64,000 nucleotides of DNA from Selaginella moellendorffii (lineage: Eukaryota; Plantae; Lycopodiophyta), in assembly GCF_000143415.4 (NCBI RefSeq), contig NW_003314398.1, forward strand, positions 124,001-188,000, given 5' to 3'. Positions within the stretch are counted from its first letter, which is position 1. Every line of letters starts with the position of its first letter. A program made the translations under genes and the position numbers. Below, piece by piece: positions 1 to 64,000 of the stretch. The notes under the pieces are model-generated. The model searched no databases. It saw only the letters and a program-made list of their open reading frames with translations, and had not been told where the DNA came from.

Positions 1-451
1 GGCTGGGAACCTGGTGTCCATACTCACCGGCGGTGCTATCCACGCTTTGCTGAGCTACTTACAGCCCGAGAGCTACACCTGGGACACCACCAAGAACATT
101 ACCATGGTGGAGGTCGACGACAAACCGGAGGTTTCGGAGGAGGAACTCAGCGAAGCGAAGCTGCAACACGCTCGAAAGTGGATCATTCGGTGGGGCGTGG
201 GGTTCACTCTGCTGATAGCAGTGCTGTGGCCCTTGGCGTCACTTCCGGCCAAGGAGTTTAGCTTGGAATACTTCACGTTCTGGGCCGTGATCGCCATCGT
301 GTGGGGGACCGTGGGCTCGGTGGTGATCATCCTGCTGCCGCTGGTGGAGAGCTGGGAGACGATCATGCTGGTACTCAAGGGGATGTTTACGTTTAACAGC
401 AGCCCGGTTGAGGCGAAGTCTCACCAGACTGGTGTGATCGCTGGACCCTGA
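1..451 (+). CDS. DUR3: Urea-proton symporter DUR3, 3' end (partial)
   Basis: AGNLVSILTGG...W.TTK.IT.VE...WIIRWGVGFTLLI.VLWPL.SLP...FS..YFTFWAVIAIVWG matches the plant DUR3 C-terminus; stop at 449-451. Confidence 0.9.
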   Translation, partial: AGNLVSILTGGAIHALLSYLQPESYTWDTTKNITMVEVDDKPEVSEEELSEAKLQHARKWIIRWGVGFTLLIAVLWPLASLPAKEFSLEYFTFWAVIAIVWGTVGSVVIILLPLVESWETIMLVLKGMFTFNSSPVEAKSHQTGVIAGP

Positions 452-985
452 TACGAAGGAAGAACAACACACCAAGTACGTAATTCTTTGTATGATTTTT
501 CATTTCTTTCCAGGAGAAGTTTGTGATTGAAGTTCAAGAATAAGCTCGCTCGGCACCAAGTACGTATATACTGTTTGTTTCATACTTGTTCTTAATGGGA
601 AAGCCACACTTTAATGAAAGCTTTCTTGAGCTCACAGCTTCCACGTACGTATAAAGTTGATGATGAAAGCTTTTCTGAGCTCACAGCTTCCAAGTACGTA
701 TCGTTTAGTTTTGCTTCTGTCGTCCATCTCGCAGGGGCTCCTCCATGGGACGGACGTTCTTCAGCTTCCCTGGGTTGAGCATGACGAGCACGTCCTTCGT
801 GGAGGGGCGGTCCTGTGGATTCAACTTGGTGCACAAGCAAGCGATTCGCATCGCCCGCTTCATCTCGGTTATCTCGTCCAGATTGGCAAATGCCGGGTTT
901 TGGCCGAGAGTATCATCGCCGCCACCTTCTTCCCCTCCTCGCGCTGCTGGCTTGAGCAGTGTCGGGTCGATCCCCTTGAGCTCCT
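351..985 (+). repeat. Direct duplication copy A (DUR3 tail, intergenic DNA, RLK 3' end); partner at 3406-4027
   Basis: Near-identical from 'gagacgatcatgctggt' to 'ccccttgagctcctg' in both places; contains an internal two-copy tandem of 'atgaaagctt...gagctcacagcttcca.gtacgtat'. Confidence 0.95.
705..985 (-). pseudogene. Orphaned 3' fragment of the SOBIR1-like kinase
   Basis: QELKGIDPTLLKPAAR...AMRIACLCTKLNPQDRPSTKDVL almost identical to the C-terminus of ORF 3760-5658. Confidence 0.9.
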
Positions 986-1253
986 GTGGATCGGTCGAAA
1001 GGCGCCAATGCCGTGGGCGAGACTCCGGAGTCTGGATCGCGGGTTTGACCCGGGAGAGGACTTTTGGACTATTGGAGCCACAGGAGAGGATTAAAAGACG
1101 CATCACCATCTCATCGTCGCCATACGGCGCCAAATGTGTCGTCCGGTTCGCCAGATGAGCGATCGAGAAAACTTTAGACCAGAATCGAGGCTGGAAACTC
1201 TGGTTCTAAAGCTCCCTTGAAAGTTCCAAATTTTCGTGTGTGAGTGGAAAGGG

Positions 1254-3284
1254 ATGGGAGCCATGGAGGAGAGCACCGTCGCCGACGCTAGCACTACCAA
1301 GGTGAGGAATTTCTCTTGGAAGAAATTAAGGAGAATGGAAGACACATTGGTGCTTTCGCCTTTGTAAGGATCTTGAAAATGGCGAAGATCTGGAGAAAGA
1401 GAGCTTCATCACAAAGGACGGCACTGTGGATTGGAAGAACAATCCTGCTGATAGGAGAACTACCGGCGGCTGGAAAGCGTGTCCTTATATCTTGGGTGAG
1501 CAACAAAAAAACGAAACTTTTTGATATCTTGCTTGATCTTGCCTTGAACAGGAAACGAATGCTGTGAGAGGCTTGCCTACTATGGAATGTCCATAAACTT
1601 GGTGGTGTTTCTGACCGACAAACTCCATCAGCACAACGCGACTGCATCGACCAATGTGACGAACTGGTCTGGAACTTGTGACATCACTCCTCTCATAGGA
1701 GCTTTCTTGGCCGATGCCTACCTCGGTCGCTACTGGACGATCGCTGCCTTCTCTTCTGTATACTTTGTGGTAAGTTCTTCTTTCTCGACTTTCATAGCTT
1801 CGCAGCTAAAAGTTCGTTTTTCTTACAGGGAATGGTTCTGCTCACGTTATCAGCGTCAGTTCCATCGTTAAAACCACCATCTTGTGTGGGGGACGTTTGT
1901 CCTGGGGCCTCGCCTGGTCAGATCGGATCATTCTATCTGGCTCTCTATCTGGTAGCGCTGGGCACTGGTGGAATCAAGCCTTGCGTTTCAACCTTTGGAG
2001 CAGACCAGTTTGACGACGAAGACCCCTCGGAGAAGAAGTATATGACTGTCTTCTTCAACTGGTTCTACTTCTCGATCAACGTCGGTGCCATGATCGCCAG
2101 CACCTTTCTCGTCTACATCCAGCAAAGCGTCAACTGGGCCTGGGGATTTGGCATACCGGCAGCAGCAATGGGAATAGCCATTGTGAGCTTCTTCATCGGG
2201 TCCAAGCAGTACAGGCACCAGAAACCAGGAGGAAGTCCGCTCACTCGGATCGCTCAAGTTATCGTCGCAGCCATCCGGAACTGGAGGCTACGTCTTCCAG
2301 CCGACGAGACCATGCTCTACGAGGTCGACGGGAAGGCGTCCGCCATCGAAGGGAGCCGAAAAATCCAGCACACAGCAGAATACAGGTGAAGTGCTCCTTA
2401 TATATTTTTGCGGGCTTCGCTTCGTTCTAAGTTCTTGTGACTTTCGGTTTGAAAGTTTCCTGGACAAGGCAGCGATCGAGGACAAGTCCAGACCGACGAC
2501 AAAGTGGAATCTTTGCACGGTCACTCAAGTCGAGGAAGTGAAGATCCTGCTACGAATCGTTCCTATCTGGGCCAGCGTCATCGTCTTCTCCACAGTCTAT
2601 GCTCAGATGTCGACGTTGTTCGTGGTGCAAGGCCTCAAGATGGACTACATCCTCGGCACCTTCAAGGTCCCGTCGGCATCGCTCTCCATGTTTGACCCGC
2701 TCAGCGTGTTGATCTTGGTCCCGATCTACGACCGCCTGCTCGTCCCCTTCGTCCGCAAGTACACCGGCCATCCACAGGGATTCACGCAGCTCCAGAGGAT
2801 GGGAATCGGTCTCGTCATCTCCACGATCTCCATGGTGGTGGCGGCGGTCCTGGAGATCCAGCGTCTGCGAGTCGCGAGGGAGAAAGGCCTGGTGGATGCC
2901 GACGACAAGAACTTCCCGAAGCTCCTCAACGCGCAGCTCAGCATCTTCTGGCAAATCCCCCAGTACTTCATCATCGGGGCGTCGGAGGTGTTCACCTTCA
3001 TCGGGCAGCTCGAGTTCTTCTACGAGCAGTCGCCCGACGCCATGCGGAGCTTGGGCTCGGCGCTGTCGCTGGCGACGGTGGCGCTCGGGAACTACCTCTC
3101 GAGCTTGCTGGTGACCATAGTCACCAAGATCACCCGGAGGGATGGGAAGCCCGGATGGATCGCCGACAACCTCAACCATGGCCACATTGACTACTTCTTT
3201 TGGCTCTTGGTAGCGCTCAGCGTCGTCAACTTTCTCTTCTATCTTCCATTCGCGTATCGCTTCAAGTATAAGGCGACTAAGTAA
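1254..3284 (+). CDS. NPF8: NPF8/PTR peptide transporter, derived copy; exons ~1254-1301, 1369-1495, 1552-1769, 1829-2385, 2456-3284
   Basis: [23 protein letters not shown] (ExxER), [48 protein letters not shown]; GT-AG introns of 56-70 nt. Confidence 0.95.
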
Positions 3285-3405
3285 AAGAAAAGCTTGACTG
3301 TGTACAGTAAAAGTCAAGCTTTAGTCAACGAGGGGAGTGTGATCTGGTCAAAGCCTCGGACGAGCCAACAAAAAATACTCATATTTTAAACGAGGACGGA
3401 GTGTC

Positions 3406-4027
3406 CTGGAGACGATCATGCTGGTGGGTGTTTACGTTTAACAGCAGCCCGGTTGAGACGAAGAAGTCTCGCCAGGCTGGTGTGATCGCCGGACCCTGAT
3501 ACGAAGGAAGACCAACACACCAAGTACGTAATTCTTGGTTTGATTTCTCATTGAGAAGTTTGTGATTGAAGTTCAAGAATAAGCTCGCTCGTCACCAAGT
3601 ACGTATATAATGTTTGTTTCATACTTGTTCTTAATGGGAAAGCCACACTTTAATGAAAGCTTTCTTGAGCTCACAGCTTCCACGTACGTATAAAGTTGAT
3701 GATGAAAAGCTTTCCTGAGCTCACAGCTTCCAAGTACGTATCGTTTAGTTTTTCTCCTCTCATCCATCTCGCAGGAGCTCCTCCATGGGACGGACGTTCT
3801 CCAGCTTCCCTGGGTTGAGCATGACGAGCACGTCCTTCGTGGAGGGGCGGTCCTGTGGATTCAACTTGGTGCACAAGCAAGCGATTCGCATCGCCCGCTT
3901 CATCTCGGTTATCTCGTCCAGATTCGCAAATGCCGGGTTTTGGCCGAGAGTATCATCGCCGCCACCTTCTTCTCCTGCTCGCGCTGCTGGCTTGAGCAGT
4001 GTCGGGTCGATCCCCTTGAGCTCCTGG
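3406..4027 (+). repeat. Direct duplication copy A' (partner 351-985)
   Basis: Begins with an orphan DUR3 tail and runs into the 3' end of the intact RLK. Confidence 0.95.
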
Positions 4028-5658
4028 CCGCTCTGGACGAGGTAGCACATCCACGGCACGATGCCGCCGGGGAAATCCTTGAAGAACTCGTCGGTGGGCT
4101 CGCGGCCGCTGATGAGCACGCCGAGGACGATGCCCATGCTGTAGACGTCGCTGCTCACGGTGAACTTGCATGTCTGGTGGTACTCGGGCGCGATGTACCC
4201 GATGGTGCCCGCCACCTGCGTCGTGACGTGCGTCATGCCGTCGGGCAGCGCCTTGGCCAGCCCGAAGTCGCCCAGGTGCGCCTCCAGCTCCTCGTCCAGC
4301 AAGATGTTGCTCGTCTTGAGGTCGCGGTGGAGAATCTTTGGGCTGCAATCGAAGTGGAGGTACTTAAGCCCGCGCACCATGCCGGTGGCGATCCGCTGCC
4401 GCGCGGACCACTCGAGCTCCATCGCGCCGTCGCGGACCCGGGCCAGCACGTCCTGGAGGCTACCGCGCGGCATGTACTGGTAGAGGAGGAGGTGGGCGTC
4501 GGGCTTGAGTATGTACGCGTAGAGCCACGCGAGGTTGACGTGGCGGATCTTGCCAAGTGTCTCCATCTCGGCGAGCGTGTGGCGCTTGCCGAAGCTGCCC
4601 TTGCCGCTGGATCGCGAGCCATCGGACGACGACGGCGGCTCGGGCGGCTGGATCGGGATTCGCTTGACCGCCACCTCCATGCCGCCCTCAAGCACGGCTT
4701 TGTAGACCTTGCCTGCGCCGCCGGCGCCCAGGAGGGGCATTTGCTGGAAGGACTCTGGGGAATCGAGGAAGGCGAGCATCTTGGGCGTGAGCTTGTGGAA
4801 GAAGATGATGGGACCGTTCTTGGCGCGCGCGCGCTTGTAGATGATGATCCCCGCGCGCGCGATGATGCCCACGAGCACGCCCGAGACCGAGCCGGCGAGC
4901 ACGCCCAGCGCCGCGCCGATGCCCCACCGCCGCGCCCTGCTGCGCCCCTTGTGCCGCGGGGGTGACCCTGCCGGGGCGGCGCTGGGCGATGGAGCTTCGC
5001 TGCCATTGGAGCTCGGAGGGGTCGGCGATTGCGATGGCGATGGAGCTGTAGCGCCGTCCTGGAGGAGCGCTCGCCGGGCACTGGAATAGTGCTTCTTCGT
5101 GGTGATGATCGAGGATGGAGGACACTCGCGATCTAAGGGCCAGCCACAGAGGCCGGGATTCCCAGCGAATGCCGCGGCGCTGCGCAGGGAATTCCCATTC
5201 CCATTCCCATTCCCAGTAGGGATCCGACCCACGAGGCGATTGCTGGAGAGATCGATGGAGCGGAGCTTGGGCAGCTGGGCAATCTCGTCCGGGATGAGGC
5301 CCGAGAGACGATTGCCGGACAGATCCAGCACGCGGAGCTCCGAGAGGAGCCCCAGCCGCGGGGAGAGCTCACCTTCCAGGAGAGATTTGGGCAGCCGGAT
5401 GGAGACGACGCGGAATCCCTGGCTGCCGTGGATCCACGAGCACTCCACGCCGCTCCAGGCGGTGCAAGCCTCCTCGTCGCGGCGCCAGGAGCGCAGCGCG
5501 CCGCTGGGGTCGTGGCGGATGTGGGTGGCGAAGGAGCGGAGAGCCGCGATGTCGGAGGTGTCCACGCTCGTCGCGAATTCCAATTCCTCTCCATGGCAGC
5601 CGCCCAAGAGGAGAAGAACCCATAAGCTGGAGAGGATGAGCGCCAGGAATCCCGCCAT
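3760..5658 (-). CDS. SOBIR1: Intronless LRR receptor-like kinase, SOBIR1/EVR-like
   Basis: Signal peptide, ~3 LRRs, GxxxGxxxGxxxG TM helix, kinase with LAKALPDGMTHVTTQVAGTIGYIAPEYHQT.KF and P.DEFF signatures typical of SOBIR1. Confidence 0.8.
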   Translation of the reverse strand: MAGFLALILSSLWVLLLLGGCHGEELEFATSVDTSDIAALRSFATHIRHDPSGALRSWRRDEEACTAWSGVECSWIHGSQGFRVVSIRLPKSLLEGELSPRLGLLSELRVLDLSGNRLSGLIPDEIAQLPKLRSIDLSSNRLVGRIPTGNGNGNGNSLRSAAAFAGNPGLCGWPLDRECPPSSIITTKKHYSSARRALLQDGATAPSPSQSPTPPSSNGSEAPSPSAAPAGSPPRHKGRSRARRWGIGAALGVLAGSVSGVLVGIIARAGIIIYKRARAKNGPIIFFHKLTPKMLAFLDSPESFQQMPLLGAGGAGKVYKAVLEGGMEVAVKRIPIQPPEPPSSSDGSRSSGKGSFGKRHTLAEMETLGKIRHVNLAWLYAYILKPDAHLLLYQYMPRGSLQDVLARVRDGAMELEWSARQRIATGMVRGLKYLHFDCSPKILHRDLKTSNILLDEELEAHLGDFGLAKALPDGMTHVTTQVAGTIGYIAPEYHQTCKFTVSSDVYSMGIVLGVLISGREPTDEFFKDFPGGIVPWMCYLVQSGQELKGIDPTLLKPAARAGEEGGGDDTLGQNPAFANLDEITEMKRAMRIACLCTKLNPQDRPSTKDVLVMLNPGKLENVRPMEELLRDG

Positions 5659-5753
5659 CGCTGGAGGGAGGCCCAGCTAGAAGAAGAAGAAACTAAACAT
5701 CCCAGTGACCTCTATCTTCCCTTCTGCATTCTTTAAAGAAGGTATATCGTGAG

Positions 5754-5893
5754 TTGACCGGCATGTTGGTCAGTTCAAAGTAGAACTCTCTTCGTCAAAG
5801 TCAACTAGTATATTCGGGCTTTTTGACTTGACTACATTAGGGTTAGGACTTATTGACATGTCGATTATTTTGTACTTTAATCGATAGTTGACT
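5754..5893. promoter_or_regulatory. W-box cluster upstream of the SOBIR1-like gene
   Basis: TTGAC(C/T) at 5754, 5799 (reverse), 5823, 5828 and 5888. Confidence 0.6.
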
Positions 5894-5929
5894 TTAAAAA
5901 TTAACATAGAGTTCTAAGATCACACCACT

Positions 5930-8597
5930 CTAAGACGTTAAGATAGGTGGCAAAACATCCGACTTCGCTCCCAGGATGTTGGCCTTGGTGTCCGGGAACT
6001 GCGATCGCCCCGGAAGCTCGCAAACCTCTCCAGTGGTCGTGATTCCAATCGGGTAGCTCAGCAAATGCCCGGGGAGATCCACCACCTCTTCGCCGGCAAA
6101 CATCGCCCAGTACTCGTCCGCGAGCTCGTTCACCTTCCTCACGCACTCCAAGCTCGAGGGGTGGAGGTACGCGTTGTCCAGCTTGCCGAGATGCTCGTAC
6201 CACAGCGACATCCGGAAGCCGTGGACGTCGCCGCGAGGAGCGTGGTGGTGACACGTGTGGAACGGCTGGTACGCTCCCATGGCGATCTCCGTGTCGCGGC
6301 CGCCGTCCATGGAGCGCTGGTTGATGTTGGCCGACCCGACGATGATGTACTCGTCGTCCACTGTTACGAGAAAGTCTAGTCAGTCAAGTGTACTAGAACA
6401 AAAACTATGACTATGGACTCGACCGTGAAAGTTTGAGCGTGGAAAGAAAACGAAAAGGCTGGAAGACTTACCGATCATCATCTTGGAGTGAACGTAGATC
6501 ATGAACCTCCTGTGCTCCTGTGCTGCCTTGTAGTTCGTTGCCTCCTCCTCGATGGCCTCCGGCGGGACGTAGTCGCCGTCTTGCGGGGTCTCTCGGTTTC
6601 CCAGGCAGAAGAAAGTGAGGTAGTCCTTTGGACTCTCGTCGGTGATCCCCTTGGCGTCCAAAGCCTGCGCAATCGACCTGTACATCATGTCCAGCGTCTT
6701 CTTCTGCCAGTCGAGGATGGCGAGCACCTGTCCACTCTCGGGGAGTCCCTCAGGCCACATTGGAACCACCACGTAGATGACGAACCGCTCGCCCTGCTCG
6801 ATCTTGTTGACGACTTTGAGAGCCAGCTCTCTGGCGATCAAGTGGTACGCACCGGCGTCGGTGTCAGTGTCCCACGCAAACGAGCTCCCAAGGAAGTACT
6901 GGTTCTCGATGTAGATGAAGTCCTTTGCTCGCCGGATGGCATGAATGTAGGCGTCCTGGATGCTGCGGTCGATGGTGCTGTCTTTGCCGCTCACAAGCCC
7001 AGCCTTGGCCGCGAGCTCTGGATCCTCGGGGAAGTTTGCCGCGGCACCACCGTCGATAGACCGGAACAGCTGAACGTTCCATGTCGAGGGATCGTCCCGG
7101 AAAGTCACCTCGGCCGGGGGCTCGATGTCGCTGACTTCTCTTATTGGCAGCAGCAAGTCCTTCTCGTCCGCCTGCTTCAGCCACCGCTGCTCGAAGTTGT
7201 GGAGGACGTCCCAGGCAACCGGCCCCTCGAGCTTGGAATGGATGTCATGCCACGGCTCTCTCGGCCCTCCCTTCTTGATGCTCGCGGTCTGGAAATTTGG
7301 CTGGTGGAAGTCGTCACCATGGTAGGAATCGAGCGTCCGGAAGAGCGAGTGGTACTGGTTGTCGTAGCGTCCATCGCAGAGGTCGATCCCTCCCACGAAG
7401 CTGACAATTCTTCGCTGCTGCGAATCACCCTGAGCTCCCGGGAGAGGAGAATCGACAATGATGGTCTTCTGGTGGTGAGTGAACATGGTGCCGATCTGGA
7501 ACTCTTGCACCACGCTCAAGCCGTCGTCTGGATTGCGCGGACACAGCAAGCACTTGACCTGCGTGCCCCTGAAGTAGTCGAGAGTTTCCTGGTCGTGAGT
7601 TGCCATGAGCCCGTCCATCCTGACGATGGGAATCGACGTCCTGTCGTCCCACACCAGCATGAGCACACGAACTCCCTCCTCGGCTTTCCTCTTGAGAAGC
7701 TCGCCGAGAGTGACGCCAGAGCTGCCGGGGATTTGCCTCTCGGGATCTCGGATGAGCTTGATCTCGGTGTAGACGGACCAGCCGGTGATATAGATGAGGT
7801 GCTTGGCATTGGTGAGAGCTTCAAAGACGTCCTCCCAGCACCTGGTCTCGGCATGCTTCCCACCACCCGCGAGCTTGATATCGGGCAGGAAGTTCTCGGT
7901 CATATGAGCGTCCTGGTAGAGTGTCACCTTGCATCCCTTCCGCTGCTGGCAGTACGTGAAAGGCACACCCTGGAACTTCCTTCCATCGCAAAGTCCTCGG
8001 CCAAAGCGAGGATCGTTGGTGGCCTCGTGGAACTGGAGCTTGATCCGGACCTTGGAGTCGCCACGCTTCTCACCGTTGTCGTCGTAGAGATCATACCAGT
8101 TCTCCACAGTCTCGCCGCTGAGGAGCTCCGAGACCTCGATGCTAGCTCGGCCCAGGAGCACCGCCCCGATGGCCTTGTCGTCCTTGATGGTCACCACCAC
8201 CTTGGAAACATTGTGTGCGCAGTAAATGTGGAAGCTCTCGTTCCATGACTCGCCCTTTCCAATCATGCGCGTCCGGCCCACGCGAGTCTTCTCCAGATCG
8301 ACCGTGGCATAGAACTTGTGTGAGCCATCGCCAGTGATTCCTCCGATAATCTGGAGCAAGGGAAAAAAAAGGATGATCAATAGCGCAAGAACTCCAAAGA
8401 AATGTGCCAAAGAAGAAGAAATCTTGGACAAGATTTGGGATCTGGCTAGGCCTAGATCACGGCCGCAGAAAATTGGCTCTAGATCGATCGAGATAGCACA
8501 CCTTATTGAAGAAACCCCCGGCGCTGTGATCGTGCTCCAGGTCCGAGGCCTCGTAGATCGTGGCATGGAGGGTTCCATGGAGGAGAATGAACGCCAT
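5930..8597 (-). CDS. PLDalpha: Phospholipase D alpha; exons 8597-8502, 8350-6472, 6360-5930
   Basis: [17 protein letters not shown]-terminus, C2 domain, two HKD motifs (HHQKTIIVD; HSKMMIVDD), [13 protein letters not shown]-terminal LPPILTS. Confidence 0.95.
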
Positions 8598-8949
8598 TGC
8601 CCGAAATCCCTGCAAAATCCGGCGATTTAGACCTCCAATCGATCCCCAAGGCCCGCGGTCGCGAATCCGGGCGCTTGCTTACCTCGAGATCAAGATGCTA
8701 GGCGATGGACGAGCGATAGCGAGGGAAGAACAGTAAGCAGGGCTGTAGCTTTTATATCGCTACGTGTCCTCTTCCTTTTTAATCTATTTTATCTCTGTTG
8801 CCCGTTTCGGTTAAAGGCACGATCCAAATAACGCGCATTCTTTCACCTTTACCCCACCGACACTTAAATCTCACATGGTTGGAGCACTTTGTTAGCGCCG
8901 CTGCTTAGCTAGCACTTAGCGGGAAAACCTTGCTTACAAGCAACATCAT

Positions 8950-9022
8950 GGTTCCATAGTGTAGTGGTCATCACGTTTGCTTTACACGCAAAAGGCCGCG
9001 AGTTCGAAACTCGCTGGAACCA
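8950..9022 (+). tRNA. tRNA-Val (anticodon TAC)
   Basis: 73-nt cloverleaf: acceptor GGTTCCA/TGGAACC, A-box TAGTGTAGTGG, anticodon arm TTTGC-TT TAC AC-GCAAA, B-box GTTCGAAAC. Confidence 0.93.
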
Positions 9023-9907
9023 TCTTGTTAATTGAAAATTCCTTTTGCGAAATGCGAATTGATCAAACTGCAGCCCTAAATAATATTCAATACATACGTA
9101 AAAGGTTGAGTTCGAATCTCGAAATTGTTGTTGGATGGTTTTAGAATTTTTTTATGAATACTTGGAAGTGTTCTAGAGCTCGAAAAGCAGTTCAGCAAAT
9201 GCTTCAGGATGTCATGGTTCCATACGTTTGCATTCTGAAACCAACAATTTCTCTTTGCCTTTTGGGAAATGTTAGAGCCACTAATTTCTTCTTGTGTTGG
9301 ATTATGTTGTTTCATGACTTCTTTAGTGAAGAATTTTGATAAATATATAAAATATTCCAGTCAGTGTTTAATTTTGACTGTCAAACTCCAGTGTTGGAAA
9401 AGCGATTCCAGCAAATGCCCACTTTGGGGTGCATGGCACAAGATGCCTCTTCGTGCACAGTACAGAAAAGAATGCTAGATATCAAAGGAGCGAAGCGTAT
9501 ATTAAAATCTGAGGGTTCCTCCAAGCTCGTGTCTTTTTGGACGGGATGGGGATGGGCAGAAGGTTAGATCTCATCGATGTCTTCCTGCGATGTACTCTGG
9601 AAATTTTCTCTACCATTCCTTTCTGAGCAGATTCTTGCGCTCCATGAAGCTTGCCAGATTCTTGCCTTCCCTCAGCCGATCGGCATGCGCAAAGCCAGAA
9701 TAAATGCTCGCATTTGCTATAATCGTTCTATCGGACAGATTTGATCGGGCAGCACGGGGGATGCCTCCCGATAGGAGAATCCGTCCTTTGAAATATTGGA
9801 ATGCGGCTCGGTATCAAATCCTCCTCCCGTCCCTTTGCCTTCCTAGCTCTTTGCCTCTTCCTTCCGGCCTCTTGTTCGTTTTAAACTTTGGTCCTATAGA
9901 TCGTATA

Positions 9908-10700
9908 ATGTTTTTTTCCAGGAAGAAAGGCGCGAAAAAGAAGAATAGTGGTGGCGGCAGTAAAAGCGATCCCGCCAAGAGCAGTGGTGGTGGCAATAAA
10001 TGTGATCCCGCAAGCGGCAGTACCAGCAAGCCCGCAAAGAGCAGTGGTGGCGGCAGTAAGAGCGATCCCGCTAGCTGCAGTACCAGCAATCCCGGGAAGA
10101 GCAGTGGCGGAGGTACCAGCAATCCCGCTGCTAGTGGGAGTGTCAACAATCCCGCGGCTAGCCGCAGTAGCAACGCAGCACTCCTCCTGTACGATGATCC
10201 GTAAGTTCTTTGCCGTTCTTGACAATATCTTACTGGAACTGAATCTTTTCCTTCTTGCAGAGACCACAAGGAGCCGTTCCTAATTCCCATCCCCACACTC
10301 CCTGAAAAGACTCTATACCTTCGGATGTATGACAATGAAAACGATTCCTTCCAGCATCTAACATGGATTCCCTGACAGGAGAATCATCAACAAAGCCTTG
10401 TGTATGATCTTTACGATCGTCTCTCTGACGCCCCAGATAGACAAAGAGCTATTCAAGGACCTGGCCAAGCATTTCACTCGCAAGTTCAGGGCGGACAGGG
10501 AAAGCGTCACCAAGGAGGAGTACGTGATCTGGGCGTTCAACATGGGCCTGCCTTTCATGAAGAACAACAAGTCTCTGGCGGGGACCAACATCTACCTCAG
10601 GATTTGGATCCAACTAGGCTGGTACGTTGGTGTTCGCCGTTGGAGATCTGCGAGCTCGCTGTGGAGGAAGCACGGCGACGTTGACGCGAGATCTCCTTAA
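9908..10700 (+). pseudogene. Orphan gene: basic N-terminus, Gly/Ser tandem repeats, intron 10201-10260, orphan domain; frameshifted near 10360
   Basis: ATG at 9908; 60-nt GT-AG intron; exon 2 frame stops at 10373, while the adjacent frame (to 10700) aligns with ORF 15870-16190. Confidence 0.55.
9941..10175 (+). repeat. Coding tandem repeat (about 30/60-nt units; KSSGGGSKSDPA / SGSTSKPA)
   Basis: Four 'aagagcagtggtggcggc'-like units and repeated 'agcaatcccgc'. Confidence 0.9.
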
Positions 10701-11289
10701 AATTTTGCAAAAACAGAGAATCTTGCAAGATTCCGCTTCAATCATTCAACGTCTAAGAATCTGGAAAGTGGTTTGAGTTTGTTTACTAGGTTTTTATGTG
10801 AATATAATTATTATTTAGTTGAAGAATAAATTTATATAAACTATAATAATTTTGAGTAATTGACCCTTTGTAACAAAACCCTTCACTGCTTTACAATTGT
10901 GAACGAGCAGTTCCCTGAGAAGAACAGGCATTCCTGTGATCAATTGCATAAACGGCATGGAGTGCTTGAAGGCCATTACCTTCTCAAACTCCAAAACAGC
11001 TGTTTTCTTCCGTGCCAGGCCAACAGCGTCCTCATAGTACGTGATGTAATTGATTCGGTATACAAGATCACCTCCATGGTTCAAGAGGCCCGCTGGCAGC
11101 GTGCACAGGTTTTGATTGCAGCGGGAAGTCCAAAGAATGTCTGAACCTTCGTGTGCAGTATAAATCACAGAAATAAAAGGGAATAAAACCAGCACATGAT
11201 GTACTTCCTTGAGGGTTGGGATGACTCATCCTAAAGTAGTACATTCAAACTGTAATGTAGAATTAGTTCGGCACAGAAAAAGGAGAGAG

Positions 11290-11563
11290 CTTCTTGTTAA
11301 TACTGATGCTTCACAACCTGTACATCTTAAAGAACCACCCCAACACTCTCGTATAGACATCCATAGGCAAGCTTGATTTCCACAAAGGCATCTACAGTGA
11401 TTGGATTGTCCAAAGCCCAGACGATCAGCGCCTTCTTTCCAATGGCACCTTCGAACTAGGCTCTGGCAGCGAGAGATGATCTCCAACATCCTTTTGCAGC
11501 GGTGGATCTTTCGTGTAGAATGGCAAAAATCATGCCTGTGGCTCGTGCCTTGCCCCTGTCCAT
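11290..11563 (-). pseudogene. Deleted, frameshifted copy of orphan ORF 15870-16190
   Basis: Shared blocks 'aatcatgcctgtggctcgtgc', 'gagagatgatctccaacatccttttgcagcg', 'cactctcgtatagacatcca'. Confidence 0.85.
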
Positions 11564-11669
11564 GGGGATTTAAAACTTAGATTTTTGTATTAAGATTGAT
11601 CGTCGGTGCAACGTATTTAGAGCTTTCATCGATTCCAGCAAATGTCCCGCGCAAAGGGACTTTGATCAT

Positions 11670-11714
11670 GGTTCCATAGTGTAGTGGGCGAGAGTTCGAA
11701 ACTCGCTAGAGCCT
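11670..11714 (+). pseudogene. tRNA-Val pseudogene lacking the anticodon arm
   Basis: GGTTCCATAGTGTAGTGG joined through a short spacer to GAGTTCGAAACTCGCT; shares flanks ATCAT and TCTTGTT with 8950-9022. Confidence 0.85.
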
Positions 11715-11919
11715 CTTGTTTGAAGATCAAGAAAATTTTACCATGCACGAGATCGGACGGCCGTGAGCATCTGCCTCCTATTTAGGAGAAACGCGTTGCC
11801 TCACTCAACCAATGAACACTCAAGTTGTGTTGCTCACCGTTTGGACATCCACAAAGAAATTTCTGACAACCATGTCAACCAACCCTCCCTTGAACGACGG
11901 CTGTGGCAGGTTGGGAAAC

Positions 11920-12670
11920 TTTGCAGATTGGGAAACTTGGGAAACTTTGCTCCTGATGATGATGATGATGTTCTGAAGACCGGGTTTATAACTTTTGTTT
12001 ATAAAGCAGTGTCTTTGGATGACACACAGAAGCAGATCGTGGAACCGAGTCTGATGAAAAAGGTGGGAAAAACTTTGCAGGCAGTTTACTTTAGTGCATG
12101 TGCAGGTAATGTATTATTTCTTTACAGCTCAGAGAAGTATTTGGAAAGATAGAACTGAGACAAGCCAGATGCAAAACAAGCAAACATTTCCCAGTATTCT
12201 ATCATTTGCCAGCTTCTCTGGGCTTCAAGTTGAGGAAGTGGGCAGCATTAATCCAGTTCAGGACTTCGAAGCTTTGTTGGCTCATGCTGCTCGCGCTGGG
12301 AAAGCAATGCAAGGTATGAAGAAGATCATCTTCTGGAGCATCGTAAAAGAAAATGCTTACAACAAGGCAATGTCATGTCTTCAGAAAGGTTATGTGATGC
12401 AAGAAGTGAGTGTTTTTCCAAGTTTTGGTTTTTGTTGCTTTTGAACTCCTCCTTTACATTTCTGCAACCACAGGAACCTGGAGAATTCAACGGTTTCTTC
12501 TCCCAACTATCAGAGAAGTGTCAAGGAAAGCGCCATGGGAAAGAATTCTAAGAGACCAACTTACATTCATCACAAAATAAGAAGCACATGACAGGTAAGT
12601 CTTTACTTTCATGACTTATAGTCATTTTTCTTTTTTGCATCAGTGATGTCATGCAGAAAGCGATAAAATG
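11920..12670 (+). pseudogene. KU80: Ku80 C-terminal relic with introns
   Basis: VEEVGSINPVQDFEALL...KAMQGMKKII...YNKAMSCL.KG.VMQE, then EPGEFNGFFSQLSEKCQ, resembling the plant Ku80 C-terminal domain; internal deletions and stops. Confidence 0.75.
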
Positions 12671-12699
12671 GATAAAGAAATGTAATTCAGCTGTAATTG

Positions 12700-13745
12700 T
12701 AATTTACTAACAAAAAATTTAGCTGTTCAACCATAAGATCTGGAATATAGCAAAAATAAGTTAATATTTATTTTAAAATTTACTATATTTAGATAAATTT
12801 AAAATAAATATGATCAAGAATACTTCTAATGGATGTTGTTTACTTCTCCTATAAGTGTTATTTAATGCTAACTAGCTAACTCAGAAAATATATCCCCTTC
12901 CACTAAAGCTACACTTTTATATAACATATTTGGTTTAAATATAGTAATAATTTCATTAACAAAATTTTCTATAAATACAAAATATTCAAACAAAGAATTG
13001 AATAGAAAGATATTGACATTTTAACTTTTGAAGCTATCAAGTTATTATATTAGAGCCATTGATTTATTGTTGTGATTATTTTGACACTAATTGTGTAATA
13101 TAAATAATATATAAGATAGTCATAGAACAAAATTTCAAAGTGGCAGATATCTTGGTTAAATTAGTAAGAATGTTATTTAAAATATAGAAAAAATTAAAAA
13201 TTATAATAAGTTATTATTTATTTTAAAATTTACTATATTTAGATAAACTTAAAATAAAAATTAATTCATCTTATGCACTTTTCTGTATATAAATTCATAT
13301 ATATTATATATAAATGAATTGTGGTCATTATTTTAAATGCATTTTATTTTATTTTATTTTTATATTTACAAGTTTTTAAGGATAATTAATTTATATAAGG
13401 TCCTTCATATATAGTAAAATCTAAATAAATATTAAATTATTTTAAATTTTAAATTTTGTTATATTCTAGACAATATTGTCTTGACTTTTTTCACATACAT
13501 AATAATTTTGAAATATGATGGCTTAACTAGGATACCTATTACTTCAAAATTTTGTTCTATGGATTAATCAATAATCTTATATATTGTTAACATAGCAAAA
13601 TTAGCATTAAAGTAACCACATAATAAATCAACATTTGGAATGAAAGGATTAACTTCATAAATAAAATGAATTATGGTCATCATTTTAAGTTTACTTTATT
13701 TCATTTATTTGTCATTTTCACAAGTTTTTTAAGGAGAATTAATTT
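12700..13745. repeat. Cluster of fragments of an AT-rich interspersed repeat in both orientations
   Basis: Direct pairs 12758-12810/13207-13262 and 13310-13395/13660-13745; inverted pair ~13058-13160/13520-13632; homologues at 25860-25952 and 29887-29956. Confidence 0.75.
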
Positions 13746-13749
13746 AGAT

Positions 13750-14790
13750 TGCAAATCACAATGGTACTTTGCCCAAGAATTGCTGCATCTTTCTGTCATA
13801 GGCATCTTGCAACTCCTGCAGGTAACTGCATAAGAAACACTTGTATGAACTATCTCACGAATTCTCTCTCCCTCACTGGGATAATGAGTCCATTGGAAAG
13901 TTCTTTAAGCCAATGTGCTTGTTCAGTGCTGCTTGATATCTATCGTAGGATTCCTTACCAAGCTTGTCTTCGCACTTCAGTCTACAGCTATAGAGGGACC
14001 CCATGTTCAAGAGAACTCTCCAGAACCTCAAACTTAACTTGTCCAGAATATCCAGGTGGGCTCGTTTCCACCAGAATGTCGAGATCATCAACCCTTTTCA
14101 CCACAAAATATCGCACTGGACCTGCTGCTGCACTACTCGATTAGCATAAACAGCATGCAATATACTTAATTAACACATCGAGGTCTGTCATTTTCTTCGC
14201 CATAAGCTTTGACTGGAAGTATGTTCTTCAGCATGCGTCCGAACTTGAATGCCTTGGTGACCACCGTGCGGTTAAGTTTCGCTTATTGCCCAAGGTCCAT
14301 CTTATTGTTAGATGGCATCCCTTCCTCCACCTGCATTGCACTTGTCAGGAAACACACAAAAAAAAACCAACAAACAGTATGTGACACTACCTCCATGAAA
14401 AGCCCTTGCTATTGATGAGACTCTTTTGTAGCTTGATTTGGTGGACACCTCAGGATCTTCTTTGCGGCTATGGTTAAACCCGCCTTGCCCAGTCCCTGGA
14501 AAAGAAAAGCATGATCTTCTAAAAAAATTCTGGCAGTACCTTCGCCTTTCGTGTTTTGCTAGGAGCAGGCCTAAGAGCAGGTGTTTGCTCTTCTGCCTAG
14601 TCAGGCGTTTCCTCAGTGTTCTGGAAACAATATTACTTAATTTCCTAGAAACGATTTCAATTTACCTCTTCAGAAAGTCTATCTATTTTATAAGCTTAGC
14701 TTCTACTTCACTGTCTTCCTCGTTGTCAGATATTTTCCTTTTCTTTGCTGAAGCAATCTTAACCATCTTAATAGTAATCTGAACAAGTTT
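13750..14790 (-). pseudogene. Degenerate multi-exon gene relic of unknown identity
   Basis: Coding-like blocks separated by short intron-like gaps; multiple in-frame stops. Confidence 0.35.
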
Positions 14791-15869
14791 CCTTTAAGCA
14801 CGATTCAGGTTTTCTAGAAACCACATCAACTTAACGTTTTTGTTTTTGTTGGTATAAGATCATGTGATGACTCATATTTTCTAACGTTTTGATTATTCTT
14901 TGAGACGCAAGTTTCTTGTCAAGCTTTCCAGAAGGTATTTCGATTTCTCTGTTCCATTTGAGAGCAAAGATGCATCAAGCCAATGTTCTTCCCCATCCCG
15001 TCCACAAAGACACCAGCATATGCGCAATTTTTTCTGTACGGTGGCATCTTGTGTCATGCATCCGAAAGTGCCATTCTGTGGAATTGACCAAACTTTTTTT
15101 CCAGCTCTAGAATGCCCCAAATATTCAAAACTTCTTCATTAAAACCATCAATGCAGAGATTTTGAGAAAATGTGAGTCATCAAAAACCATGATCAAGGCT
15201 CTCCAGCATTTCCCAAAAGGCAAAGAGAATTTGTTGGTTCCAGCGAGTTTCGCACTTGCAACCTTTTGCGTGTAAAGCAGACGACTACAAAGTATTCCCG
15301 GGCATTTGCTCATCTCCAACCTGCTATAAACCATTAAACTGATTTTAAGGCTTCCAAAAGGTTCCATTGTCCGGTGATGAGGCGGTTGCAATGCTCCTCT
15401 TCAATGCTTAAATCTCAATTACTGTCTTTGGAGTTGCAAGTGAGTAGATTTTCTTGGTTTCAGCAGCCGCGAATTCCCTGCGCCCAGCGAGTTGCAACGT
15501 CGCCGCTGGGATGGTCCAGCATTCTCTGGAAGAGGTATCGACAGCTTCTTGGTCTCCATCCTGTGATAGTAACCCGAGACAGCTCACCACATCTCTCCAT
15601 CAAAGATCTCCCTAGTGATCCTCCCTTGGCGGAGAGTTATGACGGATCGAAGACGTTTGATCGCAGAGATCTGTGCTCTCCGCAGTTTCGCAGAGCAGCC
15701 GCGAATGCGTCTCTTTCCTGCAAATCTTCGCTGGATGGAACGATGCAACCATCGCCATGGAGCTCTCAACAGAAAATACAACCTACGTCAAAAGCCCAGA
15801 AGCTTGCTTTGTCTTTCATATGGTCAGCTCAAACTCAATCAGCTGAGAGCAAAATGATCAGATGGAATT

Positions 15870-16190
15870 TTAATAGTGATGCTTGAGAAGGGTTGTCACA
15901 GCTTGCTTGTGCCTATGCATCCCAAGGAACCACCTTAACCCAAGCCACACTCTCGTATAGACATCCAGAGGCAAGCTCGATTTCCACGCAGGCATAGCCT
16001 TGTCCAAAGCCCAGATTACCAGCGCCTCCTTTCCAATCGCACTTTGATTGTCTCCAATCTGATCTTGGGCGTTTGGCTCCGGCAGTGAGAGATGATCTCC
16101 AACATCCTTTTGCAGCGACGGATCTTGCTCTCTTACCTCGTGTAGCATGGCGCAAATCATGCCTGTGGCTCGTGCAGTGCCCTTATCCAT
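15870..16190 (-). CDS. Orphan 106-aa protein, intact member of a three-copy local family
   Basis: ATG-to-stop ORF; motif KE..VIWA...P...(D/N)(V/I)Y.R(V/I)W..L.W..G..R shared with the 10370-10700 frame. Confidence 0.55.
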   Translation of the reverse strand: MDKGTARATGMICAMLHEVREQDPSLQKDVGDHLSLPEPNAQDQIGDNQSAIGKEALVIWALDKAMPAWKSSLPLDVYTRVWLGLRWFLGMHRHKQAVTTLLKHHY

Positions 16191-16232
16191 GGATGATTTG
16201 CCCCTAGAACCCTTAAAACTTAGATTTTTGTC

Positions 16233-17474
16233 TCAGGAACTATCGAGATTGATCGTCTCCGTTGTCCCGAGATGTTTGTGACGAAGCCCATACCTCGCGA
16301 GCACCTGATTATCACCGAAGTTTAGAGCTCTCTCCATTCCCACCCGGCATTTCTCTTCGGGGTACGCCGGATCCTTCCCGCAGGGCTTGCATCCCACAAA
16401 ATGCGTCACAAAGGGCCAGCGCTCGTCTCCAGGCCCGGGCTGGTTCTTCTCCATGATCTCCTCGTATCGGTCCACCAGCGCCACCCAGTAGCCATGCAAG
16501 TAATACGAGTTCTCCAAGAACACGCGCTCTCCCCACATCTGCTGGTTATTCCGGAGCAGAAAGACGAGGGCGGACTGATCGTCGGCCTCAAAGACCGGAC
16601 GATTCCGGAGATTCTGGGACAGAATTTCACCGGCCTTGATCCTGACCGTCCCTTTTGGCCCCATTGGCGCCCAGGCGTCCAGAAGGTCGAGCGACCACTG
16701 GCAATTCCGGATGAGAAAGCTGCCCGTGTTTAGACCCAGCCAGCTGCCCGTGACGTACACCTCGGAGGCCCATCCGTGCAGCACAAGATTGTGACCAGCG
16801 TACTTGGCCAGGGGTATCTGGAAGGCTATGTCTGTGACGACGGCATCGCTGTCGAGCCACCACAGCCATTCGATCTCCGGGCGCGCGAGCATCAGACGGC
16901 GGAGGAGCGGCAGCTTGGCCCAAAACCCCGTGAGCTGGTCGTCCATGGTGGCGGTGTTGTAAAACACCTCGATTTCGTGGAGCCGTGCGTAGTCCATCTT
17001 GTTCTTGAGCGATCGCAGCAGGAAATTGTCGCCGGTGGGGTTGTCGCAGGGATTGGGCTGCGATCCAGTGACCATGAGGAGCTTTGTGGGCCGCGATTGG
17101 ATCGATTTGGACCTCTGCTCGTCCCAGTCGCTGATCTTTGGACCCAATCTGTAAGGATGCTGCTCGATCTTCGCCTCGATCGATTGGGAAGCTATTCTAG
17201 AGTGATCCACACCAGGGAGCGACGGAATGATCGATTGATCACCGCGAATTGCTCGACTAGAGTGATCCAAACCGCGGAGAACGCGCCTCTGGATTTCGTG
17301 GAAATCCTTCTGAGGCGTGCCGAATTCGCCCGCTCCGATCGATCCTCGCAGCATTAGGATCGTCAGGACCCCGCACACCACCGTGATCTTGAGTTTGTTG
17401 ATCGCCTTCCTCGTCGCCGGGCTCCTCAAGCAAATCCTCTTGAAAAACAGGGGACTGGCGACTGAGCTCGCCAT
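16233..17474 (-). CDS. XXT: Glycosyltransferase family 34, xyloglucan 6-xylosyltransferase-like (intronless)
   Basis: K.TVVCG.LTIL.LRG.IGAG.FGTP, PY.LGPKISDWDEQR, VTGSQP.PCDN, KNKMDYARLH, WLWWLDSDA, FEADDQSAL, RWPFVTHFVGCKPCG; first ATG at 17474. Confidence 0.93.
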   Translation of the reverse strand: MASSVASPLFFKRICLRSPATRKAINKLKITVVCGVLTILMLRGSIGAGEFGTPQKDFHEIQRRVLRGLDHSSRAIRGDQSIIPSLPGVDHSRIASQSIEAKIEQHPYRLGPKISDWDEQRSKSIQSRPTKLLMVTGSQPNPCDNPTGDNFLLRSLKNKMDYARLHEIEVFYNTATMDDQLTGFWAKLPLLRRLMLARPEIEWLWWLDSDAVVTDIAFQIPLAKYAGHNLVLHGWASEVYVTGSWLGLNTGSFLIRNCQWSLDLLDAWAPMGPKGTVRIKAGEILSQNLRNRPVFEADDQSALVFLLRNNQQMWGERVFLENSYYLHGYWVALVDRYEEIMEKNQPGPGDERWPFVTHFVGCKPCGKDPAYPEEKCRVGMERALNFGDNQVLARYGLRHKHLGTTETINLDSS

Positions 17475-17915
17475 GATCTTCGCTGCGATGATCGTCAATG
17501 CCGGGGAAAATGGTGTTTAAATCGCACGAGCTCGTGCTGTAAAGTCCACGCGAGTGTGGATCCCCATCCATGGAGAAGAGGATGGACCACAGGGCAATTG
17601 AAAGCTTCTCCTGACCGATCGAGTGGGTTGTCTCGATTGATCACTCTCATAGTGACGACAACCTACAGTCTTTTCTTGACTCTTTTCCCCGTGTTCTCTT
17701 CTCCTCTCTGCGACCCAGTCCATAGTTCTCGAATCCCTGCCAGGAACGTCAAGCGTAGATCTCACGACAAAGGAAAGCTCCTACTCTTTGGAAGAAGAAT
17801 CTCTGTAAATGACTCGTTTTCAAGGTCTTAGAAAAATCCGAGAAGACTGTGCTTCCATCAGTTCGACCACTGTTATTCCCAGGAATGGCATTAGTTACAT
17901 ACAAACCAATCCATA

Positions 17916-20363
17916 TCACCTTCCCTCGAGGAGATCCTCGGACATGGTCGGCCCGCGCTGCGCGTCTTCGCCTTCGTCCAGCGCTGCCAAGCCTGAGAAG
18001 GGGCCCGAGGAGAAGAAGGACGACGTACCATCCGACTCAAACGTTGCCGACGTCTGCCGGGTGTTGTGGTTGTGCCAGCTCGTCGCAAACGTCCCGTCCG
18101 ACATGCTCGGGGACACCGGGGTCTCCACCGTCATGTTTTCCCTCTCGCCGCTGTGCGTGTACTCGTTGCTGTGCTGCACCATCTTGAGAGACTGGACCAC
18201 CTCGCCCATCGTTGGTCTCTGGTTCGTTTCCGGGGCGACGCAAGCAGCAGCTACCGCAGCAACTTGTGCGAAGTCCTCCCGCGGGTACTGGCCGTTTAGT
18301 CGGGGATCTGCGAGGTCGTAGATGTGATCGACATCCTTGAGCACAGGCCGTGCCTGAGAATGATCGTTAGCACTAAAAGTAAAAGCGAAAACCATGCACT
18401 TTCTCACCCAGGTGACTAGATTCTCTTGGCCGGTAGGCTGTGCCATGTCCACGGGCTTTCTCCCGGAGAGCAACTCAAGCAAGACTACGCCATAGCTGTA
18501 GACGTCGCTTTTCACAAGTAAGTGTCCAGTCATCGCGTACTCTGGAGCAACATATCTGTGCAAAGAAACATCAGTAGTAGCGAATACGAAAAAGAGATTC
18601 CTACCCGAAAGTTCCCATGACCCGGGTCGAGACGTAGCTTGTTTGTCCTTCCGGAGCCTGCTTGGCAAGACCAAAATCGGCAACTTTCGCTTGGAAGTTG
18701 TCTTCCAATAATATGTTTGAAGCCTTGAAATCCCTGTGAATAACGCAAGGTTGACAGTCTTCATGTAGATACGCCAGCCCTCTCGCTGCACCGATTGCGA
18801 TTTTCATTCGTGTATCCCAGTCTAGTGGGTTGTTTGCACCAAGTCGTCCTGAGAGTAATGTTAGCACAATATAGATCTTGCAAGCACGAAATCCATACCG
18901 TGAAGCCACGACTCCAAACTTCCATTAGGAACAAGTTCGTAGCAGAGAAGATGCTGTGAGGAATCCCGGCTACTGAAAAACCCGACAAGTTTCACGAGAT
19001 GTCTATGGTGTAATCTGCTTAGCATTTCCACCTCCACCAAAAACTCTTTATCGCCTTGATGACCACCACTGCTGAGCCTCTTGATCGCTACTGCCATTCC
19101 ATCTTTCAAGTTCCCTCGGTACACACGTCCAAAGCCGCCTTCGCCTAACAAGTTAGCCGGATCAAAGCCATTCGTTGCTTCTTTGAGATCCTCGTAGGAA
19201 AATATTCGCGTGCTTGTTGGACGAGTTAACAAAGAGAGCATTTGAGGAGGGTCCGATGCTTTAGTAAAAGAGGACGTGTGACCTGCATGAAAGAAAATTA
19301 AAAATTGCAGAACTATTAGTTTAGAGAACCAACCTGACTTGGTCAAGCTTGCCTTCTCTTCAGATTCTTTGTTTCCAGGAGCCAGTTTACGAATGAATAG
19401 TATAGAAAGGCAGAGCAAAGCCACTATTGCAATACCAACTCCTAGTATAATTCCCAGCCGAACCTTCCCTTTGGGCCTTTCAGAAGCGGAGGATTGGTTG
19501 TTGGTGGGCGTCGATAGAGGCTGATTTCTTGATGGGGAAGGTGCAAAAACTGGTGAGGGCGATGGAGACACTGCACGTACAAAACAAATACACGGCGATA
19601 AGTTAATGCACAAAAGAGCACGTCAAGCTTACCAGGTTCCGGGCCAAAAAGGTTGAAACGAAGAAGCGTGTAGTTTCCCACAAGAGAAGAGTTGAAACGA
19701 ACCTTGTGAGCATCCAAAGAAGCCTTGACGCTTGTAGCCTCTTGGGATGAGAAACTAACACCGACCAGGGGGCCTAGATAAATGGACATATTGAGCTCAC
19801 TGGTAGTAATATAATAGAATGCTGTAATCACCACTTGCGGGTCTTGGAGCTTGAGCTGGGACGCGAGCTGGTGCTGGAAGGCGACGGTGGAGTTAATGAA
19901 GTTGGACGACACATTGTCGAGAAGTAGCCCGATCTCTATCGGATAGACACAGGAGCAAGTCTCGCCACCGGGTCTGTTCATCATATTGTCCACACAGCAG
20001 CCTGGATGACACTAAAAAGTGTCGGCAAAAAAGATGAGAAAAAGAAAGAAGAATGCATACCAGGAGAGGGCGACTTTCCGGGTGGAGCAGCCACGGTGGG
20101 TGACACAGACGGCGCGTTCGTTGAAAAGCCTGTGTCATTGACACCTTGGAGCAGCCACCTGCGCGTATGATCTAGAAGAAAACAGCAAGCGTGACACTTA
20201 GCCACTTCAAGCACAAAAAAAAAAAGCGACAAGGAAGAAATCACTCTACTTTACCTTGTCTAGGAACAGGAAAATCGTCCAGAGCCAATGCGAGAACTCC
20301 AATTAATCCCGCAAACACGACGACCACGATGATCTGCTCTGATCTCCGGCAATAGATCTTCAT
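17916..20363 (-). CDS. Receptor-like kinase of the extensin/ALE2 clade (multi-exon)
   Basis: Signal peptide MKIYC...[20 protein letters not shown] ectodomain, TM helix, kinase [45 protein letters not shown]-terminal SEDLLEGR. Confidence 0.9.
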
Positions 20364-20772
20364 TTTCCTTTCCCCTGGTGGAAGAAGCCGGTTTCACGGC
20401 GAACAGAGAGGCCCCATCCCTCTGCCCGACCGAAACCCCTAGCAACTAGAGCAAGCTGGGCGCCGGGCGGGCGCCGCAGTCTGGGGAGATCGCTGGCATT
20501 CCTAAAGACGAGCCTAGATCGGCGGAGCTGCGGCACATACCTGTAGATCTAGCATGGAGCGCCCTAGCCGCAGCTACAAACCCTAAGAAAGCGCAAAAAC
20601 CAACAATCCCAGCACGCAATCCTCTCTTTCTCTTCCCCCTGCGGCATATCCAAATACATATATACTTTTGTACGGATGCAGTACATGAGAAACCAAATTC
20701 TTAAGCATATTCTAATTAAAAGGTAATAAAATTCCAAATATTTAAAATGATGCATTTTGTTAAAATTATATT

Positions 20773-20946
20773 TGTGAGTGCATGGAATATGGAAAGAGAA
20801 TACAGAAATGTGCATATCAATTAGCTCAAAAACCCTAGCTTATATACAAGAGCGAGTGGTCCGGATTGAAACCAATCCGACGGCTACCAAAATCCACTAC
20901 GCTAATATTAGTATACGGCATCGTAGCCGTACACTTGGCCCTCACA
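20773..20946 (-). repeat. 3' LTR of element 1
   Basis: Matches 25609-25782; preceded on the minus strand by PPT GAGAGGAGGGGATGA (20947-20961). Confidence 0.95.
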
Positions 20947-20978
20947 TCATCCCCTCCTCTCGGAATAATGGAAGGCCG

Positions 20979-23900
20979 TCAGGGTTCTCTTGTCGATGGG
21001 CCGGGATCTGGAGGAACGTCAGGAGGAGGCATCGGTGGATCTGTAGACAGTATTAACTGCTCCTGATCCCTTTGTATGAAGCGTTTTAACCGCTGCACAT
21101 GCACAATCTTCGGAGGATCGGCCTGCTGAACGTCATGCCGAACCTCATAAACTTGTGGTCCAACTTGCCGCAACACCCGATACGGTCCTTTCCACTGCGC
21201 AAGGAGCCCCTTAGATAAACCACGTACCGTAAGATGGGGAAAACGGACTAACACCAAATCATCCATTTTGTACTCCGCAGGTGGACAATGATGGGAATTG
21301 TAGCGCCGTTGTTGTCCCACTTGTACGCGGCCTAAGTGTTCAGCAGACTCTGCTCGGACAAGTGGAAGAATGCTTGTCAAATATTGATCCCATGACCTAA
21401 CATCAGGAGCTCGTGGCAATCGCGAAGGTAAACCCAGCTCTGTTGGTAATATTGGATCATGACCATATAGAAGTTTATATGGTGAAGCACCAACAGAACT
21501 CTGCACCCCTGTGACATAAGCATACCGAAGAGACGGCAAATAACCATCCCAATCCGAATGTTGAAAGTTCACATACTTCGCAATCATCCCTTTGAATGTC
21601 CGAACGAGCTGTTCCACCAGACCGTCTGATTGTGGATGATAAGCACTCGTAAAAGTGTGGCGTATCCCCAACCGAGATGTCAAAACATGAAATACCTCAG
21701 CCATAAATGCAGGACCATTATCCGAAAGAATCCGCTCTGGACAAGAATGCTGGAATACCACTCGATTGAGGAGGAAGTATCCAACAGCAGTTGCAGAGGC
21801 ACTAGCAAGAGCACCAACTTCCACCCAACGAGTCAAGTAGTCAGAAGCAATAATAACATACTCATTGCTAGCAGTCGATCGCGGAAAAGGTCCCATAAGA
21901 TCAAACGCCACCAACTCAAATGGACGAGAAACTGCAATTGACTCCAACCGTCCTTCCGCAGCACAAGGGGGAGTATTACGAGCTTGGCACCAAACGCAGC
22001 TACGCACATACCGGATAATATCACGTCGCATCTTTGGCCAATAGAAAAATCTGCGCAGCTTCTCGGTGACACGACGGTGTCCCATATGCCCACTTAGAAT
22101 AGGAGAATCATGGTAGGCATGGAGAAACCGCGGAATAAACACCGAAGGCACCACCAGCCGTAAATGATCATCAGGATCCGTCCCCACAAAATAAAGAAGG
22201 TCATCTTCAAGGCGATATTGAGAATGTAAATGCCGAAAAGGCAAGTCATCAGCAAGTGATGCAGGATTCTCAAACCCATCTCGAAGCCTTCGAATCCACG
22301 ACTCAATCTTTTGAGCCTCGCGAACCTCATCCAGAGAAGGTAGATCTTGCTCTACGCCCTGTGGACACTGAACGTCAAGGACAGCAACCGCCGACGGCAC
22401 AGAATCCTCATCTAGAAAATCCACAGATGCTGGAACAACAGGTTCGTCAGAAACATGAGAAGTGAATGGAGAAGGAAGAGGAGCTCGAGAAAGGGCATCA
22501 GCATCAGCCATAGAACTCCCTGGGCGATGAACAACATTGAAATCATATATCTGAAGCTTCAAAGCCCATCGAGCCGTACGACCAACCAGGTTCTTCCGCT
22601 TCAATAATGAAGTAACAGCAGCATGGTCACCTTCAAGTAACGTCCGAGAACCATGTAAATATGCATGAAGTTTCTCGAAACCCCAGACTGCTGCTAAACA
22701 CTCCTTCTCCGTCGTGGAGTAGTTCATCTCCGCTGGTTGTAATGTACGGCTTATATATGCAATGGGATGGCATTGACCAGGCACACTCGAGCTCTCTTGC
22801 ATCAACACACCTCCAAGACCAATGTCAGAAGCATTCACGCGCAAAATAAAAGGTCGAGTGTAATCAGGATATGCCAAAACCGGAGGAGTCGTCAATAGCT
22901 CTTTGAGATTCACGAACGCCCGCTCACAATCGGGAGACCAGATGAAAGATGACGTTGATGACTTCAGCAACGCTCGCAATGGTGTAGTGAGATCGGAAAG
23001 ATGATCCACAAAACGACCGAGATACTGCACCTTACCCAAAAAGCGTTGCACATCATTCACACACTTCGGAGTAGGGAACTTTAGAACAGCCACAAGTTTG
23101 TCAGGATCAACTTGCAAACCCTCACGAGAAATACGGTACCCAAGATAAGTTGTGTCCTTGGACCCAAACACGCACTTCGACCGCTTCAGCTTTAAACCAA
23201 CATCGCGTAGCCGATCCAACACTTTACAAACATCACGAACATGCTCCTCCCACGTCCCCTCCGAGTGGATCAAGACATCATCAATGAAGTCAGCCGTCAC
23301 CTCCGGCATATCGCAAAGAACCTCGTCCATCATCCGCTGAAAAGTTGCTGGAGCATTGTTCAAACCAAACGGCATCACCAAAAACTCGTACAAACCAAAT
23401 GGTGTACGAAAAGCAGTCTTAGGAATATCTTCTTTAGCCAACGGTACTTGCCAATACCCAGAAGCAAGATCTAGCTTGGTGAACCAACGACTTCGCCCCA
23501 GACGATCCAAGAGATCAGCAGTGTGAGGAAGAAGGTACACGTCCGGGATCGTCACTTCATTTAACGGACGATAGTCGATGCAGAAACGAATACTCCCATC
23601 AGGCTTCGTCACAAGATGAGGTTCACATGCCCAAGGACTCCGCGACTTCCGAATAACACCCTTCTCCAACATCTCCTTGACGTTTGCACGTAAAATCTTG
23701 ATCTCCTTGGGTGACCGACGACGAACAGGAACCTTGATTGGACGAGCATCCCTAGTTGGAATGGGATGACGTGTGGCAATCTTGGCCCCAGACGATAGGT
23801 CAAATTCAAAGAGATCAGAATACTCCTTCATGAGCTGGTCAACAGCTGCAACACAAAGATCATCAGAGGGATCGGAAAAGGGAAGAGTAGAACAAGATGG

Positions 23901-24467
23901 AAACACAAGAGGAAATAGTGGGGGAACAAAAGTAATGGAAGCAGAGGTAGAAGTAGAGGGACGAAGAGGTACGGAAGTGAGAGGAATGGATGAAACATAA
24001 GGAAGTATAAGACAAGGGGGAGAAGCCTCAAAGTCACACTTGGCATGATTGTGCTGCAACCAATCCATACCAAGAATGAGGTCAAAAGCTTGACTCGGCA
24101 CCACCCGCAACGACTGCAACTCAAGCTCCAGATCGCCCACACGCACAACCAGGTCCGCCTCATCTCGTGCACATGCATGTGTACGGCCGTTGCCATAAAG
24201 AATGAAAACTGGATCCGCCGCACGATGCAAGTGTAGATGACAACGTGTGGCAACAGGTTGAGCAATAGAAAATAAACTCGAACCTGTATCAACCAACACG
24301 GAGAGAAGAATAGGAGACCTCTTGTTATAAAAACGAGCTTGGAAAGTAAACACTGGATGAACCGGTGCCGAGTGAACCCCTTGATGATACTCCCGAAAGA
24401 AAGATGGAGGGGTCACTAACTTATTCGCGCAAGGTCCCTCCATTACTCGTGCGACTCCTCGTTTCCC
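20979..24467 (-). CDS. pol: Pol polyprotein (PR, RT, RNase H, integrase), reached by -1 frameshift
   Basis: LVDTGS, RFCIDYR, KTAFRTP.GLYEF.VMPFGL.NAPATFQR, FIDD, H-H-C-C zinc finger, DDE core, WKGPY. Confidence 0.93.
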   Translation of the reverse strand, partial: GKRGVARVMEGPCANKLVTPPSFFREYHQGVHSAPVHPVFTFQARFYNKRSPILLSVLVDTGSSLFSIAQPVATRCHLHLHRAADPVFILYGNGRTHACARDEADLVVRVGDLELELQSLRVVPSQAFDLILGMDWLQHNHAKCDFEASPPCLILPYVSSIPLTSVPLRPSTSTSASITFVPPLFPLVFPSCSTLPFSDPSDDLCVAAVDQLMKEYSDLFEFDLSSGAKIATRHPIPTRDARPIKVPVRRRSPKEIKILRANVKEMLEKGVIRKSRSPWACEPHLVTKPDGSIRFCIDYRPLNEVTIPDVYLLPHTADLLDRLGRSRWFTKLDLASGYWQVPLAKEDIPKTAFRTPFGLYEFLVMPFGLNNAPATFQRMMDEVLCDMPEVTADFIDDVLIHSEGTWEEHVRDVCKVLDRLRDVGLKLKRSKCVFGSKDTTYLGYRISREGLQVDPDKLVAVLKFPTPKCVNDVQRFLGKVQYLGRFVDHLSDLTTPLRALLKSSTSSFIWSPDCERAFVNLKELLTTPPVLAYPDYTRPFILRVNASDIGLGGVLMQESSSVPGQCHPIAYISRTLQPAEMNYSTTEKECLAAVWGFEKLHAYLHGSRTLLEGDHAAVTSLLKRKNLVGRTARWALKLQIYDFNVVHRPGSSMADADALSRAPLPSPFTSHVSDEPVVPASVDFLDEDSVPSAVAVLDVQCPQGVEQDLPSLDEVREAQKIESWIRRLRDGFENPASLADDLPFRHLHSQYRLEDDLLYFVGTDPDDHLRLVVPSVFIPRFLHAYHDSPILSGHMGHRRVTEKLRRFFYWPKMRRDIIRYVRSCVWCQARNTPPCAAEGRLESIAVSRPFELVAFDLMGPFPRSTASNEYVIIASDYLTRWVEVGALASASATAVGYFLLNRVVFQHSCPERILSDNGPAFMAEVFHVLTSRLGIRHTFTSAYHPQSDGLVEQLVRTFKGMIAKYVNFQHSDWDGYLPSLRYAYVTGVQSSVGASPYKLLYGHDPILPTELGLPSRLPRAPDVRSWDQYLTSILPLVRAESAEHLGRVQVGQQRRYNSHHCPPAEYKMDDLVLVRFPHLTVRGLSKGLLAQWKGPYRVLRQVGPQVYEVRHDVQQADPPKIVHVQRLKRFIQRDQEQLILSTDPPMPPPDVPPDPGPSTREP
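24404..24467 (-). other. -1 ribosomal frameshift signal: slippery G GGA AAC plus predicted H-type pseudoknot
   Basis: Heptamer in the gag frame at 24467-24461; the -1 frame is the pol ORF; stems UCGCACGAG/CUUGCGCGA and AUGGAGGG/CCCUCCAU. Confidence 0.8.
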
Positions 24468-25375
24468 GAATGCACCTCGGTATCCAAACCTTCCACCGCA
24501 GCAGCACCAACGGGATGTTGCTGACGCCAAGGTCTCCACCCAGGAAATGGAGGTCGCCAATCCGGAAAGCGCCGACAACGCTGATAAGTATGACCAACTT
24601 CATCACATGCCCAGCAACGAAGGTCACGGCCACGACCACGTCCTCGCCCTTGTCCTTGGACTCGAGTAGCAGCAGCATCAACCTCCATGGGAACAGGACC
24701 ATCACTCATAGGAAGTGGAGTTGAAGGACGTGTAGCAAGAAGTGGAAGAGGCGACGTCTCATAACGTTGTGCCAAGCGAAGAGCATCGTCAAGAGTGGCA
24801 GGAGCAAGTGCATGCACAAGTCCGACAAGATCTTGACGAAGTGCTGGCCACAGCATTCCTAGCTTGATCCGCTCCGACATATTTGGCTCCGCACGAAGCA
24901 AAAGACTTCGGAAACGAACACCAAATTGCATCACTGACTCAGATGGCCCTTGGCGAAGACGATGCAATTGTTGGAAGGCATCATCACAATCGTCGGCGTG
25001 TCCGAAGGCGCGTTTGAAGACGTCCGGAAGAACACTCCAATCGCCACGAGTAGCTGCGCTCAATCCATTGTACCACTGCAATGCCGTCCCCTGGAGACAT
25101 GTGGGGAACTCACGCAAACGTCGAGCATCATCCCAAGAATGATATGTGGCAATCACCGTGAAGTGATCGAACCAATGGTACACATCATCCCCAGGATTCC
25201 CATGAAAGAACTCCGGCCGAACGCGAGGATTGGCACCAAAAGCAAGAGGAGTTGTACCATGTGCCGTGAATGCCGCCATCAACTGAGTTTGGTTGTTCAA
25301 TTGCAAGCGCATAGCATCAAGCAATTGAACCAACTGTTGCTCTAGAGTCAAAGGAGGAGATTGCGGATCGGCCAT
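24443..25375 (-). CDS. gag: Gag (310 aa)
   Basis: Retrotransposon gag core (QGPSESV..F..RF) and CCHC knuckle CWACDEVGHTYQRC. Confidence 0.93.
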   Translation of the reverse strand: MADPQSPPLTLEQQLVQLLDAMRLQLNNQTQLMAAFTAHGTTPLAFGANPRVRPEFFHGNPGDDVYHWFDHFTVIATYHSWDDARRLREFPTCLQGTALQWYNGLSAATRGDWSVLPDVFKRAFGHADDCDDAFQQLHRLRQGPSESVMQFGVRFRSLLLRAEPNMSERIKLGMLWPALRQDLVGLVHALAPATLDDALRLAQRYETSPLPLLATRPSTPLPMSDGPVPMEVDAAATRVQGQGRGRGRGRDLRCWACDEVGHTYQRCRRFPDWRPPFPGWRPWRQQHPVGAAAVEGLDTEVHSGNEESHE

Positions 25376-25589
25376 GAAAATGAATGAAAAAGAAAGAGCA
25401 AAAGAAGAGAAATGACAAAAAGCTGGAAAGAAATGGTAGATCTAGACAATGCAAAAAGCTAGATCTAAACCAAAATCCTGAAAGGAAAGAACAAAAGAAA
25501 GGAAATGGAAAAAGCTAGATCTAGACAATGCAAAAGCTAAATTTAAACCGAAATCCCAAATCCAAGCACTCCCCAGGGACAATCAAAGG

Positions 25590-25607
25590 TGCCCCTCATC
25601 TCCACCA
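25590..25607 (-). other. Primer-binding site, tRNA-Ala type
   Basis: TGGTGGAGATGAGGGG is complementary to the plant tRNA-Ala 3' end (...CCCCGCATCTCCACCA) with one mismatch, 1 nt from the LTR. Confidence 0.75.
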
Positions 25608-25608
25608 A

Positions 25609-25782
25609 TGTGAGTGCATGGAATATGGAAAGGGAATATAGAAATGTGCATATCAATTAGCTCAAAAACCCTAGCTTATATACAGGAGCGAGTGGTCCGG
25701 ATTGAAACCAATCCGACGGCTACCAAAATCCACTACGCTAATATTAGTATACGGCATCGTAGCCGTACACTTGGCCCTCACA
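25609..25782 (-). repeat. 5' LTR of element 1
   Basis: Matches 20773-20946. Confidence 0.95.
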
Positions 25783-25952
25783 TATTGATATTAAAAAATA
25801 AAAATGTTACTTTATTAAAATTAATATAAAAATTACTCAAAGCAAAAAAACATGCAAATCAAAATTAAAAATTAAAGTAAGTTCATATTTATATTATTTT
25901 TACTTTATTTAGATAAAATTAAAATAAAAATTAATAATCTTTAAAAACTAGT

Positions 25953-28900
25953 TATGAGGTCAAGTGTACAACTATGATACTATATACTAATATTAGTATA
26001 GTGGGATTTTGGTAGCCGTCAGATTGATTTTAATCTGAACTACTCGGTTTTGTATATAAACTAGGGTTTTTAGGCTAATTGATATGCACATTTTCTGTAA
26101 TTTTTTTTTTTTTCATATTCCATGTATTTACATAGAAGCAGCTTTGATTATCCTTAAAGAGTGTTGATATATAACTCCTTTTACTCTTGCTACCAATCCT
26201 CGCATCTAACTGGGGTTTTTTCGTGGGAATCTTGGGGATGATGTGTACTATTGGTTTGATCACTTCATGGTGATTGCCACATATCATTTTTGGGATGATG
26301 CTTAATGTTTGTTTGAATTTCCCATGTGTCTCAATGGGATGGCATTGTAGTGGTACAATGGTTTAAGTGCAACCATTCGTGAGGATTGGAGTATTCTCCC
26401 GAACATCTTCAAACTTATATTTGGATATATTGACAATTGTGATGATGCTTTTTAACAATTGCATTGTCTTTGTTAAGGGTCATTTGAGTTGGTAATGCAA
26501 TTTAGCGTTTATTTTTTAAGCCTCTTGCTTCGTGTGAAGCCAAATATGTCGGAGTGAATTAAGTTGGGAATGTTATGGCCAACACTTCATCAAGACCTAA
26601 TAAGACTTATATATACACTTACTCTAGCCATCCTTAACAATGCCCTTTGTTTGGCACAACGTTGTGAGATATCACTTCTTTCACTTTTCACTACACATCA
26701 TTTAACTCCACTTTCTATGGGAGATAGTTCTGTTCTAATAAAGGTTGATATTGCTATTGCTCATATTTAAGGACTAGAATAAGAATATAGTTGTGGCCGT
26801 GATGTCTACTACTAGGCATATAATGAAGTTGGTCACATTTATAAGTGTTGTTGGCATTTTTCGAATTAATAACCTCCATTTCCTGAGGGGAGACTTTGGC
26901 GTCAACAACATTCTATTTGTGTTGTTGCAGTGAAAGGTTTAGACATCGAGATGCATCTAGGAAACAAGGAATTGCATGAGTAACAAAAAGACTTTGTGTG
27001 AATAAGTTAGTGACCCCTCCATCTTTCTGTCAAGAGTATCATCAAGGGGTTCACTTGGCATCAATTTATCCAATGTTTACTTTCCAAGCTTGTTTTTATA
27101 ACAAGAGGTCTATTATTCTCTCTGTGTTGGTTAATACAAATTTAAGTTTATCTTTTATTGCTCAGCTTATTGCTATACATTGTTGTTTACATTTATGTTA
27201 TGCGGTAGAGCTAATTTTTATTCTTTATGGCAACAGTTGTACACACACATATATATAGAATAAATACTTAGTTGTGCGTGTGGGCAATCTTGAGCTTAAG
27301 TTGTAATCATTGCAGGTGGTGATGAATCAAGTTTTTGACCTCATCTTTGGTATAAATTGGTTGTGGTACAATCATGCCAAATATGACTTTGAGGTTTCTC
27401 CCCCTTATCTCATATTTCTTTATATTTCTTCCATTCCTCTCACTTCTATACTTTTTCGTCCCTTTACTTTTACTTTTGCTTCCATCACTTTTGTTTCCCT
27501 ATTGCTTCTTTCTATATTTTTGTTTTATTCCTCTCTTCCCTCTTTCAATCCCTCTGATGGTTTTTATATTGGAGCGGTTGACCAAGTTATGATAGAGTAT
27601 GTTGATCTCTTTGAATTTGACCTGTCGTCTAGGGCTAAGATTACTACACATCATTTTATTTTAATTATAGATGCTCATCCAATCAAGGTTCTAATTCATC
27701 ATCAATCACCCAAAGAACAAGATTTTACATTCAAATATCAAGCAGATATTGGAAAAGGGTGTTATTCAAAAGTTGGGCATGTGAACCTCTTCTTGTAATG
27801 AAACTTGATGGGAATATTCGTTTTTGCATCAATTATTGTTCATTAAACAAAGTGACGATCCCAGATATATACCTTCTTCCTCACACTATTGATCTATTAG
27901 ATTATCTAGGGAGAAGTCATTGGTTCACCAAGTTAAATCTTGCTTTTGGGTACTAGCAAGTACTAATTGCCAAAGAAGATATTTCTAAGATTGTTTTTTT
28001 ACACTATTTAGTTTGTATTAGTTCTTAATGATGTTGTTTAGTTTGAATAATGCTCTAGTAATTTTCTAGCGGATAATGGACGAAATGTTTTGGATATGCT
28101 AAAGGTGATTGTTGACTTCATCGATGATGTCTTGATCCACTCGAAAGGGACGTGGGAAGAACACATCTGTGATGTTCGCAAGGTGTTAGATTAACTACAA
28201 AAAGTTGATATAAAGATAAAGTAGTCGAAGTCTGTATTTGGGTCCAAGGATATGATTTATCTTGGATACCATATTTTTTCTAAAGGTTTGCAACTTGATT
28301 TTGAAAAATTTGTGGCTATTCTAAAGTACCTTACTCCAAATTGTATGAATGATGTGTAATACTTTTTAGGAAAGGTGCAATATCTCAATTATTTTGTTGA
28401 TCATCTTTTTAATGATCCATAAGATGTTGGATCAGCTATGGAAAGTTGGTTTTAAGTTAAAGTGGTCGAAGTGTATGTTTGGGTCCCAAGGACACAACTT
28501 ATCTTGGGTATCATATTTCTCGTAAGGGTTTGCAAGTTAATTCCTACAAATTTGTGGCTATTTTAAAGTTCTATATTCCAAAGTGTGTGAATAATGTACA
28601 ACAATTTTTGTGCAAGGTGTAGTATTTTGATTGTTTTTGTTAATCATCTTTCTACGACATGATGTTATCTAATATATGCATATCTGCATTTGGTGCCAAG
28701 CTTGTAATACTCCTCTTCGTGCTACGAAAGAACGGAGTCAATTGTAATTTCCCATTTGTTTGAGTTGGTGGTTTTTGATTTGATGGGACTTTTTTTACGA
28801 TCAACTACTAGCTATGACTATATCATTATTGTTTTTGACTTCTTAACTCACTGGGTGGAAGTCAATACTCTTGCTTACACATCTACAATTGTTGTTAAAT

Positions 28901-29886
28901 ACTTCTTTCTCAATCGAGTGGTGTTCCAGCATTCCTGTCTAGAGTTGATTCTTTTGGATAATAATTCCCCATTTATGGTTGAGGCATTTTACGTTTATCT
29001 CAGTTGGGGATATGCCACACTTTCACAAGTGCTTATCATCCATAGTCAGATGGTTTGGTAGAATAGCTCGTTTGGACCTTCAACAGGATGATTGTGAAGT
29101 ATATGAACTTTCAACGTTTGGATTGAGATGGTTATTTGTTGTCTCTTCCATATACATATGTCACAGAAGTGTAGAGTTCTATTGGTGCTTCATCATATAA
29201 ACTTCTATATAGTCATAATCCAATACTACCAACGGAGTTAGGTTTACCTTTGTGATTGCCGTGGGTTGCCAATGCTAAGTTGTGGGATCAATATTTAATA
29301 AGCATTCTTCCACTTGTCCGAGCAGAGTTTGTTAAACACCTGGGCTACATACAAGTGGGACAATAATAATACTACAACTCCCATCATTGTCCACCTCAGG
29401 AGTACAAAGTGGATGACTTGGTGTTAATCCATTTTCCCCATATTATAATACATAGTTTATCTAAGGGGCTCTTTGCTCAGTAGAAAGGACCGTATCGAGT
29501 GTTGTGGCAAGTTGGACTGCAAGTTTATGAGGTTTGGCATAGCATTCAACAGACTGATCCTCTAAAAATTTTGTATATGTAATGACTAAAATGCTTCATA
29601 GAAAGGGATCAGGAACAATTGGCACGATCTATAAATCCATTGATACCTCCTCCTGATGTTCCTCTAGATCCTAGTCCATCCACGAGAGAACTTTGATGAT
29701 CTTCTATTATTCTGAGAGGAGGGGATGACGTGAGGTCCAAGTGTACAACTATGATGTTGTATACTAATATTAGCGTAGTGGGATTTTAGTAGCCGTTGAA
29801 TTGGTTTCAATCTGAACCACTTGTTATTATATACTAATTGATATCCACATTTTCTATATTCTCTTTTTATATTCCATACACTCACA
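25953..29886 (+). mobile_element. Degenerate second copy of the same gypsy family (LTRs 25953-26132 and 29729-29886; TSD TAGT)
   Basis: Colinear with element 1; PBS and gag start deleted, RT segment duplicated (~28170-28410 / 28420-28655), RNase H deleted, many stops. Confidence 0.93.
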
Positions 29887-29956
29887 TAGTGAATATAAAA
29901 AATAATCGAAATAAAATAAATTTAAAATAATGACTGAAAATATTTTTATTTAAATA

Positions 29957-32900
29957 TATAAATGTATAGAATATGGTAGGAAATACAGAAATGTGCATAT
30001 CAATTAGCCCAAAAACCCTAGCTTATACACAGGATGGAGTGGTCCAGATTAAAACTAATCCAACAGTTACCAAAATCCCATTATGCTAATATTAATATAC
30101 CACATCATAGCTATACATTTAGACCTCACATCATCCCCTCCTCTTGGAATGATAGAAGATAATAAAGATTCATTTGTGGATGAGCTGGGATTTGGAGGAG
30201 CATTAGAAGATGGCATCAGTGGATTTGTAGTGGTGTCAATTGTTCTTCATTCTTTTGTATAAAGCGTTTCAACTATTGCACATGCATAATTTCCAAAGGA
30301 TTGGCTTATTGGACATTATGCCAAACCTCATAAAGTTGTGATTCAACCTGTCATAACAACCAATACTAAGCAAGGAACCCCTTAGACAAACCACATACCG
30401 TAAGATTGGGAAAATAAATTAACACTAAGTCATCCAGTTTGTACTCCACAGGTGGATAATGATGGGAGTTGTAGCGCTGTTGTTGTCCCGCATGTTTAGC
30501 AAACTTTGTTTAGATAAGTGGAAAAATGTTCATCAAATACTAATCCTAAGACTTAACATCGGTAGTTTGTAGCAATCGCAAATGCAAACTCAATTTTGTT
30601 GGTAATATTGGATCATGACCATATAGGAGTTTATATAGTGAAGCACTAACAAAACTTTGCACCGTTTATATAGTGAAGCACCAACAAAACTTTGCACCCT
30701 ATGACATATGCATACTGAAAAGATGGCATATAACCATCCCAATTTAAATGTTGAAAGTTCATATACTTCTCAATCATCCCTTTGAAGGTCCGAACAAGTC
30801 ATTCCAACAAACCATTTGACTGTGGATGATAAACACTTATGAAAGTGTTGCATATCCCCACCTAAAATGTTAAAATACGAAATGTCTCAGCCATAATTGT
30901 AGGATTACTATTTGAAAGAATTAGCTTTAGACAAGATTGTTGAAACACCATTGAATTGAGGAGGAAGTATCTAATAATAATTGTAGACACACTAGCAAGA
31001 TCACCAATTTCCACCTAGTGAGTCAAGTAATCAAAAGCAATAATGACATATTCATTATTAATAGTCAACCGTTTATCAAATCAAATGCTATTAACTCAAA
31101 TAGATGGGAAAATGCAATTAACTCCAACCATTCTTTCGCAACACGAAGGGGAATATTATGAACTTGGCACCAAACACAACTATGCATATACTAAATAATA
31201 TCATGTTATATCTCAAACTAATAAAAAGAATTGCATAGCTTTTCAGTTACATAACGATGTCTTATATACTCATATAGAATAGAACAATCATAGTAGGCAT
31301 GGAAAAAATGTGAAATAAAGATTGATGGCACCACCAACCATAAATGATCATTAAAATTCATCTCCACAAAATAAAGAAGATCATCGTCAAGATGATATCA
31401 AAAATATAAATGCCAAAATGGCAAGTCATCATCAACTGATGTAGAATTCTCAAATCCGTTATGAAGTCTTTGGATCCACAGCCCAACCTTTTGATCCTCA
31501 TAAACCTTGTCAAAAGAAGATAAATCTTGCTTTACACCTTGTGGACATTAAATATCAAGTACAACAACTACTAACAGCACGAAATCCTTGTTACAAAATC
31601 CATAAATGCTAAAATAATAAGCTTGTCAGAAACATGAGAAGAGAGCGAAGAAAGAAAAGAATTTCAAAAAAGGGCATCAATATTAACCATAGAACTCTTT
31701 ATGCAATGAACAATATCAAAATTATATATCTGAAGTTTCAAAGCCTACCGAATAGTACGACCAACTAAATTCTTCAACTTTAATAATGAAGTAAGTGTAG
31801 AATAATCACCTTCTTGTAATGTTTGAGAACTATGTAGATATGCATGAAGTTCTTGAAACTTCAAACTATTACTAAACACTCATTTTCTATTGTGGAGTAG
31901 TTCACCTTTGCTAATTGTAATATATAGATGATATATACAATAAGATGGTGCTGACCAAGGACACTTGGGCTCTTTTGCATCAATATACCTCTAAGATCGA
32001 TATCAGAAGCATCCATGTGCAAAATGAAAAGTCAAGTGTAGTCAAGATATGGCAAAATTAGAGGAGTTGTCAATATCTCTTTAAGATCTATAAATACCTG
32101 CTCACAATCTGCAAGTGAAATGAAAGATGATGTTGATAACTTCAGCAATACTCGCAATGGTGTACTGCAATCAGAAAGATGATCAACAAGACACTCAAAA
32201 TATTGCACCTTACCTAGGAAGTGTTGCACATCATTCACACACTTTGAGTGGGGAATTTCAGAGTAGCCACAAGTTTGTCTGGATCAACTTGTAAACCCTC
32301 ATAAGAAATATGGTACCCAAGATAAATCATGTCTTAAACATGCATTTTGACTATTTCAATTTTAAACCAACTTCTCATAGGTGATCCAACACTTTATGAA
32401 TATCACAAACATGTTCCTCTCACATCCCCTTCGAGTGGATCAAAATATCATTGATGAAGTCTAAAACTTACTAAATATGAAATAATGCTAGATTGCAAAT
32501 TTGGGTATGGGACAAACACTTTTGTGTTTAATACAATCTCTACATTCTGTAGATATGCCAAATTAGCAAATCTAGATACTTTCCATAAAACCAAATAGAA
32601 CCAACATGTAAGCTATCATCTACCCATATTAAGGGACTAGTCTCAATACACAGGGGTTCTTGTCAAGCTAGTGCAAGATAGAACAAAAAAGAACTAAGAG
32701 CCAGACCGAATATGCTCAGTAAGAAACACATAAGAGTTTTTACATTATGTTCATTTGACTAAATATAAATGTTAAGCCTAGTTTGTTAACACTTGATCAA
32801 GAGGGGCTAAAAAAAATTCAGCAATACCAACCTCCTATCGTCGTGGCAATAAAGAAAGAATATTTAAAAGGATTTGCTGACAAATAACTTTTAATACCTG

Positions 32901-33770
32901 TAATCACATTCATGATAAGAAGTGTCAAAGTGTTTGGCATAATTATGCTACAATCAATCCATACTAAGGATGAGGTTAAAAGTTTAATTTAGCATTACTT
33001 GCAATGATTGTAACTCAAACTCAAAATTGCCCATATGCGCAACCAAGTTTGCTTTATCCCGTGCATATATATACGGTCATTGCTATAAAGAATGGAAACT
33101 GGCTCTACTGTATAATATAAATGTAAACAGCAACATGTGGCAATAAGTTAAACAATAGAAGATAAACTTAAGCTTGTATCAACCAATACGGAGAGAAGAA
33201 TAAAAGACTTCTTATTATAAAAATGAGTTTGGAAAGTAAACATTGGATGAACTAATACTGAGTGAACCACTTGATAATACTCTTAAAAGAAAGATGAAAG
33301 GGTTACTAACTTATTTGCACAAGGTCCCTCCATTTTTTGTATGACCCCTTGTTTCCCAAAAGTATTTCAGTGTTTAGACTTTTCACTGCAATAGCACTAA
33401 CAGGACACTATTGACGCTAAAGTCTCCACCTAGGAAATAGAGGTTACTAATATGGAAAACACTGACAACATTGATAAATGTGACCAACCTCATCACACAT
33501 CTAGTAACGGACATCACGGCCATAACCACATCCTCACTCGTGTTTTTGAACTCGGGCAGTAGTAGCATCAACCTCCATTGGACCAAAATTATCTCCCACA
33601 AAAAGTGGAGCTAAAAGATGTGCAATGAGAAGTGGAAAATACAATGTATTATAATGTTGTGCTAAACGAAGAGCATTATTAAGGGTTATTAGAGCAAGTG
33701 CATGTATAAGTCTTATAAGATCTTGACAAAGTCACAACATTCTCAACTTGATCCTTTTTGACATATTTTG
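29957..33770 (-). mobile_element. Degenerate third copy of the same gypsy family, 5'-truncated within gag (3' LTR 29957-30130)
   Basis: Colinear with INT, RH, RT and gag of element 1; unrelated DNA at ~32461-32925 replaces part of RT. Confidence 0.93.
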
Positions 33771-34362
33771 TTTTTTATAGATTTAATTTAATTTCTAAGT
33801 TTAAAAATAATATAAACACTACCAATTTATTATGTATAAAAACACCAGTGCAGTTATTAGTTTTGGTAACTAAAACTATTGTAAACAAGATAAAATTTAT
33901 TAATTGTCTTGTAAAAATCCTGAATACTATTTACTTTATATGTACACTTTGAATTTTTCCCTTCTTAATTAAAATTTTGGCATAATTACTTAAATAAACA
34001 GAAAATATTGTCAAATTGTTTAGATATGTGAAATAATGTATGGACAAATTGTTTACATGTGAAATAATATATCCTCACCTGTAAATTAGGACATATGGAT
34101 GAAACTTTTGAGAATTTCAAATATACTGCATTTGTGTGCACTATCAGTCAATTATCATTAACAGAATTTTCATATCTTTATGGTCTGGATCCTAACTTTG
34201 CATCTTTATGGTGTGGTTTCCAAAAAGTGTTTCTCAAGCTTCACCTCCCAGCAGGAAATTATACGCTGCCATCCAAGAGGTTAGGCTTTTTACAAAGCTT
34301 TTGAATTTCCCGTGCTAAGAGGTTTAGGGTTTATAGGTACTTAAAGCATCTTCAAGTATATA

Positions 34363-36322
34363 CTAAACTTTTCCCGCGCTAGCTGAGTCATCGTCTTCCT
34401 CCTCGCGCAGGCTCTTGTAGCGATACCAGTGCGCCAGCGGCAAATAGATGAGGATGTCGATCGCGCTGAGAACCGCTAGCAGCCAGAAGAAGTAATCCAT
34501 GTGCCCCTGGTTGAGATTGTCTGCGATCCATCCGGGGTTGCCATTCCTCTGCGATATGCGCATCACGATCGTCACCAGCAGGCTGCTGAGGTAGCTCCCC
34601 AGCGCGTTGGTCGTGAGCGACAGGGCGGCGGCCAGGCTCTGCATCCCGTCCGGCGACTGCTGGTAGAAGAACTCGATCTGGCCGATGAAAGTGAACACCT
34701 CCGAGGCGCCGATGAGGAAGTACTGCGGGACTTGCCAGAAGATGCTCATCTGCCTCCTCGCCAGCACCGGATCGTCGCTCACGGCGTCGGGATCCATCAG
34801 CCCCCTGCTCCGAGCGATCTCCAGGCGCTTTATCTCCACCAGCGCAGCGATGATCATCGAGAAGGTGGAGATGATCAGACCGATTCCCATCCTCTGGAGC
34901 TGCGTGAACCCCTGTGGATGCTTGGTGTAGCGGCGGACGAGCGGCACCAGGAGGCGGTCGTAGAGAGGGACCCAAAGGATGACGCTCAAGGTGTCGAAGA
35001 TGGAGAGCGAGGCCGGCGGGATCTTGAAGTTGCTCGAGCCGACGTAAGTGTTCATCACCCCGCCTTGCTCCACGAACAATGTTGACATCTGGGAGTAGAC
35101 GGTTGCGAAGACGATGCTGGTAGCCCAGATTGGCAGCAGCCGGGCGAGCATCTTCACCTCCTCGACTCGAGTGACAGTGCTAAGAAGCCATGGTGACGGT
35201 GATACTTCGGCGCTCGCCCTGTCTTTCACAGCAGCTTTGTCCAGAAACCTTTGAGAAAAGTCAGTGTGAAAAAATAATAAATCGGAATACATGATAGTTC
35301 TTACCGAAAGTTGGGAGAGTGTGCTAGCTTCCTCGTCTCCGAGTCGTTGTCCTCGTGAAGCAAGGATTTGTCTTCAGGAACTTGGACTCTCCACTTCCGC
35401 CCGGCGGCAAGAAGCACTTGGGCGACTCGTGTGAGCGGACTCATCCCTGGAGGCTGGTGCCTGTACAGCCTGGTTCCCGAGAAAAAGGAGCATATCGCTA
35501 TCGCCATGGCCACCGTCGGGATGCCAAAGCCCCATGCCCAGCTCACTTGGTCTTGGATGTAAACCAGAATGCTGCTCGACACGAGAGCGCCGATGTTGAT
35601 GGAGAAGTAAAACCAGTTGAAAAACGATGTCATCTGTTTCTTCTCCGCCGGATTCTTGTCGTCAAACTGGTCCGCTCCAAACGACGAGACGCACGGCTTG
35701 ATTCCACCCGTCCCGAGCGCTATGAGATATAGTGAGCTGTAGAAGACTGCGAGCTGGCCCAGAGTTGCCGATGAGCATGACTGTTCGTGACAAGTTGGTC
35801 GCAGAGACGGTAGTGACGCTGAAAGAGTGAGAAGTAGCATTCCCTTCCACAATCCGAAAGTCACTTCATAAGCTAGCTTGATAGCAATCTTACCAGGAAG
35901 TATAAGAAAGAGAAAGCAGCGATCGTCCAGTATCTTCCAATGTAAGAGTCCGCGATAAAGGCGCCAATGAGCGGCGTGATGTAGCAAGTTCCCGACCAGT
36001 TGTTGACATTGGTAGCAGCGGTTGCATTGTTCTGGTTGAGCTTCTTGGTCATGTACACCACCAGGTTAGTGCTGATGCCATAGTATGCCAGCCTCTCACA
36101 GCATTCATTGCCTGAAGAAACGTTAACACACAAACTTGAATCGCGAAGAGAGCTCACCAAGTATGAATGGACAAGCTTTCCAGCCGCCAGTCTTCCTTTT
36201 CTCCACACCCTTAAGGGATGAAAGGGAATCCTTTCTCTACAACACAAGATTTAGAAGCATTAGCCAGCGAAAGCAACGAGTACCTGGAGCGCCGGCGCCT
36301 CCGCGCTCTCGGGAGCTTCCAT
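34363..36322 (-). CDS. NPF8: NPF8/PTR peptide transporter (5 exons)
   Basis: [59 protein letters not shown]. Confidence 0.93.
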
Positions 36323-36608
36323 GAGAACAATAACACACTTTTTAGCAAAGCCTAGAAATCTTATTTTAATGGTTCTAAAACCAATTTCGGTGCACCTGCA
36401 AATAACTTTGAAAACCACGTAGCATAATTGCATCAAACACAAAACAAAAAAAAGTTTGCCAGTCGAACATTCGCGTCGCGTGATTGAACGAACTTGTTAA
36501 CATTCGTTTTCTTTGACAGCAAAGCGGGGAAAATGCCGCAAAGCGATTTAGACATAAAGTATCCTAGCCGTATCCGCGATCACTGCTCACAAAACAGACT
36601 GTTAGTAT

Positions 36609-38290
36609 TTATATGAACCGAGAAAGCTCACCGCACTTTGTTTGCTCCCCATTTACTTGTTCAAGAGCTTTCGTTCGTACGTTGTGTGGAATAACAGACA
36701 AGCTGCTCAACCGTGCGCCCCCTTCTGTGCACCACGACTTCTGTCTCCTGAACTTTCGCAAGGGGTTCACAGTCCAAAACCAACTCAGTCTCATGGTAAG
36801 GAAGGAGAGAATTGAGCGGCAGAAAGCGAAGCAGTCGTCTTCGGTATCAGGTGATTTTTTCTCGATAAAATCATCCTCTACCATGAGTTTGCTGATAGAC
36901 TTCCCTTCGCGAGGTAGGAACTTGGTCTGGAAAAACACACATTATACACACAGAACGGATACGCTCCAGATAGTTCTCTTACCTCTACGGTTGACAGATC
37001 GACCCCTCTAGTGCTTAACTCATTGAGCAAACTGTTGAATTCTTCTTGCGTAGGAAGGTAGTGGCCGCTGTAACCCTCGATAGACTGATATAAACAGATG
37101 GTCATAGATAGATTTATGCATAGCAGAGCTTGAGTACCTTTAAAACTCCATCTGTGGCTCTCAGACGTCCGGCTGCTTTTACTGCTCCTCCGGCTAAAAA
37201 GCTCGAGTGCTGGAATTTTCCTCTTACCTTCTGTAAAGAAGAAAGACAAAAGTGCGACTTACAAGAGCTTGCTTAAGAAAACCTCTTACCCGTCCAACGT
37301 AAAGCTTCCCATTCGTATCCATTACGAAAATCCACTTGTCGCGCCCTTCGTCCGTATCAAGAGGTTTCCCACAGCTGGTGTATATCAATCTCCCGTCTTG
37401 AATCGTCACCTCGTACTCTTTCCTTTTTTTCTGTTGGTTTCATCAGTCTCAAGCGCCAAAGAATTGGAAAATTGCCACCATACATACTGGACTCAAGTAG
37501 CAAATTTGTTCTTTCATGAGAACTGTTCTAGGACACTCCTCAAGGTCCAGGTATCTCCCTTCCCCGGCATCTAGCCTGTACCGAAGCAACTTAGCATAAA
37601 AGCTTTGTCAACTACAAAAACAAACGGAGCACCAGGTAAAAAAACGCTCCTTCGTCCCACTTCTTTCCCAGGCGTTGAAGTAGAAACGCAGATTGTGTCC
37701 GTAACGGTGCTTCACATCAATCTGCGTAGAAACATCAGAAACTGACGATGGCGAGTGTGATCAATCCACAGCTGACTTACAGCTTCCAGCCAGTGTTGAA
37801 ACGCAAGCTTCTTGGCCTTCTCGTCCTGGAAAAGTCCTCTTCCCACCTGCAGATCGCCCAGCTCTCTTGAAAAAATCGAAAACACTCGATGTTTGGATCG
37901 ACCTTGGCGGCCTCTCTTCCAGCACGGATCCACCGGTGAGGAGGATCATCTTGCGCTGTCTTCTTCGATAGGACGACGCCATTCACAACGTTCCACCTAA
38001 TTGATAAGATGTGAGAAAAGAGAGAATGGAAAAAAAAAGAAAGAGCTATACCATCCATAGTCTTTGGCTAGGCACGCGCAGTCCGCGAGCTGGCGCCTCG
38101 TTCTGTAGCCACGATACATCTTTTGCATCGCGGTGGCGGCATCGTCCTGAGGTTTCTCTGCCAAGACAGAGAGCACAAGCTAAAACTCGAAATTTCTCTT
38201 GCGGATGATCAATCGGTTAAGAAACACCGCACCGCAGCTCACAGCGGCGCTCTTTCGAACCGGAGCGCCTTCTAGCGCCGAGCAATCCAT
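36609..38290 (-). CDS. IQM: IQ-motif calmodulin-binding protein, IQM family (multi-exon)
   Basis: [65 protein letters not shown]-terminal KALEQVN. Confidence 0.88.
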
Positions 38291-38598
38291 CCTAAAATTC
38301 GTCGATCTGCAAGGAAAATGCCGCTAAGCTTAGCGCAAGGGAGTCAAAGCAGCAAAGCAAGACCGATCGATGCTTCTCCACACCTGCGCGCGTGGCAGCG
38401 ATCCAATCTCTCGAGCTTCCGCTCGCCCAAGCTCGCGCAACCCTAAACGAGACGCGCGCTCTCTCCTTTTTCCCCTTGGCCCTTCCGGACATCGCCGTAC
38501 GACTAGATCTATCGCCTTTGCCAGGAAATTGCCTCGAAGCTCGTCCTCCTTCGTTCTCGTTTAAAGTATGAGTATTTTTTGTTGGCTCGTGCAAGACT

Positions 38599-38655
38599 TT
38601 GACCGGATCCCCTCGTTGACTAAAGCTTGACTTTCACTTTACACAGTCAAGCTTT
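38599..38655. promoter_or_regulatory. W-box cluster and 11-bp inverted repeat between the NPF8 stop and the IQM start
   Basis: TTGACY at 38599, 38616, 38627 and 38645 (reverse); AAAGCTTGACT...AGTCAAGCTTT. Confidence 0.5.
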
Positions 38656-38703
38656 TCTTTTACTTAGTCGCCAATCTTCTGTTACTTAGTCGCCAATCTT
38701 CTC

Positions 38704-40763
38704 TTACTTAGTCGCCTTATACTTGAAGCGATACGCGAATGGAAGATAGAAGAGAACGTTGACGACGCTGAGCGCTGCCAAGAGCCAAAAGAAGTAGTCA
38801 ATGTGGCCATGATTGAGGTTGTCGGCGATCCATCCGGGCTTCCCATCCCTCCGGGTGATCTTGGTGACGATGGTCACCAGCAAGCTCGAGAGGTAGTTCC
38901 CCAGCGCCACCGTCGCCAGCGACAGCGCCGAGCCCAAGCTCCGCATGGCGTCGGGCGACTGCTCGTAGAAGAACTCGAGCTGCCCGATGAAGGTGAACAC
39001 CTCCGACGCCCCGATGATGAAGTACTGGGGGATTTGCCAGAAGATGCTGAGCTGCGCGTTGAGGAGCTTCGGGAAGTTCTTGTCGTCGGCATCCACCAGG
39101 CCTTTCTCCCTCGCGACTCGCAGACGCTGGATCTCCAGGACCGCCGCCACCACCATGGAGAGCGTGGAGATGACGAGACCGATTCCCATTCTCTGGAGCT
39201 GCGTGAATCCCTGTGCGTGGCCGGTGTACCTGCGGACGAAGGGGACGAGCAGCCGGTCGTAGATCGGGACCCAGATCAACACGCTGAGCGTGTCAAACAT
39301 GGAGAGCGATGCCGACGGGACCTTGAAGGTGCCGAGGATGTAGTCCATCTTGAGGCCTTGCACCACGAACAGCGTCGACATCTGAGCGTAGACTGTGGAG
39401 AAGACGATGGCGCTGGCCCAGATAGGAACGATTCGTAGCAGGATCTTCACTTCCTCGACTTGAGTGACCGTGCAAAGGTTCCACGTTGTCGTCGGTCTCG
39501 ACCTGTCCTCGACCGCTGCCTTGTCCAGGAAACTTTCAAAACCAAAAGTCACAAGAACTTAGAACGAAGCGAAGCCCGAAAAAATATGTAAGGAGCACTT
39601 CTTCACCTGTATTCTGCCGTGTGCTGAATTTTCCGGCTCCCTTCGATGGCGGACGCCTTCTCGTCGACCTCGTAGAGCATGGTCTCGTCGGCTGGAAGAC
39701 GTAGCCTCCAGTTCCGGATGGCTGCGACGATAACTTGAGCGATCCGAGTGAGTGGACTGCCTCCTGGTTTCTGGTGCCTGTACTTCTTGGACCCGGTGAA
39801 GAAGCTCACAATGGCTATTCCCATTGCTGCTGCCGGTATGCCAAATCCCCAGGCCCAGTTGACGCTTTGCTGGATGTAAACGAGAAAGGTGCTGGCGATC
39901 ATGGCACCGACGTTGATCGAGAAGTAGAACCAGTTGAAGAAGACAGTCTTATACTTCTTCTCCGAGGGGTCTTCGTCGTCAAACTGGTCTGCTCCAAAGG
40001 ATGAAACGCAAGGCTTGATTCCACCAGTGCCCAGCGCTACCAGATAGAGAGCCAGATAGAATGATCCGATCTGACCAGGCGAGGCCCCAGGACAAACGTC
40101 CCCCACACAAGATGGTGGTTTTAACGATGGAACTGACGCTGATAACGTGAGCAGAACCATTCCCTGTAAGAAAAACAAACTTTTAGCTGCGAAGCTATGA
40201 AAGTCGAGAAAGAAGAACTTACCACAAAGTATACAGAAGAGAAGGCAGCGATCGTCCAGTAGCGACCGAGGTAGGCATCGGCCAAGAAAGCTCCTATGAG
40301 AGGTGTGATGTAAGCAGTTCCAGACCAGTTCGTCACATTGGTCGATGCAGTCGCGTTGTGCTGATGGAGTTTGTCGGTCAGAAACACCACCAAGTTCATG
40401 GAAATTCCATAGTAGGCAAGCCTCTCACAGCATTCGTTTCCTGTTCAAGGCAAGATCAAGCAAGATATCATAAAGTTTCGTTTTTTTGTTGCTCACCCAA
40501 GATATAAGGACACGCTTTCCAGCCGCCGGTAGTTCTCCTATCAGCAGGATTGTGCTTCCAATCCACAGTGCCGTCCTTTGTGATGAAGCTCTCTTTCTCC
40601 AGATCTTCGCCATTTTCAAGATCCTTACAAAATCGAAAGCACCAGTGTGTAAGTCTTCCATTCTCCCGAGTTTCTTCCAAGAGAAATTCCTCACCTTGGT
40701 TGATGTGGGCAGGAGCCCAGCAGTGCTAGCGTCGGCGACGGTGCTCTCCTCCATGGCTCCCAT
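38704..40763 (-). CDS. NPF8: NPF8/PTR peptide transporter (5 exons), likely donor of the 1254-3284 copy
   Basis: Same motifs; introns and flanks near-identical to 984-3400 in reverse complement. Confidence 0.95.
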
Positions 40764-41538
40764 CCCTTTCCACTCACACAGGAAGAATTTGGAACTTTCA
40801 AGGGAACTTTAGAACCAGAGTTCCCAGCCTCGATTCTGGTCTAAAGTTTCCTCGATCGCTCATCTGGCGAACCGGACGAGCCATTTGTCGCCGTATAGCG
40901 TGGAGATGCGTCTTTTAATCCTTTCCTGTGGCTCCAATAGTCCAAAAGTCCTCTCCCGGGACCAGACTCCGGAGTCTCGGTCACGACATTGGCGCCCTTC
41001 GATCGATCCAGAGTGGAATCGATACATTGGCGTACCTCACAGCCGGCTCGATCACGCAATGCGCACGGAATCCAACCCCCTCTCCTAAAGCCCTAGACTC
41101 GCCCGTACAGCGCGTACGGGCAATGAGGTTTTGGTAAAGTGTTTCGAACCTTCGATGCCGGGGAAATATCGCCATGTTGAGCGTAGTTGCTCCGCGCGAT
41201 TGGGTCTTGCTGCCCTATTTTGGTTCCTCCAAGATTGACGCAGGGTTTGGTCGATCCGGGGCGCGATAATCTCTCTCAGGTATGGGGGCTTGCTCCTCTC
41301 GTCTTCTCGGCTGGGTAATCCCTACTGCTAGCTGCATTTGTCGAGAGAGCACGGAGGAAGATCTACTTCTTCTACTTCCACAGTGAGGATTCTAGAATCT
41401 AGATCTCTGGCGTAGTTCTTTGGGATCTGCGCAGTTGGAAATTTCCAGTCGCAATCCAAGATTTTTTAGATTTTCGCCGCATTCGTCTCGGAGTCTTCAC
41501 TTATCCACTTCTTTCCTTTGCAGCTATTAGCGTGATTT

Positions 41539-42942
41539 ATGGACGAGAGGCAAAGATTGGATATAGACAGCATCCAGTTGGATGATCCTAGCGACTGCTG
41601 CGACACGCCACCCGTCTCCCCCTCTGCCAAGGACCGGCGAAAGAAGAAGAAGAAGAAGAACAAGAGTTACTACAGCAATCCGGCCAGCATCCAAGCGTTT
41701 GATGAAGGCCGGCAGCAGAAGCTCGCCGAGGAGAAATCCCGGCAGCTCCACAAACCATCTACATTTGCAAGCTCCGAGCCGTGCGCAATCCCGCTGCGAA
41801 CTTCCAAAGCTTTTGAGTATGAGGATGCTCACGCTTTGGATAGCTCGCCATCGTCGCCATATCCGCTCTCGAGCTCGTGTCCGGTACGATGTAGCTCTTT
41901 CGTGTTCTCTTGTTTGTGTTCTTAACTATGATGCTCGCTTTTCCTTTTTCCAGTTGTTTTCGCTGCGATCCGCATTGCGTGGAGGCCACGAAGGCCTGGG
42001 TTTGGGACCGAGGCCTAAGCTACACGTAAAGTGGGCCGTCGACGTTCGTGATCCGCCCAAGAGCAGCGTCTCCCACACACTCAATCGCCACAACAGCTCG
42101 AGAAAGAAACGATCCAAGTCCAAGACAAAAACCAAGTTCGTTTTTGTTTTGCTAGTTCTCTTCTCTCTTTTCTTTGCTGACAAAAGGTGCAATGCTTTGC
42201 AGGTCTGGAGGCTTAAAACCATTCAACAGTGGCTCAATGATGGAGGGCCAAGAAGTCGTCCCTTGCGCCCCTGATAGCCCTGTTTCAGAGGACGAAACGG
42301 TTGGCCTTACCGGCGGACTGTTTCCTCCCAGAAACCTTACTTTCACGCTTGAGGAGCTTCACTCAAACTCGGCATGGTCATCATCCAAAAGCTTCTTTGC
42401 CTCTATGGAGGTGGCCATGCAACACATGCTTCTGGCTTCTAGTTTCATCGAACAGGTACTCAGTTCTTTCGCGCTTCCACTCTTGTTACCAGCTTGCTAC
42501 CGCAGGGAAATATTGCCGGTGCTTTGATCGAGTACAAGGCCGCAGCCAACGTCTTCAGGTAAATCGAAAGCTCTTATCACGCAAAAAAGTAGTGAATCTA
42601 TCACACAGATTGGCCAAGCTCGACTCCGAGACTGAAGGCCGCAGCGAGTGTAGAACCGCGGCAGTCAGGGGCCAAGTTCTCGCCTGGATCGCCATGGCGA
42701 CGCTCTACAGCGCGAGCGGTCAGAGCCTCAAGGGGCAAAAATGCCACAACTTGGCACTGGAGGCGTGCCAGGAGGTGGGAATGAGCTACAAGGATAGCAT
42801 CCAGTGCGTTGAGAACTTCCCGGCCGCGCACCAATTCAAAGGAAATGGTGGAAGCAATCACTGCAGCCTCGCGGCGGCGCTATCGTCGGCCTCGAGCGCC
42901 TGTGAAGCGTCAAGAACAGAGAAGACGAGCGTTTGTATATAA
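41539..42942 (+). CDS. Uncharacterised protein: basic NLS-like tracts, plant motif SALRGG...KL.VKWA.DV.DPP.SSVSH, TPR-like C-terminus (5 exons)
   Basis: GT-AG introns near 41884-41953, 42136-42202, 42455-42505 and 42560-42608 give a continuous frame. Confidence 0.6.
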
Positions 42943-43028
42943 GTTTTTTCCTCTAACGTAAGATGTCCTTACACGCAAAGCTCCTTACTATTTTTCCAAG
43001 ATATTTAGGGCTTGGAGCTCGCGAAGCT

Positions 43029-45080
43029 ATGGCGCCGGTCGATTCGTGCACGACGCCATTGCTCCAGGACGGCCAGACTACTGAAGCGCCGGTAAGTTCT
43101 TGGCTGGAATTTCTTTCTTGATCTGAGAGCGAGCGCTTGTTGTTGTGGAATCGTCAGCTCGAGGATCCCAAGCAGAGCTCCAGCTCGCGGCAGAACGTTT
43201 GCGAGGACGACGATGTCGATGGGACGTATTACACGGGCGATGGATCCGTGGATTCGTCCGGGCGCCGCTCGATCAGGGCCAAGACCGGCGGCTGGAAGGC
43301 CTGCCCTTTCATTCTAGGTGGAGATTGGCATACGTTGTGATCGCTTTCTCACTTTCTCGCAGGGAACGAATTTTGCGAGCGATTGGCGTACTATGGCATC
43401 AACACGAACCTGGTCGTGTATTTGACAACGGTGTTGCATCAAGGCAATGCCGCCGCTGCTAAATCCGTCACTGCTTGGTCTGGCACTTGCTACCTCACGA
43501 CCTTCATTGGTGCGTTTCTCGCGGATTCGTATTGGGGACGCTACTGGACCATAGGAATTCTCTCCATTTTCTATGCAATCGTAAGCAACTGTTCTTTGTT
43601 CTTTTCCTGGCTTCGTCTCTAACTTGTTTTGGTTCTCGCAGGGGATGATTCTTCTCACTCTGTCAGCCTCCTTGCCCTCGCTGAAACCGTCCGTTTGTCC
43701 TCTCGACAACACCCCCTGCGAGAGTGCCACTCCGGGGCAAATGGCGTTCTTCTACACCGCCCTGTACCTCATCGCTTTCGGGACCGGTGGCATCAAGCCC
43801 TGTGTGTCCTCTTTCGGAGCTGACCAGTTCGACACTGGAGATCCCACCGAGAGAGCACACATGACGTCGTTTTTCAACTGGTTCTACTTCTCCATCAACG
43901 TTGGAGCTCTTATCGCCAGCAGCGTGATCGTGTACATACAGGTGAACGTCGGATGGGGAATCGGATTCGCAATACCTGCAGTCACGATGCTGGTGGCCAT
44001 ATGCACTTTCTTCTTCGGGACGCCGCTGTATAGGAACCAAAAGCCCGGTGGAAGCTCACTCACTCGTATCGCCCAAGTCATAGTTGCTGCCAGCGCGAAG
44101 TCCCGAGTACAAGTCCCGGCGGACGAGCGGCTTCTGTACGAGGTGCCGGACAAGGAATCGGCCATCCAGGGAAGCAGGAAGATCGAACACACTGACGAGC
44201 TCACGTAAGATCTTTGCTAGTTTTGTTCGCTGATTAGTTTCGCTTTGAATCCACCAGGTGTTTGGACAAAGCAGCGACACAAACAGCTCCTGAGTTAGAA
44301 AACCGACCAAGTCCTTGGCGCTTATGCACAGTCACTCAGGTCGAGGAAGTAAAGATCTTTGTCCGGATGCTACCAATATGGGCGAGCACGATTGTCTTCT
44401 TCACGGTCTACTCGCAGATGTCCACCTTCTTCGTGGAGCAGGGCCAGAGAATGGATCCCAAACTGGGTCCAAAGTTTAACATCCCGGCAGCATCGCTCAC
44501 CGTCTTCGACACGCTCACCATCATCGTCTGCGTGCCACTCTACGACTGGTTCCTGGTGCCGCTGGTCCGAAAGTTCACGGGCCACCCGCAGGGATTCACC
44601 CAGATCCAGAGGATGGGAATCGGCCTCGTTCTCGCCACTGCTTCGATGCTGGTAGCGGCGGTGGTGGAAGTGAAGAGGCTCCAGCTCGCGGCCGAGTTTG
44701 ATCTCCTGGACAACGTCACGGATCCGGTCCCGATGAGCATTCTCTGGCAGATACCGCAGTACTTCCTCATCGGTGCCTCGGAAATTTTCACGGCCATTGG
44801 GCAGCTCGAGTTCTTCTACGATCAGGCACCCGACGCGATGAGGAGCTTGGCGAGCGCGCTGGCGCTCAGCACGACGGCGCTGGGGAACTACTTGAGCAGC
44901 TTCTTGGTGGCGGTGATCTCCGCAACGAGTTCTTCCGGGAGTTCCGGGTGGATCCCAAACAATCTAAATCGCGGCCACCTGGATTACTTCTTTTTGGTGG
45001 TGGCGGCGCTCAGCGCTCTCAATGGGCTCTTCTTCTGGGCATGCTCGAGAGGCTATCGATACAAGAAAGTTACCGTGTAA
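43029..45080 (+). CDS. NPF8: NPF8/PTR peptide transporter (5 exons)
   Basis: [71 protein letters not shown]. Confidence 0.95.
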
Positions 45081-45187
45081 ATATTTTACATTGGACTAAT
45101 GTAACTTCTCGAGAAGATTTAAATACTTCACTTTTAATTTCAACTCAATTCATGGTTTTCGCGCGCATTTTCTAGGGTTTATGGGCT

Positions 45188-47517
45188 ATGGCGGGCGAGG
45201 AGGGGGAAATAAGAGAATCGTGGAAGCAGGCGCTGGATCGCAAGCTCGGGCGGCTGCATTCTTTGCTGTTTGGGGTGGAGGCCGCGATCAAGGCGGAGGA
45301 ATGGGAGAAGGCGCTGGGTCTGGGGCTTTGTCTGCTGGGATTTCTCGAGAGCGAGACGAGGACGAGAGAGGATGCGGTGTACACTGCTCCAATAAAGAGG
45401 CATGTCCAGGATCTGATCGATGCGGCCAGGGACAAATTCTACCAAGGTTTTGAGAGGTAAGTCGATTTTGGCCATGAAATCTAGCTTACGTAGTGATTTG
45501 GTTGAAGAAATGCGCTCGCACAGACAGCTCGATCTAGCGGCGCGGTTTTTGGGGGAGGCCAGCACCGTGTAGACGTCGCAGGGATTAGAAGCTCTCCGCT
45601 TTACAGACCATTATGTGGTGACAGCATCGTGAGTGATCTTTGCAGAATTTTTTATTTTTCCTTTCTCTCGTGGTTTTGACAATCTGAACTTACAGGAACC
45701 AATGGATATTGATCGCATAGACGTCAGCCCGGGAGAGAGCAAGAAGCGCGGAAGAGTCGTGTGTGAGCCGCCAAAGGAAGATATGATAAGGAACAAGTCT
45801 GTCGTTGTAGAGAAGCAAAATCCTGTGGAGAGTTCAGGAGGATTTGTCACAGCAAAGCAAAAATGGGTAAGCATTTTGAACTTTTTGACAGTTCTCCGCA
45901 GAAATTTCTTTCCTCAGGCACTTGACTCCAAGAAAACGGGATCAACATCGTGTCCAGCACCTACAGGGACCAACACCACCGCTAAGACTCTGGGCCGCCG
46001 GAATGTTCGAAGTTCTTTTACACCACCTCTTCGCTCCAATGGGGGAGGAACAACCACGCAGAATTCGGATGCTGCCATATCCGAGTCGACCACCAAATGG
46101 TACGTTCTCATGTCCATTTGGTTTAGTTTCTCAACGGTGTCATGTTAGCTTGGAACTTCTCTCTGGTCCCGATGGCGAGCTGCCTGACAAATTGCGCAAT
46201 CTGGAACCTCGCCTGCTTGAGCACATAAGCAACGAAATAATGGAAAGGGATTCAAACGTTCGCTGGGATGACATAGGTAGCGCTTTTTCTCACTCATTAG
46301 TTTCTGTTGTAACTTCATTTTTTTGCAAACAGCTGGACTGGATCATGCTAAAAAGAGTGTCACAGAAATGGTGATTTGGCCTCTTTTACGCCCGGACATT
46401 TTCCATGGCTGCCGCTCGCCAGGAAAAGGACTCCTCCTTTTTGGCCCCCCTGTAAGTGTATATATCGAGGGCATTGATGAAGCAACTCAAGAATGTGACA
46501 GGGAACAGGCAAGACAATGATAGGAAAAGCGATCGCTGGCGAATCAAAAGCTACATTCTTTTCAATATCAGCAAGCTCGCTAACTAGCAAATGGGTAACT
46601 TTGATTTTCTTCCTAGCACATGCTAATTTTTCTGTTCAGAGTTGCAGATTGGTGAAGGCGAGAAGCTTGTCCGGGCTTTGTTTGGTGTAGCCAGTTGTCG
46701 CACACCAGCGGTGATATTCATCGACGAAGTGGACTCCCTCCTATCTCAGGTATCGTCGACAATCTGAACATCTCGTTCGGTATTTACTTTTTTAAAACCA
46801 GAGGAAATCAGAGGGAGAGCATGAATCAAGCCGAAGGATAAAGACGCAGTTTCTCATCGAGATGGAAGGTATTGGCAGTGGTAACGAGCAGCTTCTTCTT
46901 ATAGGTAAGCCAGGGACTGATCGATGGATTGTAGAGTTCGACAAAAACGTTTCAGGTGCTACAAACAGGCCTCAAGAGCTTGATGAAGCAGCTCGCCGTC
47001 GTTTCTCGAAGAGGCTATACATACCACTTCCTTCTGCTGGTAATTCATTCTCGCCTCACGTTATGCTTGACTATGCTTCCCATGCAGAGGCTCGAGGATG
47101 GATTGTTCGTAACCTCTTGCAAAAGGATGGTCTCTTTTGTATGTCCAGCAGCGACATGGACGAAATATGCTCAATGACCGAGGGTACATACAGACACCAG
47201 CTTTCATAACCGGAATCAAGCTCGTCCTTTTGCTGCTTCCAGGCTATTCCGGTTCTGACATGAACAACCTCGTCAAAGAAGCATCCATGTATCCTCTCCG
47301 CGAGGCGCTCAAAGCGGGGAAAGACATTGGCAAGATTAGCACCGAAGAAATGCGAGCTATTGGGCTACAGGTAAGCAAAAGCTTCCACTCTACGTACTCT
47401 AAATCTCCTTTGCAGGACTTCAGGGCCGCTCTTCAAGAAGTAAAGCCTTCAGTCTCGAAATGCGAGCTGGGTGCCTACGAGGATTGGAACTCTCAGTTTG
47501 GAAGCCTGTGCTTGTGA
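45188..47517 (+). CDS. FIGL1: Fidgetin-like 1 AAA-ATPase (multi-exon)
   Basis: N-terminal RLHSLLFG...[64 protein letters not shown]. Confidence 0.92.
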
Positions 47518-47662
47518 CGAACAAGGAGCGAGCGAGGAGCGGCATCACTAGAAGATTAAAGAGTTATGGTACGTGCTTCAACAAGCGTCCAGCTTATTTC
47601 ATCGTTATCGTGCGAACGCTCCAGGGAGGAAGGATGGACAGGCCGGGGCTGGTTGAGGCTCG

Positions 47663-48591
47663 TCACATAAAGTCGTCCTCAATCTCCTGGAGAGACTTGC
47701 CTTTGCCGGCAATATCCTTGTTGGAAGTCATTTTCTCCGACACCATCAGGGCTTTGTAGCTCCGGACGTCCGCCTCCCTCTCCTTCTGGACGCGCTCCAG
47801 CTCTTCGCGACGTTTCTGCTCGGAAAGACAAACAAGTTCTAGCGGCCTGGGACAAAGAAAAATCGCCAGACCTTGTCGCGCATCTGGTTCTTTCGCTCCG
47901 CTCGTTCCTGGGAGTTGTAGACCTCTCTCTCGGCTGAAACGAGGAAGAGGATGATACCATGAAAACTATCTGGCGAAAGAACGAACAACGCTACCTTTCA
48001 AGTCTGGAGTTCTTTCGACTTTGGTCTTGTTGAGCCGGTTGACGATTTCATTCACGCGCTTCTCGACCTTGACAGTCCGGACCTGTGAAGGAGCAAAGAG
48101 AAGTGAAACTTACAGCAGGAAAGAAACGGCTTACGAGCTTGGGATTGTGGAATCCAACTTGGCCGACGTCCATGGAAGACGACTTTTTAAGATTCGACCA
48201 GGGAGTGTAGACGATGTCGAGATTGTTGATCTTGTTCCCTGGAGCAGAAGCAAAGTTGTAAAGAACGATCAAACTTCCAAGCGTGTTGCTTGTTACCTTG
48301 GATGGAGTTTGCCTTGACGAGCTGAGCGCAGTCCTCCAGGAGCTCCGCGCTGATATTGTCCATGGTCTGGCCTTTGTGGAGCCTCAAGTAGACATGAGCC
48401 GAGGAGAGCTTGTCAACGTGAAACCTGGGAAGATCCAAACCAGGAAAATTCCTTAGGGAAGAGAAGAATTGGCCATACCAGATATCCTCGGGGAAGCCAT
48501 ACTTGATGAGGTCCTCGTTCTCGTGCTTGTCCAGCCCCATGTAGATGGTGAAGTCGCCCACCTCGGGCCTGGCCTTGAAGTAGTAGACCAT
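47663..48591 (-). CDS. CCDC25: CCDC25 / NFACT-R domain protein (multi-exon)
   Basis: MVYYF...[49 protein letters not shown]-terminal EDDFM. Confidence 0.92.
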
Positions 48592-48907
48592 CCCTCGACG
48601 GCGCTCCACTAAAAAACCTAGAAGTAAAACTCCCCAGCAAGAAAAACAATCGCGTTTTGATTGGACTTTGACTATGATCGACAAGAGATTCGGGCGTGAC
48701 CGCGCACGGGGAAGAACGACAGACCTCTCTGTACTTTGTTGACACGTTCTATACGGCTGAAAATGTCTTTCTCTGAACAAGTCTCTAAGAACGAGTCTTC
48801 TGACACCTTGATATATATCTATCCGGGCGCCTCGAGAAGAAGAAGCAAAGGACCCCCAAAAGCGGGAAGGAGGCGCGATCAAAGCAGCAAGCACCACTGA
48901 TCTTGAA

Positions 48908-49731
48908 ATGGAAATCAATGGTATTGTGTGGAAACGGAAGAATTCTAGAATCGCCATCGCATTGAAACATTGGTTTTTTGCTTAGTTCTTGGTGGGAGAG
49001 AGCTCAAGGACACCGAATGGTTTGGCACGCAGGACCCGTATGTGATTTTACAGTATGGATCCCAAAAGTTCACAACAAAAACTTGCAAAGGTATGGCACA
49101 TTTCTCCTCGTTTTTTTCTAAAGTTTTATCAATCTAGATGGTGGTGAGAATCCTGTGTTCAACGACAACTTCACGCCCTCCCTGATCGAGGGTGTTCGAG
49201 AGATGAGTGTGGAGGTTTGGAACGAGAACTCGATGAGATCCGATCAGTGTATTGGCGCAGGAAAGGTGCTCCTCGACAAAGTCTTAGCTTCCGGCTATGA
49301 TGATCGAAGCTGGCCACTCAAAACAAAGAGGGGAAAGTAGTTATCTAAACTCTTGGATCTTGGAACTTTAGAAAACTAATTGCTGACAAAACATTTCCCG
49401 TTGCAGGGACGCTGGGAAAGTGAGGCTGATTTTGCACTGCGACACTACAGTTGGGATTTATCCTCCTCAAGGTGGCAATGCTCCAGCAGCTCAATGCGAG
49501 AGTGGAGAGCCAGAAACATCAGAGAAGACCTCTTCAGCATCAGGGATTGGGAGCGCGATCAAGAAATTGGTTGGAGGCCACAGGCAAGGAGAACAAAAGC
49601 AAGAGGGAGGACATGAACAAAATGAAGAGCACAAAGCAGAAGAAGTAGAAGGAGCGGAAGAAGGAGGAGGAGAAGAAGAAGAAGACGAAGAAGAGTCTGA
49701 GTCGGAGGAGGAGGAGGAAGATGATGAGTGA
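48908..49731 (+). CDS. C2-domain (CaLB) protein with acidic tail
   Basis: [49 protein letters not shown]; poly-Glu C-terminus. Confidence 0.85.
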
Positions 49732-49779
49732 TGATCAGCCATAAAAATCGTAAGTTGGGATTTCCATTTGCTTGCGATT

Positions 49780-50630
49780 GAGTTTGCTTGAAAGGTTTTA
49801 TAACGATTAAATATAAATTTAATACTTTTTAATAATCACACCACAGAAATTACCAAAAAGCAAAATATCCTTTCATTTTTAATTAGTATTTTTTATTTAT
49901 GTATATTAAATTATGTACCATAGTTGCTAAATATTTAAAATATTAATAATAAATAAGTTTTTAAAATGATGAGAAAGAAATTTCCTTAGCTTTTGAAGTA
50001 TATAATAGAAGCTTATATATATCAAATGCATTCTTTAGAAATATATATGAATCCTGTATAATTATATTATTTGTGTAACTCTTTTTCTTAATACTTTTTA
50101 TGTTAATAATAGCAACTGAATTAAATTGAAATGTTAAATGTGAAGATTTTGGATAATTATTATTTTGTGGAAAATGTTTAAAATAAAATATGACAATTTG
50201 CAATGAAAGAAGAGAAAGCACTAAAACTTTTGGATCTTAATACTTCAGAAAATCAATTGCTAATAAAACATTTAAAGCTCACAATACTCCGTTAGCGTGA
50301 AAAACCTTAAGATGGTTTATGATTAACTTATGATTAAGATGGTTTATGATTAATTAAGATGGTTTATTAATTAGTGCAACTGATTAAATAAAACAACTTG
50401 GGAAATATATTATTTATCTTTCATTTTTATTTTGTCTGTATAATATAAATCACACTTTGTAGTTAAACAGTATAAAAATGATTTTAAAAATTAATAAATA
50501 CAAATTAGGTTTTCCTCAAATCAAAGTGTTGCTACACAAATGATTTCATGATTTATTTCAAAAATGTAATTCAGAAAAAGGAAACTAATGTCTAAAAAAC
50601 TAAAATTACAATATCAATGCTTTAAACCAG
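49780..50630. repeat. AT-rich block with a short tandem repeat (TTAAGATGGTTTAT x3 at ~50307-50370)
   Basis: Abrupt drop in GC; three copies visible; probable TE relic. Confidence 0.5.
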
Positions 50631-50700
50631 GATGGTTATTGTTGAAACAAAAAGCACTCAAAATTACAAACAGCTGTTACAAAGAGCCCTAAACTTGGAT

Positions 50701-51901
50701 ATGGGGCGCGTGTGCCAGGGCTTCCTCCAATGCCTCCTCAAGCTCGTCAATTTCGTGCTCATCCTCCTCGGCATCGCGATGATCGTCTACTCCTTGTGGA
50801 TGCTCAACGAGTGGCACTCCCGCCAGGAGCCATCGCATCCGCCGGCGGCGTCTCCTGCTCCGGAGCAGCTCCAGGATCATCACCACGCGTTTCTGGCGAT
50901 CGTGGCGGAGAAGGGGAATGGCTATCCTCGGGGCCCGGGTAGGGCTACGTGGATGATCGATCTGGAGCCAGCGATCACGCTGGGGAAGAGTCTCCCGGCT
51001 CCCTGGTGAGTCTATCTGTTCTAGATCCCTTTTCTTTCTTGTCTCTTATCTCGCATTTGCAAGGTTCATCTATGCGTTCTTAGGGGTGGGAGCGATTGTT
51101 TTGGTGATCACTTGCACCGGCCATGTTGCTGCCGAGACTGCCAGTGGCTGTTGCCTTTGCTTCGTATCCATTGTTCTTTCTTTTGCTACCTCTTCCAGAA
51201 TTTTTTTTTCTTGCTTCCTTGACTGCTAATCCAGTACACTTTGTTGTTGGTGGTGCTTTTGCTCGCGCAAGCTGTTCTAGCTGGATTTATCATCTTTGAT
51301 AAGAACTGGGAGAAGGTACTAGCTCGTTTCTCTACTTCTTGGCTTCAAGACTCTCGTTCCTCACAGGCAGTTCCGGAAGATCCAACTGGCGAATTCGACA
51401 GGATCGCACACTTTATAAAGCGCAACTTCGCGATTTGCAAGTGGGTGGCTCTGGGAGTAATCATTCTTGAGGTAATCACCGCGAGCTTTTCTTTTCTCTG
51501 TCGTTGTAGCTGAGAAACAAGATTGGCAGGCTCTCTCCCTGTTCTTGGCAATCGTCTTGAGGTCCGTGGCCTTGGGAGCCCAGAGAGGCTACGACAGTGA
51601 CGATGACATGCCGGTGAGAAACACGAGGCAGCCTCTCTTGAACCGTCAGGCGACGCAGTCGAATGCAACTCCATCAGCTCCAGCCGAGAGCCGACCACCA
51701 CGCAACGATGCCTGGAGCACCAGGATGCGAGAAAAGGTTGCTTCCAAATCTTTCTTTTTGCCTTGGCTGAGTTTTCAATCGCTCGTGTCGCAGTATGGCT
51801 TGGACACCGCCGAGTTCACGTACAATCCAGTGGATTCCAAGAGAGTTCCAGCGCAAAACCAGCCCCCTCCCGAGCCGAAGAGAGGATGTGTGATCATGTA
51901 A
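50701..51901 (+). CDS. TOM2A: TOM2A-like tetraspanin-family membrane protein
   Basis: [48 protein letters not shown], CaaX end CVIM. Confidence 0.88.
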
Positions 51902-52031
51902 ATACGTGTGAGATTCGTAGGATAATCGTGTTTCCACTGGCATATTCGTAACGTAATGCTTTTAGGGCTTAGAGAAAGAATATTCACGGAATTTATAGAG
52001 CTTTCAAACTTTACAAGCTCGCGGATGCGTG

Positions 52032-53880
52032 CTAGCTGATCGCTGGAGGCATGTCCATGAGCGTCACTTCCGGGCTCTTGGAGAATTCATCGTCGCTGCT
52101 CAAGCCATCCTCGCTGACAGCATCGTCGGCCCTCTCGCGGAGCCACGGCTCGAGCGCTTCGTCCATGCGGCCGCCAAACACCGGCTTGATGTAGCCCTGG
52201 TCCAGCCACCGGAACACGGCGTGTGGGACGGAGCGAGGACCCCAGTCGTCTTCTTCGTGGGAGTACTTGAGCTCGTGGGCTTGCAAACTTGTCATCCTTG
52301 AGCTCGACGGGGGCGACGAGAGTCCCAGGAGTTTTAGCATCGGACCTGTGGAGCTCCCGAAGAGCAGGGTGGTGACGACGACGATGAACAAGGTGGTGGT
52401 CTCGATAGCGCGGTTCTTCGTCGGTATGTTCACGGCTAGAGCGTACGAGACGGCGCCACGGAGGCCGCACAGCCACATCATCGATTTCATGGGTGTTGTT
52501 ATCGGCCACCGCCTGGATCACAGCAAAGTTAAGCCATGGAAGACAAGTGATTGAGACGAGAGCTTTTACCGTCCTTTGTTTGCCAGCCATGAGAGTGGAA
52601 AGATGTTGATGGCCCTCGAGATTAGACACAGGGGGATCGCTGAGAGTATGAGTCCTGTGTCGAACTTGTGGTCGAGCAGCACAACTTGCATTCCCAAGTA
52701 TCCAAACACGAAGATCTCCGCCAGGAAAGATAGAGCCTCTAGCGCATACCTCGAGCCGATTTTCGATGCCTGTGACGAGTTGTAGTAGCCGTAGTGAGCG
52801 TTGCAGATGCCGCAGAAGAAAAGGGACATGATGCCGGAGAGTGACAGTAGTTCGCCGACGGCGTAGGCTACGTAAGCCGAGATGAGAATGAAGGCCAGCT
52901 CGAACTTGGCGTATTCACTCTTGGAGTCTATGAACTTCAGCACCAGTGCACACAACAGCGACACCACAAAGCCCAAAGCCGTCGAGGCAACGCTGATGAC
53001 ACAAAACTGCACTGTATCACAATGAAAGAGAGCACTGGTATCGTTGTACTTGCTAGAAGAAAATTGCGTGCTTACCTATGGCAACACCAATGGTCGAGAA
53101 AGTGAACTTTATATCCAGGAAAGACTCCTGTAAGCCAGTGCTCGTTAAGTAACAATGATAAAAAGAAAAAAGCTTACAAAAGTCCGGAAGAGAACTATCG
53201 CGCTAGCATCGTTGACAAGGCTCTCGCCTAGAACAAGGTTGTACAGCAATGTAGGAGCATGAACGTCTGGATTGAGAAGGATGTAAGCACCAATAGCAAA
53301 CTCATCGTAGTACCTTGGAATATGGACAGCGTTGCGACGGGATCAATCGCGGATATGAGAGCTCCAAACATTAGAGAGTCGAGCAATGGCGCTTCCTTAC
53401 TCAAGTGCCTGATGACACCGGCCAAGTAGAGGAAGTAAGTAAGGAGGCCATAAGCAAGAGCCGAGACAACCGTTCCAGCCACTGCGAAGAGCATGATCGT
53501 CGTGAAGTTGCGAAAAAAATCCTGAGAAGAAATCCAAGCAAAGTTCTTAGCGAGCTGGAGAATGCCAAGGGAGGCATACCTTTCGTTTGAGGGAGTAGCC
53601 AGCATTGAAAATAATAATTGGAAGTAGCCAGTAGAAGAAAGCCTGATTATCAAACGTGAGATTTCCGCCATCGAAGAAGAGCTTGGACAATCCTCCGAAT
53701 AGAATGCCGAGAATCATCGCGGCGGCTGGAAGGCAAACGATTCATGAGCTCTGGGAAGAAATTTCATTTCCACGAACCTGATTCCGTCAAGTAGATGAAC
53801 TGGTGCTTCTTCGCGAGGTACGCCACGAGCACGGCCACGATCATGAGCAGGCAGCAGAGGAGAATGTCTTCCATCGCCAT
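52032..53880 (-). CDS. NHX: Na+/H+ exchanger (CPA1/NHX family, multi-exon)
   Basis: FFYWLLPIIIFNAGYSL, FFRNF.TI.LFAV.GT, FGALISAIDPVATL, GESLVNDA, LSGIMSLFFCGI, W.CGLRGA. Confidence 0.9.
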
Positions 53881-53983
53881 GGCGAGCGAATTTGCGGGGA
53901 CCTCGAGCTGGACGCATTCCCTGTTCCAATATGCCCTAAATTTTCTAAAAAGATTTTAGGGCTCCTCCCCTCTTCTTCCTCTC

Positions 53984-54996
53984 ATGTTTGCAGCCAAGGC
54001 GCTCAAGAGGTCCGGCGACGTGCTGCGCCTCCATCTTCGCGCCGCGGCGCATCGATCGTTCTCGTCGGCAGCCGCGCCTTGTTCCGATAGTAAGGTTTAC
54101 AGCGATGCGAGCCGCGCATCGCGAGAGCTTTGGCTGAAATATTTCTTTGTTGCGCCTTGGCAGCAGCAGCCGCCGCCGCCGGATCAAATGCAAGCTCGAG
54201 AACTCTTCTCGGTGTTCTACGCGAGGCACAACAACAAGGTAAAGAAGAAGAAGAAATAATTCTCGAGAGAAAAAGCTTGTAAGAATTTCTTCCTCTGGTA
54301 GGAAGATTTCCATTCGCCTGTGGACTTCTCCATCCACTCCTACCGCCGAGAGAGGGCCGCCTTCTTCTCAACCATGACTCCAAGGGAGCGTCAAAAGATC
54401 ATGCTACAGGTACTTCAGTTCATCTCTCAAGTTTCTTTTCCAATCACAATTTCCAGAGCTTCGATCGTCCAAAGTTTGGGTTGCATCTCCCAACGAGGAG
54501 CTCGACAAGACAAGCTTCATGATCTCGTCATGGATAAGGAAGTTGTGGGTGCCGACGCTGGCCGTGTTGACAGTCATCCTGGGTTGGCAGTACCCGGTGA
54601 GCTTGGCCGTCAATCTGCTTCTCTTGGTCTGGAGCACAAAGCCAACTCCAGCGTCGATTCACATATGGCTTGAAGAGGTAGCTTCTTCCTTTTCTTCTCT
54701 TTCTCTTTTGACGTTTGATCGTTTGTTCTAGAGGCGAATGGAGGCAGCGATCCAGAAGCAAGGCCTAGACCGCTTCAAACACCAGGTAGAAAACTTGAAA
54801 GGAATACCTGAGCCTGACACTTGTGTGTGCTTGGCATTGGCAGCTCAACTTCTCGCTAGTCAAGCACATCCAGGTGGAAGACCATCTCCTCTTCTGCTTG
54901 GCCCGAGTGAGCGGCCTCACGGAGTCGATCGTGCTGCTTGGCTTTCTCGGCAACTGGTGGGTCTTGCACTCGTCCACGGTTTTCTTGAAATACTGA
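53984..54996 (+). CDS. Uncharacterised membrane protein with mitochondrial-type presequence (multi-exon)
   Basis: MFAAKALKR...RSFSS presequence; TM segment; STKP.P.SI; ED..LFCLARV...LGFLGNWW; GT-AG introns. Confidence 0.65.
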
Positions 54997-55089
54997 GCTC
55001 TGTACATACGCAAAGAGTCACTTGTTCTGGAAGCACGGTCTCGTAAGAGTTATCTCTGCTGCTGGAATGTTAGAACATCTGTGAACGGC

Positions 55090-56811
55090 TTACTCTCGCG
55101 TTTCCATTCTGGCAGTAACATTCTCCTTGGACACTCTCCCAGTGCTTTTAAGCATCGCAACAACAGCCTCGTGCACAGCCACATCGATCTCTACTCCACT
55201 CTCTGACGCTTCCCGGAGCAGCGTGACAGCGTCGTCGGCTCTCTCAGCCTTGCAAATCCCATCTAGCAGAGCCCCGTAAGTCGCCGCGTCTGGCCGGCAC
55301 TCCCGCTGTGGCATCTCCCTGAACAGCTCCAGAGCTCTTTCAACGCGGCCAACCCGGCAGAGCCCGGAGATGAGAGCGTTGTAAGTGACCGTCTGTGGCG
55401 ATACGTCTCCCCGGATCATGTCCGAGAACACCTCGTCGGCTTCCAGACCCCGGCCAGCCTTGCCAAGGCCATCGATGATCACCCAGTACGTAAGAAAGCT
55501 CGGCCTTGTGGATCCCGATAGCACCTGCTGGTAGAGCTCCATCGCTTCCCCGGCTCTCCCCTTCCTCAAAAGCCCATACAAGAGGAGCGTATACATGGTC
55601 GCCGTCGGCTTTGCTCGTTTGCCATCCTCGAGCTTCCCTCGATCTTCCACAAGCCTCGGTTTGGAATGCGATTCCACCAAGCTCCGGAACGTTCGAACAT
55701 CCGGCATTCTTCCCTTGGCCACCATCTTCTCCATGAACTTCCAAGCGTCATCCAGCCGCTGTGCGCTGCACAGCCCGTCCACGATCACGCTGTACGTGAC
55801 AAAATCGGGCTCGCACTTCTCGTTTCCAGTCATCTCCTCGAAACCTTTGAGAGCCTCGTCCAGACGACCCGCCTCACAGAACTTCCGAAGCACGTACGTG
55901 TGCGGCACCGCGTCGGGCTTGAAATGCTTCTCCTTCATCATCCTCAGGAGCTTCCACGCATCGCTCACCCGGCCACACCGGCACAGGATCTCCAGAGCAA
56001 CACCCAGGCACGGCATGTCGGGTATCTTGTCCTTGTCCACCATCTCCTGCGCGACTTTGGTGGCGTGATCCAAGCGCCCTTGCCTGCTGAGCTCGTAGAT
56101 CATGGTGCTATACGTCGACGAATCCGGCTGGCAAGTCTCTTGCATCATCTGGTAGTAAGAAAACGCATCGTCCAGCTTCCCAGATCGCAGGAGCCCGTTG
56201 AGCAGCACGCTGTAGATCGCCGTCTTGGCCTCGATGCCACCCCGTCCTTGCATCTCGTTGAAGACCTCGCATGCCTCGTCGATCCTCCCGGCGTCGCAGA
56301 GCCCCCGGACGAGCACCGTGTACGTGAAAGCATTGGGCTTGAACATCCGGCTGAAGCGCTGCTTGAAGATGCCATACGCGTCCATGGATCGGCCACACCG
56401 GACGAGCGTCTCCAGCAGCTGGTTGGCGGAGGTGATGTCGTGCTTGAATCCATCCTGCCTCGCGGCCCAGACGAAGAAGCTCACGGCCTGATCGGGCAGC
56501 ACGAGATGGCTCAGCACCAGGCACGCAATGCGTGTCGAGTCCCGGAGGTGTGAGACCAAGCGCTTGTCCAATCGCCCAGCCTTGACAGCGGCCACGATGG
56601 CCTCGGCATCCACCATCTCCGGCCGGATGGGATCCTTGGCCCAGTTGTATGCCGCCTTCTTCCCGCGAGCTTGGATCGCTCGATCCAGCCCTGCCACTGC
56701 GGTCTCCACGAGCTGGCTGCCGCAAAACGCGGCCAAGCAGCGAGCGCTGGAAAACCTGTATGCCTCCTCCCATCTCCATTTCCTGCCGAGAAAGAATGCC
56801 GCTACCGGCAT
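55090..56811 (-). CDS. P-class pentatricopeptide repeat protein
   Basis: About 11-12 tandem 35-aa motifs (TY..L..GLC..GR..EA...F.EM) after FF.WA..Q.GF.H. Confidence 0.95.
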   Translation of the reverse strand: MPVAAFFLGRKWRWEEAYRFSSARCLAAFCGSQLVETAVAGLDRAIQARGKKAAYNWAKDPIRPEMVDAEAIVAAVKAGRLDKRLVSHLRDSTRIACLVLSHLVLPDQAVSFFVWAARQDGFKHDITSANQLLETLVRCGRSMDAYGIFKQRFSRMFKPNAFTYTVLVRGLCDAGRIDEACEVFNEMQGRGGIEAKTAIYSVLLNGLLRSGKLDDAFSYYQMMQETCQPDSSTYSTMIYELSRQGRLDHATKVAQEMVDKDKIPDMPCLGVALEILCRCGRVSDAWKLLRMMKEKHFKPDAVPHTYVLRKFCEAGRLDEALKGFEEMTGNEKCEPDFVTYSVIVDGLCSAQRLDDAWKFMEKMVAKGRMPDVRTFRSLVESHSKPRLVEDRGKLEDGKRAKPTATMYTLLLYGLLRKGRAGEAMELYQQVLSGSTRPSFLTYWVIIDGLGKAGRGLEADEVFSDMIRGDVSPQTVTYNALISGLCRVGRVERALELFREMPQRECRPDAATYGALLDGICKAERADDAVTLLREASESGVEIDVAVHEAVVAMLKSTGRVSKENVTARMETRE

Positions 56812-56870
56812 TCTCCTCTTATTTCCTCCTTGCTACCTAGCTGAAGAACCCTAAAATCCCTGAAAGAGAT

Positions 56871-57443
56871 CTACCACGATGCCTTGTAGAGCCCCATGAG
56901 CTCGTGGCGCCCGGCCATCTCCCGCAAGCAGATTCGCGACATTCTAAACTTGCGGTAGACCGATCGAGACCTGCCCGTGATGATGCACCGGTTCCTCACC
57001 CGCGTGATGGAGCTGTTCTTGGGCAGCGCGTTGAGCTTGCTCTCGAAATATCGGCGGACCTCGAGCGGGAGATTGCGGTCGTGCGTCATCGCCTTGTACT
57101 GCATGCGCTCGTTCTCGTGCTCCGCGACGCACAGCCGGCGCTTGAAATCCCGGATCGCCTTGTTGTTCACCATGCGGCCGATGCGCTTGAGATAGACGGG
57201 GCTCCGCTGCGACAGAAAGATCGGTGGAAATTTCGCCGCATCCTTGGCAGATTCGGCAGCAGGGGCTGGAGAATCGCTAGCTGGAGAATCACTGGCTGGA
57301 GAAGAAGCTCCTGGAGCGGGCGCTTCTCCTTCTGCGGAGCGGATGCTCGAGCTTGTGAATGGCCGCGCCGACAAGAAGGATGATCTAAGACTGCCGCCGA
57401 GCAAGGACTGGTTCCATCGCGCGCTTCTCAGGAGGAATGCCAT
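56871..57443 (-). CDS. RPS14: Nuclear-encoded mitochondrial ribosomal protein S14 with presequence
   Basis: IRD.KRR...A..E..R..YKA, LPKNSS.TRVRNRCI.TGR.RSVY.KFR.SRI..RE.A, KASW; ~90-aa Ser/Arg/Ala-rich extension. Confidence 0.93.
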   Translation of the reverse strand: MAFLLRSARWNQSLLGGSLRSSFLSARPFTSSSIRSAEGEAPAPGASSPASDSPASDSPAPAAESAKDAAKFPPIFLSQRSPVYLKRIGRMVNNKAIRDFKRRLCVAEHENERMQYKAMTHDRNLPLEVRRYFESKLNALPKNSSITRVRNRCIITGRSRSVYRKFRMSRICLREMAGRHELMGLYKASW

Positions 57444-57484
57444 TGTCTCTTCCCTGTCAAGAACCCTAAATCAAAAGCAAATCG

Positions 57485-60400
57485 CTAGCGTCCATTCATG
57501 AATGTGTCCGTTTCATCGGACGGTACAGCTTCGGGTGTGGTGCTCTCTTCGGGGATCACCGAAAAGAGCAAGAAAAATGCGCCTGTGTAGATACTTACGT
57601 GCCAGAGACTGAAACCAACAACACCATCAACAGATCTACAAAGAAAAGCTAGCTTTTTTCTTCTTACCTGTGCCAAATCCAATAGTTCCTCGCTGTTTCC
57701 TGTTTCCAGCATACTCCCGCGAATGCTACGATCATAACTCCGATTCCAACATACGCCCAGACAAACCTTTGCCGGAGCTTCTTCACGAACGCGCTCCTTT
57801 GGAGCTCCAAGCTATACAACCTGGAAAAACCATGGAAGGTTTCACACGCGCTTTAGTTTCTTGATCACGGGAGTTTCTCCTTGCTCACCTTATCAACTGC
57901 AACCGAAAGGGCTCGCATCGACGCAGCCTGTTTTGCCCCCACAGCTCCCACAACAGCCCGAGCAGAAGCACCGCCGCGCCAATTCCAATCACAAGGAGTG
58001 CGCTCCTGACACTGAACACCAAAGCCAGTTAGTTCTTAAAGTTGCTCAAACTTTGCGTCCTCTGGCACACCTTGTCCGATCTTTGTTCTTGGCAATGATG
58101 GCGGTGATGACCGCCGCAGCTACATGAAGCGTTGGTTTGGTAAGGCCAAGAACTTCCGCCAGATACAAGCACGTAAAGATCACGGCCAGGAAAGAGAGCC
58201 AGAAATCCAGGAACTGCAAGGCGAAAAGTTAGGAACTGTGAGCACATTTTTAAGCTCTTGGCTTGCCTGCAATGTGTCGTAGGACAGAGCACACCAGCCA
58301 CCAGCGTCACAAGAGTGATAGATTGCACTAGAGATGCCGCTGGCCGTGTATATGAGCCACTCGGACATAGCCTATGTGACGAGCTTTTCAGCACAAAATA
58401 AATTCCTAAAGCAGATGTATCGAGCACCTTTTGACGAAGAGCCCAGAAGCTTGGAAAAGCAGCTGCTGCATTCGAGCCGACTAGAGCAGCAATCTGCAAG
58501 GATCTCGCTGAAACACACCGTTAAGATCGAAATTTATGTTGCCAAGCAAATGTAGACAAAATAGATGACAATTACCTGAAAGACTCAAGAGTTTCTCCGA
58601 GCAATCAATCCCACCGTGTGTCCGGTCGCAGTTGCAGAAGCTGTAGCCCAACATCCGGTTAATGCATCACAAGAAGAAGGATTCTACCTGTAAAAACTCA
58701 AGCGACTGGCTTCGTATCTTGTGGTGCAAGATCCATGGTGCGAGCAAGAATCCACGCAGCCATGTAGATGCACCCGGAACTTGAGAGCCGCTTCAACAGC
58801 TAGAGAATGTCTCACACCGATAGACCACAATCCTTCCGCGGGGTACGTGACGTCGAAGGAGAGAGATTTGTTGTTCTTGGATGTGTGGCGAAAGTCCCAG
58901 CTTTCAAGCGTGGGATATCCTTTAAACCGAGCATAGGCCTCTATCAAACTTGCCTCGGGAAAGTGAACCTCGAAAGACAAAACTGATCCAGCTGCACCAT
59001 TTGGAACTTCCAGATTCAGATATAACCACCTCAACGTAGTATTTACAGCCTGCGCGTTTAATAACTTCCAAGAAAACCAGCCAGACTTGGTGCTAGTCTT
59101 CGTCGCTGGTAAAAAGCTTGAATCGAAAGGTGACTCGCTCGCCCTTGAAACAACTCTCTGTGAAGAAGAACTAAGATTAGTTTTCGACCATAAGAAACAA
59201 AGCTACCTCAAGCGGGATGGATGGCGAATTGCATCCAGCTCCACCGTATCCGGCCACACAATCCTGGATTCTCCAGAGTAGAGAAAAACACGAGTTTGAA
59301 CCGCCTGTAGAATTGTCACCCGTCACACCTATGTACCACGCACCTTTCATAGGCGCCTCGATAACTAACTGAGTCTGATTGCCTGTAGAAACGTCACTAA
59401 GTTGAGGAAGAGCTTCATGTCTGGCAGCAAGCTTCATATCGGACACGGCAGCGTCAGTGTCGACCCTGATCTCCAAAGATGACACCAAGTCCGGAATTTG
59501 AAGAAGGAAAAATGTCCACTCACCCCGAGCAACACAGTTCCCCAACAGAGTTCTCCACGAAGAAGTGTTACCAGAAGCTTGCGATGTTCCATTGGCAATC
59601 CTCTCCACACCCGATACAGAAAACTCGCTGGAAGAGGAAGACGAGAGAACATTCACGCTCCGGTTACAGACCTCTCCTGCAAAATTGTCTTTGCAGACCG
59701 AAACTGCAACTTGCGCTTCAAAGTTATAAGTTGGTCCCCGTGAAATCTGTGAACAACGCAAGCAAGATATTGTAAACAAAAGAGAAAGACAAGCATTTAT
59801 ATGCTGACGCTTTTCTTACCATTGTAGACTGAGTCCGATGGGGACTTGGATCACTAAATGTTCCAATATATAATACTCCAGAAACTATCTGGAAACGTCA
59901 AAGAAACATTGTCAATGGAAGCGTAGACAGAGCGTAGAACATTACCTGTTCGTTCGTCATGTTGATGTGAACGGACTCTTGGAATAAAGCGCATTTCCCT
60001 GTCGTGGAAACATTGCGTCTCTCCCCGGCCATCTTAATCGCTACCTCGAGGCTTTCCACTGTACCAACGATAAAAAGAGAAATCTACCAAAAGCTCGAAT
60101 TGATCGCTTCCTTACCAGGCCCCGATGGCAGTGGAAGGCCGCCGAATTGGAAACAAACAAGAGGTCCACTCCCCTTTTCTTGCAAAGAGACAAGGAAAAG
60201 TGGAAACTTGGCACGAAGTTCTCGGAAAAAATGCAATTTTTTCTACCTGGGACGTCCATCTCTTCTTGGTGAGGATGATAGAGAGTACGGAGAAAGACAC
60301 AGGAATCTCGGCTGCAGGAGAGAGAGAGAAAAAGATGGAGAGAAAGCATTGCAAATGATCTTCGTACCTCGAAAGTAGTCCCAGCCCGAGGGCCCGATGG

Positions 60401-60593
60401 TCCTATCGGGATAAAAGGCCGACAATGCGATGCGCGAACTGGAATTCGAATTCGAACTGGAGCTCGCAAGAACCCTAAGAACTCCCACTCGATCAGAACT
60501 TCCAGGAGCGCCAGCGCTGATCGCCTCCGCCGCGATTCCATGCATCCCCAGAATGTAGCCGCCGGCTAGCAGCATCAACAATCGCAGCGCCAT
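57485..60593 (-). CDS. TMEM8/DUF3522 membrane protein with EGF-like repeats (multi-exon)
   Basis: Signal peptide, Cys-rich EGF motifs (CSHHGSC; CNCDRTHGGIDC), SNAAA.FP..WAL, EWLIYTASGISSAIYHSCD, YWIWHS|LWH. Confidence 0.88.
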
Positions 60594-60809
60594 GGCCTGG
60601 CGCCTCCTCTTTCTTGCCCAGTTGCCCTCTTCTTCCCACTCTCTTCTTTCTCCCGAGCGCACAAACGAGGAGGAAGCTCCCTTGCTCCGCCACGTGGCGC
60701 ACATCCGACGGTCCTCGGTCTACATTGGCGGCTCCATCCAATTTTGTCTAAGAGCGAGCCAATTTGGTACTGCTTAAGCTGTCTGTGAGAGAGAGCTTCC
60801 CTTCCTCCC

Positions 60810-61479
60810 ATGGATCGTTTCATTAGGGTTCTAGCATTCTCCCTGGCGGCATTCGCGATCGCCGGCTACTGCCGCGATCTTCCAGTCTCGAGCACGATCG
60901 CCAGCTTTCTCAGCACCAATGGCCTCCCTGCGGGATTGTTCCCGACGGCAGGGATCGAGGTGAGCAAAAGCGAAAATTTTCCAGAATTTCCCTCTCGCTC
61001 AATCGCCGGCTTTGCTGTAGAAATTCGAGGTGCGCACGAATGGCACTTTCCTGGTGGAGCTGCGCGATGTGTGCCAGTCCAAGGAGCTGGACGAGCAGGG
61101 CCTGTTCTTCGATTCTCGAATCAGCGGGAGCTTTGGCCACGGCAAGATGTACGACATGTACGGGGTGTGGATTAGGAAGAGCTTCCACTGGCTGCCAGTC
61201 TCGAGCGTGGAGCTCGCCGATGGCACTCACGTAAGCTTCCAGGTCGGGATGTTCGAGCACAAGCTCCCGATCACCAGGTTCCAGGACGAGATCGTCTGTG
61301 ACAAGCGCACCACCGGGAATTTCAAGCAAGAAAGCAACGACACTAGCTCCTTCGAGGTAAGCAAGAGCTAGAAAGATCACAAGAGCCAGAAAAATCGATC
61401 TTTGAGTCGCGAGTGTCTAACTTCCGCCTTGCAGGACTACGTCTATGGTGTCTTCCGGCGAGCCTTTGGTGGGATCTGA
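60810..61479 (+). CDS. DUF538 family secreted protein; exons ~60810-60959, 61021-61356, 61435-61479
   Basis: Signal peptide, L...GLP.GLFP, G.F.V.L...C, ISG....GK...L.GV; third exon inferred from GTAAGC donor, CTAAC branch point and GCAG acceptor. Confidence 0.8.
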
Positions 61480-63742
61480 CGACCTTGGTGGTAGAAGCTA
61501 GCGACGAGATACAGATGTTTGCTAGAATCACATAACTTGCTCCGTGTTTTGGATCTAGATTCACCAGCTGCTCGGCAACTCGAGCGGCTCTTTCTCTCTC
61601 GCCCTGGCCCCGGCAAGCGTCGAGCAGGCACATAAGCTCCACCGCGTCAGGGACGAACGGCATGGCCTCGACAACATCCTCGGCATCTCGCAGGTATCCG
61701 GCGCTGGCGAGCAAGTGCACGACGCAGCAGTAGTGCTGCTTGACGGGCTCGAGGCCAAAGTCCCCGCTCATTGAGACGAAGCAGCTCAAGCCAGCGTCGA
61801 CTTTGGCTTGGTGGGAGTAAGCTATGAGAACCGGGACGAAGCAGATCTTGGTTGGCAGTGCGACCATCTTCATCCGATGGAACATCGCTACAACTTTGCA
61901 GCTGGAATCGCCGCCGTTGCAGCAGTGTGAGCTGATGATCCCGCTCCACGATGAAGCTCCGTGCTCCGGCATTTGCGAGAAGATCCTCTCCGCGCCTTCC
62001 AAGTCGCCGTTTTGCGAGTGTGCTGCCATGATGCAATTCCATGAAACTGTATCGTGGAAGGCCATTCTGTGAAACAGGATCTTAGATTCTTCGAGGTGTC
62101 CATTTGAGGCATATGCCCATACGAGGGTGGTAGCGGAGAAGAGATCCTTGTGAGGCAACGAATCAAACACCCTCTTTGTCTCGTCCAGATGCCCAAACTG
62201 GGCATAGGCCGCCAACAGCGAGTTAAACGAGCAGTCATCCCACTCGGGCATTTCATCAAACAAACACTTAGCTTCCTCAAAATGCCCATTTTGTGCATAG
62301 CCCACCAACATCGTGTTCCAAGTCACGAGATTCTTTTCCACCATATTGTCCACCATTGCAATTGCCCGACTAAGACACCCATTGTCAAAAAACGCGGCTA
62401 TGACTGCGTTTGTTGACGCTAAATCCTTGTGTGGCATGCTCTGGAAGACGTCAAACGCTTGTTTGATATGCCCGTTTCGGGCATACGAAGAAAGCATACA
62501 CGTCCACGAAATTAAATCTCGACTTGGCATCCTATCAAACGTATCCTTCGCAAAATCTACAAAACCGTACTCCCCGTACATGGAGATCATCTGCGTCCAC
62601 GACACCACATTGGGCCACGGCATGGATTCAAACAAAGATTTGGCCTGGAAGACATGCCCAATCTGGGCATAGCCGCCCAGCATGACATTCCACGTCAGCG
62701 TGTCCCAAGCCGGCATGTCGTGGAACAACCGACCAGCCCTGTCAATGTCGCCGGCGGAGACACACCCGGCCAGCATGGCATTCCACGTTGCCATGCTGGT
62801 TTCTGGCATCTCCCTGTGGATATACCTTGCGTTGCTTAGATGCCCTTTCGTGGCATATGCTGTGAGGATCGCCGTCCAGCTTACTGTGTTCCATTGTGGC
62901 ATAGCATCAAACGCACGCTTTGCGCTTGTGACGAGCCCTGTTTTGCAATACCCACCCAGCATAGTGTTGTAAGATATCAAGTTTCTATGGGGCATGGCAG
63001 CGAAGATCTTCTCGGCCTCTTTGATCTCTCCATTCCCGGCGTACGCAGCTAGCATTGCATTCCAGGCGACGAGATCCCACTCGGGCATTCCATCGAATGT
63101 GTGCTTGGATCCGCGAGAATCTCCATCGGCAGCAAATGCGGCGATCATCGACGTCCAGGTCTCAAGATCCCGCAGTGGAGCTGCGTGAAACAACGAAACA
63201 AATCTTTGTAGATCCTCACCGTGGGTGTATGCCGCGAACAGAGCATTCCAGGATGCCAGATCTCTCTCCGGCATCTCGTGGAAGATCTCCTCGGCCTTCG
63301 CGGCATGCCCCGCCCGGGCAAATGCCGCGATCATCGCGTTCCAGGCGATGGAATCCCTCTCGGGCATTTGCAAGAAGAGCTCCTCCGCATCCTCGATTCG
63401 CCCCCTCTCGGCAAGCGCGCACACCATGGCTGTCCACGACACAAGATTCTTGCAGGGCATCGACACAAACACGGCTTGCGCGCCATCGAGATCCCCGTGC
63501 CGAGCGTAGGCGCGCATCATCAGCACCCACGAGAAGGCATCCTTGCAGGGCATGGCGTCGAAGATCGCTCGCGCCTCGCGCACGCTCCCGCAGCGCCCAT
63601 ACATCTCGATGATCTTGTTGGGCACGAAGGTGTCAGTGGCGGCGGCCGTGGCGAGCTCCTGGAATGCGGCGTGGAGCTCCCTGGCCCTGGAGAGATCGTT
63701 GCAGCTCTGGATCAAGCCCACGCACTGAGCTCGATCGAGCAT
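61343..63742 (-). CDS. PLS-class PPR protein with many 31-aa short motifs and E domains, no DYW (RNA-editing factor type)
   Basis: Repeated A..F..MP..D..SW..M..AYA..G; HYCCVV.LL..AG.L..AE.....MPF.PD; ASYV.LANI. Confidence 0.93.
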   Translation of the reverse strand: MLDRAQCVGLIQSCNDLSRARELHAAFQELATAAATDTFVPNKIIEMYGRCGSVREARAIFDAMPCKDAFSWVLMMRAYARHGDLDGAQAVFVSMPCKNLVSWTAMVCALAERGRIEDAEELFLQMPERDSIAWNAMIAAFARAGHAAKAEEIFHEMPERDLASWNALFAAYTHGEDLQRFVSLFHAAPLRDLETWTSMIAAFAADGDSRGSKHTFDGMPEWDLVAWNAMLAAYAGNGEIKEAEKIFAAMPHRNLISYNTMLGGYCKTGLVTSAKRAFDAMPQWNTVSWTAILTAYATKGHLSNARYIHREMPETSMATWNAMLAGCVSAGDIDRAGRLFHDMPAWDTLTWNVMLGGYAQIGHVFQAKSLFESMPWPNVVSWTQMISMYGEYGFVDFAKDTFDRMPSRDLISWTCMLSSYARNGHIKQAFDVFQSMPHKDLASTNAVIAAFFDNGCLSRAIAMVDNMVEKNLVTWNTMLVGYAQNGHFEEAKCLFDEMPEWDDCSFNSLLAAYAQFGHLDETKRVFDSLPHKDLFSATTLVWAYASNGHLEESKILFHRMAFHDTVSWNCIMAAHSQNGDLEGAERIFSQMPEHGASSWSGIISSHCCNGGDSSCKVVAMFHRMKMVALPTKICFVPVLIAYSHQAKVDAGLSCFVSMSGDFGLEPVKQHYCCVVHLLASAGYLRDAEDVVEAMPFVPDAVELMCLLDACRGQGERERAARVAEQLVNLDPKHGASYVILANICISSLASTTKVVRSHQRLAGRHHRRSPARRKLDTRDSKIDFSGSCDLSSSCLPRRS

Positions 63743-63876
63743 AGGATAGCAAGCGTGCTCTGATCATGACAAAGAAAACCACGTCTTCCGAGGCATAGAA
63801 AGAAAGAAATCCCTTGATCCAATTCAATTCAAGGAGAATATAATTGTTTAAAGGAGAATGGGAGAACACACTCTTG

Positions 63877-64000
63877 TCATACCCCCTTCACGGGAGGGGT
63901 CTTCGATGGAGGCCTATACCCCTCGGCATTTCGGATAGCCACGGTAAATCGGCTCTCCACCTTCCGGATGACAATTGAGAGTACAATCAAAATCACAACT
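63877..64000 (-). CDS. 3' end of an unidentified, probably membrane-protein gene (partial)
   Basis: Open frame VVILIVLSIVIRKVESRFTVAIRNAEGYRPPSKTPPVKGV* running off the window. Confidence 0.45.
   Translation of the reverse strand, partial: VVILIVLSIVIRKVESRFTVAIRNAEGYRPPSKTPPVKGV

Follow-up and report, generated by a model that had tools for sequence, protein, structure and literature searches.

How can a complete gene come to lie, inverted, in the narrow gap between two convergent genes and destroy neither of them? This question is raised by a locus in the stretch of Selaginella moellendorffii DNA analysed here (the window, 64 kb of contig NW_003314398.1, positions 124,001 to 188,000, to which all coordinates below are internal). 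A sequence-only reading of this DNA had described the locus as a copied, inverted NPF8 gene set between duplicated flanks, and self-BLAST together with global alignment confirms that observation and refines its borders. The segment first placed at 984-3400, and said to be the reverse complement of ~38552-41013, occupies 987-3401 on the + strand (hereafter B) and is the reverse complement of 41010-38549, from which it differs at 75 of the 2388 aligned bases (3.1%) and by 10 indel events. The flanking direct copies, first given as 351-985 and 3406-4027, extend over 355-986 (A, the left target copy, with a start perhaps at 352) and 3407-4026 (A', the right target copy); they differ at 21 of 615 bases (3.4%) and by 4 indel events. 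Read from left to right, the locus consists of A, inverted B, a 5-nt filler (TGTCC, 3402-3406) that matches neither the donor nor the target, and A'. Homology is lost sharply at every border of both repeat pairs, B sits exactly between A and A', and neither repeat copy is shortened.

The parent NPF8 locus (38549-41010, - strand; CDS 38704-40763) is the middle gene of a three-gene NPF8 cluster, whose other members lie at 34363-36247 (-) and 43137-45080 (+), and its protein is 100% identical to EFJ06381.1. Because it belongs to this tandem cluster, in which it is still present and intact ~37.5 kb from the copy, it is to be taken as the source and the gene in B as the derivative. The derived CDS (1254-3284, + strand) comprises five exons (1254-1301, 1369-1495, 1552-1769, 1829-2385 and 2456-3284) that form an intact open reading frame of 592 aa, with a 21-bp in-frame deletion (7 aa) in exon 1 relative to the parent. 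The PTR2 domain (PF00854) was found by Pfam in exon 4 (E 1e-55) and in exon 5 (E 4e-63), and the exons are 100% identical to XP_002992551.2, which RefSeq names 'NRT1/PTR FAMILY 8.2'. The named matches were NPF8.1, 8.2, 8.3 and Peptide transporter 1, and a profile of the separate exon rows, aligned to a database protein, extended to the Selaginella cluster. By these matches the copy belongs to NPF8 of the NRT1/PTR family and is a predicted PTR-type peptide transporter.

The copy changes faster than its parent, and its dN/dS is 0.39 (p 0.006; Ka/Ks summed per exon, with split codons skipped). Indel events between copy and parent are concentrated outside the exons, with 1 in 1779 exon bases and 8 in 609 non-coding bases (p 1e-4). 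Because the reading frame is intact on both assembled haplotypes, dN/dS is 0.39 and the exons are poor in indels, the NPF8 copy is, as judged from its sequence, a working gene under purifying selection.

In addition to the exons, B holds all four introns, 267 bp of 5' flank and 117 bp beyond the stop codon, in agreement with the earlier statement that introns and flanks were copied along with the gene; the promoter, which had also been listed as copied, corresponds to the 267-bp 5' flank, and the name 'promoter' is an interpretation of that flank. That the cargo approximates one transcription unit, and that an A-rich stretch (AAAAAATA) lies ~25 nt before its 3' border, would suit an origin by reverse transcription or RNA-templated repair from an unspliced NPF8 pre-mRNA. 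However, all four introns were kept, no poly-A tract was found at the 3' junction and no A-run at either junction, and the 632-bp flank duplication far exceeds the target duplications of retroelements. The same three features set B apart from a LINE-mediated retrocopy. A putative TATA-like element, read by eye inside B ~140 bp upstream of the ATG, further suggests that the transcription start lies within B. We consider such an RNA route highly improbable: because the introns are retained and poly-A is absent, B is better understood as a copy of DNA than of a spliced RNA.

The two genes that received the insert lie tail to tail, with 268 bp between them. To the left, the last exon of DUR3 (14-451, + strand; stop 449-451) encodes the C-terminal 145 aa and reads on into A; in phmmer this tail matches solved chains of the urea-proton symporter DUR3 (9vim_A, 9j7c_A and 9x5u_A, E 1e-43), and Pfam, NCBIfam and the protein atlas gave it no name. 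To the right, a single-exon LRR receptor-like kinase (RLK; 3760-5658, - strand) encodes an intact protein of 632 aa with Pkinase, LRR and LRRNT_2 domains (Pfam), its last 88 codons falling within A'; it is 100% identical to residues 1-632 of XP_024521995.1 and 97.5% identical to the allelic XP_024532973.1. A contains the last 32 DUR3 codons, the 268-bp spacer and an orphan RLK tail (705-986, - strand), whereas A' contains an orphan DUR3 tail (3407-3499, + strand), the spacer and the working RLK tail. Each spare tail has suffered a disabling change, so that decay is reciprocal: a deletion of 8 bp shifts the frame of the orphan DUR3 tail and breaks it; the orphan RLK tail, which has 88 codons and 3 aa changes relative to the working tail, has lost its stop (TGA to CGA) and extends in frame by 5 codons. 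The sequence-only reading had stated that DUR3 and the RLK both remain intact, each leaving an orphan fragment. The whole RLK frame and both orphans bear this out, and for DUR3 the window contains the last exon, on which part its intactness is judged.

Since the public assembly contains both haplotypes of a heterozygous plant, haplotype mixing or a chimeric join might in principle have produced such an arrangement. However, all four repeat units are at least 3% apart, with indels, and are thus not collapsed or copied reads; the window contains no N letters; and a mis-join would not yield a gene-sized inverted piece, a frame of direct repeats and reciprocal decay. Nor is the orphan RLK tail an allele put in the wrong place, since 6 of its 88 aa differ from the RLK tail of the other haplotype. 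Independent evidence comes from the second haplotype scaffold, where a copy-type gene shows these diagnostic states as well; the adjacency of accession numbers proved too unreliable to stand for gene order on this scaffold. Among public proteins, each of the two assembled haplotype scaffolds has one copy-type and one parent-type protein, and the two types are separated by 16 fixed differences, including the 7-aa deletion, with 0 shared within a haplotype. An assembly artefact is exceedingly improbable on this evidence. The fixed differences, present on both haplotypes and with none haplotype-shared, indicate that the duplication is real and predates the haplotype split, being by our estimate from these proteins ~3.7 times older. 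The other haplotype had earlier been suggested as a place to look for the empty site; as a copy-type gene is present there too, an empty site is not expected on it. One comparison does not follow this pattern. The RLK tail of A' is closer to that of A (3 aa) than to that of the other haplotype (5 aa), which, short of conversion, would not be expected of a duplication much older than the haplotypes; the variable sites of the RLK tail fall in a Selaginella-specific insertion, where outgroup polarisation of the differences failed.

Did the flank duplication and the insertion arise together? The check proposed at the outset, a comparison of the divergence within the two duplicated pairs, gave equal values: 3.41% for A and A' (95% CI 2.1-5.2), from a 615-bp pair with only 21 differences, and 3.14% for B and its donor (2.5-3.9; Fisher p 0.70). 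The A spacer and DUR3 tail (4.3%) likewise resemble the non-coding and synonymous sites of B (5.2%, p 0.57), and across the neutral-like classes the comparisons gave p 0.25-0.57, with wide confidence limits. These wide limits leave some room for two events, namely a 632-bp tandem duplication of the DUR3 and RLK tails, followed later by an unrelated NPF8 insertion at the junction. Tandem duplications of 10-1000 bp are described as common among natural plant insertions (Vaughn and Bennetzen 2014, via PMC7407515), and the flanks of B tend to be more diverged than the neutral classes of A (7.0% versus 4.3%, p 0.14). However, a B that came later should be younger than the A/A' pair, yet it tends to look older. 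In addition, a later random hit within 5 bp of the boundary of a 1264-bp tandem A-A' has a chance of about 0.8-1%, so that an insertion exactly at this boundary would be expected in ~0.8% of cases unless the junction was fragile. We consider a two-event history very unlikely. Within B itself the non-coding ends are more diverged (7.3%) than introns 2-4 (2.7%, p 0.025), for which gene conversion or unequal ages may be responsible.

Both junctions are of the end-joining type. The sequence-only reading had given 2-3 nt of junction microhomology; at the refined borders A|B is blunt, with 0-2 nt of microhomology, and B|A' carries the 5-nt filler. Details at this scale may be blurred by the 3-6% of later change. 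Candidate microhomologies at the junctions were not significant (chance expectation ~0.05 to 0.3). One is a 7-nt CTCTGGA found both at the donor start and 4-11 nt past the end of A'. The other junction has an imperfect GGAG(G)ACGA, and the filler itself shows a 7-nt match within B.

The statement that TIRs, LTRs and poly-A are absent also holds for the refined borders. No inverted repeat pairs the B borders at 987 and 3401, as the TIRs left by Pack-MULE, CACTA or hAT capture would, and neither LTRs, Helitron ends nor poly-A were found at the borders of the insert. On one strand the terminal letters of B are TGGATC... and ...GGACGGAG, and on the opposite strand CTCCGT... and ...GATCCA. Neither pair matches the 5'-TC and 3'-CTRR of a Helitron, nor do the junctions show the host A and T between which Helitrons insert. 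The flank repeat, at 632 bp, is not a short target-site duplication of fixed length (2-10 bp). Such a length might instead be attributed to a mobile element or an element-encoded nuclease making very long staggered cuts, that is, an unrecognised transposon or nickase with target duplications of 0.6-3 kb. Such a reading could also draw on a perfect 11-nt motif placed shortly inside each end of A, in opposite orientations (left arm CTCAAGGGGAT, 374-384, + strand; partner 970-980, - strand). However, the surroundings of the donor ends lack this motif, and its two arms are not equally far from the breakpoints (19 nt and 6 nt). No target-site duplication was found around the donor either, and the homology between donor and copy stops in ordinary unique sequence. 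Given that B also lacks the terminal marks listed above, we judge a mobile element of this kind to be very improbable.

Taken with the equal divergence and the exact boundary, the lack of transposon hallmarks agrees with the original proposal that a single DNA-level event created the new gene copy. We therefore consider it likely that one break-repair or template-switch event at the DNA level made this dispersed, inverted and functional NPF8 duplicate; the single event, the polymerase copying of the donor and the choice of route are what we infer from the arrangement. In such an event, a 3' DNA end in the tail-to-tail interval between DUR3 and the RLK would have halted at 986 and switched to a template on the opposite strand of the same chromosome, 37.5 kb away. 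Synthesis there would have copied 2.4 kb, corresponding to one whole gene with short flanks, before rejoining the original locus 632 bp behind the point of exit. Equivalently, two opposite-strand nicks 632 bp apart could have produced a break with long 5' overhangs; these would then have been filled in, and the copied NPF8 segment would have spanned the gap. By either route the 632 bp containing both gene tails would be duplicated, so that DUR3 would retain a complete tail in A and the RLK in A', while the spare tails would be left to decay. The sequence fits both replicative switching of the FoSTeS/MMBIR type and a staggered break repaired with filler DNA made by SDSA.

Gene duplication through DNA break repair is a kind of event already known, of which this locus is, on the reading favoured here, a clean and real example. 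In grasses, gene movement has been ascribed to double-strand-break repair with 'filler DNA' copied by SDSA (Wicker, Buchmann and Keller 2010, via PMC3445842). The Selaginella locus resembles these cases in that a gene-bearing segment was copied to a non-collinear site, transposon ends are absent, the donor was kept and the junctions are of the end-joining type. In contrast to those cases, the donor here is in cis and only 37.5 kb off, there is no accompanying transposon insertion, 632 bp of the target were duplicated, and what moved is an entire gene under selection and not a fragment or pseudogene. Natural insertions in rice include tandem and partly tandem duplications, some with ectopic donors, and have been explained by asymmetric nicks and end joining, or 'patch-mediated' breaks (Vaughn and Bennetzen 2014, via PMC7407515). 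This class offers a close parallel, namely a direct target duplication around an insert copied from elsewhere, for which two offset nicks and fill-in would account. However, the rice class, as summarised, spans insertions of 10-1000 bp whose donors often lie within 200 bp, whereas here a whole gene of 2.4 kb was copied, inverted, from 37.5 kb away.

Replicative template switching by FoSTeS/MMBIR is known from human complex rearrangements and insertions (PMC5120786, PMC11293582). The shared features are two template switches, an inverted templated segment, a duplication where synthesis resumes behind the exit, short or no microhomology and small junction insertions. The human events are usually of tens of kb to Mb and pathogenic, whereas the segment here is gene-sized, fixed in a plant lineage and contains a working gene; a replicative origin is one candidate route. 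Capture by Pack-MULEs or Helitrons likewise yields a DNA-level copy of a host gene, introns included, at a new site. In contrast to such capture, the copy described here lacks TIRs, the 5'-TC and 3'-CTRR ends and a short target duplication of fixed length, and it is a complete gene and not a set of fragments.

Selaginella has no whole-genome duplication (PMC5750206), and new genes must therefore arise in it by local or segmental copying. The locus shows a whole gene entering a 268-bp gap between convergent genes, neither of which was destroyed, and a single 64-kb window contains the donor, the acceptor, both junctions, the rescued neighbours, their decaying spare tails and the new gene. It also provides a dated and polarised pair for the early divergence of a transporter duplicate. 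A broader reading, which we regard as unlikely, takes the event as one instance of a pathway that acts repeatedly, perhaps as a trait of Selaginella, and places copies of single genes in a packed genome; the target would be nicked on opposite strands hundreds to thousands of bp apart, perhaps guided by a signal such as the 11-nt motif, and fill-in would restore the neighbours during the copying of a gene-sized template into the gap. If true, dispersed gene duplication would have a distinct route that spares the neighbours, in a lineage lacking whole-genome duplication.

Two smaller observations may be added. The 11-nt inverted repeat at both ends of A falls outside the model that we propose; when 632-bp segments were drawn at random from the window, 40 of 63,368 had a terminal repeat of this kind, a chance of ~6e-4 assessed post hoc, and as a nick signal the motif, given its absence near the donor ends, remains a coincidence without explanation. 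Finally, the arrangement of the locus accounts for two chimeric RefSeq gene models.

Self-comparison of the window and global alignments place an inverted copy of an NPF8 gene (B, 987-3401, +; the reverse complement of 41010-38549) between two direct repeats, A (355-986) and A' (3407-4026), and a 5-base filler, TGTCC (3402-3406), which matches neither partner, lies between B and A'. This is the structure claimed in the sequence-only reading, now confirmed with sharpened borders: homology ends sharply at the borders of all four units, and there is no N anywhere in the window. A is made up of the last 32 DUR3 codons, a 268-bp spacer between convergent stops and the last 88 RLK codons; thus, both breakpoints lie within coding sequence. 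The DUR3 part is the C-terminal exon of a urea-proton symporter (ORF 14-451, +), which matched solved DUR3 chains at E 1e-43 and gave no Pfam or NCBIfam match. The RLK, identified by its ORF and domains, is an LRR receptor kinase of 632 aa encoded in a single exon (3760-5658, -), and the public protein closest to it is the S. moellendorffii 'CORYNE'-like XP_024532973.1 (97.5%); a phospholipase D gene with C2 and PLDc domains (5930-8578, -) adjoins it.

The NPF8 copy has five exons (1254-1301, 1369-1495, 1552-1769, 1829-2385 and 2456-3284, +) and PTR2/POT domains. The named proteins closest to it, in searches with single exons or with exons as separate rows of a profile, are NPF8.1, 8.2, 8.3 and peptide transporter 1, which supports the 'NPF8' label by naming. 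The donor locus lies between two further NPF8 paralogues in a local cluster (34363-36247, -; 38704-40763, -; 43137-45080, +), the members of which share 72-76% DNA identity, and this setting marks it as the source of the copy. At its 3' end (38655-38720) the parent has three tandem copies of a 22-bp unit that contains the final codons and the stop; the copy has one such unit. Elsewhere in the window, an AT-skewed block (20773-33732) contains direct and inverted repeats of 75-80%, including 175-bp direct repeats of 98.3% (20773-20947 and 25609-25783).

The introns are informative about the route of copying, as all of them are retained in B; a spliced RNA intermediate is therefore ruled out. The ends of B do not form an inverted repeat, and neither B nor the surroundings of the donor showed an LTR, Helitron ends, poly-A or a short target duplication, which bears out the earlier claim that TIRs, LTRs and poly-A are absent and extends it to Helitron ends. 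Because the donor is visible in the window, the ends of the cargo can be recognized as plain chromosomal DNA.

Equal divergence of the two duplicated pairs had been proposed as a check on a single event, and the overall values are 3.41% (21/615 mismatches) for A/A' and 3.14% (75/2388) for B/B', with no significant difference in any like-with-like comparison (p 0.14-0.70). By region, A/A' differ at 5/89 positions in the DUR3 tail (5.6%), 10/259 in the spacer (3.9%) and 6/267 in the RLK tail (2.25%), and B/B' at 36/609 in non-coding sequence (5.9%) and 39/1779 in exons (2.2%; dS = 0.042). Between copy and parent, non-coding sequence has diverged by 7.3% at both insert ends versus 2.7% in introns 2-4 (p 0.025). 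B also sits at the exact A/A' boundary; had it been inserted later and independently into a 1264-bp tandem repeat, the chance of its falling within 5 bp of that boundary would be <1%. On the basis of the equal divergences and this exact position, a single event is the economical reading. At a typical plant nuclear rate (none is known to have been measured for Selaginella), 4-6% neutral divergence would correspond to a few million years.

The retained introns, the lack of transposon marks, the equal divergences and the boundary position together support the first reading of DNA-level copying by break repair or template switching. Its junction microhomology is indeed short, although the figure of 2-3 nt is replaced by a blunt A|B junction with an ambiguity of 0-2 nt and by the 5-nt filler at B|A', details that are blurred by 3-6% later change. 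One 7-nt string, CTCTGGA, is common to the donor start and the stretch just past the end of A', and the other junction has an imperfect GGAG(G)ACGA; we judge both similarities compatible with chance. The junctions are consistent with end joining or with template switching that needs little microhomology, and they do not separate a replicative path, which would involve two template switches, from a staggered break, in which fill-in of the 5' overhangs would be accompanied by synthesis across the gap with NPF8 as template. Template switching between converging forks would readily use a nearby, inverted donor in cis, and offset nicks would readily give the flank duplication; we regard both paths as variants of a single explanation. 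This explanation does not account for a perfect 11-nt inverted repeat, CTCAAGGGGAT, with arms at 374-384 and 970-980 (also 4010-4020), set in from the two ends of A by 19 and 6 nt. Such a terminal repeat was found in only 40 of 63,368 random 632-bp segments (6e-4; a post hoc test); the donor ends lack the motif, and the left arm of the repeat in A' has been removed by an 8-bp deletion.

Public proteins represent two S. moellendorffii haplotype scaffolds, the window's own (352,132 bp) and an allelic one (2,302,610 bp). XP_002992551.2 (592 aa) equals the exon model of the copy exactly, with exons 100% identical, and EFJ06381.1 is 100% identical to the parent. The other scaffold encodes both a copy-type (XP_002972318.2) and a parent-type (XP_002972518.2) protein. 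Over 574 shared residues, 16 differences, accompanied by a 7-aa exon-1 deletion, are fixed between the types in both haplotypes and no site unites the genes of one haplotype. Paralogues differ at 19-26 of these residues, copy alleles at 10 and parent alleles at 2, so that the duplication is ~3.75x older than the split, and there has been no copy-parent conversion since then. The new gene is thus genuine as well as old, and an empty site is not to be sought in the other haplotype, where the copy type is known from protein; the comparison is at protein level.

The duplication left, as claimed earlier, an orphan fragment of each neighbour, and the two spare tails are decaying in a reciprocal manner, with an 8-bp frameshifting deletion in the DUR3 tail of A' and loss of the stop codon from the RLK tail of A. 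The latter has 6/88 residues that differ from those of the tail on the other haplotype and is therefore not a misplaced allele. RLK allele differences are concentrated in the duplicated tail (3763-4026, -; 5/88 vs 9/542, p 0.034), and the A' tail is closer to A than to its own allele; the clustering may reflect gene conversion from an orphan tail on the other haplotype. In contrast to the non-coding sequence, with 8 indel events per 609 bases, the exons, compared one by one, contain 1 per 1779 (p 1e-4). This depletion, an ORF intact in both haplotypes and a dN/dS of 0.39 (p 0.006) show that the copy is maintained. It also evolves faster than the parent, with 10 versus 2 amino-acid changes since the haplotype split (p 0.039) and 16 versus 4 among all polarised changes (p 0.012), which reflects either relaxed constraint or new function.

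The type of event is already known. The NPF8 locus belongs with gene movement by break repair with filler DNA, as summarized for grasses (Wicker 2010, through PMC3445842), with natural rice insertions that carry tandem target duplications and ectopic donors, again in summary (Vaughn and Bennetzen 2014, through PMC7407515), and with human template-switch rearrangements (PMC5120786, PMC11293582), as a further example with its donor visible in the window. Unlike in those classes, the scale here is a 632-bp flank and a 2.4-kb whole gene, and the event appears to have given rise to a working gene and to have spared both neighbours, which lie only 268 bp apart.

Two RefSeq models join separate genes in this region. 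XP_024521995.1 (1166 aa; 708-5658, -) is a chimera of the RLK, ORFs antisense to the NPF8 copy (3495-3391, 3308-2556 and 2281-2006) and the orphan RLK tail (1205-708), and is probably an annotation artefact caused by the duplicated tail. XP_002992575.2 (1540 aa; 34366-40626, -) fuses the parent NPF8 with downstream ORFs and the neighbouring NPF8 paralogue.

What the first reader, a model, noticed from the sequence alone, without database searches (positions are those of the whole stretch)
55090..60593. Operon-like run: TMEM8, rps14 and PPR separated by only 41 and 59 nt
Seen: three co-oriented genes with stop-to-ATG gaps at 57444-57484 and 56812-56870, each holding GAACCCTAAA (AACCCTAA at 57462 and 56847). 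Similar gaps occur at XXT to orphan ORF (42 nt, GAACCCTTAAA), 42943-43028 (86 nt, TTAGGGC) and NPF8 to FIGL1 (107 nt, TAGGGTTT). These are too short for a separate 3' UTR, promoter and leader. The two downstream genes are intronless and probably both organellar. Established: telo-boxes mark ribosomal-protein promoters, and polycistronic nuclear mRNAs occur in green algae. Inference: either polycistronic mRNAs or telo-box micro-promoters embedded in upstream CDS/UTR with overlapping transcripts; either would be an unusual expression system for a land plant.
Basis: partly seen in the sequence, partly recalled or inferred. Interest (0 to 1): 0.8.

Follow-up and report, generated by a model that had tools for sequence, protein, structure and literature searches.

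The report
Tightly packed spikemoss genes, own promoters
Three same-strand genes of the spikemoss Selaginella moellendorffii really lie only 41 and 59 bases apart, but each tiny spacer carries a known plant promoter motif (the telo-box), and the RNA data fit separate, abutting or overlapping transcripts better than an operon.

Summary
On the minus strand a 15-exon DUF3522/TMEM8 gene (stop at 57485), an intronless mitochondrial rps14 (uS14m, 57443-56871) and an intronless P-class PPR gene (56811-55090) are separated by 41 and 59 nt. Each spacer holds TTTAGGGTTCTT. The window is S. moellendorffii scaffold GL377702.1.

The motif is not chance. AACCCTAA occurs 8 times against 1.5 expected. TTAGGG/CCCTAA lies within 60 nt upstream of 5 of 9 annotated start codons, against 2.6% of random positions (P about 1e-6).

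RNA contigs from four studies confirm the exon structure.
- In one run the rps14 contig ends at 57456, 13 nt before the ATG, directly joined to a sequencing adapter.
- Two runs show a coverage break inside spacer 1. Two others bridge it.
- Spacer 2 is covered in all runs, and so is the boundary to a convergent gene, where an operon is impossible.
- A bicistronic rps14-PPR RNA would carry 9 AUGs before the PPR AUG.

Best reading: separate transcription units with telo-box proximal promoters and abutting or overlapping ends. Polycistronic expression is unlikely but not excluded by contigs.

Telo-box enrichment next to start codons of S. moellendorffii mitochondrial ribosomal-protein genes is already published. 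This scan noted the same architecture seven times on other pieces of this genome.

The parts
57485..60704 (-). DUF3522/TMEM8-family gene of 15 exons. The annotated CDS is 60704..57485. The signal-peptide-like start is at 60593.
   Evidence: Annotated 814-aa product with PF12036. 13 constitutive introns of 47-73 nt, and one alternative, are seen as joints in RNA contigs of 4 studies. Sequence of the 5' region is.
57444..57484 (-). Spacer 1, 41 nt, between the upstream stop codon and the rps14 ATG.
   Evidence: There is no contig coverage at 57457-57490 in run X1 or at 57471-57489 in X7. X3 and X4 bridge it.
57461..57470 (-). Telo-box 1. It reads TTTAGGGTTC on the sense strand and ends 17 nt before the rps14 ATG.
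   Evidence: The variants of run X3 at 57471 and 57473 lie beside it, not in it.
57456..57456 (-). Candidate rps14 mRNA 5' end, 13 nt before the ATG.
   Evidence: The X1 contig 56868-57456 runs straight into the Illumina read-1 read-through adapter (table 7). In X7 the rps14 contig reaches 57470.
56871..57443 (-). Intronless nuclear gene for mitochondrial ribosomal protein uS14m (190 aa), with a presequence-like extension of about 90 aa.
   Evidence: Pfam Ribosomal_S14, 9.4e-25, at aa 136-189. Best PDB relatives are uS14m 9evs_M (9.6e-25) and Arabidopsis 6xyw_Bm (1.1e-21), against chloroplast S14 at 2.4e-7.
56812..56870 (-). Spacer 2, 59 nt, between the rps14 stop and the PPR ATG. It is transcribed in all four runs.
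   Evidence: It forms a haplotype bubble (56807, 56823, 56843, 56867) with both alleles present in RNA contigs.
56846..56855 (-). Telo-box 2. It reads TTTAGGGTTC on the sense strand and ends 34 nt before the PPR ATG.
   Evidence: None of the four allelic SNPs falls in it.
55090..56811 (-). Intronless P-class pentatricopeptide-repeat gene (573 aa).
   Evidence: Pfam PPR_1/PPR_2/PPR, E down to 2.4e-88. No joints in the RNA contigs. Only generic PPR matches in the PDB.
60823..60830 (-). Telo-box in the opposite orientation (AACCCTAA on the gene's sense strand), 119 nt before ATG 60704 and 230 nt before ATG 60593. It may belong to the promoter of the upstream gene.
60468..60478 (-). Third copy of TTAGGGTTCTT, inside exon 1 of the upstream gene and downstream of both candidate ATGs. 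Its role is unknown.
54997..55089 (.). Convergent spacer of 93 nt between the PPR stop and the stop of the + strand gene 53984..54996. RNA contigs bridge it.
   Evidence: annotation. In one search, the contigs that cover the PPR run on for 391-426 nt below 54850 in X1, X4 and X7.

Best explanation
These are three ordinary, separately initiated nuclear genes in the very compact genome of Selaginella moellendorffii. Each downstream gene has a minimal proximal promoter built around a telomere-repeat-like telo-box (TTTAGGGTT on the sense strand), placed 17-34 nt before its ATG. Transcription starts at or just after the motif, which gives leaders of about 13-30 nt. The upstream gene's 3' end is formed within the same few dozen bases or runs on into the next gene, so neighbouring mRNAs abut or overlap.

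Shown: the gene structures, the spacers, the motif and its non-random position before start codons, and transcription of the whole stretch with correct splicing.
Suggested but not proven: a 5' end at 57456-57470 and a coverage break in spacer 1.
Inferred: that the motif recruits a telo-box factor (TRB-type Myb proteins, as known from Arabidopsis) and drives initiation, and where the poly(A) sites lie.
For: 1. The window is GL377702.1 of S. moellendorffii, and the deposited annotation calls the same CDSs.
2. The motif is enriched and positioned. AACCCTAA occurs 8 times against 1.48 expected. Its core lies within 60 nt upstream of 5 of 9 annotated ATGs, P = 1.4e-6. It sits 8-43 nt before the ATGs of unrelated genes: rps14, PPR, the 238-aa gene, NHX, tetraspanin, FIGL1 and the ORFs at 43029 and 16190.
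3., spacer 1: in X1 the rps14 contig ends at 57456 fused to the read-1 adapter, and the upstream gene's contig begins at 57491 fused to the other adapter, with no coverage between them. In X7 the contigs end at 57470 and begin at 57490.
4., contig bridging: contigs also bridge the convergent PPR/238-aa-gene boundary, so bridging here means overlapping ends, not polycistrony.
5. No spliced-leader-like loose end is present at the rps14 5' end.
6. Translation logic: the upstream ORF is 814 aa. An rps14-PPR RNA has 9 AUGs before the PPR AUG, and the first is in a strong A(-3)/G(+4) context.
7. Published: telo-boxes are enriched close to the start codon of mitochondrial and cytosolic ribosomal-protein genes in S. 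moellendorffii (PMC3212954).
Against: The RNA evidence consists of assembled contigs, which cannot establish starts, ends, strand or abundance of molecules.
- Two of four runs (X3, X4) give a spliced contig that runs from the upstream gene through spacer 1 into rps14. All four cover spacer 2 without a break. Molecules spanning two ORFs may therefore exist.
- The contig end at 57490/57491 lies 3-4 nt before the upstream gene's stop codon, so it cannot be the main poly(A) site. The real 3' end is unknown.
- No TSS evidence was obtained for the PPR gene.
- Binding of any factor to the motif is untested.
- The sparing of the motif by allelic variants is not statistically significant (about P = 0.3).
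Confidence: 0.75

Rival explanations
1. True polycistronic expression. One capped, polyadenylated mRNA carries two or three of the ORFs (TMEM8-rps14-PPR or rps14-PPR), and the downstream ORFs are translated from it, as in green-algal polycistronic loci.
For: The spacers are 41 and 59 nt and the genes are co-oriented. A spliced contig spans the upstream gene's last exons, rps14 and the PPR in X4, and the upstream gene plus rps14 in X3. Spacer 2 is covered in all four runs.
Against: - An adapter-tagged 5' end at 57456 and a coverage break in spacer 1 are seen in X1 and X7.
- Contigs also bridge a convergent boundary, so bridging is uninformative.
- The upstream ORFs are long (814 and 190 aa), with 9 AUGs before the PPR AUG and a strong first AUG. 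This rules out leaky scanning and makes reinitiation improbable.
- Each downstream gene has its own positioned promoter motif, which also precedes non-tandem genes.
- No paper reporting nuclear polycistrons in Selaginella was found.
Confidence: 0.07
2. Boundary-element reading. The genes are monocistronic, but the telo-box with its bound Myb-type factor does double duty. It halts or terminates polymerase coming from the upstream gene (a roadblock) and nucleates initiation of the next gene. That would be what makes 40-60-nt spacers workable.
For: In the three shortest tandem spacers the motif begins 13-15 nt after the upstream stop codon. The coverage trough in X1 and X7 is centred on the motif. 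One telo-like motif lies in a purely convergent 3'-3' spacer at 51962.
Against: The 13-15-nt spacing follows trivially from the short gaps. Only one of three convergent spacers has the motif, which chance can explain. X3 and X4 read through the motif. There are no binding or termination data.
Confidence: 0.15
3. Annotation artefact. The start codons or gene models are wrong, so the real spacers are longer, or the ORFs are exons of one gene.
For: The upstream gene's start is ambiguous: 60704 in the annotation, 60593 by the signal peptide.
Against: - 57443 is the first ATG after the observed RNA 5' ends and opens a presequence plus a full uS14m domain.
- 56811 opens a 573-aa PPR ORF with no joints.
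- The upstream stop follows a confirmed last intron.
- Stop codons separate the three frames.
- An independent annotation agrees.
Confidence: 0.03

Closest known systems
Telo-box proximal promoter element of plant ribosomal-protein and translation-apparatus genes (AAACCCTAA, bound by TRB-type Myb proteins), including nuclear-transferred mitochondrial ribosomal-protein genes (PMC3212954)
   Same: The sequence is a telomere-repeat-derived motif. It sits close to the translation start. It lies in front of a transferred mitochondrial ribosomal-protein gene. The published enrichment was shown in the same species.
   Different: - Only the short form AACCCTAA(A) is present, not the 9-mer AAACCCTAA.
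- Seven of eight motif-ATG pairs in this window have the G-rich strand on the gene's sense strand.
- The motif also precedes non-ribosomal genes (PPR, FIGL1, Na/H exchanger).
- The whole promoter plus leader must fit into 41-59 nt that begin at the neighbour's stop codon.
Overlapping transcription in compacted eukaryotic genomes (microsporidia, nucleomorphs); recalled from my own knowledge, not checked in a paper here
   Same: The intergenic spacers are too short for a separate UTR and promoter. RNA covers gene boundaries, including convergent ones.
   Different: This is a free-living vascular plant with about 100 Mb of DNA, normal splicing and a recognisable promoter motif in each spacer. The extent of overlap per molecule was not measured here.
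Polycistronic nuclear mRNAs of green algae, and the 'polycistrons'/read-through transcripts reported from long-read data in cotton (PMC6797763)
   Same: Co-oriented ORFs with short inter-ORF distances, and RNA that spans more than one ORF.
   Different: Here there are signs of an internal 5' end, long upstream ORFs with many AUGs, and a promoter motif before each ORF. In cotton too, the component genes had their own TSS and TES signals.
Rice/maize rps14 expressed from within the sdh2 (SDHB) gene by alternative splicing; recalled from my own knowledge, not checked here
   Same: A transferred mitochondrial rps14 that depends on the immediate neighbourhood of another nuclear gene.
   Different: No splicing joins rps14 to its neighbour here (no joints in 54850-57608). 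It has its own presequence and start codon.

Membership tests
Telo-box promoter element | Sequence match to the telomere-repeat-derived motif (AAACCCTAA; short form AACCCTA) | tested here: met
   AACCCTAAA is at 57462-57470 and 56847-55. The full 9-mer AAACCCTAA is not present at these two sites, so only the short form is met.
Telo-box promoter element | Non-random position close to the TSS or start codon of the regulated gene | tested here: met
   The motif ends 17 and 34 nt before the two ATGs. Five of 9 annotated starts have the core within 60 nt, against 2.6% at random, P = 1.4e-6. The published position in this species agrees.
Telo-box promoter element | Association with ribosomal-protein or translation genes, including transferred mitochondrial ones | tested here: met
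   rps14 is uS14m. Other carriers in the window are not translation genes, so the association is not exclusive.
Telo-box promoter element | Bound by TRB/Pur-alpha-type factors and needed for expression | not testable with these tools
   Needs ChIP, DAP-seq or reporter mutagenesis.
Polycistronic nuclear mRNA (green-algal type) | Single capped, polyadenylated molecules that span two or more ORFs | tested here: inconclusive
   Contigs bridge the spacers in X3 and X4 and bridge spacer 2 in all runs. A contig across two genes does not show a single transcript, and a convergent boundary is bridged too.
Polycistronic nuclear mRNA (green-algal type) | No internal transcription start before the downstream ORF | tested here: not met
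   For rps14: an adapter-fused RNA end at 57456 in X1 and contig ends at 57470/57490 in X7. This is suggestive only, because it rests on contigs. It was not tested for the PPR.
Polycistronic nuclear mRNA (green-algal type) | An upstream ORF that lets ribosomes reach the next AUG (short, few AUGs, weak start context) | tested here: not met
   The upstream ORFs are 814 and 190 aa. Nine AUGs precede the PPR AUG, and the rps14 AUG has A at -3 and G at +4.
Spliced-leader trans-spliced operons | A common leader sequence joined to the 5' end of downstream cistrons | tested here: not met
   The only loose letters at the rps14 5' end are Illumina adapter, and no other loose ends lie in the spacers (table 7).
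Overlapping transcription units of compact genomes | Transcripts of neighbouring genes share sequence (a UTR inside the neighbour) | tested here: inconclusive
   There is continuous RNA k-mer coverage over spacer 2, over spacer 1 in two runs, and over the convergent 93-nt spacer. Molecule ends were not resolved.

The most novel reading that the evidence does not exclude
In S. moellendorffii the telo-box with its bound Myb-type factor may be a bifunctional gene boundary. It would stop or terminate polymerase arriving from the upstream gene and at the same time nucleate initiation 5-30 nt further on. That would let a vascular plant run 'stop - telo-box - ATG' junctions of 30-60 nt genome-wide. 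A further possibility is a directional form of the motif, with the G-strand on the sense strand.
Probability: 0.15. Interest if true: 0.6.

Novelty: new member of a known kind. Interest (0 to 1): 0.3.

Why it matters
This locus is a clean example of how far a land-plant nuclear genome can compress the signals between genes. A 41-nt spacer appears to hold the end of one mRNA, a promoter motif and the whole leader of the next. If the pattern holds genome-wide, as the scan's other notes suggest, S. moellendorffii would be a natural system for defining a minimal plant promoter and terminator, and for asking how read-through is tolerated. It would also be useful for compact synthetic plant gene cassettes. 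The locus also shows how a mitochondrial gene that moved to the nucleus (rps14) is wired into the telo-box regulon. It does not show a new expression mechanism.

Tried and rejected
- Synteny in other lycophytes. The word-based protein search with rps14 found one relative, a 112-aa protein at 55% identity. It sits on a GC-rich, alga-like contig with no PPR neighbour and no telo-box context, so no conservation test of the arrangement was possible.
- A wider annotated gene map. Exact-protein look-ups for four other single ORFs of the window found nothing, so the start-codon statistics rest on the 9 annotated genes of 45-64 kb.
- A functional link between rps14 and the PPR, for example a mitoribosomal rPPR. 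The PDB search gave only generic PPR matches, with designer PPRs and PPR10 ahead of the rPPRs. No link is shown.
- Canonical poly(A) hexamers. None lies near the upstream gene's end. AAATAAG lies 7-13 nt before the PPR ATG and could serve rps14, but that is too weak to use.
- Motif conservation between alleles and strains. All five variants in the two spacers miss the motif, but the chance of that is about 0.3, so it is not evidence.
- Contig depths. PPR > rps14 > upstream gene in three runs, but they are per-contig means, and the PPR contig runs into a convergent gene, so I did not rely on them.
- Literature. Searches found no paper on nuclear polycistrons, micro-spacers or overlapping mRNAs in Selaginella. 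The genome paper could not be fetched under the PMC id I recalled for it.
Full report
**What is there**

The window is part of Selaginella moellendorffii scaffold GL377702.1. The exact rps14 and PPR proteins are encoded there, and the scaffold position equals the window position plus 124,000.

Four co-oriented genes lie on the minus strand:
- A PPR gene of 889 aa that ends at 60910.
- A DUF3522/TMEM8-family gene. The annotated CDS is 60704..57485, and a signal-peptide-like start lies at 60593.
- rps14 at 57443..56871.
- A 573-aa P-class PPR gene at 56811..55090.

Each contains TTTAGGGTTCTT on the sense strand, which is GAACCCTAAA on the + strand at 57461 and 56846.

**The genes are real and correctly delimited**

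RNA-derived contigs from four studies were laid on 54850-60800.
- They show 13 constitutive introns and one alternative intron of 47-73 nt in the upstream gene. All have GT..AG ends on the minus strand except one, which is GC..AG.
- They show no joint anywhere in rps14 or the PPR gene. The runs therefore contain RNA, and both downstream genes are intronless.

The rps14 product has a Ribosomal_S14 domain at residues 136-189.
- Its best solved relatives are plant mitoribosomal uS14m: 9evs_M at 9.6e-25 and Arabidopsis 6xyw_Bm at 1.1e-21. Chloroplast S14 reaches only 2.4e-7.
- It has an N-terminal extension of about 90 residues, rich in Arg and Ser.
- The mtDNA of this species has no ribosomal-protein genes (PMC5654404). 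This is therefore the nuclear copy of a transferred mitochondrial gene.

The PPR gives only generic repeat matches. I found no functional tie to rps14.

**The motif is not chance, and it marks starts in general**

AACCCTAA occurs 8 times in 64 kb against 1.48 expected, and no shuffle out of 100 reaches 8.

Within 45-64 kb, where an independent annotation is available, a TTAGGG/CCCTAA core lies within 60 nt upstream of 5 of 9 annotated start codons. The figure for random positions is 2.6%, giving a binomial P of 1.4e-6. A sixth gene, FIGL1, has the variant TAGGGTTT 8 nt before its ATG.

The carriers are unrelated genes: uS14m, the PPR, a 238-aa protein, a Na/H exchanger, a tetraspanin and FIGL1. 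In this genome stretch the motif therefore behaves as a general proximal promoter or leader element, not as a signal between the genes of an operon.

In seven of eight motif-ATG pairs the G-rich strand is on the gene's sense strand. The divergent pair at 53880/53984 has one copy facing each way.

**Polycistron or separate units**

Spacer 1:
- In run X1 the rps14 contig ends at 57456, 13 nt before the ATG. It is fused to the start of the Illumina read-1 read-through adapter.
- In the same run the upstream gene's contig starts at 57491, fused to the end of the other adapter. Nothing covers the bases in between.
- Adapter junctions enter an assembly only when several fragments share that end. That is what an RNA end produces. 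This step is my inference from how such libraries are built.
- In run X7, from another study, the contigs end at 57470 and begin at 57490.
- In X3 and X4 a spliced contig runs through the spacer, so some molecules cross it.

Spacer 2: it is a four-SNP haplotype bubble, and both alleles are present in RNA in three of the four runs (X4 shows only the reference allele). It is transcribed throughout in all four.

Contig bridging carries little weight here. The contigs that cover the PPR gene also run 391-426 nt beyond 54850. That takes them across the 93-nt spacer into a convergent gene on the other strand, where a polycistron is impossible. Bridging in this genome therefore reflects overlapping or abutting ends.

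No spliced-leader-like sequence is attached to the rps14 5' end.

Translation also argues against a functional polycistron. The first ORF is 814 aa. An rps14-PPR RNA carries 9 AUGs before the PPR AUG, and the first of them sits in a strong A(-3)/G(+4) context.

**Limits**

Contigs cannot establish ends, strands or levels.
- The 57490/57491 end lies just before the upstream gene's stop codon. It cannot be its main poly(A) site, and the true 3' ends of the upstream gene and of rps14 remain unknown.
- I have no start-site evidence for the PPR gene.
- Allelic and strain variants in both spacers miss the motif, but that is not significant (about 0.3 by chance).
- Conservation in other lycophytes could not be tested.

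**Comparison with what is known**

Telo-boxes are a published promoter feature of cytosolic and transferred mitochondrial ribosomal-protein genes. They lie close to the start codon, and the enrichment was shown in S. moellendorffii itself (PMC3212954).

Long-read 'polycistrons' reported in cotton also had TSS and TES signals for each component gene (PMC6797763).

I found no paper describing nuclear polycistrons or micro-spacers in Selaginella.

Cap-selected TSS maps of this species exist (PMC10557634) and would settle the question.

The scan itself has noted the same 'stop - telo-box - ATG' architecture seven times on other pieces of this genome. One follow-up reached the same verdict. I treat those notes as leads, not as support.

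**Verdict**

The polycistron reading is unlikely (about 0.07). The micro-promoter reading with abutting or overlapping transcripts is the best explanation (about 0.75). A more interesting variant, in which the telo-box also acts as a transcriptional boundary, is possible but unsupported (about 0.15).

This is a further, well-documented instance of a known promoter type in an unusually compact plant genome. Interest is modest.

Noticed in passing
window 53930-53965: The divergent pair of the 238-aa gene (+, ATG 53984) and the Na/H exchanger (-, ATG 53880) has its ATGs 103 nt apart. Between them two telo-like motifs form an inverted repeat (GCCCTAAA ... TTTTAGGGC), one facing each gene. This resembles the palindromic double telo-boxes noted elsewhere in this genome.
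   Followed up: partly
window 60468-60478: A third exact copy of TTAGGGTTCTT lies inside exon 1 of the TMEM8-like gene, about 115 nt after the signal-peptide ATG and on the same strand as the two spacer copies. All three copies of this 11-mer in the 64-kb window are in this one locus. It could be an internal start, or chance.
   Followed up: no
window 60593-60704: The deposited annotation starts the TMEM8-like gene at ATG 60704. That adds 37 residues before a typical signal peptide, which starts at ATG 60593. The shorter model looks more plausible.
   Followed up: partly
window 54997-55089, 51902-52031, 47518-47662: Three convergent gene pairs have only 93, 130 and 145 nt between their stop codons. 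RNA contigs run across the first one, so antisense overlap of 3' ends is likely. The 130-nt spacer also holds a telo-like TTTTAGGGCTT at 51962, although no gene starts there.
   Followed up: partly
window 59465-59522 and 58214-58266: In the TMEM8-like gene an extra 58-nt intron is spliced out only in some contigs of runs X3 and X4 (alternative splicing or intron retention). One constitutive intron has GC..AG ends instead of GT..AG.
   Followed up: no
window 56807-56867: There are four heterozygous SNPs within 61 nt around spacer 2. One changes codon 2 of the PPR (Pro to Gln). No heterozygous site was seen in the 2.3 kb of rps14 and PPR coding sequence in the same run, so the spacers evolve fast apart from the motif.
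   Followed up: partly
L002 (Logan contig of SRR23012404), 491-829: The only database relative found for the Selaginella uS14m by the word search is a 112-aa uS14m-like protein on a GC-rich contig that looks like green-algal nuclear DNA or RNA. Other lycophyte orthologues were absent from the collection.
   Followed up: no
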